Positions 1 through 64,000 are shown, counted from the first letter of the stretch. The stretch is DNA of 64,000 nucleotides from Eubacteriales bacterium (GCA_045589215.1 JAZNOQ010000085.1:4348-68347), one strand, 5' to 3'. The notes: generated from the sequence alone by a model not told the origin. Made by a program: numbers and translations.

Positions 1-1050
1 CACGTGACGGTCCTTCCCGTTTTGTCAGACGGCCGCGTGCGCGGCTACCGCAATAAAGCACAATATCCCGTCGCGATGGGCAAGAATGGCATCGAGGCGG
101 GCTTTTATGCATCCAAAACGCACCGCCTTGTTCCTGCAATCGACTGTGCGCTTCAGCCTGCACGCTTTTCTGAGATCGTCGCCTTTCTGTGCGCGTTCGC
201 GAACAAGCATAAGATCCCCGCGTATAACGAGGAAACAGGGAAGGGGCTGATCCGCCACTTTTATCTCAGGCAGGGAGAGGGAACGGGGGAGATCCTCGTC
301 ACGGTCGTCGTGCGGGATGCAAACTTTCCCCGTGGATACGATATGGCGCGGACGCTTCGGAGACAGTTCCCCGAGGTTGTCGGCGTGCTTCTATGCATAC
401 AGCACGAAAATACCAACGTGGTGCTTGGGGAAAAATATATCGTCCTCGACGGCGTGCGGACACTTCGCGACCGTCTTTGCGGACTTGAATTCGAGATCGA
501 CCCCGCCGCCTTCTGGCAGGTGAACCACGACGGAGCGGAGCTGCTTTACGGACTTGCAAAGGAGCGAGCGGCGCTTACGGGGAAGGAGACTCTTCTTGAC
601 CTCTACTGCGGTATCGGCTCGATCGGGCTTACGATGGCGGACAGCGTGAAGGAGCTTATCGGCATCGAGATCGTCCCCGAGGCGGTCGAGTGCGCGAGGA
701 AAAACGCCGAGCGAAACGGTATTACGAACGCATCCTTCTACTGCGGAGACGCGTCGAGTGCGGAACGGTTCCTTTCTGCCGCCGAGCAGGGGCGCGGAGA
801 GAAGATCTCTGCCGACGTTGTTGTGATCGACCCGCCGAGAAAGGGTACGACACGAGAGCTGATCGATGCGATCGCGGCGCGCGGGGTTCCGCGTGTGGTG
901 TACGTTTCCTGCGGCCCCGACACCCTTGCGAGAGACTGCAAATATTTCTCTGAAAAGGGCTATGAGATCGGGGAGGTGCAGCCCGTTGATCTGTTTCCGA
1001 GGACGGGGCATGTCGAATCTGTCGTGTGTCTGACGAAAAAATCACAATAA
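1..1050 (+). CDS. 23S rRNA (uracil-5-)-methyltransferase, RumA/RlmD (TrmA) family; 5' end truncated by window edge
   Basis: The frame is open to base 1. SAM-MTase motifs are DLYCGIGSIGL, VVIDPPRKG and VYVSCGPDTLARD, with the C-terminal QPVDLFPRTGHVESVVCL typical of RumA enzymes. Confidence 0.85.
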   Translation, partial: HVTVLPVLSDGRVRGYRNKAQYPVAMGKNGIEAGFYASKTHRLVPAIDCALQPARFSEIVAFLCAFANKHKIPAYNEETGKGLIRHFYLRQGEGTGEILVTVVVRDANFPRGYDMARTLRRQFPEVVGVLLCIQHENTNVVLGEKYIVLDGVRTLRDRLCGLEFEIDPAAFWQVNHDGAELLYGLAKERAALTGKETLLDLYCGIGSIGLTMADSVKELIGIEIVPEAVECARKNAERNGITNASFYCGDASSAERFLSAAEQGRGEKISADVVVIDPPRKGTTRELIDAIAARGVPRVVYVSCGPDTLARDCKYFSEKGYEIGEVQPVDLFPRTGHVESVVCLTKKSQ

Positions 1051-1090
1051 CCCTCACCGACAAAAACGAATACTTACACGAGGTACTACT

Positions 1091-1471
1091 ATGCCAATAG
1101 ATCCTATTGATTTCATAGCAATCATTTTCATCGTCTTTATCGTTGTGTTCTGCGTGATTGCGATGATCAGAGGACGCAAACGAGATAAGACGTATAAACA
1201 GCAGCTTGAGGAAGAATTAAAAAAGGTACCAAAGATCGACGAAACGATACACGTAGAGGTGGTCGACCAAAAGTGTTTTGTCACGTCGGAGGGGACCAAG
1301 CTCCCGAAAACGGCTCAGAATTTTGTGATCTTTTTTCAGGACGATCACGGAGAAATACTTAAAATTCCGGTCGAGGAGGATATCTACGACGCTTTCGAGA
1401 TCGGGCAGGTCGGAAAGCTCACGCTGATCGGTGGCAGGGTTCAAGGCTTTGTTTTGGACGAACAAGAATGA
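1091..1471 (+). CDS. small single-pass membrane protein (DUF2500-like)
   Basis: 126-aa ORF with an N-terminal hydrophobic helix (FIAIIFIVFIVVFCVIAMI) followed by a soluble beta-rich domain. The family call is from memory only. Confidence 0.45.
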   Translation: MPIDPIDFIAIIFIVFIVVFCVIAMIRGRKRDKTYKQQLEEELKKVPKIDETIHVEVVDQKCFVTSEGTKLPKTAQNFVIFFQDDHGEILKIPVEEDIYDAFEIGQVGKLTLIGGRVQGFVLDEQE

Positions 1472-1525
1472 CCTTCGGTTGGATTCGTGTCCAAAAAAGA
1501 ATAGAGATTATAGGATTTTAGCAAT

Positions 1526-2401
1526 ATGAAAAAAAGAGCAATTTTCTACATAATTCTTGCGGGGATCTTCTGGGGAACATCGGGGATCTTCGTGCATTAT
1601 CTGACGCCGTACGGCTTTACGTCCTTTCAGATGACGGGTGTTCGTGCCACTGTTTCGTTTCTTTGTATGCTGGTGTATTCCTGCGTTCGCGCAAGGTCTG
1701 CGTTTCGCATAAAGCCGATCTATCTTCTGTTCTTTTTCGGAAGCGGAGCGTGCCTGTTCTTTACGGCAAGCTGTTACTTTCTGTCGATGCAGATGACCTC
1801 GGTTTCGACGGCAGTTGTGCTGATGTACACAGCCCCGATCTACGTGATGATCTTCTCGGTGCTGTTTCTTAAGGAAAAGCTTACGAAGCTGAAGCTCGCA
1901 GCCGTTCTTGGAATGCTGATCGGGTGTTGTCTCGTTTCGGGCATCATCGGCGGTCTGCGGTTTGATGCTGTGGGGATCCTGTTCGGAGCCTTGTCGGGTA
2001 TCGCTTACGCGGGATATAATATTCTGACGAAAATTATGATGCAAAAGAAGATCGCGCCCGCGTCCGTGACCCTGTACAGCTTTCTGTTTATGTCCCTGAT
2101 ATCCCTTTTCGTGCTTGAGCCCGTAAAGGTGGTAACGAATGCCTCTGCGGCGCCTGCTGTCACGATCCCCTTGCTTCTCGGGCTTGGGATCTGTACCTTT
2201 GTTGTGCCGTACGTCCTCTACACCCTTGCAATGAAGAGCCTGTCGGCAGGCACTGCATCGGCACTTGCCGTGGTTGAACCGATGGCGGCGACACTGTTCA
2301 GTGTCATTTTGTTCAAGGAGCCCCTTGATCTGTTTTCGGTGATCGGGATCGTATTGATCCTTGGTGCTATTTTTATGATAGGAAAAGCGGAAAAGGAGTA
2401 A
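1526..2401 (+). CDS. EamA/DMT-superfamily transporter
   Basis: 291 aa with about 10 hydrophobic helices in two repeated halves, an EamA-like pattern (ILAGIFWGTSGIF ... LLGLGICTFVVPYVLYTLAM). Confidence 0.8.
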   Translation: MKKRAIFYIILAGIFWGTSGIFVHYLTPYGFTSFQMTGVRATVSFLCMLVYSCVRARSAFRIKPIYLLFFFGSGACLFFTASCYFLSMQMTSVSTAVVLMYTAPIYVMIFSVLFLKEKLTKLKLAAVLGMLIGCCLVSGIIGGLRFDAVGILFGALSGIAYAGYNILTKIMMQKKIAPASVTLYSFLFMSLISLFVLEPVKVVTNASAAPAVTIPLLLGLGICTFVVPYVLYTLAMKSLSAGTASALAVVEPMAATLFSVILFKEPLDLFSVIGIVLILGAIFMIGKAEKE

Positions 2402-2403
2402 AT

Positions 2404-3048
2404 ATGAAAAAAGTAGTTTTGATCGGAGATTCCATCCGAATGGGGTATGACAAATATGTCAAGGAAGCGCTCAGTAATACGGCTGAGGTCTATTATCCCG
2501 GTGAAAATTGCAGATTCGCGGAATATGTTCTGCGCTATGCGCACGAATGGAAGAAAAAAGGAGGATGGGGGGACGACGTCGACCTCGTTCACTGGAATGC
2601 GGGGCTGTGGGATGCGCTCGAGCTGTTCGGAGACGAGCCGCTTACATCTCTTTCGTACTATGAGGAGGCGATCGCCCGGATCGACAAGCGGTTCAGGATG
2701 CTTTTCCCGAAAGCGAAAATTGTTTTTGCCACGTCTACCTCCGTGAAGGAGGAGTGGTGCAGACCGGAGTTCAAAAGACATAATGCTACGATCGAAAAAT
2801 ACAATACTACTGCGCTGCGAGCGCTTTCTCATACGGATACCGTGATCAATGATCTCTATTCTCTCATGAAGGAAGTCCCCGACTCCTACCGCTCCGATTT
2901 TGTGCATTTCTACACGCCCGCGGGCACTGAGCGGATCGGCGGCAGAGTTTTATCGGTTATTTGTGATCTTCTTGAGATCACACCGTCGGAGGTCAATATA
3001 GAGAATTTCAAGCCCGAGCTTTATTCAAGCAGCAATATAGGATATTGA
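2404..3048 (+). CDS. SGNH/GDSL-family hydrolase (esterase), cytosolic
   Basis: AAAGGAG RBS. Block I GDS motif at the N-terminus (VVLIGDSIRMGY) and a late DxxH-like block (DFVHFY). No signal peptide. Confidence 0.75.
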   Translation: MKKVVLIGDSIRMGYDKYVKEALSNTAEVYYPGENCRFAEYVLRYAHEWKKKGGWGDDVDLVHWNAGLWDALELFGDEPLTSLSYYEEAIARIDKRFRMLFPKAKIVFATSTSVKEEWCRPEFKRHNATIEKYNTTALRALSHTDTVINDLYSLMKEVPDSYRSDFVHFYTPAGTERIGGRVLSVICDLLEITPSEVNIENFKPELYSSSNIGY

Positions 3049-3089
3049 TGCCGTAGTGCCGACGGAAAATCGAAAAGGAGTACATAAAA

Positions 3090-3785
3090 ATGTGGAACGG
3101 AAAGAAAAAGGCAATCACCTTCAGCTTTGACGACGGTGTTACGCAGGACGAGCGGCTGATCGCGATCCTCAATGAATACGGACTGAAGGGAACGTTTAAT
3201 CTGAATTCCTCTCTGCTCGGTCTACCGAACGCGCTCGACAGAAACGGACGACGGGTGCCGCACAACAAAATTTCTCCGTCCGACGTCGGGAGGATCTACG
3301 AAGGGCATGAGATCGCGGTACATACTCTTACACACCCCAATCTCACACGTCTTGACGACGATACGGTCGCGTATCAGGTGGAAAGCGATCGGCGGAAGCT
3401 TTCGGAGCTTGCAGGATACGAGGTCGTCGGTATGGCGTATCCGTGTGGCGGTGTGAACAACGATGACCGCGTAGCGGCGGTGATCCGAGAGCGCACGGGT
3501 GTAAAATATGCCCGAACGATCACGTCGACACATCGCTTTGATCGGCAGGATAATCTATATCGCTTCGATCCGTCGGTGTATTATGTAGAGCCCGAGCTTG
3601 AGAAGATCGTGGATGAATTTTTCGCGCTTGAAGCCGATGAGCCGCAGCTTCTTTATATTTGGGGACATTCGTACGAAATGGATGCCGAATATATCAGTTG
3701 GGAACGCTTTGAAGAAATCTGCAAGAAGCTCTCAGGGCACACGGATATTTTCTACGGAACGAACAAGGAAACGCTTCTTATCTAG
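3090..3785 (+). CDS. polysaccharide deacetylase (NodB homology / CE4-like), cytosolic
   Basis: NodB motifs FSFDDG and HTLTHPNL are present, with a good RBS and no signal peptide. Confidence 0.8.
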   Translation: MWNGKKKAITFSFDDGVTQDERLIAILNEYGLKGTFNLNSSLLGLPNALDRNGRRVPHNKISPSDVGRIYEGHEIAVHTLTHPNLTRLDDDTVAYQVESDRRKLSELAGYEVVGMAYPCGGVNNDDRVAAVIRERTGVKYARTITSTHRFDRQDNLYRFDPSVYYVEPELEKIVDEFFALEADEPQLLYIWGHSYEMDAEYISWERFEEICKKLSGHTDIFYGTNKETLLI

Positions 3786-3916
3786 GTATGCTTTTGATGT
3801 GCAGTATCGTAATTTAGTGGATAAAAAACGGAAGATTTAGAATTGCTTTTCTTGAATGTAACTGCTATAATACATAATAAAGTCTACGATAATTCCTGAA
3901 GAAAGAAGGAGAGAAA

Positions 3917-4951
3917 ATGAAACATTTAGAAAAATGTATTGATGCGCTCATAGAGAATGAGCTTGTTCAAAACATTATCGTTCGTGTCGGACGCGGTGAC
4001 GAGATCCTTTGCGACGTCAAAAGAACCACGCAGGATCGCGTCCTCACCGAAGAGACGCTATTCGATATGGCATCGGTCACGAAGATCGTTGCCACCACCT
4101 CTCTTGCCTTGATGGCGATCGATAAGGGATTGCTTTCCGTTTCGGATCCCGTGAGCAAATTCTTCCCCGTATCCGACGACAAGAAGGAAATGACGGTAAA
4201 ACACCTGATGACGCACACGATGGGCATCGGTCACAAGTCGCTTCTGAAGCACGAGGGCGGTTACGAGACCGTTCAGGATTACATATTGAATATTCCTTCG
4301 GATGTTCCGTTCGGAACGGAAATTCGTTACAGCTGTCCCGGCTTTATCGTTCTCGGCAGAATACTTGAGACGATCTACGGAGAACGCCTTGACGTTGCAT
4401 TCAAAAAGCACGTTGCGGAGCCACTCGGGATGCATTCCTCAGGTTATTTGCCGGATCGAACGCTCGATATCGTAAATGCAAACGGCAAGGAAGAAATGTG
4501 CGGAGTGGTCAATGATTACAACTGTCGACACCTTGGCTGTGTTGCGGGAAACGCGGGGCTGTTTTCGAATCTCAAGGATATGACGCTCTTTGCAAAAATG
4601 CTGATGGCACACGGATCGCCGCTCTTTTCAGAGGAGACCTTTACGCTTGCCGCAAGAAATTACACCGAGAATATGGCAACCGTAAAAACGTCCGGTCACC
4701 GTGGACTTGGCTACGTATACGTGAACGAGAACTTTATGCAGGCAGGCGGGCTTTTCCCTGATGGAAGCATCGGACATTGCGGCCACACGGGACAGTCGGT
4801 ATTCGTCGATCCAGAGAGTGGGCTGTATGTGATCATTTTGACCGATGCGACCCTCAGTATCGCGAAAAAGCTCGGGAAATCAAGCTACGAGCCGGTCATG
4901 CAGATGCGGCATGATCTTCACGCCGCAATCAAGGCAGACCTCGGCCTTTAA
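3917..4951 (+). CDS. serine hydrolase of the beta-lactamase/transpeptidase-like fold (esterase/amidase)
   Basis: SxxK nucleophile motif (MASVTKIV), a class-C-like length (344 aa), an HTGQ-type C-terminal block and no signal peptide. Confidence 0.8.
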   Translation: MKHLEKCIDALIENELVQNIIVRVGRGDEILCDVKRTTQDRVLTEETLFDMASVTKIVATTSLALMAIDKGLLSVSDPVSKFFPVSDDKKEMTVKHLMTHTMGIGHKSLLKHEGGYETVQDYILNIPSDVPFGTEIRYSCPGFIVLGRILETIYGERLDVAFKKHVAEPLGMHSSGYLPDRTLDIVNANGKEEMCGVVNDYNCRHLGCVAGNAGLFSNLKDMTLFAKMLMAHGSPLFSEETFTLAARNYTENMATVKTSGHRGLGYVYVNENFMQAGGLFPDGSIGHCGHTGQSVFVDPESGLYVIILTDATLSIAKKLGKSSYEPVMQMRHDLHAAIKADLGL

Positions 4952-4975
4952 GACGGATTTAAGGAGGAGAATAAA

Positions 4976-5716
4976 ATGGAAATTCGTGACGGCCTCAAGA
5001 TAGAGGGTGGTGCTATTCGGTCATTCCTGATGATCGGACAGTCGAATATGGCGGGCCGCGGAGAATTTGACGAGGTCGAGCCGATCAAAAACAAGAACTG
5101 CCTGATGCTCCGTATGGGCAGATGGCAGACGATGAGCGAGCCGATCAATCCCGACAGGAGGGTTCTTGGAAAAAAGAATCATAGCGGGATTGGTCTTGCG
5201 GCAAGCTTTGCGGATGAGATCGCAAGGGCTACGGGGGAACGGATCGGTCTGATCCCCTGTGCCGACGGCGGAACCCAAATAGAACAATGGATGCCGGGCG
5301 AAATTCTGTACGATCACGCGCTCTTTATGGCGAAGCTCGCGATGAGAACGTCGACACTTGCGGGTATCATCTGGCACCAAGGAGAGAGCGACTGTCATAC
5401 CGACGCGGAGCTTCTCGCGCATAAAGATCGCTTCGTCACGATGATCACGTCGCTTAGGCAGGAGCTTGACGCCGAGGAACTTCCCCTCATCATTGGAGAG
5501 CTATCGGAGAATCCCGGAGAGAAATGGGGATTTGAGGATCGCCCCGCGCGAATGAACGAACAGTACCGTGAGATTGCGAAGGAGCTGCCGAATTGTGCGA
5601 TGGTTTCTGCTGAGGGACTTTCTCTGAAGGACGACGGCATCCACTTTAATTCAGCATCTCTCCGCGTGTTCGGAAAGAGATACGCCGAGGCATATTTGCG
5701 TCTCGCAGAGAAGTGA
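4976..5716 (+). CDS. sialate/carbohydrate O-acetylesterase-like SGNH hydrolase (DUF303 type)
   Basis: GQSNMAGRG nucleophile block, WHQGESD block and a DGIHF C-terminal block. No signal peptide. Confidence 0.7.
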   Translation: MEIRDGLKIEGGAIRSFLMIGQSNMAGRGEFDEVEPIKNKNCLMLRMGRWQTMSEPINPDRRVLGKKNHSGIGLAASFADEIARATGERIGLIPCADGGTQIEQWMPGEILYDHALFMAKLAMRTSTLAGIIWHQGESDCHTDAELLAHKDRFVTMITSLRQELDAEELPLIIGELSENPGEKWGFEDRPARMNEQYREIAKELPNCAMVSAEGLSLKDDGIHFNSASLRVFGKRYAEAYLRLAEK

Positions 5717-5768
5717 ATAAAACGAAGAGACAGAGTCGTACGACTCTGTCTCTTCTGATTATTAGCCT

Positions 5769-6392
5769 TTACTGCAGCTCGCTCGGCAGATGGCTGACGT
5801 CATTGAATGACAGCAGCTTTATTTTTCCGTTTTCGTATTCTGCCACGGTGATCGATGTGTTTTTCGGAGGCGTGACGTCCTGTACCCGCTCGATCGAAAT
5901 GCCCGACCAAGCTGCTACAATGCCGCGGATGATGCCGCCGTGTGTGAAGATGAGGACGGTCTCGCCGTCGTGCTTTTTCGCAAGCTCGGACAGGTAGAGA
6001 AATGCGCGGTCATACCCGTCCTTGAAGCTCTCCCCATTTGGGAAACGGAAGGTGCCGAGGGAGCGTTGTCTCAAAGCAAAGGCGTCGGGCTCCTCGCGCT
6101 TGATGTCGGAGATGAGACGGTTTTCCCACGTTCCGCAATCAAGCTCGCGGAGTGCCTTGCTCGTATGCACGGGCAGACCGAGGCGTTTCGCGGTCGGTGC
6201 GGCTGTGTCACGCGTGCGAGAAAGATCGCTCGCGTAGATCGCAGCTGCAGAAATGCTTTTTGCGATATGCTCTGCCGTAATAGCCGCTTGCCTTACCCCA
6301 AGCTCGTCGAGTGGGGAATCGACCTGCCCCTGACAGCGCCCTGTCGTGTTATACGTGGTGCGTCCGTGACGGATGAGGATAAACTTTACCAT
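5769..6392 (-). CDS. histidine phosphatase family protein (phosphoglycerate-mutase-like)
   Basis: RHG motif (FILIRHGRTTYN) and a later HGG block (FTHGGIIRG). The start is moved to the ATG at 6392, which has a GGAAAGAAGG RBS. The ORF-track start at 6482 lacks an RBS. Confidence 0.8.
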   Translation of the reverse strand: MVKFILIRHGRTTYNTTGRCQGQVDSPLDELGVRQAAITAEHIAKSISAAAIYASDLSRTRDTAAPTAKRLGLPVHTSKALRELDCGTWENRLISDIKREEPDAFALRQRSLGTFRFPNGESFKDGYDRAFLYLSELAKKHDGETVLIFTHGGIIRGIVAAWSGISIERVQDVTPPKNTSITVAEYENGKIKLLSFNDVSHLPSELQ

Positions 6393-6576
6393 ATTTCGCG
6401 CCTTCTTTCCAAAAGTCTTTTGTTTATCTGTATCGTACCACAAAATTCGGCTTTCGGCAAGAGGAAAAACGTATTTTTTCAAAAATCACTTGTTTTTCTT
6501 TTCGAAGAATCTTTACAAGGCGGAACTTTTATTGTATAATGTTGTATGATTGAAGAAACAAACAGGGGAGTGTAGT

Positions 6577-7182
6577 ATGAGCTTTTGTAACGTAGAAAAG
6601 GAACTTCTGAAAAAAGGATATTCGGTCGTATGCTTTGAAACAAAGGAAGAGGCGAGGGATTACCTCGTTCGGACGGTAGAGCGCAGGATCGTTGCGTTCG
6701 GAGGCTCGGTCACCCTTGAGGAAATGGGGCTTTACGAGGCGCTCGGAAAGCGAAACAGCGTGATCTGGCATTGGAGAGTGCCGGGGGGGGCTACCGCCGC
6801 CGACGTTCGCCGTGAGGCGGCGTCTGCAGATGTGTATATTTCATCCGTGAACGGGCTTGCCGAGACGGGTGAGATCATCAACATCGACGGAACCTGCAAC
6901 CGTGTCGCCGCAACGCTTTACGGGCACGAGCGCGTGATCTTCGTTGTTGGAAAAAACAAGCTTGCGCCCGACTATGAATCGGCACTTTTCCGCGCGCGCA
7001 ATGTTGCCGCCCCGAAAAACGCACAGCGCCTCGGGGTGAAAACACCGTGTGCCATCCGTGCGGATAAGTGTTACAACTGCAAGAGCCCCGCGCGTATCTG
7101 CCGCGCGCTCTCAGTGCTTTGGGAGAAGCCGAACGGCGCTGATATCGAGGTCGTGCTTGTAAATGAGGAGCTCGGATATTAA
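6577..7182 (+). CDS. LUD-domain protein (YkgG/LutC-like)
   Basis: GLAETGEIINIDGTCNR and the VIFVVGKNKL pattern are typical of the LUD domain, and there is a C-terminal Cys cluster (CAIRADKCYNCKSPARIC). The start is set at the ATG after an AGGGGAG RBS. Confidence 0.7.
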   Translation: MSFCNVEKELLKKGYSVVCFETKEEARDYLVRTVERRIVAFGGSVTLEEMGLYEALGKRNSVIWHWRVPGGATAADVRREAASADVYISSVNGLAETGEIINIDGTCNRVAATLYGHERVIFVVGKNKLAPDYESALFRARNVAAPKNAQRLGVKTPCAIRADKCYNCKSPARICRALSVLWEKPNGADIEVVLVNEELGY

Positions 7183-7217
7183 GACGTGCTACCGTCTGTG
7201 ACGAAACGGAGAAAAGG

Positions 7218-8006
7218 ATGAAACGAACGAAGATTCAAATTGATCCGCGTGATTATCCGAGCGCGCTTACGGCGATCCTTGACGGTGCGGCGGTCTACGA
7301 TAGCAGCTGCTCCCCTGAAGCGAGGGTGATCTATATTGAGGCGGGCAGGGGATATTATCTGAAGTCTTCCGCAGAGGGAACGCTCGGGAGAGAAGCCGAA
7401 ATGACGCGGTACTTCTATAAAAAAGGACTTGCGTCGGAGGTCTTATATTACGGCTCGGACCGCGGGCGGGATTATCTTCTCACGTCGCGCATCGCAGGGG
7501 AGGATTGCTGTGACAGGCGGTATCTTGAAGACCCGAGGCGCCTTGCCGTTCTTCTCGGAGAGCGCCTTCGTGCGCTTCACGAAACCGAGTATCGTGATTG
7601 TCCCGTCAGAGACAGAATGAGAGGCTATCTTGCGACGGCTGCGGAAAACTACGGAAAAAGGCAATATGATCTCTCCTACCTTGCGGATGGGCTCGCGCAT
7701 TTCACCGCGGACGAGGCGTACCGATACGTCGAAGAGAACAGGGGCGCGTTCAAAAACGAGGTGCTTTTGCACGGCGACTATTGTCTGCCAAACGTGATAC
7801 TCGATGATTGGCGCTTTTCGGGCTTCATCGACCTTGGCGCGGGCGGAGTCGGAGATCGACACGTCGATCTTTTTTGGGGCGCTTGGACGCTTTGCTTCAA
7901 CCTCGGAACCGATGCGTACCGCGATAGATTTTTTGATGCATACGGCAGAGAGTGCGTGGATGAGAATATGATCAAGCTCGTTTCTGCCTGCGAGGTGTTC
8001 GGCTGA
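7218..8006 (+). CDS. aminoglycoside 3'-phosphotransferase-like kinase (APH family)
   Basis: Brenner/catalytic loop LHGDYCLPNVIL followed by GFIDLGAGGVGDRHVDL, as in APH(3') enzymes. Length is 262 aa. Confidence 0.75.
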   Translation: MKRTKIQIDPRDYPSALTAILDGAAVYDSSCSPEARVIYIEAGRGYYLKSSAEGTLGREAEMTRYFYKKGLASEVLYYGSDRGRDYLLTSRIAGEDCCDRRYLEDPRRLAVLLGERLRALHETEYRDCPVRDRMRGYLATAAENYGKRQYDLSYLADGLAHFTADEAYRYVEENRGAFKNEVLLHGDYCLPNVILDDWRFSGFIDLGAGGVGDRHVDLFWGAWTLCFNLGTDAYRDRFFDAYGRECVDENMIKLVSACEVFG

Positions 8007-8045
8007 TCGCAAGCGGATCGAATTCTTAGAATGTGAAGGTGTATT

Positions 8046-8639
8046 ATGAAAAAAGCGGAAGGCACACCCAAGAAAAAGGTCAAAAGCGGCTCGGCGCTGT
8101 TTATGTATATTGTGATCGCCCTGATGCTGACCGTTTCGGCTCTTTCCTTTGTGCTGTATTATGGAGATTACATTCCGAGTGCCGTTCTTCTCTGGGTGGG
8201 AGTTACAGCATTTACGATCGTTTATCACTTCTGGGGGAGAATTCTCCTCGGAAACCTGACGAAGCTCTTTCGGATCCACCACGGTCAGAGGTGGTTTCGG
8301 GAGCATGGCTTTGAAAAAAGGCTGTATAAGCTCCTCTGTGTGCGAAAGTGGAAGGAAAAGGTGCTGACCTACGATCCCGAAGCGTATGACGTAAAAAAGC
8401 ACACGCTCGAAGAGCTTGCGAACACGATGGCGAAGTCTGAGACCGACCACTGGATAAACGAGCTTTTGTCACTGTCGACCTTGCTTTTTGCGCTTCTTTG
8501 GGGAGAATTGTGGATCTTTGCCCTTACGGCGGCGGTCGCTATGCTGTTTGACGCGCAGTTCATTGTCGTTCAGCGCTACAACCGCCCGCGCGTGCTTCGC
8601 CTTTTGGAACGAAAGCGGCGGCGCGCCGAGGGGTGTTGA
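8046..8639 (+). CDS. membrane protein of the CrtO-like (glycosyl-4,4'-diaponeurosporenoate acyltransferase) family
   Basis: The VRKWK, ETDHW and C-terminal VVQRYNRPR motifs resemble staphylococcal CrtO as I recall it. It has 4 hydrophobic helices. Confidence 0.5.
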   Translation: MKKAEGTPKKKVKSGSALFMYIVIALMLTVSALSFVLYYGDYIPSAVLLWVGVTAFTIVYHFWGRILLGNLTKLFRIHHGQRWFREHGFEKRLYKLLCVRKWKEKVLTYDPEAYDVKKHTLEELANTMAKSETDHWINELLSLSTLLFALLWGELWIFALTAAVAMLFDAQFIVVQRYNRPRVLRLLERKRRRAEGC

Positions 8640-8651
8640 AAGGAGAAAGCT

Positions 8652-9788
8652 ATGAGCGAATGCCCACACGCGAAAAAGTGCAGCGGATGTCAACTGCAGA
8701 ACCTCACGTATGAGGAACAGCTTCATATGAAAGAGGCGAAGCTGATAGCCCTGCTCGGGCGGTACGGTCACGTTGAGGAGATCCTCGGGATGGATGACCC
8801 GCATCATTACCGCAACAAGGTGCAGGCGGCGTTCGGTATGCGCGACGGCAGAATGGTGTCGGGGGTGTATCAATCCGCGACGGGACGCATCGTGCCCGTT
8901 GACAGGTGCCTCCTTGAAAATGAAAAGGCGGACGAGATCGTCGTCACCGTGAGAAAGCTCTGTGCGGGCTTTAAGATCAAAGCGTTTGACCCGAAAACGG
9001 GCAGAGGCTTTCTTCGCCACGTCCTCGTGCGGACGGGATTTTTCTCGGGAGAGATCATGGTTGTGCTTGTGACTGCGCGCGGAGGATTTCCGTCGAAGCG
9101 TTCGTTTACGAATGAGCTTCTCCGTCGCCATCCCGAGATCACAACGGTCGTTTGGAATATCAATGCCTCCGACACCGCTTTGATGCTTGGGATCGAGAGC
9201 GAAACGCTGTACGGAGAGGGATATATCACCGATCGTCTGTGCGGGCTTTCCTTTCGTATCAGTCCGCGATCGTTCTATCAGGTGAATTCGCGGCAGACCG
9301 AGGTGCTTTACCGCATCGCGGGAGAGTATGCGGGGCTTACGGGCAAGGAGCGAGTCCTTGACGCATACTGCGGAACGGGAACGATCGGGCTTACGATGGC
9401 GAAGGACGCGCGTGAGCTTATCGGTGTCGAACTAAACCGTGACGCCGTGCGCGACGCGCGGGAGAATGCCGTAGGGAACGGCGTGAAGAATGCGCGCTTT
9501 TACGCGGGCGACGCGGGAGAATTTATGGAGCGCGCTGCAGAGAAGAACGAAACGTTCGACGTTGTTGTGACCGATCCGCCGCGCGCGGGATGCAGTCCGC
9601 GGTTTCTCGGAAGTCTCTTAAAGCTTTCACCGAAGCGTGTTGTGTATATTTCCTGCAACCCTGAGACTCTTGCGCGTGATCTTCATACCTTGACGCGCGG
9701 CGGCTACCGTGTGAAGAAAATTCAGCCCGTCGATATGTTTCCGTATACAAGCCACGTTGAGACCGTTGTTTGTCTGACGAGAAAATAA
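8652..9788 (+). CDS. 23S rRNA (uracil-5-)-methyltransferase RumA-family paralog (no TRAM domain)
   Basis: N-terminal Fe-S Cys motif (CPHAKKCSGCQLQ), FYQVN, DAYCGTGTIGL, VVTDPPRAG and a C-terminal QPVDMFPYTSHVETVVCL. Confidence 0.85.
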   Translation: MSECPHAKKCSGCQLQNLTYEEQLHMKEAKLIALLGRYGHVEEILGMDDPHHYRNKVQAAFGMRDGRMVSGVYQSATGRIVPVDRCLLENEKADEIVVTVRKLCAGFKIKAFDPKTGRGFLRHVLVRTGFFSGEIMVVLVTARGGFPSKRSFTNELLRRHPEITTVVWNINASDTALMLGIESETLYGEGYITDRLCGLSFRISPRSFYQVNSRQTEVLYRIAGEYAGLTGKERVLDAYCGTGTIGLTMAKDARELIGVELNRDAVRDARENAVGNGVKNARFYAGDAGEFMERAAEKNETFDVVVTDPPRAGCSPRFLGSLLKLSPKRVVYISCNPETLARDLHTLTRGGYRVKKIQPVDMFPYTSHVETVVCLTRK

Positions 9789-9800
9789 AGGAGAAAACCG

Positions 9801-10466
9801 ATGAAGCTGATACGGAATGCATGTGCAAAATTTGTGCTTGGGCTTGTTTTGGTCGGTGGGCTGTTGTTTCTGCCCGCGTGGACGGTTTACTACCCCGGTG
9901 CGTGGCTGCTTCTCGCACTACTCTTTCTCCCGATGCTACTGATGGGAATCGTGCTTTTGGTGAAGGCACCCGCACTGCTCGAAAAACGGTTGAATAACAA
10001 GGAAAAGGAAAAAACGCAACAGGGTGTGGTCGCACTGTCGGGCTTGATGTTTCCCGTCGGATTTATTTTGTCCGCGCTCGATTTTCGATTTGGTTGGTCG
10101 AGTGTTCCGCTTTGGCTTGTGATAACCGCTTCCGTGCTGTTTTTGGCAGGATACGGAATATATGCCGAGGTGATGCGCGAAAACGCATATCTCTCGCGCA
10201 CGGTAGAGGTGCAGGAGGGACAGACCGTTATCAGCACGGGGCTTTACTCTGTGGTTCGTCATCCGATGTATCTTGCAACGCTGCTGATGTTTTTACCGCT
10301 TCCCCTGATTCTCGGCTCATTTTGGGGGCTGATCCCCTTTATGCTATATCCCATTGTGACCGTTATCCGCATCCTGAACGAGGAAAAGGTCTTGATAGGG
10401 GGGCTTTCGGGCTATGCGGAATACAAGGAAAAAGTAAAATACAGGCTGATTCCGTTTGTCTGGTAA
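9801..10466 (+). CDS. isoprenylcysteine carboxyl / phospholipid methyltransferase-family membrane protein
   Basis: Polytopic protein with the GLYSVVRHPMYLATLLMF signature of ICMT/PEMT-type methyltransferases. Confidence 0.7.
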   Translation: MKLIRNACAKFVLGLVLVGGLLFLPAWTVYYPGAWLLLALLFLPMLLMGIVLLVKAPALLEKRLNNKEKEKTQQGVVALSGLMFPVGFILSALDFRFGWSSVPLWLVITASVLFLAGYGIYAEVMRENAYLSRTVEVQEGQTVISTGLYSVVRHPMYLATLLMFLPLPLILGSFWGLIPFMLYPIVTVIRILNEEKVLIGGLSGYAEYKEKVKYRLIPFVW

Positions 10467-10516
10467 CAGCTGTAAATCAAAAATCAATATAGAAATCTTT
10501 TCGTTTGGAGGGAATT

Positions 10517-11311
10517 ATGAAATTCAAAATCGATCACGACTACCACATTCATTCGTTCCTGTCATCCTGCTCCCACGACCCCGAACAAACGCCCGAGCGG
10601 ATCCTCGCATATGCGAAGGAGCTGGGGCTTTCGAAAATTTGTCTGACCGATCACTATTGGGACAGCGCCGTTCCGGGGGCTTCAAAGTGGTATACCCCGC
10701 AGAATTTCGATCATATCAAAGAGGCAAAGCCTCTGCCGCAGACCGAGGGCGTTGCGTTTTTGTTTGGGTGCGAGACCGAAATGGATATGTTTAACACGCT
10801 CGGAATTCCCCCCGAGCGATACGACGATTTCGATTTCATTATCATTCCGACGACGCATCTGCATATGAGCTTTACGATCGCACCGGAGGACAGGGAAAGC
10901 AACAAACGGAGAGCAGAGCTCTGGGTCGAGCGCCTCGACGCACTTCTTGACAAGGACCTGCCCTTTCATAAGGTCGGAATTGCACACCTCGCGTGCCCGA
11001 CGCTCAATAAGAAGAGCCGCGAGGATTACCTTGAGGTGCTTTCCTTGATCCCCGAAGAAAAGATGGTAGCACTTTTCACAAAGGCGGCAAAGCGGGGATG
11101 CGGCATTGAGCTCAATATGATCTTCAGCGATGAGGAGGCAGATATTGTCCTTCGCCCCTTCCGTATTGCAAAGGCGTGCGGATGCAAGTTCTACCTCGGA
11201 AGTGACGCGCATCGTACCGAGAGTTTTGATGCGTGCAGGGAGAAATTTGATCGTATGATTACGATGCTGGAGCTTACCGAGGACGATAAATTCCATATCG
11301 GGCGAAAATGA
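10517..11311 (+). CDS. PHP-domain metal-dependent phosphoesterase
   Basis: N-terminal DYHIHSFLSSCSHD (HxH) and a late GSDAH block. The ATG at 10517 follows a GGAGGGA RBS. Confidence 0.65.
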   Translation: MKFKIDHDYHIHSFLSSCSHDPEQTPERILAYAKELGLSKICLTDHYWDSAVPGASKWYTPQNFDHIKEAKPLPQTEGVAFLFGCETEMDMFNTLGIPPERYDDFDFIIIPTTHLHMSFTIAPEDRESNKRRAELWVERLDALLDKDLPFHKVGIAHLACPTLNKKSREDYLEVLSLIPEEKMVALFTKAAKRGCGIELNMIFSDEEADIVLRPFRIAKACGCKFYLGSDAHRTESFDACREKFDRMITMLELTEDDKFHIGRK

Positions 11312-11355
11312 TCGCGGATAAACAGAACGTATAAACCATATATAGGAGAAGAAAC

Positions 11356-12981
11356 ATGAAGATCTGTGTAATTCAACCCCACTATTCGTTTGATGAAAAG
11401 GATGTCGGTGCTTGCTTTGAGGGGCTGCTTAAGCTACTTGACGAGTGCGACGAGAGCCTTGACCTCATCGTCCTGCCCGAGTACAGCGATGCCCTTGCCG
11501 ACGTCAAGGGGAAGGCGGGATTTTACGATACCGCACGGGCGTACGGTCCGATCCTACTTGAGCGGGCGAGGGAGACGGCGAAAAAATGTAACGCGATCGT
11601 ATTTGTGAACGCAGGATATGAAACCGAAAACGGCATTCGGAATACCACCTATGCGATCGATAGGGAAGGTAGTATCGTCGGAAAATATTTCAAGGCACAC
11701 CCCGCACCGAGTGAGGTGAAGACGGATGCCGAGGGCGGGCACGAGCTTGACGTTGCGTACAGCTACGAGATCGCACAGCCGTACGTTCTTGAGCTTGAGG
11801 GACTTCGCTTCGGCTTCCTCACCTGCTATGATTTCTATTTTTATGAGAACTTTGCGAAGATCGCGCGTGAAAATGTCGACATCATTATCGGTTGCTCGCT
11901 TCAGCGTACCGACCGTCACGAGGCGCCTTCGATCATCAACAAATTCCTCTCCTACAACACGAACGCACACCTCATCCGCGCTTCGGTCTCGCTTTCCGAG
12001 GATTCGGAGGTCTGCGGTTGCAGTATGGTGGTTTCTCCTGACGGAAGGACACTGCTCAATATGGAGAGCCGTGTCGGACTCGGCATTTGCGAGATCGATC
12101 CGTTAAAGAAGTACTATAAGCCCGCTGGGCATATGGGAAGGATGAAATCCCACTACGAATACATCGAGGAGGGACGCAGACCGTGGCTTTACCGCAACGG
12201 TGGTGCATCGGTCGTCCCCTTTGACAGCGTAATGAAGTATCCCCGCCTATGCGCGCACCGCGGGTTCAATACGGTCGCACCCGAGAACAGTATGCCTGCG
12301 TTCGGAGCGGCGGTCGCACTCGGCGCGGAGGAGATCGAATTTGATTTGTGGTCTACGAAGGACGGCGTGCTTGTTTCGAGCCACGACCCGAGGCTTGAGC
12401 GCGTCAGCAACGGAACGGGGAAGATCTACGAGCATACCTATGAAGAGCTTCGCGCGCTGGATTTCAGCAAGGGATACAGCGAAAAATTCGCGGGGCTGAA
12501 GATCCCGACCTTCGAGGAGATCCTTCAGAAATTCGCGGGGCGCGTGATCATGAATATTCACGTTAAGATCTGGGATAAGAATTTTGAAGATCTTATGATA
12601 GAGGAGATCGTCGGACTTGTCCGCAAGTATGACTGTGAAAAGCACATCTACTTTATGACGACTAAGGACAATGTCATAAGGAAGGTGATGGAATATGCAC
12701 CCGATCTTCGCGTTTGTGTCGGTTGGGACGGAAACAAGACCGATCCCATGTCGATCGTCAACCGCGCGATCGCGCTCGGTGCGTACAAGGTACAGCTTTT
12801 CAAGCCCTATTTTAATCAGGAAAGCATCGACAAGGCGCACGCACACGGTATTCTTTGTAACGTGTTCTACGCGGACGATCCAGAAGAGGCGAGACGTTAC
12901 CTTGAAATGGGTGTCGATACGGTACTCACAAACGATTATTTGACGGTGTATAACGCCGTAAAGGACGATTACCTTGCATAG
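11356..12981 (+). CDS. fusion protein: N-terminal carbon-nitrogen hydrolase (nitrilase superfamily) + C-terminal glycerophosphodiester phosphodiesterase (GDPD)
   Basis: Candidate E-K-C triad (LIVLPEYS, YFKAHP, FGFLTCYDFYF) in residues 1-270, and a GDPD signature (CAHRGFNTVAPENSMPAF ... EIEFDLWSTKDGVLVSSHD) in residues 300-541. Confidence 0.7.
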   Translation: MKICVIQPHYSFDEKDVGACFEGLLKLLDECDESLDLIVLPEYSDALADVKGKAGFYDTARAYGPILLERARETAKKCNAIVFVNAGYETENGIRNTTYAIDREGSIVGKYFKAHPAPSEVKTDAEGGHELDVAYSYEIAQPYVLELEGLRFGFLTCYDFYFYENFAKIARENVDIIIGCSLQRTDRHEAPSIINKFLSYNTNAHLIRASVSLSEDSEVCGCSMVVSPDGRTLLNMESRVGLGICEIDPLKKYYKPAGHMGRMKSHYEYIEEGRRPWLYRNGGASVVPFDSVMKYPRLCAHRGFNTVAPENSMPAFGAAVALGAEEIEFDLWSTKDGVLVSSHDPRLERVSNGTGKIYEHTYEELRALDFSKGYSEKFAGLKIPTFEEILQKFAGRVIMNIHVKIWDKNFEDLMIEEIVGLVRKYDCEKHIYFMTTKDNVIRKVMEYAPDLRVCVGWDGNKTDPMSIVNRAIALGAYKVQLFKPYFNQESIDKAHAHGILCNVFYADDPEEARRYLEMGVDTVLTNDYLTVYNAVKDDYLA

Positions 12982-12992
12982 GGAGAAGGACA

Positions 12993-13880
12993 ATGGAGAA
13001 AAAATACAGCATTCAAGAGTTCCTTGTCGATATCCTATATGCGATCATCGCGGGTGTGATCGTCGGCACGGCGTATTACTTCTTTCAGAATAGCAATAGC
13101 TTTGCACCGGGCGGCGTCGGAGGTCTTGCGACCATTACGTATCACCTGCTCGGGAATAAGGTCAGCTGGTCGATCCTCATGGTGGCATTCAATCTGCCGA
13201 TCTTCGTTTTGGTGAGTGCCATTGTTAATAAAAAGCTCGGCCTGATGCTCAGCATCTATATGGTCGTGCAGTCCTTCTTCCCGAAGCTTTACGAGGCGAT
13301 CGAAGTTCAGCCGTATTGCTACGCGAGCTATGAAGAGGACTTCAATATCGTATTTGCCTGTATCGCAACGGGTGTTATATCGGGCTTTGGATTTTCCCTG
13401 ATGCTGCGGCGGTTCGGTGCCAGTGGCGGTACGTACGGAATTTCCGCACTCATCAAAAAGGCGCGTCCCGAAATGAACATCGCGTATATTTCCTTCATTA
13501 TGGATGCAAGCGTGGTCTTTATTGCATTCTTCGTTTACGGAATGAAGGTCACCCCCGTGATGTGTACGCTTCTCAACCTGTTTATTGCCAACGTCATCGT
13601 GGATAACGGCCTCAGCGGTATCAAGAACGGCTATAAATTCGAGATCATCACGAGTAATCCGACCGAGCTTGCACAGGAGCTGATGACGAAGATGAAGCAC
13701 GGCGTCACCGAGATCAAGGTACACGGTATGTATTCGGACACCGATAAATATATGCTCGTTTGCATCATCAACAAGCGGCAGATCGGCGAAATGATGCGGA
13801 TCTTAAAAAAGCACCCCGACACGTTTGCATGCTTTGAAAAGGTAAACGAGGTGTTCGGAAACTTCAAACGGAAGGTCTGA
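12993..13880 (+). CDS. YitT-family membrane protein (DUF161 + C-terminal DUF2179)
   Basis: Five or six TM helices with GGxGG (APGGVGGLA) and a soluble C-terminal domain (VTEIKVHGMYSDTDKYMLVCII) typical of YitT. Confidence 0.75.
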   Translation: MEKKYSIQEFLVDILYAIIAGVIVGTAYYFFQNSNSFAPGGVGGLATITYHLLGNKVSWSILMVAFNLPIFVLVSAIVNKKLGLMLSIYMVVQSFFPKLYEAIEVQPYCYASYEEDFNIVFACIATGVISGFGFSLMLRRFGASGGTYGISALIKKARPEMNIAYISFIMDASVVFIAFFVYGMKVTPVMCTLLNLFIANVIVDNGLSGIKNGYKFEIITSNPTELAQELMTKMKHGVTEIKVHGMYSDTDKYMLVCIINKRQIGEMMRILKKHPDTFACFEKVNEVFGNFKRKV

Positions 13881-13922
13881 CGCTTATACGAAAGAGCCTT
13901 CCTTGAAAATGCTTGTTACCCC

Positions 13923-13951
13923 TTGCAAACTGCGGGGAAATATGGTATAAT
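13923..13951 (+). promoter_or_regulatory. sigma-A promoter upstream of glcK
   Basis: TTGCAA, a 17-nt spacer, then TGg-TATAAT (extended -10). Confidence 0.6.
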
Positions 13952-14026
13952 ATTCTTATCAAGTTGGTTTTCGGAGGACCGAATGCGGTCTTCGGAGGAT
14001 CATATCTCTCGTATGGAGGAACAATT

Positions 14027-14986
14027 ATGTACAGAATCGGAGTAGATCTCGGCGGAACGAACATCGCCGTCGGACTTGTGGATGAAAGCTATCGCATTGT
14101 CGCAAAGGTAAGCGCACCGACGGGCGCAGGGCGTCCTGGGGAGGAGATCGTTGACGATATTGCGAAGCTGTGTAAGAAGGTCTGCCTTGAGGCGGGCGTT
14201 ACCGCGAATGACGTTGTGGCGGTCGGCATCGCAACCCCCGGCATTGCCGATTACAATGCGGGCGTAGTTCGTTATTCCTGCAATCTAAACTTCCGTAATT
14301 TCCCGCTCGCAGAGATGCTTCAAAAGAAGTTCCCCGTTGAGACCGTGCACATCGAAAACGATGCAAATGCGGCGGCTTGGGGCGAAGCGGTCGCGGGAGC
14401 TGCAAAGGGAACGAAGAACTCCCTGATGATCACCCTCGGAACGGGTGTCGGCGGCGGCATCATCATCGACGGAAAGGTCTACTCGGGCTTTAACTGTGCG
14501 GGCGGTGAGCTTGGACACGCGGTCATCGTTGCGGGTGGACGTCCCTGCGGCTGCGGACGAAAGGGTTGTTGGGAGGCTTACAGCTCGGCGACGGGGCTGA
14601 TCAATATGACGAAGGATAAGCTCGCAGAATGCGAAAGGACAGGCAGAGCGACTGTTATGACCGAGCTTCGCGAGAAGTACGGAAAGGTCAACGGACGGAT
14701 CGCGTTCGATGCGATGCGTCTTGGCGATGAGGCGGGCAAGGAGGTCGTTGACGAGTACGTTTACTATCTTGGAATCGGACTTGCGAATATGATCAATCTC
14801 TTCCAGCCCGAGGTGCTTTCGATCGGCGGCGGCATTTCGAACGAGGGACAGACTCTGCTTGATCTCGTTGTTCCTTTTGTACGCGCAGAGCAGTATGGCG
14901 GAGACTTTGCGGCACTTACGCAGATCCGCATTGCGGCACTGAAAAATGATGCGGGCATCATCGGTGCGGCTACGCTTGGATTGTAA
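14027..14986 (+). CDS. glcK: ROK-family glucokinase
   Basis: IGVDLGGTNIAVGLV ATP-binding motif and a ROK zinc motif (GGRPCGCGRKGCWE). The start is set at the ATG at 14027 after a GGAGG RBS. Confidence 0.85.
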   Translation: MYRIGVDLGGTNIAVGLVDESYRIVAKVSAPTGAGRPGEEIVDDIAKLCKKVCLEAGVTANDVVAVGIATPGIADYNAGVVRYSCNLNFRNFPLAEMLQKKFPVETVHIENDANAAAWGEAVAGAAKGTKNSLMITLGTGVGGGIIIDGKVYSGFNCAGGELGHAVIVAGGRPCGCGRKGCWEAYSSATGLINMTKDKLAECERTGRATVMTELREKYGKVNGRIAFDAMRLGDEAGKEVVDEYVYYLGIGLANMINLFQPEVLSIGGGISNEGQTLLDLVVPFVRAEQYGGDFAALTQIRIAALKNDAGIIGAATLGL

Positions 14987-15032
14987 TTTTAATTTATTAA
15001 AATAAATATCGCAACATTTTGAGGACGCAGTT

Positions 15033-15968
15033 ATGTTGAAGGTTGGTGTACAGTCTTCGGGCTGGTATAACGAAAAAGACCCAATGGGTTCCCTTGCGTA
15101 TATCAAGTCGTGCGGCTTTGAAGCGATCGATTTTAATATCGACCATTATATGAAGCCCGGCAAGATGGTGAAGGAGGGGATCTATCCGACGATATTCGAC
15201 GAGCCCACGGAAAGGGTCCTCGAATTCTTTGTTCCCTTGAAGGAGGCATCCGAAAGGACCGGTGTTACGATCTGTCAGATGCATGCCCCCTTCCCGGTTT
15301 GGCATGAAGGGGAGGACGAGATCAACGAGCTTGTCATAACGGCTCTTGACAAATGCTTTGCTGTTTGCGAATTTGTCGGTTGTCCCGCGATCGTTGTTCA
15401 TCCCGTCAGCGGTCCCACAAGAGAAGAGGAATGGAACGCAAATCTTGCGCTCTATCGCCGTCTTATTCCGATCATTCAGAAATACAAGGGCGTCAAGATC
15501 TGCCTCGAGAACATTTTCAGTCATTACGAAAAGCGTATCATTGAGGGTCGTCTTTCCAACGCATCCGATGCGTGCCGTATGCTCGACATTCTGAACGAGG
15601 AAGCAGGTGGGGATTACTTTGGCTTTTGTCTTGACGTCGGACACGCAAATCTCACCCGTCGTAACCTTAAGGAATATATCAGGGAGCTTGGTGCAAGGCT
15701 CACGATCCTGCACACCCACGATAACAATGGTGTAGACGACCTGCATATGATCCCGTATTCGTATCTCGCGTCGGGCAAGACTCACGTATGTGATTGGGAG
15801 GGCTTTGTTGAGGGCCTGAAGGAGATCAATTATTCCGGCGTGATTATGTTTGAGACCTTCCGCATCTTCTCGGCATACCCCCAGACGGTACATACCGAGG
15901 CGCTGAAGCTGATCTCTGCGATCGGACACTATTGGGCGAAGCGGATCGACGAACCGGACGAAAACTGA
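15033..15968 (+). CDS. sugar phosphate isomerase/epimerase (xylose-isomerase-like TIM barrel)
   Basis: AP-endonuclease-2/TIM pattern (IVVHP, KICLEN, FCLDVGHAN, HTHDN). Confidence 0.75.
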   Translation: MLKVGVQSSGWYNEKDPMGSLAYIKSCGFEAIDFNIDHYMKPGKMVKEGIYPTIFDEPTERVLEFFVPLKEASERTGVTICQMHAPFPVWHEGEDEINELVITALDKCFAVCEFVGCPAIVVHPVSGPTREEEWNANLALYRRLIPIIQKYKGVKICLENIFSHYEKRIIEGRLSNASDACRMLDILNEEAGGDYFGFCLDVGHANLTRRNLKEYIRELGARLTILHTHDNNGVDDLHMIPYSYLASGKTHVCDWEGFVEGLKEINYSGVIMFETFRIFSAYPQTVHTEALKLISAIGHYWAKRIDEPDEN

Positions 15969-16005
15969 TCTACGGTAAAAATAAAAAGCCTACAGACGGC
16001 TTTCG

Positions 16006-16040
16006 AAAAAAGGCTGAGTCGGTCGACTCAGCCTTTTTTG
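16006..16040. terminator. bidirectional intrinsic terminator between convergent genes
   Basis: AAAAAAGGCTGAGTC-ggtc-GACTCAGCCTTTTTT. Confidence 0.8.
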
Positions 16041-16065
16041 GTTGTATTTCAAATGATGTGACGCC

Positions 16066-17976
16066 TCATTTTCCGTTCTTCGATCGGCGCGACCGACGGA
16101 GAGAGTCCTTTGTGTGGCGTTTCTTTGCCGAGCGACCGGGCAGGGCGCGGACCGAACGGAACGCAAACCGTATGAGGCGTAAGGGGAATATCACAAGCTT
16201 TTCGGGCAGCGCCGAAACGATGCGTGCGACTGTCGTGAGGAGCCCGAGAAGAAGCTTTCCGATCGGAAGGTAAATCAGGGGCTCGAGTGCGAGTTTTGAG
16301 GGCAAGCGGTTGACGTAAAAGCGCAGCCCCGTGCCCTCGTCGCGCTTCATAAGAAGTCTGCGGACGACGAGCAGGTAAACGAGCGTGGCAATCGCGAGCG
16401 AGATGCATACGCCGCGGAGGTTCGTCCATGAAAAATACTCGACGCGATGAGAGAGCGGTTGCCCGCCGACAAAGGAGAGACCGAATGCGGAAATTCTCTC
16501 TGCGAACATGTGCGGCGCGTAGCCGAGAACGAGGATTGGGAGAGTGCCCATCAGAAGCGCGACCCACGAAAGGACCGTGAGGCGTTTTTTGCGTTCCGAG
16601 CCGTCTTTCTTTGCGGGTGAATGCTCGGCGCTCGGGCGTTCAATGAAGATTGCGACAAAGAGCTTTGCTACGTACGCTGCGGTGAGACCGCCCGACAGGA
16701 GAAAGAGCCATTCGACGAGGGTGATGAGCGCGCCGCCGTGTGCGGCATATTCGACGATGCTTTCATGCACGAGCGTTTTCGAGAGGTAGCCGAGCGTTCC
16801 GGGAATACCCGCAAGGCTTGCACCGCCGACAAGGAAAACTGCACCGAGGAGGGGCTTCTGTCTGCCGTAGCCGCGAAGCTCGTTCAGGTGAAGGGTGTGT
16901 GCCGTTGCATAGATTGCACCTGCTGTGAGGAACAGAACGAGCATAGACAGCGAATGATTCAGCATATAAAGAACCGTTCCGTTTGCGGCAAGCGCGTTCC
17001 CATCGCCGAGAAGACAGATCATCGAGATCCCGACCGTAATGAATCCGATCTGCGACATCGACGAGCAGGCAAGGGTGCGCTTCAAATGAACTGAGAAAAG
17101 TGCAAGAGCGGCTCCGACGAGCATGGTGATCGCTCCGAGCGCGAGGAGAAGCTCTCCCCAGGGGCGTTCGCCGGGAAGTACGTTCGCGGTCACGATCAGA
17201 ATTCCGAAAATACCCGTTTTCGTGACAACCCCCGACAAAAGCACACTTGCGGGTGTCGGGGTGACGGGATGGACTCTCGGGAGCCAGCTTGGCGTCGGGA
17301 ACAGTCCTGCCTTTGTGCCGAAGCCGAGAAGGATGCAAATTGCCGCGAGGTAGAGCTCTGTACGGTTCTTTGCAGTCGGGCAGAGTGCGCGGAGCTCGGA
17401 GAAGCTTAGCGTCCCAGCGCAATGATTCAGAAGAAGGATGCCTGCGAGGGCTACCATACTGCCGATCACCGCGATCGTGAGATAGGATTTGCCTGCCTTC
17501 AGTGAGCCGAGCGTTTCCTCCTCTGCGACCCAGGCATAGGACGCGAGAGAGGTCAACTCGAAGAAGATGAATGTCGTGAGCAGATTTGTTGAAAGAAAGA
17601 TGCCGAGGGTCGAACCGAGGGTAAACAGAAAGAAGAAGCAGAAGCGTCCGCTGATACCGTGGCGTTTGAAATACTGTGGCGAGAGGAGTGATGCGCCGAA
17701 CCACATAAAGACGGTGACGAGCGCGTAGATCGCCCGAAGCCCGTCGAAGGACAGGTGGATGCGGAGCATATCTGTGGAGCAGCTTGCTTCGCAACCGGAT
17801 ACAAGCAACCAAAGCGCCGCTAGAAGCTCGATGAGGCAGGTCGCGATCAGTAGGATACAGCGGGCGGACTTGACAGCTTTTTTGTGGACTTTAAGACACT
17901 TTCCCGTAGCATAGGTGACGAATGCCGACAAAAGGGGAAAGAGTACGAGAAGAAGCAGAAGAATGGAAGGGTTCAT
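16066..17976 (-). CDS. proton-conducting membrane transporter, complex I NuoL/MnhA-like antiporter subunit (divergent)
   Basis: 636 aa and highly polytopic. TM5 Glu (FIFFELTSLASY), TM7 Lys (GFGTKAGLFP) and the TPASVLLSGVVTKTG block are present. AAGGAGG RBS lies 16 nt after the upstream stop. Confidence 0.8.
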   Translation of the reverse strand: MNPSILLLLLVLFPLLSAFVTYATGKCLKVHKKAVKSARCILLIATCLIELLAALWLLVSGCEASCSTDMLRIHLSFDGLRAIYALVTVFMWFGASLLSPQYFKRHGISGRFCFFFLFTLGSTLGIFLSTNLLTTFIFFELTSLASYAWVAEEETLGSLKAGKSYLTIAVIGSMVALAGILLLNHCAGTLSFSELRALCPTAKNRTELYLAAICILLGFGTKAGLFPTPSWLPRVHPVTPTPASVLLSGVVTKTGIFGILIVTANVLPGERPWGELLLALGAITMLVGAALALFSVHLKRTLACSSMSQIGFITVGISMICLLGDGNALAANGTVLYMLNHSLSMLVLFLTAGAIYATAHTLHLNELRGYGRQKPLLGAVFLVGGASLAGIPGTLGYLSKTLVHESIVEYAAHGGALITLVEWLFLLSGGLTAAYVAKLFVAIFIERPSAEHSPAKKDGSERKKRLTVLSWVALLMGTLPILVLGYAPHMFAERISAFGLSFVGGQPLSHRVEYFSWTNLRGVCISLAIATLVYLLVVRRLLMKRDEGTGLRFYVNRLPSKLALEPLIYLPIGKLLLGLLTTVARIVSALPEKLVIFPLRLIRFAFRSVRALPGRSAKKRHTKDSLRRSRRSKNGK

Positions 17977-17992
17977 AAGTCGTCTGCCTCCT

Positions 17993-19447
17993 TTACAGTA
18001 TCGTGCCGACGATCAGATCGGCAATCGCGGAGGTCATTCCCGCAGGTAGTCCGAGAAGAACGGTGGACGCCGCGAGAAGCACGGTCGGGAGCACGAGAAG
18101 GAGGGGTTCCTTTTTCGTTTGGGACTCGATAAACGCGGGATTGATTTTGTCCCCGGGATAAAATGCACGCACCGAGACCGACAAGAGCGCGCCTGCCGTA
18201 AGCAGAGCCGACAGGATCAAAACGGCGGGAATGATATACGAAAGGGGAGAAGGGATTCCTTCGAGTGCCGCAGAGGCAAGCGTCCAGGTTGAGAGGAAGC
18301 CGCCCGTCGGGGGCATTCCGATCATAGAAAGCGCGGCAACGGTAAAGGAGAGCGTAGTCACGGGCATTCGTTTTCTGATGCCGCAGAGGGCACTCGTTTC
18401 GGTCTCGCCTGTGAGATAAACGACTGCGCCTGCGAAAAGAAGGAGTGCCGTTTGGGCAGCCGTGTGGGAGGCGATTTGCAGAAACGCGCCCTTAAGCCCG
18501 TCCGCTGTGAAGAGGAAGATCCCAATGAGTGCGTAGGAGACCCGACTGACCGTCAAATAAGCAAGACGCTTTTTAAGGAGCTTTTCATTGTACGCAAGCG
18601 TCGCACCGATCAGGATCGATATGAGCGCGAGGACGATCAGGGCGGTCTGCACCCAGGTTTCCTTGAGAAGGGCAGGACCTGCGATGAAATAAAGGACGCG
18701 AACGATTGCGAGAACACCTACTTTGGTGATGAGTCCCGACAAAAGGGCGCTCGCAGGAGCGGGAGCATTGGGGGAAGCGGATATCAGCCAACCGTGAAGC
18801 GGATAAAGACCGGCCCTCATGCCAAAGCCAAGAACCAAACAAAAGAGCGCCAACAAGGTAAGCGGGAGTGCTTCGAGCCCGACACCGCCGACTGTAAAAG
18901 AGAATGTGGAGGCGATGCCCGCAAGCGCAAAGATACCGAACAGAACGAGGAGCGCACCCGAGACCGAGTAAAACAGATATTTTATCGCACTTCGCTTTGA
19001 CGCGCAGCTTCCGTTGTGAAGAACGAGGGGGATCGAGCAAACGGTCAGTAGCTCACAGAAAACGAACATCGTAACGAGGCTCGTCGACAGGGCTGCGCCG
19101 ATAACTGCCGCTTCGGACAGAAACATACAAATATAAAAGCCGGGCTCGTTTTTCTCGCGTTGCATGGCGACGAAGGAATATAGTATTACGAAAAGCCAGC
19201 CGATCGCAACGAGCGTGCAGAAGAATTTAGCCGTTCCGTCCGAGCGAAAGGCGATCTCGATCTTATCTGAAGCGTGAAAAAGCGTAAGCGCCGTTTCGGG
19301 CAGGAGTACGACCGACGCGAGGAGAGCCGAGACGAGCGATTGCAGGAGGGCCGTAAGAACGAGCAGAAGGGGTCTGTTTGCTTTTCGGAAGATCCCCACG
19401 ACCAAGGCGGCGAGAAGGGGGAAGGGAATAGAGGGAGCAAGTATCAT
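17993..19447 (-). CDS. proton-conducting membrane transporter, NuoN/MnhD-like antiporter subunit (divergent)
   Basis: 484 aa. TM5 Glu (FVFCELLTV), GFGMRAGLYPLHGWL (Arg where Lys is usual) and APASALLSGLITKVG are present. Confidence 0.8.
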   Translation of the reverse strand: MILAPSIPFPLLAALVVGIFRKANRPLLLVLTALLQSLVSALLASVVLLPETALTLFHASDKIEIAFRSDGTAKFFCTLVAIGWLFVILYSFVAMQREKNEPGFYICMFLSEAAVIGAALSTSLVTMFVFCELLTVCSIPLVLHNGSCASKRSAIKYLFYSVSGALLVLFGIFALAGIASTFSFTVGGVGLEALPLTLLALFCLVLGFGMRAGLYPLHGWLISASPNAPAPASALLSGLITKVGVLAIVRVLYFIAGPALLKETWVQTALIVLALISILIGATLAYNEKLLKKRLAYLTVSRVSYALIGIFLFTADGLKGAFLQIASHTAAQTALLLFAGAVVYLTGETETSALCGIRKRMPVTTLSFTVAALSMIGMPPTGGFLSTWTLASAALEGIPSPLSYIIPAVLILSALLTAGALLSVSVRAFYPGDKINPAFIESQTKKEPLLLVLPTVLLAASTVLLGLPAGMTSAIADLIVGTIL

Positions 19448-19563
19448 TGCAGTACCTTTCTTTGCATATCGGCGAACCGAGATGAGCGACCAATGCGTGT
19501 TGCTTTTTTTGGAAAACGCATCGTGACGTTACAGATTTAATGAAAGAAATCGGTTCGAGTTTT

Positions 19564-19592
19564 ATTATACCACACCCATCGTATAATTGCAA
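19564..19592 (-). promoter_or_regulatory. sigma-A promoter for the antiporter-like two-gene operon
   Basis: On the minus strand: TTGCAA, a 17-nt spacer, then TGg-TATAAT, about 115 nt upstream of the start codon at 19447. Confidence 0.6.
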
Positions 19593-20280
19593 GTCCGGCG
19601 GACAAAAAAGCGATAGCGAGAAAGAGAGGAGGACGAAAAATCAACCAAACCGAGGATATATCAACAAAACAGGCCGGAATCATGTGAAGGCAGAACGATG
19701 TGTAGCGGAAACGGAAGTTTGTTTGGCGACAGCAACCGATGCGGAAGATCTTGTATGTGTCATAAAAACAGCCGGATCGGTCATGAAACGAGGGGAAATT
19801 TGCACAAGACGCAAAAGAAGAAATAAATGGAGGAAAAGGCAAAAAAAGGAATTGCTGAATGAAAAAGGTAACATGATCAATGTGTGTCTTTGCGCGAGGG
19901 CAGAAAATTTGCAAAAAAAGAAAAAACTTTCTTTCACGAAGGTGTAGAAAAAACAACTCGATTTTTGTGCAATCTGCACACAGGAGCTTGGCGCACCTCG
20001 AAAAAGCTCCGTTCAGACACAAAAAACAAGCGGTGAAAGTGTGTAACAAGGTCAATTTCTTTTTTGGATGGTCGAAAAATATTTTCAACAAAAAATGGTC
20101 AAAAAGCAAAGAAAAAAGCAGTTCAAAAGGGTAGCTCGGGTAAATGATATTTACTTTTCTCGGGGCGCGCAAAAAGTTTGATTTTGCACTTCTTTTGCGG
20201 CCCGCGTGAAATGTGGAAAACCTGTGTGAAACTTTGTGACACCTATAAGGAAGGAAACCAACGCGAAAGAGGAGAAATGC

Positions 20281-20309
20281 TTGACATTTTGGGCATTGTG
20301 TGGTATGAT
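20281..20309 (+). promoter_or_regulatory. sigma-A promoter of the giant SBP/permease operon
   Basis: TTGACA, a 17-nt spacer, then TGg-TATGAT, leaving a ~195-nt leader. Confidence 0.65.
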
Positions 20310-20369
20310 ATCAACATCAATATTAGGGCAAAATGCGGTCTATGCCGCGTCGACAGCGGCGCTTGAAAT

Positions 20370-20408
20370 CCGGGAGTGTTCCTCTCGGGTTTCATTTTCG
20401 TCTGTTTT
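20370..20408 (+). promoter_or_regulatory. terminator-like hairpin inside the operon leader (candidate attenuator)
   Basis: CCGGGAG-uguuc-CUCUCGG followed by GUUUCAUUUUCGUCUGUUUU. Flanking hairpins are GCCGC-gucgaca-GCGGC (20343-20359) and CCCGAA..UUCGGG (20410-20434). Confidence 0.45.
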
Positions 20409-20504
20409 GCCCGAAAAGCGGCGGTCCGCTTCGGGATGCGCCGAAGGAGCTGCGTGAATTTTCCGCGCGCGACTCCCTGAAAAATCTACTAGGAGGGAAA
20501 ATCC

Positions 20505-23500
20505 ATGAAAAAGACGAAATTACAGCGCTTGATAGCTTTGCTTCTTGCGGCGGTATTTCTGATCTGCGGCGGTACCATAACCGTCGGCGCAACGGATGGA
20601 GGTGGATCGGAGGACGGCTCCTCGGGCAACTCGTCTACCACAACCGTTACGACTGCCGACATTAAGGCACTGCTGAATTCGATGACGTACGACGAGTACG
20701 TTGCGGCTTATTTTGACACGGTTCCCCGTGCAGAGGGAGAGCCTATTGTCATAAACGGCGTCGATTACGACCCCGAGCAGACCAACATAGGGTTTGACGA
20801 CGGCTCGGATGGCGTTTTTGACGACAGCTGTATCTCGGTCCGCGAATACCTTGGCGTTAAAGGGCTTTATACGCCCGGCAACGGCATCGTATCCTGGAAG
20901 ATCGATCAAATAACGAAGAAGACTCGTTATTCGATCAGCATTGAGTACTACCCGATCGAGAATAAGTCTGCTTCCATTGAACGTGTGTTCTACATCAACG
21001 GCTCGGTTCCGTTTAAGGAGGCGCGTTACCTGACCCTTTCAAAGGTTTGGAGAAATGCTTACCCGAACGGCTCGTTTGTCCTTGCAAAGGGTGAGAGCGA
21101 TGCGGATGGAGCGGCATACGTAAGCGCGGCGGCTGAAATCGGGATCAAGGCGAGCTACGACGCCGAGACGAGAACGGTATCATATGAGATGCCCGCATAT
21201 TGGACGCAGGATATTTCGGACCTCGCCAACGAGAAGCAGCTTCGCTTCTTCAAGAACGATATTGACAAAAACGAGATCAGACCCACCATCGAGCAGGTGC
21301 CCGAATGGCGTTCCTACGAGATGAGTGACTCGAACGGCTATTATACCGAGTCCTTTGAGTTCATCGTCGAGCCGAACAAGAACGGTGAGGTGATCCTCTC
21401 GCTCGAGGGCGTGAACGAGCCTATGGTGATCAAGAGCATTACGCTCTTTGCTCACGAGGATAACGTTTCGTACGAGCAATATCTGAAGGATCTCGGCGAC
21501 AAGGCTACCGCTTCGGGTCAGGATAAGATCAAGATCGAGGGCGAGGAGCTGCTTGCGGCTTCCTCCAAGACCATTTACGCGATCAACGATAACTCCTGCG
21601 CGATCAACTCTCCCACCGACACCACCCGTACGGTACTCAACACCATCGGCGGCGAAAAGTGGCAAACGGCAGGTCAGTGGGTGCGCTACGGCTTTGCGGT
21701 GCAGACCGCGGGTATGTACGACATCGCGATCCGTTACCGTCAGAACGTCCTCGACGGTCTGTATACGTCGCGTTCTCTTTCGATCTCTTCCTATTATAAA
21801 GGTGCGAACGGCGAGCTCGTTCGGTACGATAAAGCTACATATCTTGCACAGCACGGAAACACCGCAGGCTTCTATGACGGTGTTCCGTTCGACGAGGCTG
21901 CGAGACTTCAGTTCTCTTACGACCAGGATTGGCAATCGACCTTCCTAACCGCAGATGTTGACGGAGACAAGAACCTGCCGATCTACTTCGAGGATGGCGT
22001 CGTGTATATGATGGAGATCGAGGTCACCATCGGTGAGATGGGCGAGATCGTTCGTGAGGTCCAGGAAACGCTTGATGTTATCAATGACTGCTATCTGAAC
22101 ATTCTCCAGCTGACCGGTACGAACCCTGACGAATACCGCGACTACGGATTCTCGCGTATTATGCCCGATACCATCAACCAGATGGAGATGGCGGCGCAGA
22201 GACTTGCGGGGCCGAACTCCGACGGTGAGGGCGGTATTGTTAAGGCACTTGAGAACATTTCGGGCGAGGCGAGCTCGATGACCGCAACTCTGGAGCGTGT
22301 GGCATGGCTCCTCCACCGTATGACGGATGAGGATAACATCGCATCGAACCTCGGTCAGCTTAAGACCTATATCGGTACGCTCGGTACTTGGCTTGGCGAT
22401 GCAAAGACCCAGCCCCTTCAGCTTGACTACCTCGTGGTTCAGCCCACGAACGGAAAGCTGCCTAAGGCGACTCCGAACTTCTTTAAGACGATGGCTCATG
22501 AGTTCTCGAGCTTCTTCCAGAGCTTCATTCGAAATTACGACCGTATGGGCGCAACCGTTGAAGCTACCGATGCCGCGACCGAGGTATGGCTTGCATATGG
22601 CCGTGACCAGTCTCAGGTCATCCGTAATCTGATCAACAACGATTTTACTCCCAATAAGGAGGAGTTCGGCGATAAGGACGGCAACGAGATCATCGTTGAC
22701 CTGAAACTTGTCGCAGGCGGCACGCTCCTTCCGTCTATCCTTTCGGGTGCGGGTCCTGATGTTTATATCGGACTTGGCGAGGATAACGTAATCAACTACG
22801 CGATCCGCGGTGCACTCATTGCGATCGAAAATATGGAAGGCTTCAATGAAATGTGCCTCCAGGAATATGAGGACGAAAACGGTAATATTGTCGACAACTC
22901 GAAGAACGCACAGTTCAATGAGGCGGCAATGATCGTTATGGGCATTGAGGACGCTAAGGGGGATATGCATTACTACGGTCTCCCCGAGACGCAGGGCTTC
23001 AGTATGATGTTCGTGCGTGAGGATATCCTTGCTGACCTTGATATCGATATTCCCCGTACGTGGGATGACATCTACGCCGCGATCCCCACGCTTCAGGCGA
23101 ACAACATGCAGATCGGTGTACAGAACGACTACAAGATCTTCCTGTACCAGATGGGCGGCGAGCTCTTTGCGGATAACGGTATGAGAATCAATCTTGATTC
23201 CAACGTTGCGCTGACCTCGTTCAATATGATGTGTAATCTCTTTACACAGTACGGCTTCCCCTATAAGTACGACTTTGCAAACCGTTTCAGAACCGGTGAG
23301 ATGCCGATCGGCTTTGCAAGCTACACGGGTACCTACAACCACCTGAAGGTCTTCGCGACTGAGATCGAGGGCTTGTGGGGCTTCTACCCGCTTCCCGGTA
23401 TGATCAAGACCGACGAGAAGGGAAATGAGATCTATGACGAGAACGGTGATCCCGTGATCAACAACGTTGCGGTCTCTGCTTGCTCTGCGATCGTTATGAT

Positions 23501-24149
23501 CGTCGGATGCGACAACGAGTACAACGCATGGCAGTTTATGAGATGGCACGTAGGTGCTGATTGTCAGGCGACATACTCGGAGGAGATGTGTGCGATCATC
23601 GGTCCTTCCGCAAAGCACTCTACCGCAAACCTCCAGGCACTTGCAGATATGCCTTGGACCTCCGAGGAGCTTCTGCAGCTCGGAACGCAGTTCAACAATC
23701 TCGCATCTATCCCGAACTACCCCGGTTCCTACATCATCGGCCGTTACACCAACTTCGCATTCCTCTCGGCGTATAATAGCTCGGCAGACCCTACCGAGGA
23801 GCTGCTCTCCTATATCACCACGATCAACAAGGAGATCACGCGTAAGCGTGAGGAGTTTGAGCTTGAAACGCTCGAGATCGGTCAGACCCTCGCCGAAAAG
23901 AGGATCGGAGAGGCAGAGGCTGCTCTTAAAGCACTTCGCGAATCCGACTCTTGGAGCGCAAGCTACGATGCTCTTTATGAAAGATCGCTCGGAAGCTACG
24001 GTCTCCTCCATCAGACACAAGAAGACTACGCCGCACTCTTTGCTCTTGCTTCCGACTTTAAGACCGCAAACGCGACTCTGTTCGAGGAAGTCGTTGAGTG
24101 CATCAATGAGGCCGCTACGGCACTGAAGACTTACGAGGCTTATAAATAA
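20505..24149 (+). CDS. giant extracellular solute-binding protein: signal peptide + two CBM/beta-sandwich-like segments + helical module + family-1 (CUT1) SBP domain + helical C-terminal tail
   Basis: AGGAGGG RBS and a signal peptide (LIALLLAAVFLICGG..VGA|TD). A CBM6/35-like stretch is present (KIEGEELL...GQWVRYGFAVQTAGMYDIAIRYRQ). SBP-like blocks are EVWLAYGRDQ, LLPSILSGAGPDVYIG and WGFYPLPG. Confidence 0.75.
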   Translation: MKKTKLQRLIALLLAAVFLICGGTITVGATDGGGSEDGSSGNSSTTTVTTADIKALLNSMTYDEYVAAYFDTVPRAEGEPIVINGVDYDPEQTNIGFDDGSDGVFDDSCISVREYLGVKGLYTPGNGIVSWKIDQITKKTRYSISIEYYPIENKSASIERVFYINGSVPFKEARYLTLSKVWRNAYPNGSFVLAKGESDADGAAYVSAAAEIGIKASYDAETRTVSYEMPAYWTQDISDLANEKQLRFFKNDIDKNEIRPTIEQVPEWRSYEMSDSNGYYTESFEFIVEPNKNGEVILSLEGVNEPMVIKSITLFAHEDNVSYEQYLKDLGDKATASGQDKIKIEGEELLAASSKTIYAINDNSCAINSPTDTTRTVLNTIGGEKWQTAGQWVRYGFAVQTAGMYDIAIRYRQNVLDGLYTSRSLSISSYYKGANGELVRYDKATYLAQHGNTAGFYDGVPFDEAARLQFSYDQDWQSTFLTADVDGDKNLPIYFEDGVVYMMEIEVTIGEMGEIVREVQETLDVINDCYLNILQLTGTNPDEYRDYGFSRIMPDTINQMEMAAQRLAGPNSDGEGGIVKALENISGEASSMTATLERVAWLLHRMTDEDNIASNLGQLKTYIGTLGTWLGDAKTQPLQLDYLVVQPTNGKLPKATPNFFKTMAHEFSSFFQSFIRNYDRMGATVEATDAATEVWLAYGRDQSQVIRNLINNDFTPNKEEFGDKDGNEIIVDLKLVAGGTLLPSILSGAGPDVYIGLGEDNVINYAIRGALIAIENMEGFNEMCLQEYEDENGNIVDNSKNAQFNEAAMIVMGIEDAKGDMHYYGLPETQGFSMMFVREDILADLDIDIPRTWDDIYAAIPTLQANNMQIGVQNDYKIFLYQMGGELFADNGMRINLDSNVALTSFNMMCNLFTQYGFPYKYDFANRFRTGEMPIGFASYTGTYNHLKVFATEIEGLWGFYPLPGMIKTDEKGNEIYDENGDPVINNVAVSACSAIVMIVGCDNEYNAWQFMRWHVGADCQATYSEEMCAIIGPSAKHSTANLQALADMPWTSEELLQLGTQFNNLASIPNYPGSYIIGRYTNFAFLSAYNSSADPTEELLSYITTINKEITRKREEFELETLEIGQTLAEKRIGEAEAALKALRESDSWSASYDALYERSLGSYGLLHQTQEDYAALFALASDFKTANATLFEEVVECINEAATALKTYEAYK

Positions 24150-24200
24150 TTCGCCGGATGCAATAATAAACCTACATTATTATATAATACGGCGCAGATC

Positions 24201-24239
24201 CGTGATCGGGATTTTGCAGAAAGGCAAATTCCCGACACG
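24201..24239 (+). other. intercistronic stem-loop between the SBP gene and the first permease gene
   Basis: CGTGATCGGGATTT / AAATTCCCGACACG forms an imperfect ~13-bp stem with no U-tract. The placement is typical of SBP-mRNA stabilisers in ABC operons. Confidence 0.4.
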
Positions 24240-24290
24240 GTGAGCCCCGCAAATCTTCGCTCGAAATTTTAGTTAAGGAGATAAGAGCAT

Positions 24291-25238
24291 ATGCCTACAA
24301 AAGTGAAACAGAAACAAGCTGTTTCCAGAAAGGACATGACGAAAGCGCAATGGATCTGGAAGGAAATGAAGCGCAATAAGGTCGGCTACGCAATGATCGC
24401 CCCCTTTATGCTCGTTTTCACGCTTTTCACCGTTGTGCCGGTCGCATTGTCCATTTATTACAGCTTTACAGACTTTAACCTGCTCGAGACAGCCCAGTGG
24501 CGAGGAATTGAAAACTACATTCGTCTGTTCCTTGACGATGACATCTTCCTCATATGTGTGAAGAACACGTTTATGTTCGCGGTGGTCGTAGGCCCCGCGT
24601 CCTACCTGATTTCCTTCCTCGTCGCATGGTTCATCAACGAGCTTTCTCCGATCGTTCGTTCGATCGTTACCCTGATTTTCTACGCTCCGTCCATTGCGGG
24701 TCAGGTTTACCTGATTTGGGGTACTCTTTTCTCGAGTGACTCCTACGGATGGGTCAATGCAACACTATTGAATATGGGTATGATCAGTGAACCGATCGCC
24801 TTCTTCGAGGATGAGGACTACGTTATGCCGCTTTGTATCGTGGTCTCTCTTTGGACGTCACTCGGTACTGCGTTCCTGTCGTTTATCGCAGGTCTGCAGG
24901 GTATTGATCACTCGCTGTACGAGGCGGGTGCCGTCGACGGTGTCAAGAACCGTTGGCAGGAGCTGTGGTACATTACGCTTCCTACGATGAGACCGCAGCT
25001 GATGTTCGGTGCGATCATGGCGATCACGAACTCCTTCGGATTTGGCGGTATCGTTACCGCGCTGTGCGGATTCCCGTCGGTTAACTACTGTGCGCATACG
25101 ATCATGCACCATCTTGAGGACTATGGCGGACAACGCTTTGAGATCGGTTATTCTTCCACCATTGCTGTCGTCTTGTTCGTTATCATGATCGGTGCGAACA
25201 TGCTCGTCAAGAAAGTGCTTTCTAAGGTGGGTAAGTAA
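24291..25238 (+). CDS. carbohydrate ABC transporter permease (MalF-like), pair 1
   Basis: Six TM helices and an EAA loop (YEAGAVDGVKNRWQELWYITLPTMRP). Good RBS. Confidence 0.9.
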   Translation: MPTKVKQKQAVSRKDMTKAQWIWKEMKRNKVGYAMIAPFMLVFTLFTVVPVALSIYYSFTDFNLLETAQWRGIENYIRLFLDDDIFLICVKNTFMFAVVVGPASYLISFLVAWFINELSPIVRSIVTLIFYAPSIAGQVYLIWGTLFSSDSYGWVNATLLNMGMISEPIAFFEDEDYVMPLCIVVSLWTSLGTAFLSFIAGLQGIDHSLYEAGAVDGVKNRWQELWYITLPTMRPQLMFGAIMAITNSFGFGGIVTALCGFPSVNYCAHTIMHHLEDYGGQRFEIGYSSTIAVVLFVIMIGANMLVKKVLSKVGK

Positions 25239-25239
25239 T

Positions 25240-26112
25240 ATGGCAAAGTTAAGAACAAGAAGACACAAGGTCGTCCTTGCCCGCTCACGAGGCGGTGATG
25301 CGGCGATATCGGTTATCCTTGTAATTTTGGGCGCGTTCATGTTCCTCCCGATGTATTACGTCGTGATACAGTCCTTTAAGCCCCTTGATGAGCTTTGGAT
25401 GTTCCCGCCCCGATTCTACGTAATCAATATGACCCCTAAGAACTACACGGATCTCTTTACATTGATGAGCACCTCGTGGGTTCCGTTCTCGCGTTACATT
25501 TTCAATACTGTTCTGACCTCGGTAGCAGGTACGTTCGGTAACCTGTTCTCGGCATCTCTTGCGGCATACGCAATTTCCAAGATCAAGTTCCCGGGACGAA
25601 AGTTTACGTTTAAGCTCGTCCGTACCTCGCTGATGTTCCACTCGACCGTTACCGGTATCACGTCCTTTATGATTATGTCGAGTCTTAAGCTCGTCGATAC
25701 ATATTGGGCGCTGATCCTTCCGGCACTCGGTTATAAGCTCGGCCTTTACCTGATGAAGCAGTTTATGGACACCAACGTTCCCAACACGGTCCTTGAAAGT
25801 GCCCGTCTCGACGGCTCGGGAGAATTGCGGACCTTCTGGGTCATTGCAATGCCTATGGTTAAGCCCGCATGGCTGACACTGATCATCTACTGCTTCGAGG
25901 ATCTGTGGAATAGAGGCTCTTCGACCTATATTCATTCGGAGCAGCTCAAATCGTTTAACTACGCAATCGGTCAGATCATGGCAGGCGGTATCAAACGTGC
26001 AGGTGCGCATGCCGCTTCCACGGTCATTATGATGCTCGTCCCGATCGCGGTATTCGTTATTACCCAGTCGAACGTCATCGAAACGATGGGCTCCTCGGGC
26101 ATGAAGGATTAA
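25240..26112 (+). CDS. carbohydrate ABC transporter permease (MalG-like), pair 1
   Basis: The ATG lies 1 nt after the upstream stop. EAA loop is ESARLDGSGELRTFWVIAMPMVKPA. Confidence 0.9.
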   Translation: MAKLRTRRHKVVLARSRGGDAAISVILVILGAFMFLPMYYVVIQSFKPLDELWMFPPRFYVINMTPKNYTDLFTLMSTSWVPFSRYIFNTVLTSVAGTFGNLFSASLAAYAISKIKFPGRKFTFKLVRTSLMFHSTVTGITSFMIMSSLKLVDTYWALILPALGYKLGLYLMKQFMDTNVPNTVLESARLDGSGELRTFWVIAMPMVKPAWLTLIIYCFEDLWNRGSSTYIHSEQLKSFNYAIGQIMAGGIKRAGAHAASTVIMMLVPIAVFVITQSNVIETMGSSGMKD

Positions 26113-26130
26113 AAGGAGGCAAGATTTTAT

Positions 26131-28266
26131 ATGAAAAAGAAAATAATTGCACTCCTGTTTGCGCTTGTGTTTGCCTTGAGTGCACTTGCTCTTCCTGCGA
26201 GCGCTGCATCGCCGTATCAGACCTATACGTATTCGATCAACGGTACTCCGTTGCATTCTCCTGATGCGTATACTCCGATCAAGGTAATGGATTCCGACAC
26301 CATGGGCCTCGAGCTCGTGATGAAAAATCCGACCGACCTTGTCGTTGACGACGATCTGAATATCTATATCGCGGATAGAGATAACAACAGAATCCTTGTA
26401 AACGACCGCTACGGAAAGAATAAGTTCATCATCGAGACCTTTATCAACGAAGATGGTGTCCCCGATGAGCTTACGCATCCGCAGGGACTCTTCGTCACCG
26501 AAGATAAGATCTACGTTTGCGATACCGAAGCAGCTCGAATCGTAACCTTCGACCTAGAAGGTAATTTCCTTTCGGTTATTCCTGCCCCTGAAAGCGCACT
26601 GTTTGACGAGGGCTCGATCTATTCGCCGATCGCGATCGCGGTCGATAAGTACGACAGACTCTTTGTCGTTTCGCGTGACACCTATCAGGGTATCATCGTT
26701 ATGACGAGTGACGGTATGTTTACCGGATTTATCGGTGCACAGGCGGTCTCGCTTACCTTTTGGGAGATGATGATCCGTCGATTCCAAACCGATGAGCAGA
26801 GAGCACAGAGTGTTCTCAACGTCTCGGTTTCCTACAATAACATCGCCGTTACCGAAGAGGGCTTCGTTTACGCGACCACCTCTTACATCGACGAGGCTAA
26901 AGTACAGTCCTTCATTAAGAGTAAGTCGAGTAGCGGTAAATATTCGCCGGTTAAGCTCCTGAATGCAAAGGGCGACGAGATCATGAAGCGTAACGGCTTC
27001 TGGCCGCCTGCCGGTGAGGTCGATATGACCAGAGCGTCCTCTGCCGATACAATTAGCGGTCCTTCGACCGTTATAGACGTCGCGGTCGGACCTCAGAAGA
27101 CCTGGTCGATCGTCGACTCCAAGCGAAACAAAATCTTTACCTATGACTTTAACGGTAACCTTCTTTATGCCTTTGGCGATACCGGTCAGCAGATCGGTAG
27201 CCTTATGAGCGTCACGTCGATCGTTTATCAGGGAGACACGATGCTCGTGCTCGACAAATCGAACTGTACCATTACGGTATATGAGCGAACCGAGTACGGC
27301 GATATTCTGATCGATGCGATCACAAACCAGAACGCACAGCTCTATGATAGTGCTGTTGCCGACTGGACGGAGATCCTGAAGCGTAACTCCAACTTTGACG
27401 CCGCTTACGTCGGCATCGGTAATGCGCTGTACCGTGACGGTGCTTTTGAGGAATCTTTGGCATATTACAGAGCTGCTTACGATACCACGAACTATTCGAA
27501 GGCGTATCAGGAGATCCGTAAGGAATGGATCTCCGATTGGATCATCCTTCTTCCGATCGTTGTCGTTGTGGCAGTAGTCCTGTGGGTACTGCTGATGCGT
27601 TACGCCAAGAAGGTCAACGGAAGAGCGGCAGTTACCGGAGGAAAGCGCACCTTCAAGGAGGAGCTTCTGTATTGCTTCCACACGATGTTCCATCCGTTCG
27701 ACGGTTATTGGGATCTGAAGCACGAAAAGCGCGGCTCGATTCGGGCATCCCTCGTGTTTATCGGTATCACGATCCTTGCGTTCTATTATCAGAATATCGG
27801 TACGGGTTATATCAGCAATCCCAGAGAGAACTATTCGTCCTTCGTTGCACAGATCACGGGCGTTCTGCTCCCGCTGTTCCTGTTTGTCATCGGCAACTGG
27901 TGTCTTACCACGCTGTTTGAGGGCGAGGGCAGCATGAAGGATATCTTCATCGCAACCGCCTACTCTCTTGTACCGCTTCCCTTTTTCATCGTTCTTTCTA
28001 CGATGTTCTCAAACGTGGCACTCAAGGCAGAGCTTGATATGGTCAATATGCTCGTTACCGTTGCGTTTATCTGGGTCGGTCTCCTGCTCTTCTTCGGCGT
28101 CATGACCGTCCACGACTATTCGCTCGGAAAGAACGTCCTGACAATCATCGGAACACTTGCAGCGATGATCTTCATTATGTTTATCGCACTTCTGTTCACA
28201 ACGCTTCTCAGTAAGGTTATCGGCCTTATCTCGAATATCATCACCGAAATCAGCTATCGCTTATAA
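26131..28266 (+). CDS. secreted NHL-repeat beta-propeller / TPR-like linker / C-terminal Yip1-domain polytopic membrane protein
   Basis: Signal peptide (ALSALALPASA|AS). Repeated NHL-like blades are present (LNIYIADRDNNRILV, KIYVCDTEAARIVTFD, RLFVVSRDTYQGIIVM, KIFTYDFNGNLLYAFG). A TPR-like helix pair (GNALYRDGAFEESLAYYRAAYD) is followed by about 6 TM helices resembling Yip1. Confidence 0.65.
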   Translation: MKKKIIALLFALVFALSALALPASAASPYQTYTYSINGTPLHSPDAYTPIKVMDSDTMGLELVMKNPTDLVVDDDLNIYIADRDNNRILVNDRYGKNKFIIETFINEDGVPDELTHPQGLFVTEDKIYVCDTEAARIVTFDLEGNFLSVIPAPESALFDEGSIYSPIAIAVDKYDRLFVVSRDTYQGIIVMTSDGMFTGFIGAQAVSLTFWEMMIRRFQTDEQRAQSVLNVSVSYNNIAVTEEGFVYATTSYIDEAKVQSFIKSKSSSGKYSPVKLLNAKGDEIMKRNGFWPPAGEVDMTRASSADTISGPSTVIDVAVGPQKTWSIVDSKRNKIFTYDFNGNLLYAFGDTGQQIGSLMSVTSIVYQGDTMLVLDKSNCTITVYERTEYGDILIDAITNQNAQLYDSAVADWTEILKRNSNFDAAYVGIGNALYRDGAFEESLAYYRAAYDTTNYSKAYQEIRKEWISDWIILLPIVVVVAVVLWVLLMRYAKKVNGRAAVTGGKRTFKEELLYCFHTMFHPFDGYWDLKHEKRGSIRASLVFIGITILAFYYQNIGTGYISNPRENYSSFVAQITGVLLPLFLFVIGNWCLTTLFEGEGSMKDIFIATAYSLVPLPFFIVLSTMFSNVALKAELDMVNMLVTVAFIWVGLLLFFGVMTVHDYSLGKNVLTIIGTLAAMIFIMFIALLFTTLLSKVIGLISNIITEISYRL

Positions 28267-28289
28267 CAAACCGGAGGATATAGAAAATT

Positions 28290-31200
28290 ATGAAATTCAG
28301 AAGAATAATTTCAATGTTCCTGGCCGTATTGTTTGTGATCGGTACGTGCTCGGTGACGATCGGTGCAGCCGATACGTCCACGGGAACATCGAATTCGTCC
28401 TCCTCCGGTACTGTTGCGGAGAAGGTAACGTATAGCTATTACACCAACAGTAGTCCAAACCCTGAGGATGCTACCGTCCAGTATTTCGTTGATAAGGATC
28501 TCGAATGGACGGAGGCGAAGGTGTTTGACACTCCGAACGAAAAGCTCCAAACGATGGATCTTCGTCTTCAGCAGAACGGATATCAGCTGTATGTAGACGA
28601 ATACTCGGGTGAGGTGGCTTGCAGAAACCTTACCACCGAGGAGATCCTCTTCACGAACCCTTATAATATCGGTGCTTCTACGGCAAAGGGCAATCAGCTG
28701 TACGAGCTAATGTCGCAGATCCTCGTTGAGTATACCGATAAATCGACCGGCGTTACGACGACCTTCACCAGCTTTAAGGAAACCTCGGTCAGAGGTCAGC
28801 TCAAGGTGAAGAACATCAAGAACGGTCTCCGTGTTGAATATACCGTCGGTCGTGAGGAAGCGAAGATGCTCGTTCCGAGACTGATCGAAAAGACCCGCTT
28901 TGAAACCAAGATCCAGTCCGTGCTCGAAGAGGCACTTGTTGCCGAGGGTGAAGTCGGTCGTCTTAAGATCAATAAGGTCGTAAAGTGGTATAAGCTTTAC
29001 GATATCTCGCAGGCGACCAACGACATTGAATACGACTCGATGATCGCGATTGTTCCGATCGCAAGAGAGATGCCGGTATACAGTATCGACGAGTCTGTAA
29101 CCTCGGTTCAGCTTGCCGCGATCGAAATGCTCATCAAGACCTACGCATCCTCGTACACCTACGAGGATCTGGATTACGACCACGAGCTCACCGAATACGA
29201 GGGCGAGGAACAGAACCCGCCGCTCTTTAAGATGGCGCTTGAGTACATCATTTCGGACGAGGGACTTACCGTTACGCTTCCCGCAAACGGTCTCCGTTTC
29301 GACGAGTCTCGTTACACGCTTGAAAACATCTCCGTCCTGCCCTATATGGGTGCAGGTATGTCGCCCAACGAAGGTTATACCTTCTTCCCGGACGGCTCCG
29401 GTGCGCTCTTCGACTTTGAGGAGCTGCGTCAGCTGTCCTCGACCAGCATCAGCGGCCAGGTTTACGGCGTTGACTACGCATATCAGACCATTGCGGCGAC
29501 CCACCAGGAGACCATTCGCTATCCTGTATTCGGCGTCGTAGAGGTTCAGCAGCTCGAGAAGCTTGCTCCTGACCTTTCGATCCGGGAATATGAGCAGGAT
29601 CGCGGTTTCGTTGCGATCATTACTGAGGGTGACTCGATGGCAAAGCTTACCTCCGTACACGGCGGTAAGACGACGCACGAATATCACTCGGTCAAAATGA
29701 CCTACTACCCGCGTCCGAAGGACTCCTACAACCTGAAGGATGCGCTTTCGTCGACTTCTAACGGTAGCGGCGCTATGTGGGAAGTCGTTTCCTCGAGAAA
29801 GTACACCGGCAACTATACCGTGAAGTACGTAATGCTGACCGATACCGACGTCGCAGAGCAGATACAGCACGATATGGGTGAGGGAGAGACCTTTGATTAC
29901 TACGAATGCTCCTATATGGGTATGGCATCGGCGTATCGCGATTATCTCCTCGATACCGGCGTTCTGACTCCCCTTACGGAAGAGGATATCAGCGACGATA
30001 TCCCGCTTTACATCAATACCTTCGGTGCGATCGAGACGACTCAGAAGATCATGTCGATCCCCGTTGATGTAACCGTTGCTTTGACCTCCTTCAAGGACGT
30101 TGCGGAAATGTACGCACAGCTCGAGAAGGTTGGCATTACCAATGTAAACTTCAAGCTTACGGGTTACTCAAACGGCGGTATGTACGCGACTGTTCCGTAT
30201 TACCTCGATTGGGAAAAGGCCGTCGGCGGTGACAACGGCTTTGAGGCACTCCTCGACGACGCAAACAAGAAGGGCTATAAGGTCTTCCCGGACTTTGACT
30301 TCGTTTACGTTTCCGAAACCGGAATGATCGACGGTCTCGCACTTCGTAAACACGTCGTTAAGAGTATCGACAACCGTTACACCAGCCGTCGTGAATACTC
30401 TGCGACCAAGCAGGCGTTTGTCAGCTACTTCGAACTTTGTATCTCGCCCGCTTACTACGATCACTTCTACGAGAAGCTCACGACGAACTATCTGAAGCAC
30501 TTCGAAGATACCGATTATAACACCTCGATCTCGATCGGAACGCTCGGCTCCGAGCTGAACTCGGACTTCGATGAAGACGATCCGTTTAACCGTGAGGACT
30601 CGAAGCAGTCTACGATCAAGGCGTTTAAGTATTTCGACGAGAATTACGATTACGTAATGACCAATGGCGGTAACGCTTATACTTGGAAGTACGTAGATTA
30701 CATTCTCGATGTGCCGCTTGATTCGAGCCGCTTCATCAGAGCAAGCGCGTCGGTTCCCTTTATGGGTATCGTTCTCCACGGATATGTTCAGTTCTCCGGA
30801 ACGCCTATCAATATGGAGGGTAATCTCAATTACGCATTCCTGAAGGCGATCGAGAACGGTGCTTCCGTAAACTTCGTTCTTTCTTATCAGAATACGACTA
30901 CGCTGAAGAATGATATGCGTCTCAGCAAGTATTATTCGATTCGTTACGATATCTGGTTCGATGACGTTGTAACGATCTACAATAACCTGAATTCGCTCCT
31001 TTCTGACGTACAGCTTGAGACCATCGTTGATCACGAATTTATCGACGCACTTCGTGTTGCCGATCTTGACGAGGCAAAGAATGATCTCGACGCGGCGATC
31101 CTCGATTCGATCGAGGCAGAGCGTGAGGCTCTTGATAAGCAGAAGCTCGAAGAAATACAGACCATTCTGAATGCACGTCAGCTGATCCGTATCAACAGCG

Positions 31201-33017
31201 CGGCTGTTACCGCAGAGCTTGAAAAGCTGATGGGATACAAGGAATCGCTTATTTTGAAGCTCGGCTATGTCGAGAACGAGGATGGTGTTTCCTACACCAG
31301 CGGTGAGCTTGCACTTGCGATCAATAACTTTAACGCCGCAGTTCAGAATTATATCAAGGTTTACAACGGCGGTGACTGTGGTGCCAATGAGACCACGGGA
31401 ACCTCCGCAATTCTGGGTGACGCAGCCCGTGCGATGAACAATGCGGCGGCAGAGCTGCAGAAGTTCTACGATCAGGCGCAGAACGGTTCGGTCAACTATA
31501 TTGCCAACCAGGCGTATACCGCTGAGCTTGCAGCACGCGAGGCATATGAGAATGCAATCGCGGCATACGAAATCCTCGCTGCTACATCTGCAGTTTCGGA
31601 TTACATCAGAGAGCTCGCATGGGGACTTGTCGAGGATACCGCTGAGGCGGTAGCGACCATCGGCTCGATCGCGCCCAGCGTTTACGAAATGGCACAGGAC
31701 GCATACGATTATGCGATCAGCGGTGCCGCAACTCTGACCGATGCGAACGGTGATGCGATCTGCGAGATCAGCACCTATCAGTTCTACCTCTACGCACTTT
31801 GCGGTTACCTCGGTGTACAGCCGACCGTAAAGATCGATCCGAAGAACGTGCTTCGTTGCTATGAGATCGGCCTCATTAAGAGCGATCTTACGGCAAAGGC
31901 AGCGCTTGATCAGATCTGCAATATCTTGAAGATTGAGGACGCAACGGTTGCTCCTGATTATGCGGCTCTCTTTGCAGGCTATCTGAGCAAGTCCGGTCAG
32001 GTCGGATTTGAAACCAGATACAACACCTTCGCCGAAAGATGGCAGGAATATCAGGAGATCTACGAGCGATATAAGAACAAGAAGGCGACCTCGATTGATC
32101 TCGCGAATGCTCTGACTCCTTTGATGAATGCTGCAATTTACCTCAACACCGAATTCGGCTATTTCGTCGATCTGTTTGAGGCTTCGCCCAAGTCTGCGAA
32201 CAGCATCATTACCTTCTACGAGAATTCGCTTGATCTTCAGGCTCAGGCGAATGCCTTCTCGGCTGCATTTGCGGCTTGCTATGCTGCGGAAAATCCGTCC
32301 TCGGCACAGCTGAAGACGCTTGCCGATGCGGCGAAGATGCTCTCTGCATCCTTCGATACGATTTCCGACGATTATGCGATCGTTCCGAGCGATTCCGCAA
32401 CCGGTATCAACTCGTATGCTAAGAATGCCGAAAAGCATATGACGGTTCTTAAGAACGCTATGGAGACTGCGAAGTCGGTGCTTGCAACGCTTCAGAGGAC
32501 CCCGATCGCCGAGGGTGAAGAGGGCTATGCAGAGCGTCAGGCAGCGATCGCTTTGGCCCTTGAATACGTTCAGTATACCGAACGCAATTACAACGAAGTT
32601 GAAGCGGCTGCTAACGAGGTTGTTGATCTTGCGGAGAAGGCTTACGAAGAAGCTTCGAAGATCGATGAGGTTGTGAAGTACTGCAAGGCGGTCGAAGAGG
32701 TGACCTTTGCTGCAGAGGAGGATGAACGCCTTCTCGACGTGGCTCCCAAGTTCATCGAGCTTCTCCATCCGTACGATTATATCGCTCCGGAGGTAGAGGA
32801 GGAGATCCTTGAGGATGAGGAAGAGGTATATAACAAGTACAGCTCGGATAAGAACAGTGTCGTGCTTGTAACCTATTCGAACGGAACCAGATTCCTGTTG
32901 AATTATTGCAACTATGCAATCGTGGTGGAAATCGACGGAGTTTCTTACCGCGTGGAATCTCAGAGCTATCAAAAGATTCCCGTGGTGGAAAGTGAGGTAG
33001 AAGACAATGACCAGTGA
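28290..33017 (+). CDS. 1575-aa secreted DUF5696-like protein (putative glycan-processing TIM-barrel core) with ~600-aa Ala-rich all-helical C-terminal extension
   Basis: Signal peptide (FLAVLFVIGTCSVTIGA|AD). The core has FPDGSGALFDF, TGYSNGGMY..WEKAVGG, FPDFDFVYV, IGTLGSELNSDF and VPFMGIVLHGY. Residues ~900-1500 are Ala/Glu/Leu-rich helices, followed by a small terminal beta domain. The DUF5696 label is from memory. Confidence 0.55.
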   Translation: MKFRRIISMFLAVLFVIGTCSVTIGAADTSTGTSNSSSSGTVAEKVTYSYYTNSSPNPEDATVQYFVDKDLEWTEAKVFDTPNEKLQTMDLRLQQNGYQLYVDEYSGEVACRNLTTEEILFTNPYNIGASTAKGNQLYELMSQILVEYTDKSTGVTTTFTSFKETSVRGQLKVKNIKNGLRVEYTVGREEAKMLVPRLIEKTRFETKIQSVLEEALVAEGEVGRLKINKVVKWYKLYDISQATNDIEYDSMIAIVPIAREMPVYSIDESVTSVQLAAIEMLIKTYASSYTYEDLDYDHELTEYEGEEQNPPLFKMALEYIISDEGLTVTLPANGLRFDESRYTLENISVLPYMGAGMSPNEGYTFFPDGSGALFDFEELRQLSSTSISGQVYGVDYAYQTIAATHQETIRYPVFGVVEVQQLEKLAPDLSIREYEQDRGFVAIITEGDSMAKLTSVHGGKTTHEYHSVKMTYYPRPKDSYNLKDALSSTSNGSGAMWEVVSSRKYTGNYTVKYVMLTDTDVAEQIQHDMGEGETFDYYECSYMGMASAYRDYLLDTGVLTPLTEEDISDDIPLYINTFGAIETTQKIMSIPVDVTVALTSFKDVAEMYAQLEKVGITNVNFKLTGYSNGGMYATVPYYLDWEKAVGGDNGFEALLDDANKKGYKVFPDFDFVYVSETGMIDGLALRKHVVKSIDNRYTSRREYSATKQAFVSYFELCISPAYYDHFYEKLTTNYLKHFEDTDYNTSISIGTLGSELNSDFDEDDPFNREDSKQSTIKAFKYFDENYDYVMTNGGNAYTWKYVDYILDVPLDSSRFIRASASVPFMGIVLHGYVQFSGTPINMEGNLNYAFLKAIENGASVNFVLSYQNTTTLKNDMRLSKYYSIRYDIWFDDVVTIYNNLNSLLSDVQLETIVDHEFIDALRVADLDEAKNDLDAAILDSIEAEREALDKQKLEEIQTILNARQLIRINSAAVTAELEKLMGYKESLILKLGYVENEDGVSYTSGELALAINNFNAAVQNYIKVYNGGDCGANETTGTSAILGDAARAMNNAAAELQKFYDQAQNGSVNYIANQAYTAELAAREAYENAIAAYEILAATSAVSDYIRELAWGLVEDTAEAVATIGSIAPSVYEMAQDAYDYAISGAATLTDANGDAICEISTYQFYLYALCGYLGVQPTVKIDPKNVLRCYEIGLIKSDLTAKAALDQICNILKIEDATVAPDYAALFAGYLSKSGQVGFETRYNTFAERWQEYQEIYERYKNKKATSIDLANALTPLMNAAIYLNTEFGYFVDLFEASPKSANSIITFYENSLDLQAQANAFSAAFAACYAAENPSSAQLKTLADAAKMLSASFDTISDDYAIVPSDSATGINSYAKNAEKHMTVLKNAMETAKSVLATLQRTPIAEGEEGYAERQAAIALALEYVQYTERNYNEVEAAANEVVDLAEKAYEEASKIDEVVKYCKAVEEVTFAAEEDERLLDVAPKFIELLHPYDYIAPEVEEEILEDEEEVYNKYSSDKNSVVLVTYSNGTRFLLNYCNYAIVVEIDGVSYRVESQSYQKIPVVESEVEDNDQ

Positions 33018-33969
33018 TATGAATCTTCAAAATACCGTAAGCACTCCGAAGTCGGGGAAGAAGAAAAAGGCTTCTTCCCTGAACGCCCGGAAGGCTCGCG
33101 CAGGTTGGTGGTTCGTTGCCCCCTTTATCGTGGGCTTTGTCCTGATCTATCTGCCGATCCTTATTGAGTCGATCACCTATACCTTCTGCGAGGTTACAAC
33201 TCTCGGCCCCGGTGAATTCGAAACGAAATTCGTCGGCTTCGAGAACTATCAGAATGCATTCTTGGTGGATGCGAAATTCGTTCCCACCCTGCTCGGGGGT
33301 CTGCAGACCCTTGCGCTGAATATCCCGATGATCGTTATTTTCTCACTCTTTATGGCGGTCATTCTCAACCAGAAGATGGTCGGTCGTACCTTCTTCCGTG
33401 CAGTATTCTTTATCCCCGTCGTTCTTTCGGTCGGTATTCTTGAGAACCTTGACCCGAACTTCGACCCCGGTGCCGACGGTATTTCGGACGGCTCGGGAGA
33501 GAATGCGACTGAGGACCTAGTCTCTGCATTTGACCTTGCAATGCTCTTCCAGAGTATGAAGATCGGGGAACAGCTTGTTCAGATCGTTGTTGATGCGATC
33601 AACGGCGTTCAGGAGATCATCAGCCGTTCGGGCGTACAGTTCCTGATCTTCTTGACCGGTCTGCAGTCGATCTCGCCTGCGATCTACGAGTCGTGTCAGA
33701 TCGACGGCGCGACCTCTTGGGAGACCTTCTGGAAGATCACTCTGCCGATGATATCACCGATGATCCTTGTTAATGCGATCTATACCGTCATTGACAGCTT
33801 TACGGTGAATAACGTAGTCATGGACTATGTTCTGAATTACAGCGCGAACGTTACGGATGGTATTGCTTCGGCAATGGCTTGGTCGTACGTCTTGATCGTT
33901 GTCGGAATCATTGGAATTGTGGCACTTCTGCTCAAGGGCTTTGTCTTCTATCAGAAGCGTGATGCATAA
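33007..33969 (+). CDS. carbohydrate ABC transporter permease (MalF-like), pair 2
   Basis: The start overlaps the upstream stop by 11 nt. EAA loop is YESCQIDGATSWETFWKITLPMISP. Confidence 0.85.
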   Translation: MTSDMNLQNTVSTPKSGKKKKASSLNARKARAGWWFVAPFIVGFVLIYLPILIESITYTFCEVTTLGPGEFETKFVGFENYQNAFLVDAKFVPTLLGGLQTLALNIPMIVIFSLFMAVILNQKMVGRTFFRAVFFIPVVLSVGILENLDPNFDPGADGISDGSGENATEDLVSAFDLAMLFQSMKIGEQLVQIVVDAINGVQEIISRSGVQFLIFLTGLQSISPAIYESCQIDGATSWETFWKITLPMISPMILVNAIYTVIDSFTVNNVVMDYVLNYSANVTDGIASAMAWSYVLIVVGIIGIVALLLKGFVFYQKRDA

Positions 33970-33987
33970 GGAAAGGAGGAAGAAGTA

Positions 33988-35106
33988 ATGAATCAAGAAA
34001 CGATGCCAAAGGTTAAAAAAGAAACGAAAAATAAAATTCGCGTTGAATTTGACAGAACTCCGCTGAAAGAGCGTCTGATGTCAAAGTTTCTCAGCCTGTT
34101 CTTTCTGAAGAAGGTTGTGTGGTATATTTTTCGTCTCGTCCTTCTGATTGGTATTGCATACGTAATCCTTTCTCCCTTCCTCACGATGCTTATGAGATCC
34201 TTCATGAGCCTCGACGATCTTGCTGACCCCACGGTCATGCTGATCCCGAAGCATTGGAACGTCAGGATATATAAGGAAGTCTGGACACAGAACGGATATC
34301 TTGAGGCCTTTGTCAATACCTTCATCCTCTCCGGCAGTACGGCGTTGATCCAGACGTTCGTCTGCTGTCTGATCGGATACGGTCTTGCAAAGTTCAAGTT
34401 CAAGGGCAACAAGCTGATCTTTTTCGCAGTCATCTTTACGATGATCGTTCCGCATCAGGCTCTTTACAGCTCAATGCACATCAATTTCTCCTCCTTTGAC
34501 GTTTTTGGAATCTTCCAATTCCTGAACGGAGGCGGAATCGATCTGTTCGGTATCACGACGATCAACAACAGCTTCTTCGAGATGATCGATATTTTCCCGG
34601 ACACCGATGCTTTTAATAAGGTGTTCCAGAAAAACGGTCTGAACTTGATCGGCTCGGACATCCCGATTTATCTGCTTTCGTTTACCGGACTTGCGTTTAA
34701 GAACGGTCTGTATATCTTTATGCTTCGTCAGTTCTATCAGGGCGTTCCGGATGAGCTTGAGGAATCGGCATATATGGATGGATCGGGTACCTTCCGAACC
34801 TTCATACAGATCATTCTGCCGCTGTCGATCCCGATGATGATCACGGTGTTCATTTTCGCGTTCTGCTGGCAGTGGACGGATGACTTCTATGCGCAGGCAT
34901 TCAATCCGACGAATAAGAGCCTGCTGATGGATGATGTCATTCAACCTCCGGTTACAATGTCCATAGAGGTTGCGGAGAACCCGGACTATAAGACCGTTAT
35001 CAACAATACGGCGGGTCTGATGGTGCTTGCACCGCTTTTGATCCTTTACTGCGCGGGACAGAAGTTCCTCGTACAGGGTATCGAAAGCTCCGGTCTTGCA
35101 AACTGA
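33988..35106 (+). CDS. carbohydrate ABC transporter permease (MalG-like, extended), pair 2
   Basis: GGAAAGGAGG RBS and EAA loop EESAYMDGSGTFRTFIQIILPLSIPM. At 372 aa it is longer than usual. Confidence 0.85.
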   Translation: MNQETMPKVKKETKNKIRVEFDRTPLKERLMSKFLSLFFLKKVVWYIFRLVLLIGIAYVILSPFLTMLMRSFMSLDDLADPTVMLIPKHWNVRIYKEVWTQNGYLEAFVNTFILSGSTALIQTFVCCLIGYGLAKFKFKGNKLIFFAVIFTMIVPHQALYSSMHINFSSFDVFGIFQFLNGGGIDLFGITTINNSFFEMIDIFPDTDAFNKVFQKNGLNLIGSDIPIYLLSFTGLAFKNGLYIFMLRQFYQGVPDELEESAYMDGSGTFRTFIQIILPLSIPMMITVFIFAFCWQWTDDFYAQAFNPTNKSLLMDDVIQPPVTMSIEVAENPDYKTVINNTAGLMVLAPLLILYCAGQKFLVQGIESSGLAN

Positions 35107-35141
35107 TCTAAATCTTGGTTTATCCCAAGAATTACCCTTAA

Positions 35142-35175
35142 GGGGGCTATCTCAACGAGGTAGCCCCCCTTTTTC
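35142..35175 (+). terminator. intrinsic terminator ending the seven-gene operon
   Basis: GGGGGCTAT-ctcaacgag-GTAGCCCCCC followed by TTTTT. Confidence 0.85.
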
Positions 35176-35176
35176 C

Positions 35177-35230
35177 AAAAACAAAAGAGCCATCGACGAC
35201 CGGCTTGCACGCCGTATCCGATGGCTCTCT
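35177..35230 (-). terminator. intrinsic terminator of the GDPD gene
   Basis: On the minus strand, the stem AGAGCCATCG...CGATGGCTCT is followed by TTTTGTTTTT. Confidence 0.7.
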
Positions 35231-35250
35231 TTGGTTTTGTTACGGTTATT

Positions 35251-35973
35251 TTATTCGAGAATGTTCGAGGTAATGTAATCTATGCCCCAAGCGATCAGAT
35301 CTTCGGCATTTTCAAGCTGATCCACCGTCCAGCAATTGACGCGAATGCCGTTTTCGTGGCAGAGTGCGATCTTTTCTGCATCGAGTGCCTTGTAATGAAT
35401 ATCAAGGTCGAGATCTTGTGCCTTGAGTCGGTCGATCAGATCCTCGGAAAATTTTTTGGTGATAAACTGTGCCGCTTGTGTGGGATATTTCTTACGGAGA
35501 AATACCAGATTTTCATAGCAAGACGAAATAAAGATCGTTTTGTCGAGATAGCCGAGTTCGTCGATGATCCTGCAGATCTCATAGATATCCTCTTCGAAAA
35601 ATGCTTTTTTCAGCTCAAGTACTGCATACTTTTCGTAATATTTGCAGACGTTGATGTATTCCTCCAGATTGGGCATACGAAGGTCGATGCGTCCTCTTTT
35701 GCCCTCCTTGTCGGTGAGGGGAAGCGCACGAAGGGTATCGTACGTGGTTTCCTCGACAACCATGTTGTCGATCGCAACGCGAGCGGTGGTATCATCGTGG
35801 AAGAGAATGTACTTTCCGTCGCCGGTCTTTTGGATGTCGGTCTCGATGCCGTAATAGGAACGGTTACCTGCCGCAACGAATGCGGGCATGGTGTTTTCCT
35901 TCTCAAGTCCGCTGCAGCCGCGATGTGCGACCATCAGGGTCTTTCCTTTGTTTTTTATGTGGATGGTATCCAT
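35251..35973 (-). CDS. glycerophosphodiester phosphodiesterase (GDPD family)
   Basis: MVAHRGCSGLEKENTMPAF and IETDIQKTGDGKYILFHDD signatures. GGAGGAA RBS. Confidence 0.85.
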   Translation of the reverse strand: MDTIHIKNKGKTLMVAHRGCSGLEKENTMPAFVAAGNRSYYGIETDIQKTGDGKYILFHDDTTARVAIDNMVVEETTYDTLRALPLTDKEGKRGRIDLRMPNLEEYINVCKYYEKYAVLELKKAFFEEDIYEICRIIDELGYLDKTIFISSCYENLVFLRKKYPTQAAQFITKKFSEDLIDRLKAQDLDLDIHYKALDAEKIALCHENGIRVNCWTVDQLENAEDLIAWGIDYITSNILE

Positions 35974-36024
35974 GGCGTGATTCCTCCGAGCGGTTGCAGA
36001 TATGATTTGCGGAAAACGCAGTGA

Positions 36025-37053
36025 TCAGCACTTGATCTCGTGGATCCAACCTGCGGGTGCCTCGATCCTGCCCATCTGAATGCCCGTGAGGGTCTCGTAG
36101 AGCTGCTTTGTGACCTTGCCCATCTCGTTCATTCCCGAGGGGAGGCAGATCTCCTTGCCGTGGTCGACGATCTTACCGACGGGGGAGATGACCGCCGCCG
36201 TACCGCAAAGTCCGCATTCTGCCATATCGGAAAGCTCGGAGAGATAGACCTCTCGCTCCTCGACGTCAAGTCCAAGGTATTCCTTCGCGACGTAGACGAG
36301 ACTGCGGCGAGTGATCGAGGGAAGAATGCTGTCCGACTTCGGCGTGACCACCTTTCCGTCCTTTGTAACGAAAAGAATGTTCGCACCGCCCGTTTCCTCG
36401 ATCTTCGTGCGTGTGCCGGGATCAAGATAAATGTTTTCGTCGTAGCCCTGCTCGTGTGCATCAACGATATTGTACAGCGACATCGCGTAATTCAGTCCCG
36501 CCTTGATGTGACCGGTTCCGCGCGGAGCGGCACGGTCAAGATCGGATACGCGGAGGGTAAGCGGACGAACGCCGCCCTTGAAGTACGGACCTACGGGGGT
36601 TGCAAAGAGACGGAACTGATATTCCTGCGCGGGCTTTACGCCGATGACCGAGCTGCTTCCGAACACGAAGGGACGGAGATAAAGGGTTGCGCCCGAGCCG
36701 TACGGAGGAACCCAAGCGGCATTTGCCGCGACGGTCTTCTCAACAGCTTCGATGAAACGCTCTGCGGGGAGTGCAGGGATCTTTAGCTGACGGGACGAGT
36801 CGATCATACGCTGTGCGTTCAGATCGGGACGGAAGGTAACAATGCGGCCGTCCTCGGTGGTGTATGCCTTGAGGCCCTCAAAGCAGGTTTGTGCATACTG
36901 AAGCACGCCTGCGCATTCGCTGATCGTGATCGTGTTTTCCGTAGAGAGCGCGCCGTCATCCCATGCGCCGTCCTTGAAGTTCGTGACATAGCGATAGTCG
37001 GTGGGAATGTAGCCGAAGCCGAGACTCGCCCAATCAATATTTTTCTTTTCCAT
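36025..37053 (-). CDS. ilvE: branched-chain amino acid aminotransferase
   Basis: 342 aa with a fold-type IV PLP enzyme pattern (FEGLKAY, YLRPF, AAPRGTGHIKAGLNY, GTAAVISPV). Confidence 0.9.
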   Translation of the reverse strand: MEKKNIDWASLGFGYIPTDYRYVTNFKDGAWDDGALSTENTITISECAGVLQYAQTCFEGLKAYTTEDGRIVTFRPDLNAQRMIDSSRQLKIPALPAERFIEAVEKTVAANAAWVPPYGSGATLYLRPFVFGSSSVIGVKPAQEYQFRLFATPVGPYFKGGVRPLTLRVSDLDRAAPRGTGHIKAGLNYAMSLYNIVDAHEQGYDENIYLDPGTRTKIEETGGANILFVTKDGKVVTPKSDSILPSITRRSLVYVAKEYLGLDVEEREVYLSELSDMAECGLCGTAAVISPVGKIVDHGKEICLPSGMNEMGKVTKQLYETLTGIQMGRIEAPAGWIHEIKC

Positions 37054-37208
37054 AAAATATACCTGCCTTTCGGAAATGTTCTCTATAAGCCCATGTGAAG
37101 GGGCAACGCAATTATTTTATCACATCTTGCTTCAAAATGCGATAGCTTTTTGAAAAAAATTTCGCGTTTTGTGTATTTTTTCGCAAAAAAATGAGTGAAG
37201 CCTCATAT

Positions 37209-37544
37209 TTACGGCTCAATGGCGGTCAATTTGATGATCAACCGAAGATCATCGGGCTGAACCTTCGCCTCGTGTGCCGTTCGGTTTCTGCGGATCATGC
37301 CGCACTTTTTGCATTTATGCACGATCATATAGCCCTTTTTTGAGTCCACCTCTACGCGGATCGGCTCGAGGTCGCCGCCGCAGTTCGCCGCGCGATCGCC
37401 CGGGTTTACATCGAGGTGAAGAGACCATAGGCAGAAGGGGCAATGATTGCGCGAGGAATAGCCGAGGGGCTTGACCTCTTTGCCGCAATGCGCGCAGATA
37501 AAGGATTCGTCGAGCTTTGTGAAGCGCTTGCTTTCAAGTTCCAT
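37209..37544 (-). CDS. RNHCP-domain zinc-ribbon protein
   Basis: Literal RNHCPFCLWSLH motif flanked by CxxC pairs (CAHCG, CKKCG). Confidence 0.7.
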   Translation of the reverse strand: MELESKRFTKLDESFICAHCGKEVKPLGYSSRNHCPFCLWSLHLDVNPGDRAANCGGDLEPIRVEVDSKKGYMIVHKCKKCGMIRRNRTAHEAKVQPDDLRLIIKLTAIEP

Positions 37545-37580
37545 AAACAGCCTTTCCGTAAAATCGTCCGTTTTGTGCCG

Positions 37581-39845
37581 TTAATTCGGCGTAAAGAATT
37601 TCTTCAGTGAAATAAAGGTATCGGTCGCGTATTTTGTAAGGTTTGCGTTATACGAAACCGAGAGGAGGAGAGACGCGATACACGCGACGGTGAAGAAAAG
37701 AAGCACCAAAGAAGTGATCGCCTTTTTGCCTTTCGGGATAACCGTCGAGCTGCCGCTTGCTTCTTCTGCTTGCCCATCTGTACCTGAAAACGCGGAAGAG
37801 AGAGCAAAGGCGAGAAATACTGCCGCGAGAGCCCCCATAACGGTCAGATCGGCAACGTAACGGAAGATCACTCCACCGAGTGAAAAATCAAGAAGTGCAA
37901 CCGTGAAGATACCGACGAGGGTACACATAAGGAGGACCTTTTCGTAGCGCGTGCGGTCTTTCAGAAACAGCGCGGCAGGAGAAAGCAGGAGCGCACGGAA
38001 GAGGGGCAGGGCAAAGAGCCCGAAGCTTGCGTCGATATAAACGTAGTGTCCGTAATCCGAGAGGCTCTCGCGGTTGATCGAAAGGAAGGGGAAGAACGCC
38101 GAGAGCTTCAGATCCTGCAGAAAATAGTGATAGAGCGCGGGGAAGATGTCACCGAGGGACAGCTCGTTGTAGCGGACGTCGCTGACCGTCAGCTGATAGG
38201 AGGTGCCGAATTCAAAAATCGATCCGAACCGCGCTTTGTTGAGACAAAGCAGGACAGTAAGCCCGATCAGCACGGGGAGACCGAGCGCGATGAGCGACAG
38301 CGCGATCTCCTTTGGGGGCGCGAAAAAGCTACGCATCCGCATCAAGCGTGCCGCGAAACGTTTGCTAAGTGAGCTGTGAGCATCGTTCGGGGGATCTTCG
38401 TGGCCGTTCGGCTCATCCGATTCGGAGGGCTCGGCGCGCCGCTTCAGGACACGGAAGACGAGATACGGGATCACGATGAATGCGGCAAGCAGAGCGATGT
38501 TTAGCCTCGAATGAAGAATGAATGCAAAGGAGAGCCCCGCAAGAACGTAGAAAACCGTCCGTGTGCGGAACCGCTCGGCTTCGGCTGCCTTCAGGAGAAG
38601 GTAGAGGAATACAGATAGAAAGGCACTTGCCGCAAGTGTTGCGATATAATAGAAGGGTGTTACGCTTCGTGCGATCAGAAGCATAAGAGAGCCGACGAAC
38701 GCTGTGACCGCTCCGAGCCAGACAACGGGCAGGGGAAGTCTCTGCTTTTCGTGGAGATCTGCCCATTTCAGTACACAAAGCGGGATAAAGACCGCAGCGA
38801 TGAGGAGAAATACCGTCATCACGATGCCGTCGGAGGGAAGAGCACCCGAGAAGAGATAATAGGGGAAATAAACGAGTAGGATGGGGGCTACTCCGAAATA
38901 CGAATAATATTTTCCGTCGTAATACGCGCGGTCCCAAAGGGGATCTGCATCAACGCGGGTGGCGTAGTCGTAGGGGTTTTCAAGAGAAAGCATCTCGTCA
39001 GAGACCGGTATGTCAAGATGAAGCTGTCCCTTCATAAAAGCATCAAACTGCTGGATATAGGGCTGATAGTTGCGTACAGCGCCCTGAAGCGGATACGCGA
39101 TCGCGTCCTTTTGATAGAGAAAGAGGGACGAAAAGAAGATCGCGAGGAAAAGCGTCACGAGGACGGCGGTTTTTGCGCCGTACCGATGGCGGAGGTTCTT
39201 CGGATCGTAATTGGTGTAGAAAAGCCCCGTCACCGAAAGCAGAGCCGGAATGATGAGGAGAAGTGCTACGAGCAGAAAACGAAGGAATGAGAACGCAAAC
39301 GCAGGTGTTTCGTTGATCCGAACCTCGCGAAGCTCGATCGCACCCTTGAGGTTTGAGAATGAGAGCCGCAGATTTCCCTTGTCTTCGTTATCGATCGAAA
39401 GATGAAGCAAGACCGAAGAGAATTCGCCGCCCTCACCGACCGCAAAGGCTTCGTTTGCAACGGTAATGAAGCCGCCGCTCGACCAGGTCGTGCGCGGATC
39501 GGTCGCTGTGACCATTATCTCCGGAGCAGGAAGGGTGTCCCTTGTGTTCGGATTCGTGTATCGGATGTCAAAGGCTACTGTGGAGATGTCGCCGGGGATC
39601 TCTTTAAAGGTAATAGACACCGAGCCCGACTGTGACGGGGTGAGAAGATACGGGTCGCTTTCGTCGGTCTTTTCGACGGTGCAGTAGGGGAGAAGAGAGA
39701 TCTCTTCTTTTCCTGCGTTATAGATAAAGAAACGGCTGAAATTCGCAAAGAGAAGCTCGAATATGAGCGCAAGGAGAACGCAAAGGATCACCGCCCGCAT
39801 CATACGGACGGAACTTGGGTATTTGCTGAAAATCGATGGCTTCAC
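37581..39845 (-). CDS. large polytopic membrane protein with N-terminal extracytoplasmic beta domain (possible GT-C-like glycosyltransferase); GTG start
   Basis: AAAGGAGAG RBS lies 6 nt before the GTG at 39845, with an alternative ATG at 39803. One TM helix, a ~190-aa beta-rich domain and at least 12 TM helices are present. The loop motif PYDYATRVDADPLWDRAYYDGKYYSYFG is also present. Confidence 0.5.
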   Translation of the reverse strand: MKPSIFSKYPSSVRMMRAVILCVLLALIFELLFANFSRFFIYNAGKEEISLLPYCTVEKTDESDPYLLTPSQSGSVSITFKEIPGDISTVAFDIRYTNPNTRDTLPAPEIMVTATDPRTTWSSGGFITVANEAFAVGEGGEFSSVLLHLSIDNEDKGNLRLSFSNLKGAIELREVRINETPAFAFSFLRFLLVALLLIIPALLSVTGLFYTNYDPKNLRHRYGAKTAVLVTLFLAIFFSSLFLYQKDAIAYPLQGAVRNYQPYIQQFDAFMKGQLHLDIPVSDEMLSLENPYDYATRVDADPLWDRAYYDGKYYSYFGVAPILLVYFPYYLFSGALPSDGIVMTVFLLIAAVFIPLCVLKWADLHEKQRLPLPVVWLGAVTAFVGSLMLLIARSVTPFYYIATLAASAFLSVFLYLLLKAAEAERFRTRTVFYVLAGLSFAFILHSRLNIALLAAFIVIPYLVFRVLKRRAEPSESDEPNGHEDPPNDAHSSLSKRFAARLMRMRSFFAPPKEIALSLIALGLPVLIGLTVLLCLNKARFGSIFEFGTSYQLTVSDVRYNELSLGDIFPALYHYFLQDLKLSAFFPFLSINRESLSDYGHYVYIDASFGLFALPLFRALLLSPAALFLKDRTRYEKVLLMCTLVGIFTVALLDFSLGGVIFRYVADLTVMGALAAVFLAFALSSAFSGTDGQAEEASGSSTVIPKGKKAITSLVLLFFTVACIASLLLSVSYNANLTKYATDTFISLKKFFTPN

Positions 39846-40088
39846 GCGGCACTCTCCTTTCCAATCTGCGGGACAAACATATATAATGTAGTATAGCACA
39901 AATCAGAGCTTCTGTCAAGGCAGGGGATAAATGTAAAAAACTTGAGCTTGCTTTGATTTTTTGAAAAATAATGAGCCATAATTCATATAGGGTTCACATA
40001 TTTTTTATATAATGACTTTGAATAGGTTGTGTACGCGAATTGCCGTGCAGAGTTAGATATAGAGTTAGACAGAAAGGTTTCAACAGGT

Positions 40089-41360
40089 ATGGAAAAGGAT
40101 AAAAAACGGGAAGAAAGCTGTGCGCTGAGGAGAAAAACCTCGATCGGCGGACAGGCTTTGATCGAGGGAATTATGATGCGCGGTCCGAAGAAAACCGCGA
40201 TGGCGGTGCGTGATACGCACGGAGAGATCGTTTTTGAGGAGACGGTCAATAAGGAGTCAAAGCATCCGTGGATCAAAAAGGTTCCGATTTTACGCGGCGT
40301 GATCGGCTTCATTCAGTCGATGACGGTCGGATATAAGTGCCTGATGCGCTCGGCAGAGCTGTCGGGGCTTGAAGAGGCAGAGGCGGAGCTTGAACGCGAA
40401 AAAGCAGAAAAAAAGGCGAGAAAAGCGGCAGAGAAGGAAGCGAAGAAAAGCGGAAGATCTGTCGAGGAGATCCTCGCAGAGAGAGCCGAGGCTGAAGCGG
40501 CAAACGAAAAAGCCACATCCGAAGCCGAAACTGACGGAATAGAGAATGGCAAGCCCGATCAAAAATCGGGATCCTCGCCGCTTATGGTCGGCATTATGGT
40601 GCTTGCCGTGATCCTCGCGGTCGTTTTGATGGTCGTGCTGTTCATCTGGCTTCCGACGACCCTGTTCGGGCTTCTCACGAAGGCATTTCCCGTCCTTCTC
40701 TTTCCGAAGAGTCCCGCACTTGCGTCGCTTCTGAAATCGGTGTTTGAGGGACTTTTCAAGGTCATCCTGCTCGTTGCCTATATGGCGCTCGTCTCGCTGA
40801 TGAAGGACATTCGCCGCACCTTTGAATATCACGGTGCAGAGCACAAGACGATCTTCTGCTACGAGCACGGCAAGGCCTTGACCGTTGAAAACGTGCGGAA
40901 GGAACGTCGTTTCCATCCGAGATGCGGAACCTCCTTCCTCATTTTGATGATGCTCGTCGGCATCTTTGTTTGCTTCTTCATTGACCCGATCGCGATCCTC
41001 GTGTCGGGAGCGCCGCTCATCGGTTGGCTTCGTACCGTGGTGCGTCTTGCCCTGCTTCCGATCATCATGGGGCTCGGCTACGAGGTGCTGAAATTTGCGG
41101 GACGGCACGAAAATTGGTTTACCCGTATCATTTCTGCCCCCGGGATGTGGTTACAGCATATCACGGTTCGTGAGCCCGACGATGATATGATCGAATGCGC
41201 GATCAAGGCTTTTCTCGCGGTCATTCCCGAAGGGGAGCTTGAAGAGGAGCTTCAAAAGATCGAAGCGGAAGCACCTTCCGCTCCTTCGGAAGCGTCCGGA
41301 GAGGATGATCCTTCGGAAGCGTCTAGAGAGGATGACTCTGCAAACACATTCGAGGCGTGA
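40089..41360 (+). CDS. DUF1385 (YqhQ-like) membrane protein with inserted Lys/Glu-rich segment and acidic repeat tail
   Basis: IGGQALIEGIMMRG, EYHGAEHKTI and HPRCGTSFL are hallmarks of DUF1385. The start is set at the ATG at 40089. Confidence 0.75.
   Translation: MEKDKKREESCALRRKTSIGGQALIEGIMMRGPKKTAMAVRDTHGEIVFEETVNKESKHPWIKKVPILRGVIGFIQSMTVGYKCLMRSAELSGLEEAEAELEREKAEKKARKAAEKEAKKSGRSVEEILAERAEAEAANEKATSEAETDGIENGKPDQKSGSSPLMVGIMVLAVILAVVLMVVLFIWLPTTLFGLLTKAFPVLLFPKSPALASLLKSVFEGLFKVILLVAYMALVSLMKDIRRTFEYHGAEHKTIFCYEHGKALTVENVRKERRFHPRCGTSFLILMMLVGIFVCFFIDPIAILVSGAPLIGWLRTVVRLALLPIIMGLGYEVLKFAGRHENWFTRIISAPGMWLQHITVREPDDDMIECAIKAFLAVIPEGELEEELQKIEAEAPSAPSEASGEDDPSEASREDDSANTFEA
41283..41336 (+). 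repeat. in-frame 2 x 27-nt tandem repeat in the DUF1385 gene tail
   Basis: ccttcggaagcgtccggagaggatgat / ccttcggaagcgtctagagaggatgac, encoding PSEASGEDD / PSEASREDD. Confidence 0.8.
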
Positions 41361-41396
41361 CCGATTTTATGAAATCCAAAAGTGAAAGGGGTACCT

Positions 41397-41750
41397 ATGG
41401 CAGTTCGATACGTTCGTCTTTCCCCGCGCGAGGCGTATGATAAGATATGCGTCGGCTTGACAGGACAATTCCTCACCGCGGAGGAGATCGCGTCGCATAC
41501 CGTAAGAAATGCGGACAAAAGCGAAACGGTTGTCGGTGTCTTTGAAAAGTATTCGTGGAGAAACAGCAACCGTATGACGATGACGGTGCTGTGCAGTCCC
41601 GCAGGCAAAGGGAAAAGCGAGGTTTTCTTCGTTGCGTCGGGGGCGAGCGGCGGACTTCTCGGCTTCGATTGGGGTGCCGGAGAGGATTTCGAGCATGCGC
41701 TGGAGTCTTCGCTTGGAGAATACCTTTGTACGGATCCCGATGATCTGTGA
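41397..41750 (+). CDS. hypothetical small cytosolic protein
   Basis: 117-aa ORF after a GAAAGGGG RBS. I recognise no motif. Confidence 0.4.
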   Translation: MAVRYVRLSPREAYDKICVGLTGQFLTAEEIASHTVRNADKSETVVGVFEKYSWRNSNRMTMTVLCSPAGKGKSEVFFVASGASGGLLGFDWGAGEDFEHALESSLGEYLCTDPDDL

Positions 41751-41846
41751 CCGCGGATGCGAATTTTTCAAAAACAAGACATAGCAGAATAATGCTCGTG
41801 TAATCTGTGCAATATTCAGACAAACCATGCTTTATAGGAGGAAATT

Positions 41847-43640
41847 ATGCGTATTACAAACGATATCAAATATATTGGCGTGAACGATCACGAGATCGAT
41901 CTCTTCGAGGGGCAGTACGTGGTCCCGAACGGAATGTCGTACAATTCTTATGCCATTATCGACGAAAAGATCGCCGTAATGGATACAGTCGATCAGAGAT
42001 TTACACACGAATGGCTTGACAATATCCGCGATGCACTCGACGGAAGAAAGCCCGATTATCTCGTCGTTCAGCATATGGAGCCCGATCACTCCGCAAACAT
42101 CGTGAATTTCACAAAAGCTTATCCCGATGCGAAGATCGTTGCATCTCAGAAGGCATTCGCTATGATGAAGAACTTCTTCGGCGTTTCGTTTGACGAAAAG
42201 CAGATCGTTGTCGGAGAGGGGGATACCCTTTCGCTCGGCAAGCATCAGCTTACCTTCGTTACCGCACCGATGGTGCCTTGGCCCGAGGTCATCGTAGCGT
42301 ACGACAGCACCGACCGCGTGCTGTTTTCGGCGGACGGCTTCGGCAAGTTCGGTGCTTTTGACGCGGACGAAGAATGGGCAGACGAGGCAAGACGCTATTA
42401 TATCGGCATTGTCGGCAAATACGGCGCGCAGGTACAGAGCCTGCTCCGAAAGGCGGCAACGCTTGATATCGGGACGATCTGCCCCCTGCACGGTCCTGTG
42501 CTTTCCGAAAATCTCGGCTATTATCTTGATCTCTATAACCTTTGGTCGAGCTATCAGATCGAAGAGGAGGGAATCGTCATCGCCTATACCTCGGTTTACG
42601 GAAATACGAAGAAGGCAGTCCTTCAGCTTGCGGAAAAGCTGAAGGCGAACGGATGCCCCAAGGTCGTGATCTATGATCTCGCCCGCTGCGACACTGCAAC
42701 GGCGGTAGCGGATGCCTTCCGTTACAGTAAGCTCGTTCTGGCGACTACGACCTACAATGCAGGGATCTTCCCGTATATGCGCGAGTTCATCGATCACCTG
42801 ACCGAGCGCAATTTCTCGAACAGAACCGTTGCTTTCATCGAAAACGGAAGCTGGGCGCCTCTTGCTGCGAAGGTTATGAAGGGAATGCTTGAAAAATCCC
42901 CGAATATAACCTATACCGAGAACAACGTGAAGATCCTTTCTGCGCTGAATGAGGAATGCTCTGCACAGGTCACGGCTCTTGCAGAGGAGCTTTGCCGTGA
43001 ATATCTCGCACAGCAGGATGCAACCGCAAATAAGAACGATCTTACCGCGCTCTTCCACATCGGCTACGGTCTTTACGTGGTCACGTCGAACGATGGGAAA
43101 AAGGATAACGGTCTGATCGTCAACACCGTGACGCAGGTGACGAGCACGCCGAACAGGATCGCAGTTACGATCAATAAGGCGAATTATTCCCACCACGTGA
43201 TAAAGCAAAGCGGAACGATGAATGTGAACTGCCTGACCGTCGACGCGCCCTTCCAGGTGTTTGAGACGTTCGGCTTCCAGAGCGGCAGAAACGTTAATAA
43301 GTTTGAAAACTGCGAGCCGCTCCGATCGGATAACGGCCTTGTTTTCCTGCCGCGCTATATCAATGCCTTTATGTCGCTCAAGGTCGAGCAGTATATCGAT
43401 CTTGATACACACGGTATGTTTATTTGCTCGGTGACCGAGAGCCGTGTGATCAACAACATCGAAACGATGACGTACACCTATTACCAGAACAACGTAAAGC
43501 CGAAGCCCGAGACCGAAGGGAAGAAGGGCTACGTTTGCAAGATCTGCGGTTACGTGTACGAGGGTGAGCCGCTTCCCGAGGACTTTATTTGCCCGCTTTG
43601 TAAGCACGGCGCGGCAGACTTTGAGCCAATTCAGCAATAA
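41847..43640 (+). CDS. multidomain flavodiiron protein: FprA core (metallo-beta-lactamase-like diiron + flavodoxin) fused to flavin-reductase-like domain and C-terminal rubredoxin
   Basis: Diiron motif VVQHMEPDHSAN, a flavodoxin-like IAYTSVYGNTKK, a flavin-reductase-like YVVTSNDGKKDNGLIVNTV and rubredoxin motifs CKICGYVYEG...CPLCKHG. Confidence 0.85.
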   Translation: MRITNDIKYIGVNDHEIDLFEGQYVVPNGMSYNSYAIIDEKIAVMDTVDQRFTHEWLDNIRDALDGRKPDYLVVQHMEPDHSANIVNFTKAYPDAKIVASQKAFAMMKNFFGVSFDEKQIVVGEGDTLSLGKHQLTFVTAPMVPWPEVIVAYDSTDRVLFSADGFGKFGAFDADEEWADEARRYYIGIVGKYGAQVQSLLRKAATLDIGTICPLHGPVLSENLGYYLDLYNLWSSYQIEEEGIVIAYTSVYGNTKKAVLQLAEKLKANGCPKVVIYDLARCDTATAVADAFRYSKLVLATTTYNAGIFPYMREFIDHLTERNFSNRTVAFIENGSWAPLAAKVMKGMLEKSPNITYTENNVKILSALNEECSAQVTALAEELCREYLAQQDATANKNDLTALFHIGYGLYVVTSNDGKKDNGLIVNTVTQVTSTPNRIAVTINKANYSHHVIKQSGTMNVNCLTVDAPFQVFETFGFQSGRNVNKFENCEPLRSDNGLVFLPRYINAFMSLKVEQYIDLDTHGMFICSVTESRVINNIETMTYTYYQNNVKPKPETEGKKGYVCKICGYVYEGEPLPEDFICPLCKHGAADFEPIQQ

Positions 43641-43738
43641 GCGGATGCTTTAGGCTTCTTTAAAACGAAAACCGTACATTTTGCCCAAAAATATTTGATG
43701 AATATAATTGGATTTCGTGGAAAAGCTCAAAAGGCTAT

Positions 43739-43768
43739 TGACAAGAAGCGGAAAAGTATGGTATAATA
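43739..43768 (+). promoter_or_regulatory. sigma-A promoter upstream of the MGS-like gene
   Basis: TTGACA, an 18-nt spacer, then TGg-TATAAT. Confidence 0.6.
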
Positions 43769-43844
43769 ACACGAACAGAGTAGCTTCGGTGCGGCGAAGG
43801 CCCACCGTGATACGGTATACGACAGTAAGGAGGACATCGTTCGA

Positions 43845-44285
43845 ATGGAGATCGCTATCATTGCACACGATATGAAAAAAGAGCTGATGACACAGTTCTG
43901 CATAGCATACTGCGGTATTTTGAGTAAACACCGCTTGTGTGCGACCAGCATTACGGCAAAATATATTTCCGAGGCCACGGGGCTCGATATTGAGCGCCTG
44001 ATGACGGGTGAGCAGGGCGGTGAGGAGCAGATTGCGTCGAGAATATCCTATAACGAGATTGATCTTCTGCTTTATTTTCGAGACACCCGCTCCGACTCTC
44101 TCCCCAAGGAATCGGATATGGAGCTGCTTCGTATGTGTGATATGTATAATATCCCCGTTGCTACCAATATTGCAACGGCAGAGGTGCTCGTTTGCGCACT
44201 CGACCGCGGCGACCTCGATTGGAGGGCGTTCGTAAATCCTCGCTCGGACTACAATCGGGCGAAGACGATAGACGGAGCGATTTGA
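43845..44285 (+). CDS. methylglyoxal synthase-like (MGS-like) domain protein with non-canonical active-site residues
   Basis: IAIIAHDMKK, ATSITAKYI, GGEEQI and NIPVATNIATAE align to the MgsA blocks AHDHCK, ATGTTG, GGDQQ and NIPVATN. Confidence 0.7.
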   Translation: MEIAIIAHDMKKELMTQFCIAYCGILSKHRLCATSITAKYISEATGLDIERLMTGEQGGEEQIASRISYNEIDLLLYFRDTRSDSLPKESDMELLRMCDMYNIPVATNIATAEVLVCALDRGDLDWRAFVNPRSDYNRAKTIDGAI

Positions 44286-44301
44286 CGGGCGGATAACGGA
44301 G

Positions 44302-45153
44302 ATGAAAAAAATCACAGCGTGGCTTTGCGCTTTCGCACTGCTATTGATGTCGACCTCTTTTTTGACGGCCTGCAATAACGGCAAGCGACCAAGCGAGGGG
44401 CTCGAATTTAAACTGAATTCCGACGGAGTCTCCTATTCGGTCAGCGGACGCGGAACGTGCGAGGATAAGCGTATCGTCATTCCGAGCACCTACGAGGAGC
44501 TTCCCGTGACCGCCATCGGTACGGCGGCGTTTTACGACACTTCGATCAAGTCGGTCGTTTTGCCTGAAGGTATCACGAGTATCGGGGCGTGGGCGTTTGA
44601 AAAATGTAAGAGTCTGACGAAGGTTACCCTTCCCGAGGGACTTACGACAATCGGAAATGGTGCGTTTTATATGTGTGATAAGATCACGTCGATAAAGCTC
44701 CCATCCACTGTGACGAGTATTGGAGCAAAGGCATTTGCCTCCTGCGGCGGACTTACCGAGATCATTTTTCCGGACAGTGTAACCACGGTCGGAGACGAGG
44801 CGTTTTCAGGGTGCTATAACATAACGAAGCTGATGCTTGGACAAAATCTGAAAACGATCGGATCGGGTGCCTTCCATTCCTGCTGGTCGATTCGGAACGT
44901 GACGATCACGGGCAATGTTTCGCGTATTTCTCCAAACGCCTTTGAGGATTGTCGCGCCCTTGTTAATCTGACGATCCCGAAGACCGTCGTAAACATTGCA
45001 GATAGCGCACTTCGCGGGTGCGAACAGCTTACATCGCTGACCTACGGAGGAAAAAAGGCGGATTTTGGAAGGGTTCTGCTCGAAAGCAATTGGAGAGCCG
45101 AATCTGCCGTCAAAGAAATCATTTGCTCGGATGGGATCATCCTTCTCCCATAA
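44302..45153 (+). CDS. surface lipoprotein with BspA-type leucine-rich repeats
   Basis: Lipobox SFLTA|C. About 9 tandem ~23-aa repeats follow the pattern (V/I)xIPxxVTSIGxxAFxxCxxL. Confidence 0.75.
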   Translation: MKKITAWLCAFALLLMSTSFLTACNNGKRPSEGLEFKLNSDGVSYSVSGRGTCEDKRIVIPSTYEELPVTAIGTAAFYDTSIKSVVLPEGITSIGAWAFEKCKSLTKVTLPEGLTTIGNGAFYMCDKITSIKLPSTVTSIGAKAFASCGGLTEIIFPDSVTTVGDEAFSGCYNITKLMLGQNLKTIGSGAFHSCWSIRNVTITGNVSRISPNAFEDCRALVNLTIPKTVVNIADSALRGCEQLTSLTYGGKKADFGRVLLESNWRAESAVKEIICSDGIILLP

Positions 45154-45156
45154 CAT

Positions 45157-45197
45157 AAAAAGAACTGCTCCGCAGCGGAGCAGTTCTTTTTATTTTT
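45157..45197. terminator. bidirectional intrinsic terminator (LRR lipoprotein gene / ABC-F gene)
   Basis: AAAAAGAACTGCTCC-gcagc-GGAGCAGTTCTTTTTATTTTT. Confidence 0.85.
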
Positions 45198-45200
45198 AAG

Positions 45201-46802
45201 TTACGCTTCGGTTTCTGCCTTTTTGCGCTCGACGTATTCGTCGTACGTGCCGAGGAAGTCTCTCCATTCACCGCCGGGAAGGATCTCGATGATGCGGTTG
45301 GCTACCGTATTTACAAGCTCGTAGTCATGCGAGGAGAAGAGAATGTTGCCCTTGAAATTCGACAGACCGTGGTTGACTGCGGAGATCGACTCAAGGTCGA
45401 GATGGTCGGTCGGCTGATCGACGATCAGCATATTCGAGCCGAACAGCATCATACGCGAGAACATACAACGCACCTTTTCGCCACCCGAAAGAACGTCTAC
45501 GGGCTTGTAGACGGCATCACCCGAGAAGAGCATTCTGCCGAGGAATCCACGCAGGTAGCTCTCGGTCTGATCCTTTGAATACGGACGGAGCCAATCGAGG
45601 ATCGTTTCCTTGTGACCGTTGAAATACTCGCTGTTGTCGTGAGGGAAGTAGGATTTCGTAATGCTGATGCCCCACTTGAAGTCACCTGCATCGGGCTCGT
45701 CCTCCTCCATCAGAATGCGGAAGAGCGCGGTGATCGCGGGTTCATTTCCGACGAATGCGATCTTCTCCTCCTTGTTGACCGTAAAGGAGAGATCCTTGAT
45801 GAGGGGAACGCCGCCCTGTGACTTTGAAATGTTCCGAACGAAGAGAATGTCTTTGCCGGGTGCGCGATCCATATCGAAGCCGATGAAGGGATAGCGGCGG
45901 CTCGATGCGGGGATCTCCTCGACCGTGAGCTTGTCAAGAAGCTTGCGGCGTGAGGTTGCTTGACGGGACTTCGACTTGTTCGCAGAGAAGCGGGAGATGA
46001 ATTCCTGCAGCTCCTTGATCTTTTCCTCGTTCTTTTTGTTCTGCTGCTTCATCATACGCTGGACGAGCTGACTCGATTCGTACCAGAATTCGTAGTTGCC
46101 GACGTACATTTTGATGGCGCTGAAGTCGATATCGACAATGTTCGTGCAGACGTCATTGAGGAAGTGACGATCATGCGAGATGACGAGGACGGTGCCGAAG
46201 TAATCTGCGAGGAAGTCCTCAAGCCACATAACGGCATTGATGTCAAGACCGTTCGTGGGCTCGTCGAGGAGGATCACGGCGGGGGTGCCGAAAAGTGCCT
46301 GCGCAAGCAGCACCTTGACCTTTTCGCTTTCCTTCAGCTCGCTCATCTGTGAATAGAGGAGATCGATCGAAAGCCCGAGCCCCTGTATGAGACGGGAGGC
46401 GTCGGTTTCGGCTTCCCAACCGCCCATTTCGGCAAAGTCAGCCTCAAGCTCGGAGGCGCGTACACCGTCTTCGTCAGTGAAGTCCTCCTTCTCGTAGATC
46501 GCATCCTTTTCCTTCATCACGGCATATAGCTTTTCGTTACCCATAATGACCGTGTCAAGGACGGTGTATTCGTCAAACGCGAAGTGATCCTGCTTCAGGA
46601 CCGACATACGGAGATTTTCGGGAATCGTGATCTCGCCCTTCGTCGGCTCAAGCTCTCCTGCGAGGAGCTTGAAAAAGGTCGTCTTGCCCGCACCGTTTGC
46701 ACCGATGATACCGTAGCAGTTACCGGGGGTGAACTTCAGGTCAACGTTCTTGAAAAGAACGTGGCTGTCGTATTGGAAGCTTAAATTCGATACTGTAATC
46801 AT
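45201..46802 (-). CDS. ABC-F family ATPase (YbiT-like translation factor)
   Basis: Two NBDs (GANGAGKTT, LSGGEKVR) and no TM segments. The N-terminus closely parallels E. coli YbiT (..FKNVDLKF..GNCYGIIGANGAGKTTF..LKQDHFAFDEYTVLDTVIMG). Confidence 0.85.
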   Translation of the reverse strand: MITVSNLSFQYDSHVLFKNVDLKFTPGNCYGIIGANGAGKTTFFKLLAGELEPTKGEITIPENLRMSVLKQDHFAFDEYTVLDTVIMGNEKLYAVMKEKDAIYEKEDFTDEDGVRASELEADFAEMGGWEAETDASRLIQGLGLSIDLLYSQMSELKESEKVKVLLAQALFGTPAVILLDEPTNGLDINAVMWLEDFLADYFGTVLVISHDRHFLNDVCTNIVDIDFSAIKMYVGNYEFWYESSQLVQRMMKQQNKKNEEKIKELQEFISRFSANKSKSRQATSRRKLLDKLTVEEIPASSRRYPFIGFDMDRAPGKDILFVRNISKSQGGVPLIKDLSFTVNKEEKIAFVGNEPAITALFRILMEEDEPDAGDFKWGISITKSYFPHDNSEYFNGHKETILDWLRPYSKDQTESYLRGFLGRMLFSGDAVYKPVDVLSGGEKVRCMFSRMMLFGSNMLIVDQPTDHLDLESISAVNHGLSNFKGNILFSSHDYELVNTVANRIIEILPGGEWRDFLGTYDEYVERKKAETEA

Positions 46803-47004
46803 TTTTACTCCTTATTGTTGCTCTTTTGGCGGGGAAAGAACCTTTCTTTTGAGAAAGGCTTCTTTCCCCCGCACCCCCATCTCCAAAGAACTTAAAAAAG
46901 GGGGGAATGCAAAATATAATTGGGAAAAGTTCTTGGAAATTCTTAAGAACCTTCCTTCAAGAAGGTTCTTAAGCAGGGTGAAGGGACGGCGTCCCTGCTT
47001 TCTG
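46803..47004 (-). promoter_or_regulatory. structured 5' leader / upstream region of the ABC-F gene
   Basis: A nested GC-rich hairpin lies at 46829-46872, immediately upstream of the SD sequence. A 22-codon uORF (46812-46880) ends at the main SD. Two further hairpins lie at 46942-46973 and 46971-47000. The AAGAAC/GTTCTT motif recurs. Confidence 0.4.
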
Positions 47005-47037
47005 TAAAAAACCGGTCGGCGTATAGGTCGACCGGTT
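47005..47037 (-). terminator. intrinsic terminator of hom
   Basis: On the minus strand: AACCGGTCG-acctatacg-CCGACCGGTT followed by TTTTT. Confidence 0.75.
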
Positions 47038-47053
47038 TATGTGCGAGGAAGGA

Positions 47054-48277
47054 TCAGCCGAGAACGCGAATGCGCTTGACGAAGGGAAGGGGCGCGGATG
47101 CGGAAAGAGCATCTGCCTTTTCCTCGGTCAGCTCCTCGGTCATTACGGCGAGAAGTCCGAGCGAGGGGAAAGCCTTGACCTCGGCTCCGCCGAAGTGCGT
47201 GGAAAGCGCGGATGCGCTGTCAGCAGTTCCCTTATAGATCGCAAGGCTGCGGCAGGCGTAAGAGGAGAAATCCGCAACGGTTTCCTTGCTTGCGGGCGAC
47301 CAAACGACCTCTGCAACCTGTTTTGCATCGGTCTGCCAAACGTCGATCAGATCCGCCACAACTGCCGAGGCGGTCGGAAGCTTGCCGGCTCCTCTGCCGT
47401 AGAACATGACCTTGTCGACCATATTGGCGTCAACCAAGACACCGTTGAAAACGTCCGAAACACCCGAAAGGGGATTTTGCTTCGGAACAACGCGAGGAGA
47501 GACCATACAGAGAACCTTGCCGTCGATCTTCTCGGTGTGTCCGATCAGCTTCAGAGAAGCACCGAACGCCTCTGTGATCTTGACGTCATCAAGCGTAAGA
47601 CGGGTGATGCCCTCTACGTGGATGTCATCGGGACGGAGGATCGTTCCGAATGCGAGAGCCGCGAGAATGACGATCTTGCGTGCCGCGTCAAGTCCCTCAA
47701 CGTCCGCGGTCGGATCCTTCTCGGCATATCCCTTAGCCTGCGCGTCCGCGAGAGCATTCTCAAACGAAACGCCGTTTTCGATCATCTGGGTCAGGATATA
47801 GTTGGTCGTTCCGTTCAGAATGCCGCTGACCGAGACGATCTCATTCGACTGCAGATCGTGCATCATAGGACGAATGATCGGAATACCGCCGCCAACACTC
47901 GCTTCAAAGAGATAACGGACACCGTTTTCTGCCGCGAGATGTTGAAGTTCTGCACCAAAATTCGCAACGACCTCCTTGTTCGAAGTAACGACGCTCTTGC
48001 CCGCCTCAATGCAAGCCTTTGAAAAATCGTATGCGGGATGAGAGCCTCCCATCATTTCAGCAACGACCGAAACCTCGGGATCGTTTAAAATGACATTAAA
48101 ATCATGAACGATGAGGTGCTCGAGCGGATGCCCCTTGAATTCGCGGAGATCGAGGATATACTTAATGTTGATCTCCGAGCCGATACGGGACTCGATGAGC
48201 TTTTTGTTTTCGGTAAGGACTTCTGCGACACCGCTGCCGATGACGCCGAAGCCGAGGATCGCGAGATTGATTGCCAT
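47054..48277 (-). CDS. hom: homoserine dehydrogenase with C-terminal ACT domain
   Basis: N-terminal Rossmann fold (LAILGFGVIGSGV), the GILNGTTNYILT motif, and a 407-aa length. Confidence 0.9.
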   Translation of the reverse strand: MAINLAILGFGVIGSGVAEVLTENKKLIESRIGSEINIKYILDLREFKGHPLEHLIVHDFNVILNDPEVSVVAEMMGGSHPAYDFSKACIEAGKSVVTSNKEVVANFGAELQHLAAENGVRYLFEASVGGGIPIIRPMMHDLQSNEIVSVSGILNGTTNYILTQMIENGVSFENALADAQAKGYAEKDPTADVEGLDAARKIVILAALAFGTILRPDDIHVEGITRLTLDDVKITEAFGASLKLIGHTEKIDGKVLCMVSPRVVPKQNPLSGVSDVFNGVLVDANMVDKVMFYGRGAGKLPTASAVVADLIDVWQTDAKQVAEVVWSPASKETVADFSSYACRSLAIYKGTADSASALSTHFGGAEVKAFPSLGLLAVMTEELTEEKADALSASAPLPFVKRIRVLG

Positions 48278-48390
48278 AGTCTGACCTTGCTTTCTTGGAA
48301 TTTGTACCTGCCCCCGAAGGAGCGGTACTCCGAAAAATTTATTTATACATTATATCATACCACATTTTAGAGGAAAAAGCAAGTTTTCTA

Positions 48391-48419
48391 TTGCATTTTT
48401 TTTCGGAATGTGGTAGAAT
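48391..48419 (+). promoter_or_regulatory. sigma-A promoter upstream of the DUF4364 gene
   Basis: TTGCAT, a 17-nt spacer, then TGg-TAGAAT. Confidence 0.5.
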
Positions 48420-48486
48420 ATTTCATAAGATACACGCCGTTTTATGTGTGAAATGCCGTTTTTCTGAAAAAAGGAGGCTTTGTGTG

Positions 48487-49023
48487 ATGAAAAGCAGTGA
48501 GACTGTCAGAATTTTCGTTCTTTATCTGATGCAAAACGTGGGATATCCCCTTGACTATATATCGATCAGCGATATGATCCTGCAGACCGATTACGTGATC
48601 TATCTCGACTTTGCCGAAGCGTTTGCCGAGCTTGTCGACAGCGACATGGTGCGCGAGGAAGGGAAGAATGAGAGAGGGGAGCCGTTATATATTGTAACCG
48701 AAAAGGGCAGATGCGTTTGTGAGGAGCTTGGAAAGTCCCGCACGCCGATCGTGCTTGAAAACGCGCTTGCGGCGGCGCTTCGCTTTCTTGATTTTCAGAA
48801 AAGAGATATTACGCTTCACAGCCATATCGAGGACACCGAGGACGGCCGCTTCTGGTTTGTTTGCGGCGTGACCGAGAAGGGTGTACTGCTTGTGGAAAAT
48901 CGCATTCTCGTGGATAGCCGCGCGCGTGCGATCCAGATGGAGCAGAATTTCCGTAAAAGGCCCGAGGCGATCTACCGCGGAACCGTTGCGCTCCTGTCGG
49001 GCAACGTGAATTATCTTTTGTGA
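48487..49023 (+). CDS. DUF4364-like protein (winged-helix N-terminus)
   Basis: 178 aa starting at the ATG after an AAGGAGG RBS. The ORF-track start at 48295 has no RBS. The family call is from memory. Confidence 0.5.
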   Translation: MKSSETVRIFVLYLMQNVGYPLDYISISDMILQTDYVIYLDFAEAFAELVDSDMVREEGKNERGEPLYIVTEKGRCVCEELGKSRTPIVLENALAAALRFLDFQKRDITLHSHIEDTEDGRFWFVCGVTEKGVLLVENRILVDSRARAIQMEQNFRKRPEAIYRGTVALLSGNVNYLL

Positions 49024-49092
49024 AAAAGGGCAATGAAAGAGGGTATGATTTCAAAAGCGTGATCAAAAAATCCCTTTTCAATGCAACATTCG

Positions 49093-49132
49093 ATGCACTT
49101 CGTTGCTTTGACGGCAACGAGGTGCATTTTTG
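49093..49132 (+). terminator. intrinsic terminator after the DUF4364 gene
   Basis: ATGCACTTCGTTGC-tttgacg-GCAACGAGGTGCAT followed by TTTTT. Confidence 0.75.
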
Positions 49133-49367
49133 ATGAATTTGTCAACAAATTGTTCGGGATCTGACCTGTTGAAATAGACATTTGCCTTTGAAAATAAAAA
49201 AGTTGGTATCAAAAATGACAAAGTTTTTGAGCCGTTTCCGTGCAAAATGACGAGCAAAGGAGGTTCCAATACGAATAGTTTACAGTTTCATGATACGGAT
49301 TTTGTCTAAAATGTGCGGTGCCCTCAAAATGTGTCGGAAATCGACAAAACTATTTTTAAAAAACCTC

Positions 49368-49396
49368 TTGACATTATATAGTTTTCCGATTATAAT
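49368..49396 (+). promoter_or_regulatory. perfect-consensus sigma-A promoter upstream of the sigma-factor gene
   Basis: TTGACA, a 17-nt spacer, then TATAAT, about 105 nt upstream of the ATG at 49502. Confidence 0.65.
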
Positions 49397-49501
49397 TAAG
49401 ATGCTTGCTTTCGCAAGTGAAAGTGCTTCGCACCCCAAAGACCTTGCGGCGGCTTCGCGAAAAGCCGATTTGAAACCGTACAGAGCGGAGAGACGGAAGG
49501 C

Positions 49502-50116
49502 ATGAAAAACACCGAGAAAACAAACGATACGGCAAAAAGAGAAGCTCGTGATCAGGTTCGCGCATTGATCTTACAGATCAGAAGCTCGGATGCGGACGCG
49601 CAGAGCGGCTTTGACTTGCTGATGGAGCGTTATTTGCCCCTGATCGAGAAGACCGTGGAGCGGTTTTCGGACGTGCTTGTATCGGATACCGACCGAGACG
49701 ATCTCCGACAGGAGGCGCTTATGAGCCTTTACCGTGCAGCAATGTCGTTTGATCTTTCGCAGGACAAGGTCAGCTTTGGGCTGTACGCACAGATCTGTAT
49801 GACGAACCGTATGGTCTCTTACGTGCGCGCCTACGAGAAGAGAAGGGATGAACAGATCCTGCCGATCGACGAACAGATCTGCTCGGACGAGACGCCCATC
49901 TCTGCGCTCGAAGAAGAGGAGCGCGTACGGTGCACCTATGAGGTGATCCGCCGTGTGCTGTCGCCCTTCGAGTATAAGGTCTGGTGCCATTATGTCGGCG
50001 GCTCGTTGGTCTCGGAGATCTCAGCTTTGGTTCGGAAGGACGAGAAGTCGGTTTCGAACGCGATCTCGCGTATCCGTCGGAAGCTGCGTGCGGCGCGGAA
50101 GGAATTTGATTTTTGA
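49502..50116 (+). CDS. sigma-70 family RNA polymerase sigma factor (SigH-like group)
   Basis: Region 2 (DDLRQEALMSLYRAAMSFD...FGLYAQICMTNRMVSYVR) and region 4 HTH (SLVSEISALVRKDEKSVSNAISRIRRKL) parallel B. subtilis SigH in layout. Confidence 0.65.
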   Translation: MKNTEKTNDTAKREARDQVRALILQIRSSDADAQSGFDLLMERYLPLIEKTVERFSDVLVSDTDRDDLRQEALMSLYRAAMSFDLSQDKVSFGLYAQICMTNRMVSYVRAYEKRRDEQILPIDEQICSDETPISALEEEERVRCTYEVIRRVLSPFEYKVWCHYVGGSLVSEISALVRKDEKSVSNAISRIRRKLRAARKEFDF

Positions 50117-50222
50117 TCCTGCAAGCTTTTGTGGGATTTATATGCCCCAATGCCGTATAGCGGCGATTCGGTTCATAGCCGAGTTGGGGTAGATTAACTA
50201 CAAGTTAAAGTGAGGTAACATC

Positions 50223-50531
50223 ATGTTCAACGAGGAAGTCAACGCAGAAGTCGAAGTGTTTGAGGACGAGACTCTGGTCTGCAAGGACTGTGGCAACGAA
50301 TTTGTTTTCACTGCAGGTGAAAAGCAGTTCTACAAAGAAAAGGGCTTTATGAATAAGCCGAAGTGCTGCAAGCCTTGCCGTGACGCAAAGAAGAATGGCG
50401 AGCGTGCCGCTCGTCAGTATTTCGAGACCACCTGCGCACAGTGCGGCGGTGTCGCTCGCGTTACGTTCCAACCCTCCGCAGACAGACCTGTCTATTGCAA
50501 GGAGTGCTTCGAGGCTTCAAAGGCAAAATGA
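50223..50531 (+). CDS. zinc-ribbon protein (CxxC-x17-CxxC type)
   Basis: CKDCG...CCKPC and CAQCG...CKECF pairs. Good RBS (GTGAGGT). Confidence 0.65.
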   Translation: MFNEEVNAEVEVFEDETLVCKDCGNEFVFTAGEKQFYKEKGFMNKPKCCKPCRDAKKNGERAARQYFETTCAQCGGVARVTFQPSADRPVYCKECFEASKAK

Positions 50532-50620
50532 GTGAGCTGTCCGAAGGCAGTGCATTCAGGACTGTATCAAGGAGACGCCCCGTTTTGGACTGAATTTTTG
50601 ATAGAGATCCGATCTGTAAG

Positions 50621-50664
50621 AGAAACACGCGCGACCGAAATTCGGTCGCGCGTGTTTCTTTTTA
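50621..50664 (+). terminator. intrinsic terminator after the zinc-ribbon gene
   Basis: AGAAACACGCGCGACCGAA-a-TTCGGTCGCGCGTGTTTCT followed by TTTTAT. Confidence 0.85.
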
Positions 50665-50700
50665 TATAACGGAAACCACTCGCTTAGCCTGTGGTTATGA

Positions 50701-51564
50701 CTATAATTCCTCTCGTGCGGCGCGGCGGAAATCCGACGGAGATGCTCCGACGGTGCGGCTGAAGAGGCGCGTGAAGTAATACGGCGAAGAGAACCCGACG
50801 GCGTAAGAGATCTCCGAGATCGAAAGCGGAGTGCTGCGTAAAAGCTCCTGCGCCTTCCCGATGCGAACGTTTTGGATAAATGCGGTCACACTCTGTCCTG
50901 CGTGGCGGCGGAATACACGCGCCGCATACTGCGGGGAGATGCTCATTTCCTCACTGAGCGACGAGAGGGAGAGGGGCTCGGGATAGTGCGCTTCGATGTA
51001 GTCGCGCATTGCGAGATAAGTGTTTTTGCTTTTGGGGGCAGGGGATTCCTCTGTCGGTACGGTGTAATTTTCGCTCAGCAGGAGCATGATGCGAAGAAGG
51101 GCGAGATCAAGCCGCGTTTTATCGAAGGTGTGCGAGCACGGAGCGTGACGAAGCGCGGATACGGCAAGATGCTCGACCTGCTCGCGCGACGCATTGATCG
51201 GCGTTGCGGAAGGCAGGAAAAATCCCGTTTCGCGCGGCTGAAGCTGTCCGATGAGCGGATGAGAGTCGGATTTCGTAAAATACAGCTTGTCTTCTTCCGT
51301 TCGGGACATCGTAAAGTGAAAATAGCAGTAATCGCAGTCCTCGACGGCACAGACCGAGTAGGCCGTATCCTCTTCGAGGAGAACAGCGGTTCCCGCGGGA
51401 AGCGAAACGTTTTGGGGGCCGAGTGAAAAACGCAGAATTCCGCTGAAAACATAGTAAAGCGCAGGCCTTTTCAGCCTTCTGCCTTGCTTCTGCCAGCCTG
51501 TTTCGTATTTCATACGCCCTGCGATGAGGGTTTGGGGGAGGGAATCGAGAGAAAAGATCGGCAT
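50701..51564 (-). CDS. AraC-family transcriptional regulator (cupin + HTH)
   Basis: C-terminal AraC HTH (ISEISYAVGFSSPYYFTRLFSRTVGASPSDFRR). The start is set at the ATG at 51564 after an AAAGGAGA RBS. Confidence 0.8.
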   Translation of the reverse strand: MPIFSLDSLPQTLIAGRMKYETGWQKQGRRLKRPALYYVFSGILRFSLGPQNVSLPAGTAVLLEEDTAYSVCAVEDCDYCYFHFTMSRTEEDKLYFTKSDSHPLIGQLQPRETGFFLPSATPINASREQVEHLAVSALRHAPCSHTFDKTRLDLALLRIMLLLSENYTVPTEESPAPKSKNTYLAMRDYIEAHYPEPLSLSSLSEEMSISPQYAARVFRRHAGQSVTAFIQNVRIGKAQELLRSTPLSISEISYAVGFSSPYYFTRLFSRTVGASPSDFRRAAREEL

Positions 51565-51712
51565 AGCAGGTCTCCTTTCGTTTTTTTTATTGTAGCACAG
51601 GGCTTGAGAAAAGTCAAGAGGTTTCGAAAAATGCAAAAAAATGCAGGGGTAGTCAATGGAAACATAGGGGCAATGTGTGTTATACTGAAAAAAACATTTG
51701 GAGGTTATAAAA

Positions 51713-53701
51713 ATGAATCAGAATAAGTTGACCTTTTCCGTAAATAAATGCGGCAACGCCGCTATCTGGGCTGCCGAGGGACTGCCGACGCGTGCGCGTG
51801 AGGGTAGTGACTTCTGGCGTATTATGATGGATGATGGGTACTACCGCGAGATGCCGGTCTATTCGCGTGACCAGATCGCCGCGTCGATCACCACCGAGAA
51901 GGGCAAGACTACCGTTGTGTACAATGGTCTTGTCGGTCGCGACGGTCGCAAATTCGACGTCGTTCTGAAGCTGACTGTGAAGGACGCAGGCGATATGCTT
52001 ACGTTTGATGCCGAGATCGAAAACCGCGATGAGGCTCGCGTAAACGAGCTTGAATATCCCTTCGTCGATCTTGAGCAGGTTGCAGATCCCGAATACAGGA
52101 AGGACGTTCTTTACCGTCCGAACGCGATGGGTGAGCGCATTGAAAATCCCCGTGCGGCACTTGCAAAGGCGCACACCGAGTACATGAGCGCAGACTACGA
52201 GGACATCAAGTCCACGCTCGCATATCCCCGCCCCGCAACGATGGCATGGATGGGGCTTGAGAGCGCGGGACACTTTCTCTACATTGGCAGACACGACGCG
52301 GAGTTCCGTGCCTGCTCGCTCCTTTGTGCGGTTGCACCGCGCGGCGCCTCCGACGACCGTCTGTCGCTTGCACTTTGCCACTATCCCTTCGCTAGGGAGG
52401 GAGAGACGGTTTCGATCGCTACCTGTGCGGTCTCCCTCACCGAGGGCGATTGGCGCGAGGGATCGCAGCGTTACCGCCGCTTTGCCGACGAGACCTTCTA
52501 TAAGCCCCATCCGAGACCGCAGTGGGTCAAGGATATGCACGGCTGGCAGAGGATCATCCTCCGTCATCAGTACGGTGAGGCATTCTGGAAGTACGAGGAT
52601 CTACCCCGTATCTATCTCGAGGGCAAGAAGAGCGGACTTGATACGCTTATGGTGTTCGGATGGTGGAAGGGACGCTTTGACAACGGATACCCGCTGTACG
52701 AAATCGACGAGGAGCTTGGCGGCGAGCAGGGCTTGAAGGATGCGATCGCAGAGGTTCAGAGACTCGGCGGCCGTGTGATCCTTTACAACAACGGTATTCT
52801 GATCGATACGAAGTCCGATTTCTTCCGTGACTATGGCGACGAGGTTGCAAAGATCGACATCGACGGAAATATGCATATGGACCACTACAAGTTCGAGAAC
52901 AACGGTACGGTTCTTCGTAACTACGGCTATAAGACCTTCGTTCGCGCCTGCCACGCGGCACCGCGTTGGAAGGACGTTATGGTGAATAACGCACGTCAGA
53001 AGCTGTCCTACGGCTGTGACGCGATTTTCTACGACCAGCTCGGTCAGAATGTTGCGCCCTGCTTCAATCCGAAGCACAGACACGGCAACAGAGCCGATTC
53101 GGAAGCGGTCTACCGTATGGAGAATGCCGAGGCGTGCCGTGCCGAGCTTTGGGGTGACAAGGCGATCGGAACCGAATGTGCAAACGATTTCGCCGTTACG
53201 TACGTTGACTTCCTCCACGGCTGTGAAAGAGGCGTTTACTACAAGAAGAACGATTCTGACAGAACGAAGACGGGCTTCCACGCGCTCTTCCGTCACACCT
53301 TCCCCGAGATCCCTGCGACGAACCGCTTCCAGCACGACTGCCGTGACGGCTTTGTCGACGAGCTGAACTACACCTTCGTCAATGGCTACCGCTTTGACGT
53401 TTCGATCTACCGCGGCAGAAAGTGTATCATCAGCGATATGCCCGAATATGCCGAATGCGTCGGGAAGCTGAACAAGCTGAAGGATCAGTACGCAGAATTC
53501 TTCTTCGGGGACGGACACTATGTTTACGATACCGTTCCGGAGCTTGAGAAGGGAAAGAAGCTCTTCTTCGGCGAGCATATTTCGGCGGACGGCAAGTATA
53601 TGATGGCATTCTCGAACGCATCCGACGAGGACGCAGAGGTCAGCGTTTACGGACAGACCGTTACGGTTCCCGCACACGAAGTGATCTGCGTGAGAAAGTA
53701 A
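51713..53701 (+). CDS. uncharacterised cytosolic glycoside-hydrolase-like protein (beta-sandwich + TIM-barrel, DUF-type), paralog A
   Basis: GGAGG RBS and no signal peptide. Barrel-like blocks are LMVFGWWKGRFDNGYP, RLGGRVILYNNG and DAIFYDQLG. Confidence 0.55.
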   Translation: MNQNKLTFSVNKCGNAAIWAAEGLPTRAREGSDFWRIMMDDGYYREMPVYSRDQIAASITTEKGKTTVVYNGLVGRDGRKFDVVLKLTVKDAGDMLTFDAEIENRDEARVNELEYPFVDLEQVADPEYRKDVLYRPNAMGERIENPRAALAKAHTEYMSADYEDIKSTLAYPRPATMAWMGLESAGHFLYIGRHDAEFRACSLLCAVAPRGASDDRLSLALCHYPFAREGETVSIATCAVSLTEGDWREGSQRYRRFADETFYKPHPRPQWVKDMHGWQRIILRHQYGEAFWKYEDLPRIYLEGKKSGLDTLMVFGWWKGRFDNGYPLYEIDEELGGEQGLKDAIAEVQRLGGRVILYNNGILIDTKSDFFRDYGDEVAKIDIDGNMHMDHYKFENNGTVLRNYGYKTFVRACHAAPRWKDVMVNNARQKLSYGCDAIFYDQLGQNVAPCFNPKHRHGNRADSEAVYRMENAEACRAELWGDKAIGTECANDFAVTYVDFLHGCERGVYYKKNDSDRTKTGFHALFRHTFPEIPATNRFQHDCRDGFVDELNYTFVNGYRFDVSIYRGRKCIISDMPEYAECVGKLNKLKDQYAEFFFGDGHYVYDTVPELEKGKKLFFGEHISADGKYMMAFSNASDEDAEVSVYGQTVTVPAHEVICVRK

Positions 53702-53770
53702 TCTTAGAACCAAAAAGGGGGCGAGTCATTTGATTGCCTCCTTCTCGAAAATCATAAAGGGAGATCTGTT

Positions 53771-55771
53771 ATGTATACACTCAGTTCAAAGCATATGACC
53801 TACTCACTGAACGAGCAGGGACTCGTTACATCGATCGTAAATGGATATAGCGGTCACGAGTACTGCATCATTCCGGGGGAGACCTTCAAACTGATCTACA
53901 AGGAGGATGACTGCGAGGAACGCCCCATATTCGGATCGCTTCAAACGCCGAGTATACGGATCGACGGAAACGTGATGACGGTAATGTACGACAAGCTCGT
54001 CAGCGACAACCGCACGCTGGATATATCGCTTACGATCCGTTACGAGCTTTCAGGAGACACGCTGACGACGGGATATACGATCAAAAACAACTCCGATGTG
54101 CTTGTTGCGGAGTTTCAATTTTCTCCCGTATCGGGGATTCAGTCGCTGAACGGAAATCCGAAGGAGGATTACGTGATGTGGCCTGCAAATTTGGGAGCAA
54201 AGATCGCAAATCCCGCTTTTACCGATCTTTCGACGATGTCGGGCTTCCGAAAGTACGAGCGTCACGATTTTCTGCACACCGATCTCGATAAGCTCTACCC
54301 CGGACACGCGACGATGCAGTTTTACGTTCTCTGTAATGACAGCGAGGGCATTTACGTTGGCAGCCACGACAAGACCCATCAGACAACGGGCATTCATGTC
54401 GAAAGAAGGGTGATGGATAACACGCTTCGGCTTGGCATCATCAAATACCCCTTCGCTGAACCGGGCGAGGAATACATCTCTGAACCGATCGTCTACGCGA
54501 TGCTCGACGGTGACTGGCACCTCGGATCAAAGATCTATCGGAAATGGATCGAGGAGGAATGCGGTTGGAGGGCTCCGACGCGCCCCGAATGGGCACAGGA
54601 GTTTCAGGGCTGGCTGCGCTGTATTTTCAGAACGCACCACGGCGAATACAACTGGACATATAAGGATATTCCGAGGCTCTTCGATCAGGTCAAAGAGGTT
54701 GGGCTGAACACCCTTTTTGTGCTGGGCTGGCCGAAGGGCGGTTTTGCGCGTATGTGGCCTGATTATATTGCCGATCCGCGACAGGGCGGAGAAGAGGAAC
54801 TGAAGAAGGCAATCGACTATGTCCACTCGAAGGGTGGCAAGCTGATTATGTTCCTCAGTTACTTCCTGATCGACAGAAACAGCGATTTCTACAAAAACGA
54901 GGACGGCAAGGAATGTCTCATCAAGGACATTTGGGGATACGAATATCCCTTTAGGGAGACCTACTGCGGTGAGGGTACGTACAGAAAGCTGCCGAATCAG
55001 CCGATGCCGATGCTCGGCGCTTGCCCGGGCTCAGATGCTTGGCAGGAGAAGATGAAAAAGAGTGCAGATTATTGTCTTAATCTCGGATGCGACGGTGTGC
55101 TTTATGACCTCGGCGGTCTTGCTCCGTTTTTCTGCTTTGCCGAGGGACACGATCACGAGAAGCCGAATTTTTCACACGCTTCAAAGGCAAAGCGGTTTGC
55201 CGAGCTTCGCGAGACCGTCAAGAGGCACGGCGATGAAAGGATCATTCTGCAGGAGCACTGTGTGGATATTTTTGCGCAGAGTATGGACATCGTTCAGCCG
55301 AGCGGCTTCGGCAATATCAGAAAGAACGTCAAGGCATATGAGTTTATGCGCTACACCTTTCCCGAGATCGTGATGACGAATCGCGAGATGGGACAAGATG
55401 ATTCAAACTATCTTGACAACGTGAACTGCACCTTTGTATACGGTGTTGCGTTCGATATGACGATCTACCGCTGTTGCGGAGATCTTCACGATGTTCCGAA
55501 ATACGCCGAATATATGAGCCGTATCATTGCACTCAGAAAGCAGTATGCGAAGTATTTCTTTGACGGAAGATTCGTTGACACGGATGGTATAGCGGCTTCT
55601 TCTGAGAGTTTCCTCTATAAGGGTTACCTTGCGAAGGACGGAAGCCTTGGTGTTGCCGTGTGGAACTGGAGCAAGGGGGATGACATCGTGACGTACACAA
55701 ACAAGGAGACGGGCAAAAGCGTTGCAGTCTCTCTTAAAAAGGACGAGGTTACCTTCGTCGAGCTTTCATAG
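53771..55771 (+). CDS. uncharacterised cytosolic glycoside-hydrolase-like protein, paralog B
   Basis: Same length (666 aa) and collinear motifs with paralog A (LFVLGWPKGGFARMWP, SKGGKLIMFLSY, DGVLYDLGG). Confidence 0.55.
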   Translation: MYTLSSKHMTYSLNEQGLVTSIVNGYSGHEYCIIPGETFKLIYKEDDCEERPIFGSLQTPSIRIDGNVMTVMYDKLVSDNRTLDISLTIRYELSGDTLTTGYTIKNNSDVLVAEFQFSPVSGIQSLNGNPKEDYVMWPANLGAKIANPAFTDLSTMSGFRKYERHDFLHTDLDKLYPGHATMQFYVLCNDSEGIYVGSHDKTHQTTGIHVERRVMDNTLRLGIIKYPFAEPGEEYISEPIVYAMLDGDWHLGSKIYRKWIEEECGWRAPTRPEWAQEFQGWLRCIFRTHHGEYNWTYKDIPRLFDQVKEVGLNTLFVLGWPKGGFARMWPDYIADPRQGGEEELKKAIDYVHSKGGKLIMFLSYFLIDRNSDFYKNEDGKECLIKDIWGYEYPFRETYCGEGTYRKLPNQPMPMLGACPGSDAWQEKMKKSADYCLNLGCDGVLYDLGGLAPFFCFAEGHDHEKPNFSHASKAKRFAELRETVKRHGDERIILQEHCVDIFAQSMDIVQPSGFGNIRKNVKAYEFMRYTFPEIVMTNREMGQDDSNYLDNVNCTFVYGVAFDMTIYRCCGDLHDVPKYAEYMSRIIALRKQYAKYFFDGRFVDTDGIAASSESFLYKGYLAKDGSLGVAVWNWSKGDDIVTYTNKETGKSVAVSLKKDEVTFVELS

Positions 55772-55775
55772 AAAA

Positions 55776-55805
55776 CGGGACCGAGTCAATTTTGACTCGG
55801 TCCCG
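55776..55805. terminator. hairpin between convergent GH-like and oxidoreductase operons
   Basis: CGGGACCGAGTCAA-tt-TTGACTCGGTCCCG. The flanking A and T runs are only moderate. Confidence 0.6.
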
Positions 55806-55829
55806 AAGTTATTTTATATGAATGGTTCT

Positions 55830-56888
55830 TCAGATCGTGACCTCGTGGCCGCTTTCTGCCGAACGGTAGATCGCCGAGAGGATACGCATCAGCTCAACAC
55901 CGTCCTCTGCGGGGTTGCGGCACTCGACCTTGCCCTCGATCGCATCGACGAAATGGTTGATCTCGCGTGTGAACGCCTCGCTGACGCTGAGCCCGGTCTT
56001 GCCCTCGAACTCGAAGTCCTTCAATTCGTCGTTCTCCTCGCCGTACATACGGACATCCTTGCCGATATAGAGACCTGCGCCCGTGCCGAAAAGCTCGACG
56101 CTGTTGCGGTCGCCCTCAAGGTTCAGGCTGAAGCTCATTTCTGCGGTCATGACCGCGCCGTTATCGAAGCGGATGGTCGCAGCGGCGAGATCCTCGCAGT
56201 CGCATTCTCCGAGCGATTTGCTCGAGGAGGTGTAATTCTTTTTGTTCTTCAGGTTCGAGCGGTCACCGAGCTTCAAGAAGGTAGAGCCGTAAACCGAAAC
56301 CGCCTTCGGCTTGCCCATCAGATAACGAACGAGGTCGATCGAGTGAACGCCGAGGTCAATGAGAGGACCGCCTCCCGAGAATTCCTTTCTGCCGAACCAG
56401 CCGCCGGGGTGACCGTTACGGCGAAGGTACTGCGCCTTTGCGTAGTAGATCTCTCCGAGCTTGCCGTCCGCGATCAGATCCGATGCGAGGTCGCAGTCGC
56501 GGCCGAAGCGGCGAACGAAGCCGATCATCAGAAGCTTGCCGTTTCTCTCTGCGGCTGCCTGCATTGCCTCTGCCTCTTCGAGGGTGGAAGCCATCGGCTT
56601 CTCGCACAGGACGTGCTTGCCTGCGTCAAGCGCCATAATGGTGCAGGGTGCGTGTGCGCTGTTCCAAGTGCAGACGCTTACGGCGTCGATCTCGGGAAGT
56701 GCGCGGAGCATTTCCGCTTCGCTGGTGTAAAGACGGGTGACACCGTACTTTTCGCCCATCAGCTTGAGGCGCTCCTCGTTGATGTCGCAGAACGCGTACA
56801 GCTCAACGTCGGGATTTGCAATATAATTTTTGATGTGGTAGGATGAGATGCTTCCAACGCCTACAACGGCTACCTTGATCTTTTCCAT
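55830..56888 (-). CDS. Gfo/Idh/MocA-family NAD(P)-dependent oxidoreductase
   Basis: Rossmann N-terminus KVAVVGVGSISS and an EKPMA motif (VLCEKPMAST). The start is at the ATG at 56888 after an AAAGGAG RBS. Confidence 0.85.
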   Translation of the reverse strand: MEKIKVAVVGVGSISSYHIKNYIANPDVELYAFCDINEERLKLMGEKYGVTRLYTSEAEMLRALPEIDAVSVCTWNSAHAPCTIMALDAGKHVLCEKPMASTLEEAEAMQAAAERNGKLLMIGFVRRFGRDCDLASDLIADGKLGEIYYAKAQYLRRNGHPGGWFGRKEFSGGGPLIDLGVHSIDLVRYLMGKPKAVSVYGSTFLKLGDRSNLKNKKNYTSSSKSLGECDCEDLAAATIRFDNGAVMTAEMSFSLNLEGDRNSVELFGTGAGLYIGKDVRMYGEENDELKDFEFEGKTGLSVSEAFTREINHFVDAIEGKVECRNPAEDGVELMRILSAIYRSAESGHEVTI

Positions 56889-56910
56889 TTTGATATACTC
56901 CTTTTCTTGA

Positions 56911-57768
56911 TCAGTTGTTTTCAATCGTCGAGGTGAGGAAATTCTTGGCGATCACAATATCCCCGACGCGATCCTCACCGCATTCGCGTTCGATCGTGAG
57001 GAAGCCCTTGTAGCCGATCGCTTCAAGCGCACGGAGATATTCGGGGAAGGGGACGGAGCCCGTTCCGAGCGCGACCTCCTTGAAGTAGGGACCCTGAAGC
57101 AGCGGATCCTCAGGCTTCGGAACGACGTGATAAACGACCTCGGGATTCGACTCCTTCAGCTTGATGCCGTCCTTTGCGTGGGTGTGTACGATGTATTTCT
57201 TTAAAGTGTGGACTGCCTTTACGGGATCGTCGCCCGTGACCATCACGAGGTTTGCAGGGTCAAGGTTGACGCTGACGCCCGTTGAGTGGAGTCCGTCGAG
57301 GAATCCCTTCAGAACGGTAGCGGTCTCGGGACCTGTTTCGATCGCGAAATGCGCCCCTACGCTGTCTGCAAATTCCGCGAGCTCGCCGCAGGCATCCTGC
57401 ATAATGGCGTAGCGGGGGTGAGAGGGATCGGTCGGAACGACGCCGATGTGCGTCGTGATGATGTTCGTTTCAAGCTCGAGCGCCATCTCGACGATACGCT
57501 TCGATTTCTCGATGAGAGCGGGATTGAGCTCGGGGTTTCCGAAGCCCTTTCCGAGGTCGCCGCAAAGCGCAGAGAAAACGAGACCGTTCGACTTCATAAC
57601 GTCGAGCAGCTCACGACGCGCCTCGGTGCTCATGTTTTCGGGCGCGTGCTCGCCCTTGGTCGCGTACATCTGGATACCCTTGGCACCGATCTCCGCCGCC
57701 TTTTCGATCGCCTCGACCGTAGGGAGACGGAAGGATTCGAGCATAACGCCGATGGGAAATTGATACAT
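56911..57768 (-). CDS. sugar phosphate isomerase/epimerase-family TIM-barrel protein
   Basis: Xylose-isomerase-like TIM blocks (IITTHIG, FAIETG, VNLDPANL, HTHAKD, LTIERE). Confidence 0.8.
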   Translation of the reverse strand: MYQFPIGVMLESFRLPTVEAIEKAAEIGAKGIQMYATKGEHAPENMSTEARRELLDVMKSNGLVFSALCGDLGKGFGNPELNPALIEKSKRIVEMALELETNIITTHIGVVPTDPSHPRYAIMQDACGELAEFADSVGAHFAIETGPETATVLKGFLDGLHSTGVSVNLDPANLVMVTGDDPVKAVHTLKKYIVHTHAKDGIKLKESNPEVVYHVVPKPEDPLLQGPYFKEVALGTGSVPFPEYLRALEAIGYKGFLTIERECGEDRVGDIVIAKNFLTSTIENN

Positions 57769-57934
57769 AGCCGTATTTCCTTTCTGATTTGGAATTCATA
57801 TTTTTCGGAACCCTGCATAGAGATCCGAAAAAAGGGTTGATTTTTCCTTATCTCTATTGTATAATAAGAAATAAGGATTGTCAATCCTAAATTTTTGCGT
57901 TTTTTTAGCACGATGTTGCTTTTTTGGAGGAAAT

Positions 57935-58756
57935 ATGAGTATTTATGAAAATCACCGCATGAAGGATCCGCGGCTCCCGTTTATTTTCCACTTCACCCGT
58001 TTCTCCCCCGGACATCCCGCGGGGCGCGGAAATTGGCATGAAAATCTTGAGCTTTTGTATTTCGTTTCGGGCTCTGCAACCGTGACGAGCAATGAGGATC
58101 GACTTTCACTTTCTGCGGGGGAGATTGCCATTCTGAACACCAACCGTCTGCATATGATCTCGACCTCCTCCGAGGAGGGGGCGGAATATTATTGCCTGAT
58201 CATCGACCGCAGCTTTTGTCTTGCAAATCACTTCGACACGGGACGGATCGAATTTGACGAGATCGTGCGTGACAAAGAGATCTCGGGACTGTTCGACCGC
58301 TTGATCTCGGAGTACGCAGAGGACAAGGATGCCCCCTACCGCGTACAGATGATCCGCTCGACCGTCCTTCGAATGATGGCACTTTTGTGTAGACACCACA
58401 GCCGCGCGGAGCTGTCCGAGGAAACCGACTCCCACTGTCTCGTCTGCATCAAGCAGGCTCTCGGACGGATCCACGCGCACAGCGAGGAGGCGTTCACACT
58501 CGACGATATCGCGGAATTCGTCGGGATGAGCAAGTATCATTTCGCAAGAGAGTTTCGCCGCGTTACGGGGCATACCTTCGTCGCGTACGTCAATCTCATC
58601 CGATGTGAAAAGGCAAAGGCACTGCTTTCCGAGGGGCAGATGCGGATCGGAGACGTTGCGCGTGCATGCGGATTTGAGAGTCAATCGTACTTTACAAAGA
58701 CCTTTCGGAAGAATACGGGCGAGCTTCCGAATGAGTACCGAAAACGGAAAAAGTGA
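57935..58756 (+). CDS. AraC-family transcriptional regulator (cupin + HTH)
   Basis: N-terminal cupin (WHENLELLYFVSG) and a C-terminal HTH (IGDVARACGFESQSYFTKTFRKNTGELPNEYR). GGAGG RBS. Confidence 0.8.
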   Translation: MSIYENHRMKDPRLPFIFHFTRFSPGHPAGRGNWHENLELLYFVSGSATVTSNEDRLSLSAGEIAILNTNRLHMISTSSEEGAEYYCLIIDRSFCLANHFDTGRIEFDEIVRDKEISGLFDRLISEYAEDKDAPYRVQMIRSTVLRMMALLCRHHSRAELSEETDSHCLVCIKQALGRIHAHSEEAFTLDDIAEFVGMSKYHFAREFRRVTGHTFVAYVNLIRCEKAKALLSEGQMRIGDVARACGFESQSYFTKTFRKNTGELPNEYRKRKK

Positions 58757-58837
58757 ATTTTTAACCGTGTTTTTATGAAAAAATCAGCTTTTTTGGAAAA
58801 AAATTCTGAATTACAGGGCTCTGCTACTTGACAAAAT

Positions 58838-58866
58838 TACAAATTTCGGATAAAATAATAGTATGT
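58838..58866 (+). promoter_or_regulatory. sigma-A promoter upstream of rny
   Basis: TTGACA, a 17-nt spacer, then TAAAAT. Confidence 0.55.
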
Positions 58867-58954
58867 TTTATGATGCCTCATTGTTTGTGTGAGGCAGAAG
58901 AAAATAAATAATTTGAAAAAAAGCATAAAACAAGTAAAAATTAGGAGGTGCTAT

Positions 58955-60499
58955 ATGATTCCTATTTGGGCCGCGGCTCTGATTGGAGTTCTCGCGGTTG
59001 CCATCGGTATCGTCATCGGTATTTTGATCCGCAAGTTTATCGGAGAGAACAAGATCGGTTCAGCCGAGCGGGAAGCAAAGCGCGTTCGGGAGGAAGCCGA
59101 AAAAACGGCGGAGACCCTGAAAAAAGAAGCGGTTATCAGTGCAAAAGAAGAAATTCTTCGCCAGCGCAACGAGGCCGAGCGCGAGCTGAAGGAGCGCAGA
59201 AGCGAGGTCAGCCGCCAGGAACGCAGAATCACGCAAAAGGAAGAGGCTTTGGATAAAAAGTCCGAGGCGATGGAGCGCAAGAGCGAGCAGCTTGATCGAA
59301 AGATGAAGGAATGCGACGTTGTGCGCGAAGAGGTCAGCGAGGTGCTGAAGCAGCATCTGGAGAAGCTTGAAAAGATCTCCGGTTATACTGCGGCGGAGGC
59401 AAAGGATGAGCTGATCAGCAGAGTTGAGATCGATGCAAGACATGAGATGGCTCAGAGGCTCGCAGAGCTTGAGGAGCAGTTCAAGGACGAGGCAGATACC
59501 AAGGCCAAGAACATTCTGTCTCTTGCGATCCAGCGTTATGCTGCAGACCACGTTTCGGAGGCGACCATCTCGGTCGTTCAGATCCCGAGCGAGGATATGA
59601 AGGGGCGCATCATCGGACGCGAGGGGCGCAACATTCAGAAGCTCGAAACGCTTACGGGCGTTGAGCTCATTATTGACGATACTCCCGAGGCAATTACGCT
59701 TTCGGGCTTTGATCCGGTCCGCAGAGAGGTCGCAAGGCTTGCGCTTGAACGACTGATCGCTGACGGACGCATCCATCCCGCGCGCATCGAGGAGATGGTG
59801 GAAAAGGCGCAGAAGGAGGTCGACACCGCAGTCAAGCAGGCAGGTGAAAAGGCTGTCTTTGAGGTTGGCGTACGCGGCATCCATCCTGACCTGATCCGTC
59901 TGCTCGGCAGACTTCGCTACCGTACCAGCTACGGTCAGAACGTGCTTCAGCATTCGATCGAGGTCGCGTTCCTTGCGGGTATGATGGCGGATGAGCTTGG
60001 GGTAGACAGTACGCTTGCAAGACGTGCGGGACTTCTGCACGACATCGGCAAGGCATTCCCCCATGACGTTGAGGGCTCACACGTTGAGATCGGTGTCAAC
60101 GCCGTCAAGAAGTACAAGGAAAACAAGGATATCATTCACGCGATCGAGGCACATCACGGAGACGTCGAGGCAAAGACGATCATCGCAGTGCTTGTGCAGG
60201 CGGCAGACGCAATCTCTGCGGCAAGACCCGGTGCAAGACGTGAGGATATGGAAAACTACATCAAGCGTCTCGAAAAGCTTGAGGAGATCGCACTCGGATT
60301 TACGGGTGTTGAAAAGGCGTATGCGATCCAGGCGGGAAGAGAGCTTCGCGTGCTTGTGAAGCCTGAGGACGTAAACGATGACGGAATGCAGATCATTGCA
60401 CGCGATATGGCGGCGAAGATCAAGTCCGAGATGAAGTATCCGGGACAGATCAAGATCCACGTCATTCGTGAGAGCCGCGCGGTCGATTACGCGAAGTAA
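58955..60499 (+). CDS. rny: ribonuclease Y
   Basis: N-terminal TM helix, a coiled-coil region, a KH domain ([12 protein letters not shown]) and an HD domain (LLHDIGK). AGGAGG RBS before the ATG at 58955. Confidence 0.9.
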
Positions 60500-60673
60500 T
60501 ACGCTGCTTGATCATTCAAATCCTTCGGTGCCGTTGGCATCGGATACAAGAGGTTATTTCTGTTTTAGATGAACCCTTACGGGTGTGCATATATTTTTAC
60601 ATAAAATTCAGTAGAAAAATTGCTCGACCGCATCTCGGTCAGCTCGTATAGATAAAGCTAAAAAATGACCGAA

Positions 60674-60698
60674 GGGGCTGAGTCAACGACTCAGCCCC
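60674..60698. terminator. hairpin between convergent rny and deacylase genes
   Basis: GGGGCTGAGTC-aac-GACTCAGCCCC. The T-rich tracts on both sides are imperfect. Confidence 0.55.
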
Positions 60699-60721
60699 TC
60701 TTCTATTTGTCAAATCCTTTG

Positions 60722-62227
60722 TCAGCGAAGATAGATCTTGCCGCGGCGAATGCCGTTGAATTCGTTGTTTTCGACCACGACCTCGCCGTCGACGATGACG
60801 TAATGAAGTCCCTTGTTCTTGCGCTCACAATGGACGAAATCTGCACAGTCCTCGATCTTATCCGCATCAAAAATGCAAAGATCGGCATCCTTGCCGACGA
60901 GGAGCCTGCCCTTTTCGGGAAGGTTGTAAACGTCAGCGGGAAGGGAGGTCATCCTGCGGATCATTTCGGGGAGCGGGACAATACTTCGCTCACGAACGTA
61001 ACGCGCGAGAACGCGGGGGAAGGTGGCACGGAGACGCGGATGATACTTGCGCGATTTGCCTGCAACCGCGGAGTCGGTGCCGATCATCGTGCGCGGATGC
61101 TTCAATACATTTTCGACATCCTCTTCACACATCATAAAGAAGCAAGCACCCGCTCCGCCCTTGGTTTCGCGAAGGATCGAGAAAACGGTATCCATGCGGT
61201 CGGAGTCGCCGCGCAGCTCTGCGATTTCGTTTACGTTCATGCCCTCGTACTCGGGATGCTCGTTGCATTTTGTGACGAGAGTCCAGCTGAGATCGTTGTT
61301 CCATTGCTCAGCCCACTTTTTGATATCCGCTACGATCGCGGGATTATCAAGTAGACTAAGCGCGTTGGTCGTTCCTTCGGGATGGAATGCCTTCGGGACG
61401 AATCTCGCGAGCATCGTCGTATGGGATGCGATGTAGGGGTAGACGTCAAGATATAGATCTGCTCCGTTCGCATTCGCTTCGTCGATCAGGGCGAGCGTCT
61501 CTTTTGTCTTTCCGAAGTTCGCGAAGCCGTGCGCCTTATGATGGGAGAACACAGCGCGGCATCCCGACTTTACGCTGATGCTTATGAATTCCTTAACCGA
61601 TTCGATGACGTTATCATCCTCACAGCGGATATGCGCCGCGATCACGCCGTTGTTTCTCGCTACGACCTTCGCAAGAGCGATTGCCTCGTCGGTGGGGGCG
61701 TAGCAGCCGGGAACATAAAAGAGCCCGAAGGACAAACCGATGGCACCCGCATCCATTGCATCCTGTACAAGCTCCTCCATCCTTTGGAGCTCCTCGGGAG
61801 TAGCATTGCGGTTCACCTTGCCCATTACAGCTGAGCGAAGTGAGTTATGACCGATCATAAGAGCTGCGCTTGAGCCCTGTGACAGATCCTTTACGCCCGA
61901 AATGTATTGACTCATTTTGGTCAAAACGCCGTCCTTTTTCTTGGGGGCTTGGGAGAATCCGCATTGTCCCGTGATCGAAAGAGTAATGCCTTGCTCGATT
62001 TTTTCACGCTGATTCGGAAAGGGCTTGATCGTTCTGTCGGAATGGCTGTGTGAATCGATGAAGCCGGGTGTGACCGTGAGGCCCGTTGCATCGATCACCT
62101 TGTCAGCACCGTTGAGGTCCTCTCCGATCGCGGCGATCTTGCCGTCCTTTACGGCGACATCGCCCATATAAGGTTCAGATCCCGTACCGTCTATGACCGT
62201 TGCGTTCTTGATCATCAAGTCGTACAT
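60722..62227 (-). CDS. N-acyl-D-amino-acid deacylase (D-aminoacylase) family amidohydrolase
   Basis: IKNATVIDGTG..VAVKDGKIAAIG..PGFIDSHSHSD N-terminal pattern and a ~500-aa length. Confidence 0.8.
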   Translation of the reverse strand: MYDLMIKNATVIDGTGSEPYMGDVAVKDGKIAAIGEDLNGADKVIDATGLTVTPGFIDSHSHSDRTIKPFPNQREKIEQGITLSITGQCGFSQAPKKKDGVLTKMSQYISGVKDLSQGSSAALMIGHNSLRSAVMGKVNRNATPEELQRMEELVQDAMDAGAIGLSFGLFYVPGCYAPTDEAIALAKVVARNNGVIAAHIRCEDDNVIESVKEFISISVKSGCRAVFSHHKAHGFANFGKTKETLALIDEANANGADLYLDVYPYIASHTTMLARFVPKAFHPEGTTNALSLLDNPAIVADIKKWAEQWNNDLSWTLVTKCNEHPEYEGMNVNEIAELRGDSDRMDTVFSILRETKGGAGACFFMMCEEDVENVLKHPRTMIGTDSAVAGKSRKYHPRLRATFPRVLARYVRERSIVPLPEMIRRMTSLPADVYNLPEKGRLLVGKDADLCIFDADKIEDCADFVHCERKNKGLHYVIVDGEVVVENNEFNGIRRGKIYLR

Positions 62228-62286
62228 AATAAACACCTCTTTTTCAGTATTACTTAGGCTTCGTTTGACGAGATCACGTCCCGTTT

Positions 62287-62315
62287 ATTATAGCACCTAT
62301 GCCGTTATATGTCAA
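62287..62315 (-). promoter_or_regulatory. perfect-consensus sigma-A promoter of the D-aminoacylase gene
   Basis: On the minus strand: TTGACA, a 17-nt spacer, then TATAAT, about 55 nt upstream of the ATG at 62227. Confidence 0.65.
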
Positions 62316-62337
62316 GAACATGCCACCAAAAAACGAA

Positions 62338-62388
62338 CGGAAAAAGAAAGAGAGAGACCGCCATGTTAGACGAGTCTCTCTTTTTCTG
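62338..62388. terminator. strong intrinsic terminator (readable on both strands) ending the DUF1292/RNA-candidate transcript
   Basis: AAAAAGAAAGAGAGAGAC-cgccatgttagacga-GTCTCTCTTTTTCT. Confidence 0.8.
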
Positions 62389-62640
62389 TATGTGTGCCCC
62401 ACCTGGCCGTGTAACCGATGATGAGAAAACCCGCTAAACGAGGGCGGCTCCCTATCCGTTTCTTTACTGCTCCCAACGTCCGTGCTTCTCCGGTCGGGAC
62501 AAGTCACCGATGCGGGAGAAGGCGGGAGGTCTGCAAACCAAAACAGAATCTCATTATTTCGGGATCCTTTTTCTAACTGTAGGTTCTAAAATCAGTTATC
62601 ACGCACCCGGCAGGATGTGTACTGTAACTTTGCGGGCAGA
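62389..62640 (-). ncRNA. candidate structured RNA of unassigned family (or long structured 3' UTR of the DUF1292 gene)
   Basis: ~250-nt non-coding gap ending in a strong intrinsic terminator. Long-range complementarity links CCUGCC..GUGAUAAC-UGAU..AGAACC to GG(UU)UUCU-C-AUCA..GUUACAC-GGCCAGG. An internal helix CUUCUCC/GGAGAAG and a direct repeat CAUCGGUGAC / CAUCGGUUAC are also present. Confidence 0.35.
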
Positions 62641-62644
62641 TGGA

Positions 62645-62959
62645 TTACTTCTTGCCCTTTTCCGTGGGAGGGTTCAGATCGTAATCAAGATCGGAAATGA
62701 ACATATCGTCGAAGATGTCTGCGACGTCGTCGAACTCGTTGTCGTCGTCGAGGGTGACGAGCATATCCTCGCCGTTGTCGATGATCTTCTTCAGAATGAC
62801 GTATTCGCATTCGGTTGCGTCGGCATCGACGTCGGAGGGGATCATCGCGAAGTATTCGGTGCCCTTATATTCGCACTTTCCGATGACCTCAAATTCGAGC
62901 TCGTTGCCGTCCTCGTCGGTCAAGGTGTAGTATTCGCTTTCGAAGGTTGCGTTATCCAT
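62645..62959 (-). CDS. DUF1292-family small acidic protein
   Basis: YTLTDEDGNELEFEVIG...EYFAMIP...EYVILK pattern. 104 aa and strongly acidic. Confidence 0.7.
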   Translation of the reverse strand: MDNATFESEYYTLTDEDGNELEFEVIGKCEYKGTEYFAMIPSDVDADATECEYVILKKIIDNGEDMLVTLDDDNEFDDVADIFDDMFISDLDYDLNPPTEKGKK

Positions 62960-63082
62960 AGTTTTGTAGAGCCTTTCTCTTTTTTACGTTGATAATGGTT
63001 TCTACTAATATTGTATCGTATTTCCCCCGTCTTGTCAATGGTTTTCGAAAAGTTTTAGCGGGGAATTTTTTCCTTATAACGA

Positions 63083-63120
63083 CAAACGGGCTGTCTCACT
63101 TAAGCGAGACAGCCCGTTTG
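63083..63120 (-). other. 15-bp perfect hairpin downstream of tRNA-Thr
   Basis: CAAACGGGCTGTCTC-acttaagc-GAGACAGCCCGTTTG. On the tRNA strand the U-run precedes rather than follows the stem, so terminator function is uncertain. Confidence 0.4.
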
Positions 63121-63129
63121 AAAAAGAAA

Positions 63130-63201
63130 AAGCTGGTGGTGAGATTCGAACTCACGACCTGCTGATTACGAATCAGCTGCACTACCCCTGTGCTACACCA
63201 G
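63130..63201 (-). tRNA. tRNA-Thr (anticodon CGU)
   Basis: Hand-folded cloverleaf: acceptor GCUGGUG/CACCAGC, D-stem GCAC/GUGC, anticodon stem GCUGA/UCAGC with loop UUCGUAA, and T-arm GUGAG-UUCGAAU-CUCAC. CCA is not encoded. Confidence 0.85.
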
Positions 63202-63234
63202 CTTATCTCTGCGGTTCTTCGCAGAACCTTGACT

Positions 63235-63263
63235 ATTATAGCGCAAAAAACGTGATTTGTCAA
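63235..63263 (-). promoter_or_regulatory. perfect-consensus sigma-A promoter of tRNA-Thr
   Basis: On the minus strand: TTGACA, a 17-nt spacer, then TATAAT, ending 33 nt upstream of the tRNA 5' end. Confidence 0.65.
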
Positions 63264-63332
63264 GGGCTTTTTTTGAAAAAAGTAAAGAGAGAGGGAATTT
63301 TTTCGCGCACTCTCTTCACTTATTCGGTGGGT

Positions 63333-63755
63333 TTATTCCTCGTTGCCCGTGTAAAGGCGTTCAATGCGATAAAAATCGCGTGCGTCGGGAGTGAAAATGT
63401 GTACGATCACGGGACCGTAATCGAGCAGTACCCACGCACCGCCTGCACGTCCCTCGGTGTGGATCGGAGTAGCACCTCGCCGCGAGGTCTGAAAATCAAG
63501 CTCGTCGCCGAGCGCTTTTGCATGCGTTGTCGAGGTTGCCGTGCAGATGACGAAATAAGACGTCAGGGAGGTCTTTTCGGCTACGTCGAGCACGAGGATG
63601 TCCGAGCCCTTTTTGGCGTCCAGAAAGCCTTCTACGGCCTTTGCGAGGGTCTCGGGCTCTGCGTCCTTTAGTTCGCAGGGATCGATCGTGTCCGAGGCCT
63701 CCGAAACGGGCTCCTTCGGGATAAGGGTAGGGTACTGATTTGTGGGCTGTTCCAT
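63333..63755 (-). CDS. rsfS: ribosome silencing factor
   Basis: DILVLDV...TSYFVICTATSTTHAKAL...WVLLDYGPVIVHIFTPDARDFYRIERLY is a canonical RsfS/iojap core, preceded by a ~35-aa N-terminal extension. Confidence 0.85.
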   Translation of the reverse strand: MEQPTNQYPTLIPKEPVSEASDTIDPCELKDAEPETLAKAVEGFLDAKKGSDILVLDVAEKTSLTSYFVICTATSTTHAKALGDELDFQTSRRGATPIHTEGRAGGAWVLLDYGPVIVHIFTPDARDFYRIERLYTGNEE

Positions 63756-63798
63756 ATGAGTGTCCTTTCAAAAAATATGTGTGTTTATGGCTTTGCGG

Positions 63799-63999
63799 TC
63801 ATCCGTCGCTTCCTTTGCTGTGATAAATGGCATCGAAATGCGGATAAGCCTCGCTTGTGAAGCGTGCTTCGGGATCGAAGCGAGAGGACGGGAGGGGGAC
63901 TTCCGATACGTTCAGCATACGGTTTACCGTATCGTACGCCGCATCTCGGTACAGGATATAATACCACGCACCGCTGTCGCCGTCGGTTCGTGCAGCTTC
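63799..63999 (-). CDS. 3' end of an unidentified protein gene (5' part beyond window)
   Basis: Frame open to the window edge. It ends ...GAWYYILYRDAAYDTVNRMLNVSEVPLPSSRFDPEARFTSEAYPHFDAIYHSKGSDG* and is not in the ORF track because it has no in-window start. Confidence 0.35.
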   Translation of the reverse strand, partial: EAARTDGDSGAWYYILYRDAAYDTVNRMLNVSEVPLPSSRFDPEARFTSEAYPHFDAIYHSKGSDG

Positions 64000-64000
64000 A

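Follow-up and report, generated by a model that had tools for sequence, protein, structure and literature searches.

Two tail-to-tail AraC-type gene units encoding DUF6259 proteins and a DgpA-like oxidoreductase in a Eubacteriales bacterium

Introduction

Two GH-like genes facing a Gfo/Idh/MocA oxidoreductase gene and a TIM-barrel gene, with an AraC-type regulator at either end, raise the question of whether such a locus encodes one pathway or two. The locus occupies positions 50701-58756 of the window studied here, a 64,000-nt stretch of DNA from Eubacteriales bacterium (GCA_045589215.1 JAZNOQ010000085.1:4348-68347). A preliminary description had read it as a single AraC-controlled locus, degrading an imported glycoside by a combined hydrolytic and oxidative-eliminative route. 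Cassettes that pair Gfo-family and TIM-barrel enzymes for oxidation, elimination, and hydration have precedents in the P2B11 and AL/BT clusters (bioRxiv 10.1101/2024.03.25.586180) and in AtOGE/AtHYD (PMC10628242), and a DgpA-type enzyme alone is reported to bring about aglycone loss from O-glycosides (PMC11239390).

Organization of the locus

ORF calls and translations, with start codons refined via RBS inspection, recovered all six genes at the positions and on the strands given in Table 1. The layout described previously, including the hairpin and the 22-nt gap between TIM and OXR (taking MEKIKV as the OXR start), was in good agreement with the ORFs, Pfam assignments, refined starts, and folding energy. 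GH-A and GH-B, separated by 69 nt, are probably co-transcribed. The apparent mirror image results from the tail-to-tail placement of two ordinary units, each an operon with a divergent AraC gene, and it adds no information of its own. The flanks were housekeeping in character, comprising homoserine dehydrogenase, DUF4364, sigma factor, zinc-finger protein, RNase Y, and amidohydrolase genes. As had also been noted earlier, no signal-peptide-like N-terminal segment was visible when the translations of the four enzymes were inspected by eye, and no transporter gene was found within 50.7-58.8 kb.

Table 1. Coordinates of the features identified in the locus, numbered from the first nucleotide of the window.
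Feature	Position	Strand	Description
AraC1	50701-51564	-	AraC/XylS-family regulator, 287 aa from ATG with AGGAG RBS; divergent from GH-A
AraC1/GH-A divergent control region	51565-51712		direct repeat and promoter-like hexamers
GH-A	51713-53701	+	DUF6259 protein, 662 aa, predicted cytoplasmic glycosidase-like enzyme
GH-B	53771-55771	+	second DUF6259 protein, 666 aa
Bidirectional intrinsic-terminator-like hairpin	55776-55805		sits between two convergent units
OXR	55830-56888	-	Gfo/Idh/MocA NAD-dependent oxidoreductase, 352 aa, DgpA-like
TIM	56911-57768	-	xylose-isomerase-like TIM-barrel protein, 285 aa; first gene of TIM-OXR operon
TIM/AraC2 divergent control region	57769-57934		back-to-back promoter-like sites
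AraC2	57935-58756	+	AraC-family regulator with cupin/AraC ligand-binding domain, 273 aa

Genomic contexts of the two units

The linkage between the two units was assessed by synteny. OXR and TIM adjoined a GH-A homologue in only one of 80 loci, that of the same-genus relative L001 (approximately 81% nucleotide identity). DUF6259 genes were absent from all 83 of the loci that contained TIM homologues (847 kb together), and neither OXR nor TIM was found in three GH-B-family contexts. L001, the closest relative, lacks GH-B and keeps all the other genes; there, an unrelated 1.76-kb segment stands in place of GH-B and the hairpin, with both flanks collinear. Because the GH-like genes and OXR/TIM were unlinked outside the genus and GH-B is absent from L001, the notion of one combined pathway was not borne out. 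The adjacency of both units, kept in this single same-genus relative, is itself uninformative, but the units may yet be coupled.

The conserved units were instead AraC1 with DUF6259, and AraC2 with TIM, the oxidoreductase, and in some cases a second TIM gene. Among 76 GH-A loci, at least 17 had an AraC1 homologue facing away from the DUF6259 gene, while AraC2 orthologues of 36-54% identity were divergent from TIM homologues on unrelated contigs, accompanying TIM in 28 of the 65 loci having room upstream. OXR adjoined TIM in 39 of 64 loci having room, commonly together with a second TIM gene. The window copy lacks this second TIM gene, present in most relatives, and thus the TIM-OXR module may be incomplete here. 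In locus L057, a Gfo-family gene unrelated to OXR (36% identity) lies directly upstream of a DUF6259 gene, and in L087 a TIM-OXR-TIM2 arrangement lies beside another AraC gene and an unannotated 643-aa protein; on account of these arrangements, a loose association of TIM-OXR-type modules with glycan genes is possible.

Regulators and intergenic regions

Both regulators carried the HTH_18 and HTH_AraC domains of the AraC/XylS family (4e-22 and 1e-17, respectively, for AraC1; Pfam), and AraC_binding and Cupin_2 were found only in AraC2. The AraC1/GH-A region contains the direct repeat AAAAATGCA, present twice with a spacing of 10 nt, the block GAAAAGTCAAGAGGTTTCGAAAAATGCAA, which is kept in L001, and promoter-like hexamers on each strand. 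In the TIM/AraC2 region, TTGACA-17-TACAAT on the minus strand and TTGATT-17-TATAAT on the plus strand were identified, and a block of about 60 nt spanning both promoter-like sites is kept in L001. Beyond T-runs and RBS, no motif was common to these two control regions. That each regulator accompanies its own unit and that the promoter regions have no motif in common likewise gave no support to a single combined pathway.

The hairpin between the convergent units consists of a perfect 13-bp stem with nine G-C pairs and a 4-nt loop, with a folding energy of -26.5 kcal/mol (z = -7.7) equaled by none of 200 shuffles. It is followed by a T-run on the minus strand, the OXR-TIM side, and by a weaker T-run on the plus strand.

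DUF6259 proteins

The two proteins previously regarded as GH-like unknowns were assigned to DUF6259 (PF19773, under which their homologues are precomputed), with scores of 75.5 bits for GH-A and 88.9 bits for GH-B against a gathering cut-off of 28.7; they are 30% identical to each other (BLASTP, E 6e-76). When the complete set of PDB sequences was searched with phmmer, and with hmmsearch using a family profile, no relative of the DUF6259 proteins was detected among solved structures, and no paper on the family was found in the literature.

The AF2 model of GH-A (pLDDT 92.3) displayed an N-terminal beta-sandwich, a (beta/alpha)8 barrel, and a C-terminal beta-sandwich, and its top Foldseek matches were GH129, GH36, and GH101 (E about 1e-26 to 1e-18), consistent with its GH-like reading. 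Matches to 5opq, 5wzn, 8x1b, and 4fnr had a probability of 1.0 and TM values of 0.62-0.68, with TM about 0.67 over the length of the chain for the GH129, GH36, and GH101 matches. CAZy families are defined by sequence, and in this respect neither protein could be assigned to GH129, GH36, or GH101, as no match was obtained even with the family profile across the PDB, in which structures of all three families are present.

Asp441 and Glu488 (GH-A numbering), along with other acidic residues, were invariant in 24 sequences from both DUF6259 subfamilies, and in the model they follow the consecutive barrel strands 437-440 and 484-487, respectively. Judging from this conservation and strand position, D441 and E488 are candidate catalytic carboxylates. 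DUF6259 genes recurrently neighbored genes for ABC sugar transporters, for an aldose epimerase, and for a set of three proteins (SDR, MBL-fold hydrolase, and enolase-superfamily protein), the last of which passed the NCBIfam galactonate dehydratase cut-off (367.6 versus 311).

Oxidoreductase OXR

OXR matched the Pfam N- and C-terminal GFO_IDH_MocA domains (PF01408, 111.5 bits; PF02894, 99.9 bits), and its CEKPM (K97) and D178-x3-H182 motifs aligned with those of DgpA, identifying it as a Gfo/Idh/MocA member. Its best PDB matches were DgpA1 (4e-54, 187 bits) and DgpA (1.5e-50, 175 bits), at 35-39% identity, with a lead of approximately 65 bits over the other PDB matches, the next of which scored 122 bits. 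The inositol and other free-sugar dehydrogenases of known structure scored 57-122 bits. The preliminary description would have given way to an ordinary inositol-like pathway if the oxidoreductase clustered with such enzymes; as OXR lies nearest the DgpA type, this did not apply to OXR.

The glucose pocket of DgpA includes K100, R159, W166, D182, H186, F223, and E264 (PMC9939296). Of the seven residues that could be mapped, F189 being unmapped, K100, R159, D182, and H186 are conserved in OXR as K97, R156, D178, and H182, F223 is replaced by Tyr, and OXR does not keep W166 or E264. Given the identity of only 35-39% and the loss of W166 and E264, C3 regiochemistry stays putative.

Comparison with NCBIfam equivalogs placed OXR below the cut-offs of the glycoside 3-dehydrogenases LgdA (129.6 versus 650), BT_2158 (54.9 versus 750), and BT_2159 (51.6 versus 650). 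The myo-inositol pathway enzymes IolG, IolE, and IolI were likewise rejected as assignments, OXR scoring 158.2 bits against IolG (TIGR04380, cut-off 355) and TIM 23.8 bits against IolE (TIGR04379, cut-off 290).

TIM-barrel protein

TIM was confirmed to be xylose-isomerase-like by its match to AP_endonuc_2 (PF01261, 100.8 bits versus a cut-off of 31.1), and its AF2 model is a TIM barrel (pLDDT 92.9). Its homologues exceed 8000, the best 120 being at least 68% identical. The metal-binding E-D-H-E set, E144, D170, H197, and E260, was invariant in 32 homologues. By single sequence, the only PDB match was 3tva (E 2e-18, or 1.7e-24 with the profile; TM 0.80), and the family profile additionally reached the Art22 isomerase (8z1i) at 4.9e-11.

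The sequence comparisons detected no relation of TIM to DgpC/CGE, OGE, IolE, or IolI: DgpC/CGD alpha chains were not matched significantly (family profile E 0.95 or worse), and with the profile IolI gave E 0.03 and IolE 0.12. Its fold is equally near ketose 3-epimerases, UlaE, DgpC, YcjR, and AtHYD, with DgpC at rank 18, YcjR at 20, and AtHYD at 37 among its neighbors, level with ketose epimerases. Strand 5, as located in the model, carries H140-x3-E144, not the His-x-His catalytic/metal motif of CGE/OGE (PMC10628242). Of the 3-keto-glycoside pair proposed earlier, the oxidoreductase is closest to DgpA-type enzymes, and TIM did not group with any 3-keto-glycoside lyase characterised so far.

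Discussion

These results are best described by two independent AraC-type regulons that lie tail to tail by chance and have one common terminator, a reading that, together with the unit functions given below, we consider to have about an even chance of being correct; we infer the independence of both regulons as well as their substrates and reaction outcome. Unit 1 (AraC1, GH-A, and GH-B) would supply two cytoplasmic DUF6259 paralogues, putative retaining exo-glycosidases that would form a GH family yet to be described, GH129/GH36/GH101-like in architecture, acting likely on imported oligosaccharides, which for the GH-A subfamily are probably galacto-configured. Unit 2 (AraC2, TIM, and OXR) is a shortened copy of a very widespread Clostridia module composed of AraC, TIM, Gfo/Idh/MocA, and a second TIM. 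In this unit, OXR may oxidise one hydroxyl group of a sugar or glycoside, most likely the C3-OH, to a keto group, and the metal-dependent TIM would then abstract a proton beside that carbonyl, with beta-elimination, epimerisation, or isomerisation as possible outcomes. The 3-keto-sugar idea is plausible for unit 2 only. The locus would then represent two uncharacterised enzyme families in an ordinary architecture.

That OXR and TIM act instead on a free sugar or cyclitol, with no role in glycosidic bond cleavage, is possible though doubtful; inositol-like dehydrogenase/inosose isomerase, ketose reductase with 3-epimerase, and 1,5-anhydrofructose-type chemistry are examples. UlaE and ketose 3-epimerases are among the nearest folds of TIM, which has their E-D-H-E metal set, and in most genomes neither a transporter nor a glycosidase accompanies the TIM-OXR module. 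TIM is very highly conserved, at about 70% identity over thousands of homologues, which points to a small, common substrate, and OXR partially matches IolG (158 bits), aldose-aldose oxidoreductase, and GFOR. Against these points stand the sub-threshold IolG and IolE scores, the mere E 0.03 at which the TIM profile reaches IolI, and the much closer proximity of OXR to DgpA than to any solved inositol or free-sugar dehydrogenase.

The originally proposed scheme, in which a single imported glycoside is broken down by all four enzymes, hydrolytically by the DUF6259 proteins and by oxidation and elimination through OXR and TIM, with two AraC regulators in control, now appears unlikely. The units are physically adjacent here and in L001, OXR is DgpA-like, the four enzymes all seem to be cytoplasmic, a DUF5696 GH-like protein is encoded 20 kb upstream together with an ABC system, and a Gfo gene stands beside a DUF6259 gene in L057; yet co-occurrence was lacking in 79 of 80 GH-A loci, in the 83 TIM loci, and in the three GH-B contexts, the sister species L001 does without GH-B, each unit has its own regulator and control region, and a strong terminator lies between the two. 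DgpABC-type deglycosylation of plant C-glycosides such as puerarin is highly improbable because no DgpB-like small-subunit gene was seen among the ORFs listed for the locus or for the 83 related loci. Its best solved relatives being DgpA1 and DgpA, OXR would fit such a role, as would the place of DgpC among the fold neighbors of TIM; on the other hand, TIM does not match DgpC/CGD alpha chains significantly, has Glu (E144) at the strand-5 metal-ligand position in place of His-x-His, and belongs to a module far more abundant than expected of a specialised C-glycoside trait. DgpABC/CGE membership was rejected on the basis of the small subunit, the DgpC comparison, and strand 5.

Among characterised systems, those closest to OXR are DgpA and DgpA1, the glycoside 3''-oxidoreductases of gut strains PUE and W974-1 (PDB 7xr9, 9m3d), which align with it over the full length and resemble it in the EKP lysine, sugar-binding Arg, and D-x3-H, in size, in cytoplasmic location, and in originating from gut Firmicutes. 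Unlike in those systems, OXR has no adjacent dgpB/dgpC and its partner TIM is from a different subfamily, and at its level of identity to DgpA, neither substrate nor regiochemistry need be the same. Unit 2 also resembles non-Koshland cassettes, namely P2B11 Iso1-Oxido1-Oxido2-Iso2 (Collinsella-like), AL1-4/BT2156-2160, LgdA/B1/B2/C, and A. tumefaciens GlycDH-OGE-HYD-Gfo, in placing a Gfo/Idh/MocA gene beside one or two metal-dependent "sugar phosphate isomerase" TIM barrels, but the window copy has only one TIM and one oxidoreductase, unlike these larger cassettes. The P2B11 cluster, like the TIM-OXR cluster, contains no transporter; the likeness is at the superfamily level only, as OXR is 24% identical to Oxido1 and Oxido2 and TIM matches Iso1/Iso2 near noise.

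For unit 1, GH-A is similar in predicted three-domain architecture and size to GH129 (the 3,6-anhydro-D-galactosidase ZgGH129 and the alpha-N-acetylgalactosaminidase NagBb), GH36, and GH101, a likeness at the predicted-fold level with 10-16% aligned identity. The best match of TIM, 3tva, is a Planctomyces limnophilus xylose-isomerase-domain protein with no assigned function, and no description of the Art22 reaction was found in the accessible literature; both are at most 25% identical to TIM. Art22 was also the best match of the second TIM of the module.

Organization of the locus

An ORF map combined with a Pfam scan bore out the six-gene layout proposed in the preliminary description, and the 22-nt gap between the genes for the xylose-isomerase-like TIM-barrel protein (TIM) and the Gfo/Idh/MocA oxidoreductase (OXR) persisted with the refined starts. 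Likewise, inspection of the translations by eye revealed no N-terminal signal-like segment in any of the four enzymes, and no transporter was encoded within the region, the flanks of which consisted of housekeeping genes, both as had been stated.

Features of the locus, with start codons picked via ribosome-binding sites
Feature	Position	Strand	Basis
AraC1 (AraC regulator)	50701-51564	-	ORF map, Pfam scan; start by ribosome-binding site
GH-A (DUF6259 protein)	51713-53701	+	ORF map, Pfam scan; start by ribosome-binding site
GH-B (DUF6259 protein)	53771-55771	+	ORF map, Pfam scan; start by ribosome-binding site
Hairpin	55776-55805		perfect 13-bp stem, 9 G-C pairs
OXR (oxidoreductase)	55830-56888	-	ORF map, Pfam scan; start by ribosome-binding site
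TIM (TIM-barrel protein)	56911-57768	-	ORF map, Pfam scan; start by ribosome-binding site
AraC2 (AraC regulator)	57935-58756	+	ORF map, Pfam scan; start by ribosome-binding site

T residues form a run after the hairpin (-26.5 kcal/mol, z = -7.7) on the minus strand and, less markedly, on the plus strand, so that the hairpin can terminate both convergent units. Long ORFs (295-374 aa) were also present antisense to GH-A and OXR, at 51680-52567(-), 52601-53713(-), and 55722-56846(+); they overlap genes that are strongly supported by homologues and look like by-products of codon composition rather than genes.

DUF6259 proteins GH-A and GH-B

Both GH-A and GH-B were assigned to Pfam DUF6259 (75.5 and 88.9 bits, respectively, versus the cut-off of 28.7), weakly matched DUF5696 below threshold, and were shown to be paralogues with 30% identity. 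NCBIfam held no model for either protein, searches of all PDB chains with GH-A, GH-B, and a 42-sequence DUF6259 family profile returned no sequence match and hence no solved sequence relative, and no paper on DUF6259, DUF5696, PF19773, or PF18952 was found. A profile search retrieved 3831 relatives (E<=0.001), including 661 at E<=1e-30, from 1.84 billion representatives.

A confident AlphaFold model of GH-A built from 42 homologues (pLDDT 92.3, pTM 0.92) displayed a (beta/alpha)8 barrel set between N- and C-terminal beta-sandwiches. Its top Foldseek matches, covering the entire chain, belonged to GH129 (ZgGH129 3,6-anhydro-D-galactosidase and the alpha-GalNAc-ase NagBb), GH36 (alpha-galactosidases and a galactosaminidase), and GH101, with E values of 4e-26 to 1e-18, TM ~0.67, and 10-16% identity. 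The designation of the two unknowns as GH-like was supported by the family assignment and the model fold.

Seven acidic residues (D365, D436, D441, E488, D492, E532, and D562), together with R280, R538, R567, C413, C450, H455, and H457, were invariant in both DUF6259 subfamilies. In the model, D441 and E488 of GH-A were located directly after consecutive barrel strands, and these two residues are candidates for the nucleophile and the acid/base. The two Cys and two His residues shared by both subfamilies (C413, C450, H455, and H457; window ~52949-53083) may form a putative metal site; metal cofactors have reportedly been described for the GH129 enzyme NagBb.

Genomic neighbours of DUF6259 genes

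A genome scan for GH-A homologues yielded 80 loci (1.29 Mb) from rumen/gut Clostridia, Ruminiclostridium cellobioparum, Paenibacillus, Cohnella, and Treponemataceae, the neighbours of which were clustered before the clusters were annotated. The recurrent partners were ABC sugar-transporter genes (18-24 loci), an SDR dehydrogenase (18), a divergent AraC gene (at least 17), an enolase-superfamily protein (15; NCBIfam galactonate dehydratase, 367.6 versus a cut-off of 311), aldose 1-epimerase (10), and an MBL-fold hydrolase (10), along with RpiR regulators and several unannotated proteins. A recurrent operon, DUF6259 - SDR - MBL-fold hydrolase - enolase-superfamily protein, was seen in L043, L045, L048, L052, L058-L062, and others, and in Paenibacillus these genes occurred together with those for an ABC transporter and for a protein of 1400-1700 aa.

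The trio of SDR, hydrolase, and galactonate dehydratase resembles a De Ley-Doudoroff-type oxidative route; taken with the fold, which is like that of alpha-galactosidases, it would point to a sugar product of galacto configuration. Since DUF6259 genes occur in plant-glycan-degrading and gut Firmicutes beside sugar transporters and galactonate-type catabolic genes, the family is a tangible candidate for glycosidases of a new family and of new specificity.

With respect to GH-B, one homologue adjoined a GH20 hexosaminidase gene (L168) and another lay within an ABC and ROK-kinase cluster (L171). In L170 (2662-6697), homologues of GH-B (70% identical) and GH-A (51% identical) converge close to an AraC gene; the paralogues therefore co-localise, differently arranged, in at least one other genome. 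The window itself harbours an ABC-type locus at 20505-35106 (+). Its products include a solute-binding protein of 1214 aa, an NHL/TPR/Yip1 protein of 711 aa, and, with a Pfam E value of 2.6e-133, a DUF5696 protein of 1575 aa; it also contains four permease-like genes. Given the weak DUF5696 match of both DUF6259 proteins, the window has three members of one GH-like superfamily.

Oxidoreductase and TIM-barrel protein

OXR carries both Gfo/Idh/MocA domains. Its closest solved relatives, aligned end to end, were DgpA1 of strain W974-1 (E 4e-54, 187 bits, 39% identity) and DgpA of strain PUE (1.5e-50, 175 bits, 35% identity), followed by aldose-aldose oxidoreductase (122 bits), while inositol dehydrogenases reached 57-86 bits. 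OXR stayed below the NCBIfam cut-offs for IolG (158 versus a cut-off of 355), levoglucosan dehydrogenase (130 versus 650), BT_2158 (55 versus 750), and BT_2159 (52 versus 650). Judged by these scores, OXR does not cluster with inositol or other free-sugar dehydrogenases, and its description as DgpA-like is supported. Among the glucose-pocket residues of DgpA, K100, R159, W166, D182, H186, F189, F223, and E264 (PMC9939296), OXR retains K100, R159, D182, and H186; it has Tyr at the position of F223 and does not conserve W166 or E264, and F189 was unmappable. These comparisons mark DgpA as a close solved relative of OXR, not as an established orthologue.

The TIM protein (PF01261; confident barrel model, pLDDT 92.9) possesses E144, D170, H197, and E260, which were invariant in 32 homologues. 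Its sequence match in the PDB was 3tva (2e-18), a structural-genomics protein with no assigned function, with MJ1311 and Art22 weaker, and its family profile reached IolI, IolE, and CGD chains only at E values of 0.03, 0.12, and 0.95, respectively. By fold, 3tva, Art22, UlaE, ketose 3-epimerases, AsbF, DgpB-C (rank 18), YcjR (rank 20), and AtHYD (rank 37) were about equally near. An assignment of TIM to the 3-keto-glycoside lyases was not supported. OGE and CGE lyases bear a His-x-His motif on strand 5 (PMC10628242). Strand 5 of TIM instead reads H140-x3-E144, and the protein was therefore not filed as an OGE/CGE-type lyase; nor was a DgpB-like gene visible in the ORF lists. The common chemistry of the TIM fold is metal-assisted proton abstraction beside a carbonyl, with which an elimination, epimerisation, or isomerisation by TIM of the keto-sugar that OXR would produce is consistent.

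The TIM-OXR module in other genomes

More than 8000 TIM homologues were found, the best 120 at 68-99% identity, and module contexts were taken from three look-ups and 80 metagenome loci. An AraC2 orthologue (36-54% identity) was divergent from the TIM homologue in 28 of the 65 loci with room, and a Gfo/Idh/MocA gene lay directly beside it in 39 of 64. The module usually includes a second, distantly related TIM barrel (TIM2), whose best PDB match was Art22, a protein on which nothing relevant was found in the literature; TIM2 was present neither in the window nor in L001, the corresponding locus of a same-genus relative.

Other neighbours (nitroreductase, MarR, NagA/NagB, HD, NUDIX, and others) were inconsistent and gave no clue to the substrate. 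In L084, L085, L086, and L088 (10815-12625), which represent one widespread contig type, NagB-like (Glucosamine_iso) and NagA-like (Amidohydro_1) genes come next after TIM-OXR-TIM2, in the same orientation. These genes may point to a connection with amino sugars in some lineages; most loci show no such neighbours. In L087 (10899-15545), TIM-OXR-TIM2 precedes a second AraC gene divergent from 643-aa and 506-aa proteins with no Pfam match; the layout echoes the tail-to-tail arrangement of the window, but the unannotated enzyme differs.

In its architecture, the module parallels characterised oxidation/elimination/hydration cassettes. DfgCD of E. cellulosolvens, which might pair a TIM protein with an oxidoreductase, played no part in this comparison. 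The Gram-positive fosmid P2B11 carries a cluster that cleaves glucuronides, in which two "sugar-phosphate isomerases" flank two oxidoreductases with no transporter nearby (bioRxiv 10.1101/2024.03.25.586180). Comparison with the supplementary sequences gave 24% identity between OXR and P2B11 Oxido and a value near noise between TIM and Iso; the similarity is at superfamily level only. PMC11239390 describes a DgpA-type enzyme that alone converts O-glycosides to the aglycone, with spontaneous elimination of the 3-oxo product. The TIM-OXR module belongs to the better conserved of the unannotated sugar modules of gut Clostridia; if it does perform DgpA-like 3-keto chemistry, oxidative cleavage of glycosides and drug glycosides would be far commoner among gut Firmicutes than the small number of characterised dgp/dfg clusters would imply.

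Relationship between the two units

The four enzymes had been proposed to form a single pathway combining hydrolytic with oxidative-eliminative cleavage of a glycoside, which comparative genomics did not support. OXR and TIM adjoined a GH-A homologue in one of the 80 loci, namely L001, which is collinear with window 48.0-60.5 kb (~81% nucleotide identity), and this adjacency is hence attributable to inherited synteny; none of the 83 TIM loci (847 kb) contained DUF6259. A conserved DUF6259-OXR/TIM link was rejected after the survey of 80 + 83 + 3 loci. Moreover, the control regions shared no motif beyond T-runs and ribosome-binding sites, each having its own block conserved in L001, where GH-B and the hairpin are replaced. 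Coupling of the two units would find some favour in L057, where a different Gfo gene (36% identity) lies upstream of a DUF6259 gene, in the additional AraC gene and 643-aa protein of L087, and in the 1575-aa DUF5696 protein of the window, which could supply oligosaccharides to the DUF6259 enzymes. Weighed against the survey, however, the GH-like and OXR/TIM halves probably do not constitute one pathway.

The most likely reading, to which we give about even odds, is that the locus comprises two independent AraC regulons, one for a DUF6259 glycosidase pair and the other for a shortened form of the widespread TIM-OXR module, probably devoted to keto-sugar chemistry. What is new here is the pair of uncharacterised families and not the locus architecture. 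Non-Koshland glycoside cleavage proceeds by oxidation and then elimination. A more far-reaching joint reading, which we hold to be unlikely, would make DUF6259 a new GH family distantly akin to GH129/36/101 and AraC | TIM - DgpA-like OXR (- TIM2) a compact cytoplasmic system of this non-Koshland kind, with an E-D-H-E TIM lyase class unrelated to OGE/CGE; in this genus DUF6259 and the module may cooperate on one imported glycan.

In L001, window 53717-55831 is replaced by an unrelated 1.76-kb segment (12004-13764) that contains no degraded GH-B. It encodes two minus-strand ORFs directly downstream of OXR, one of 200 aa with no Pfam match and one of 237 aa with a weak Peptidase_S9/alpha-beta-hydrolase match, and the junction of the two units looks like a hotspot of gene gain and loss.
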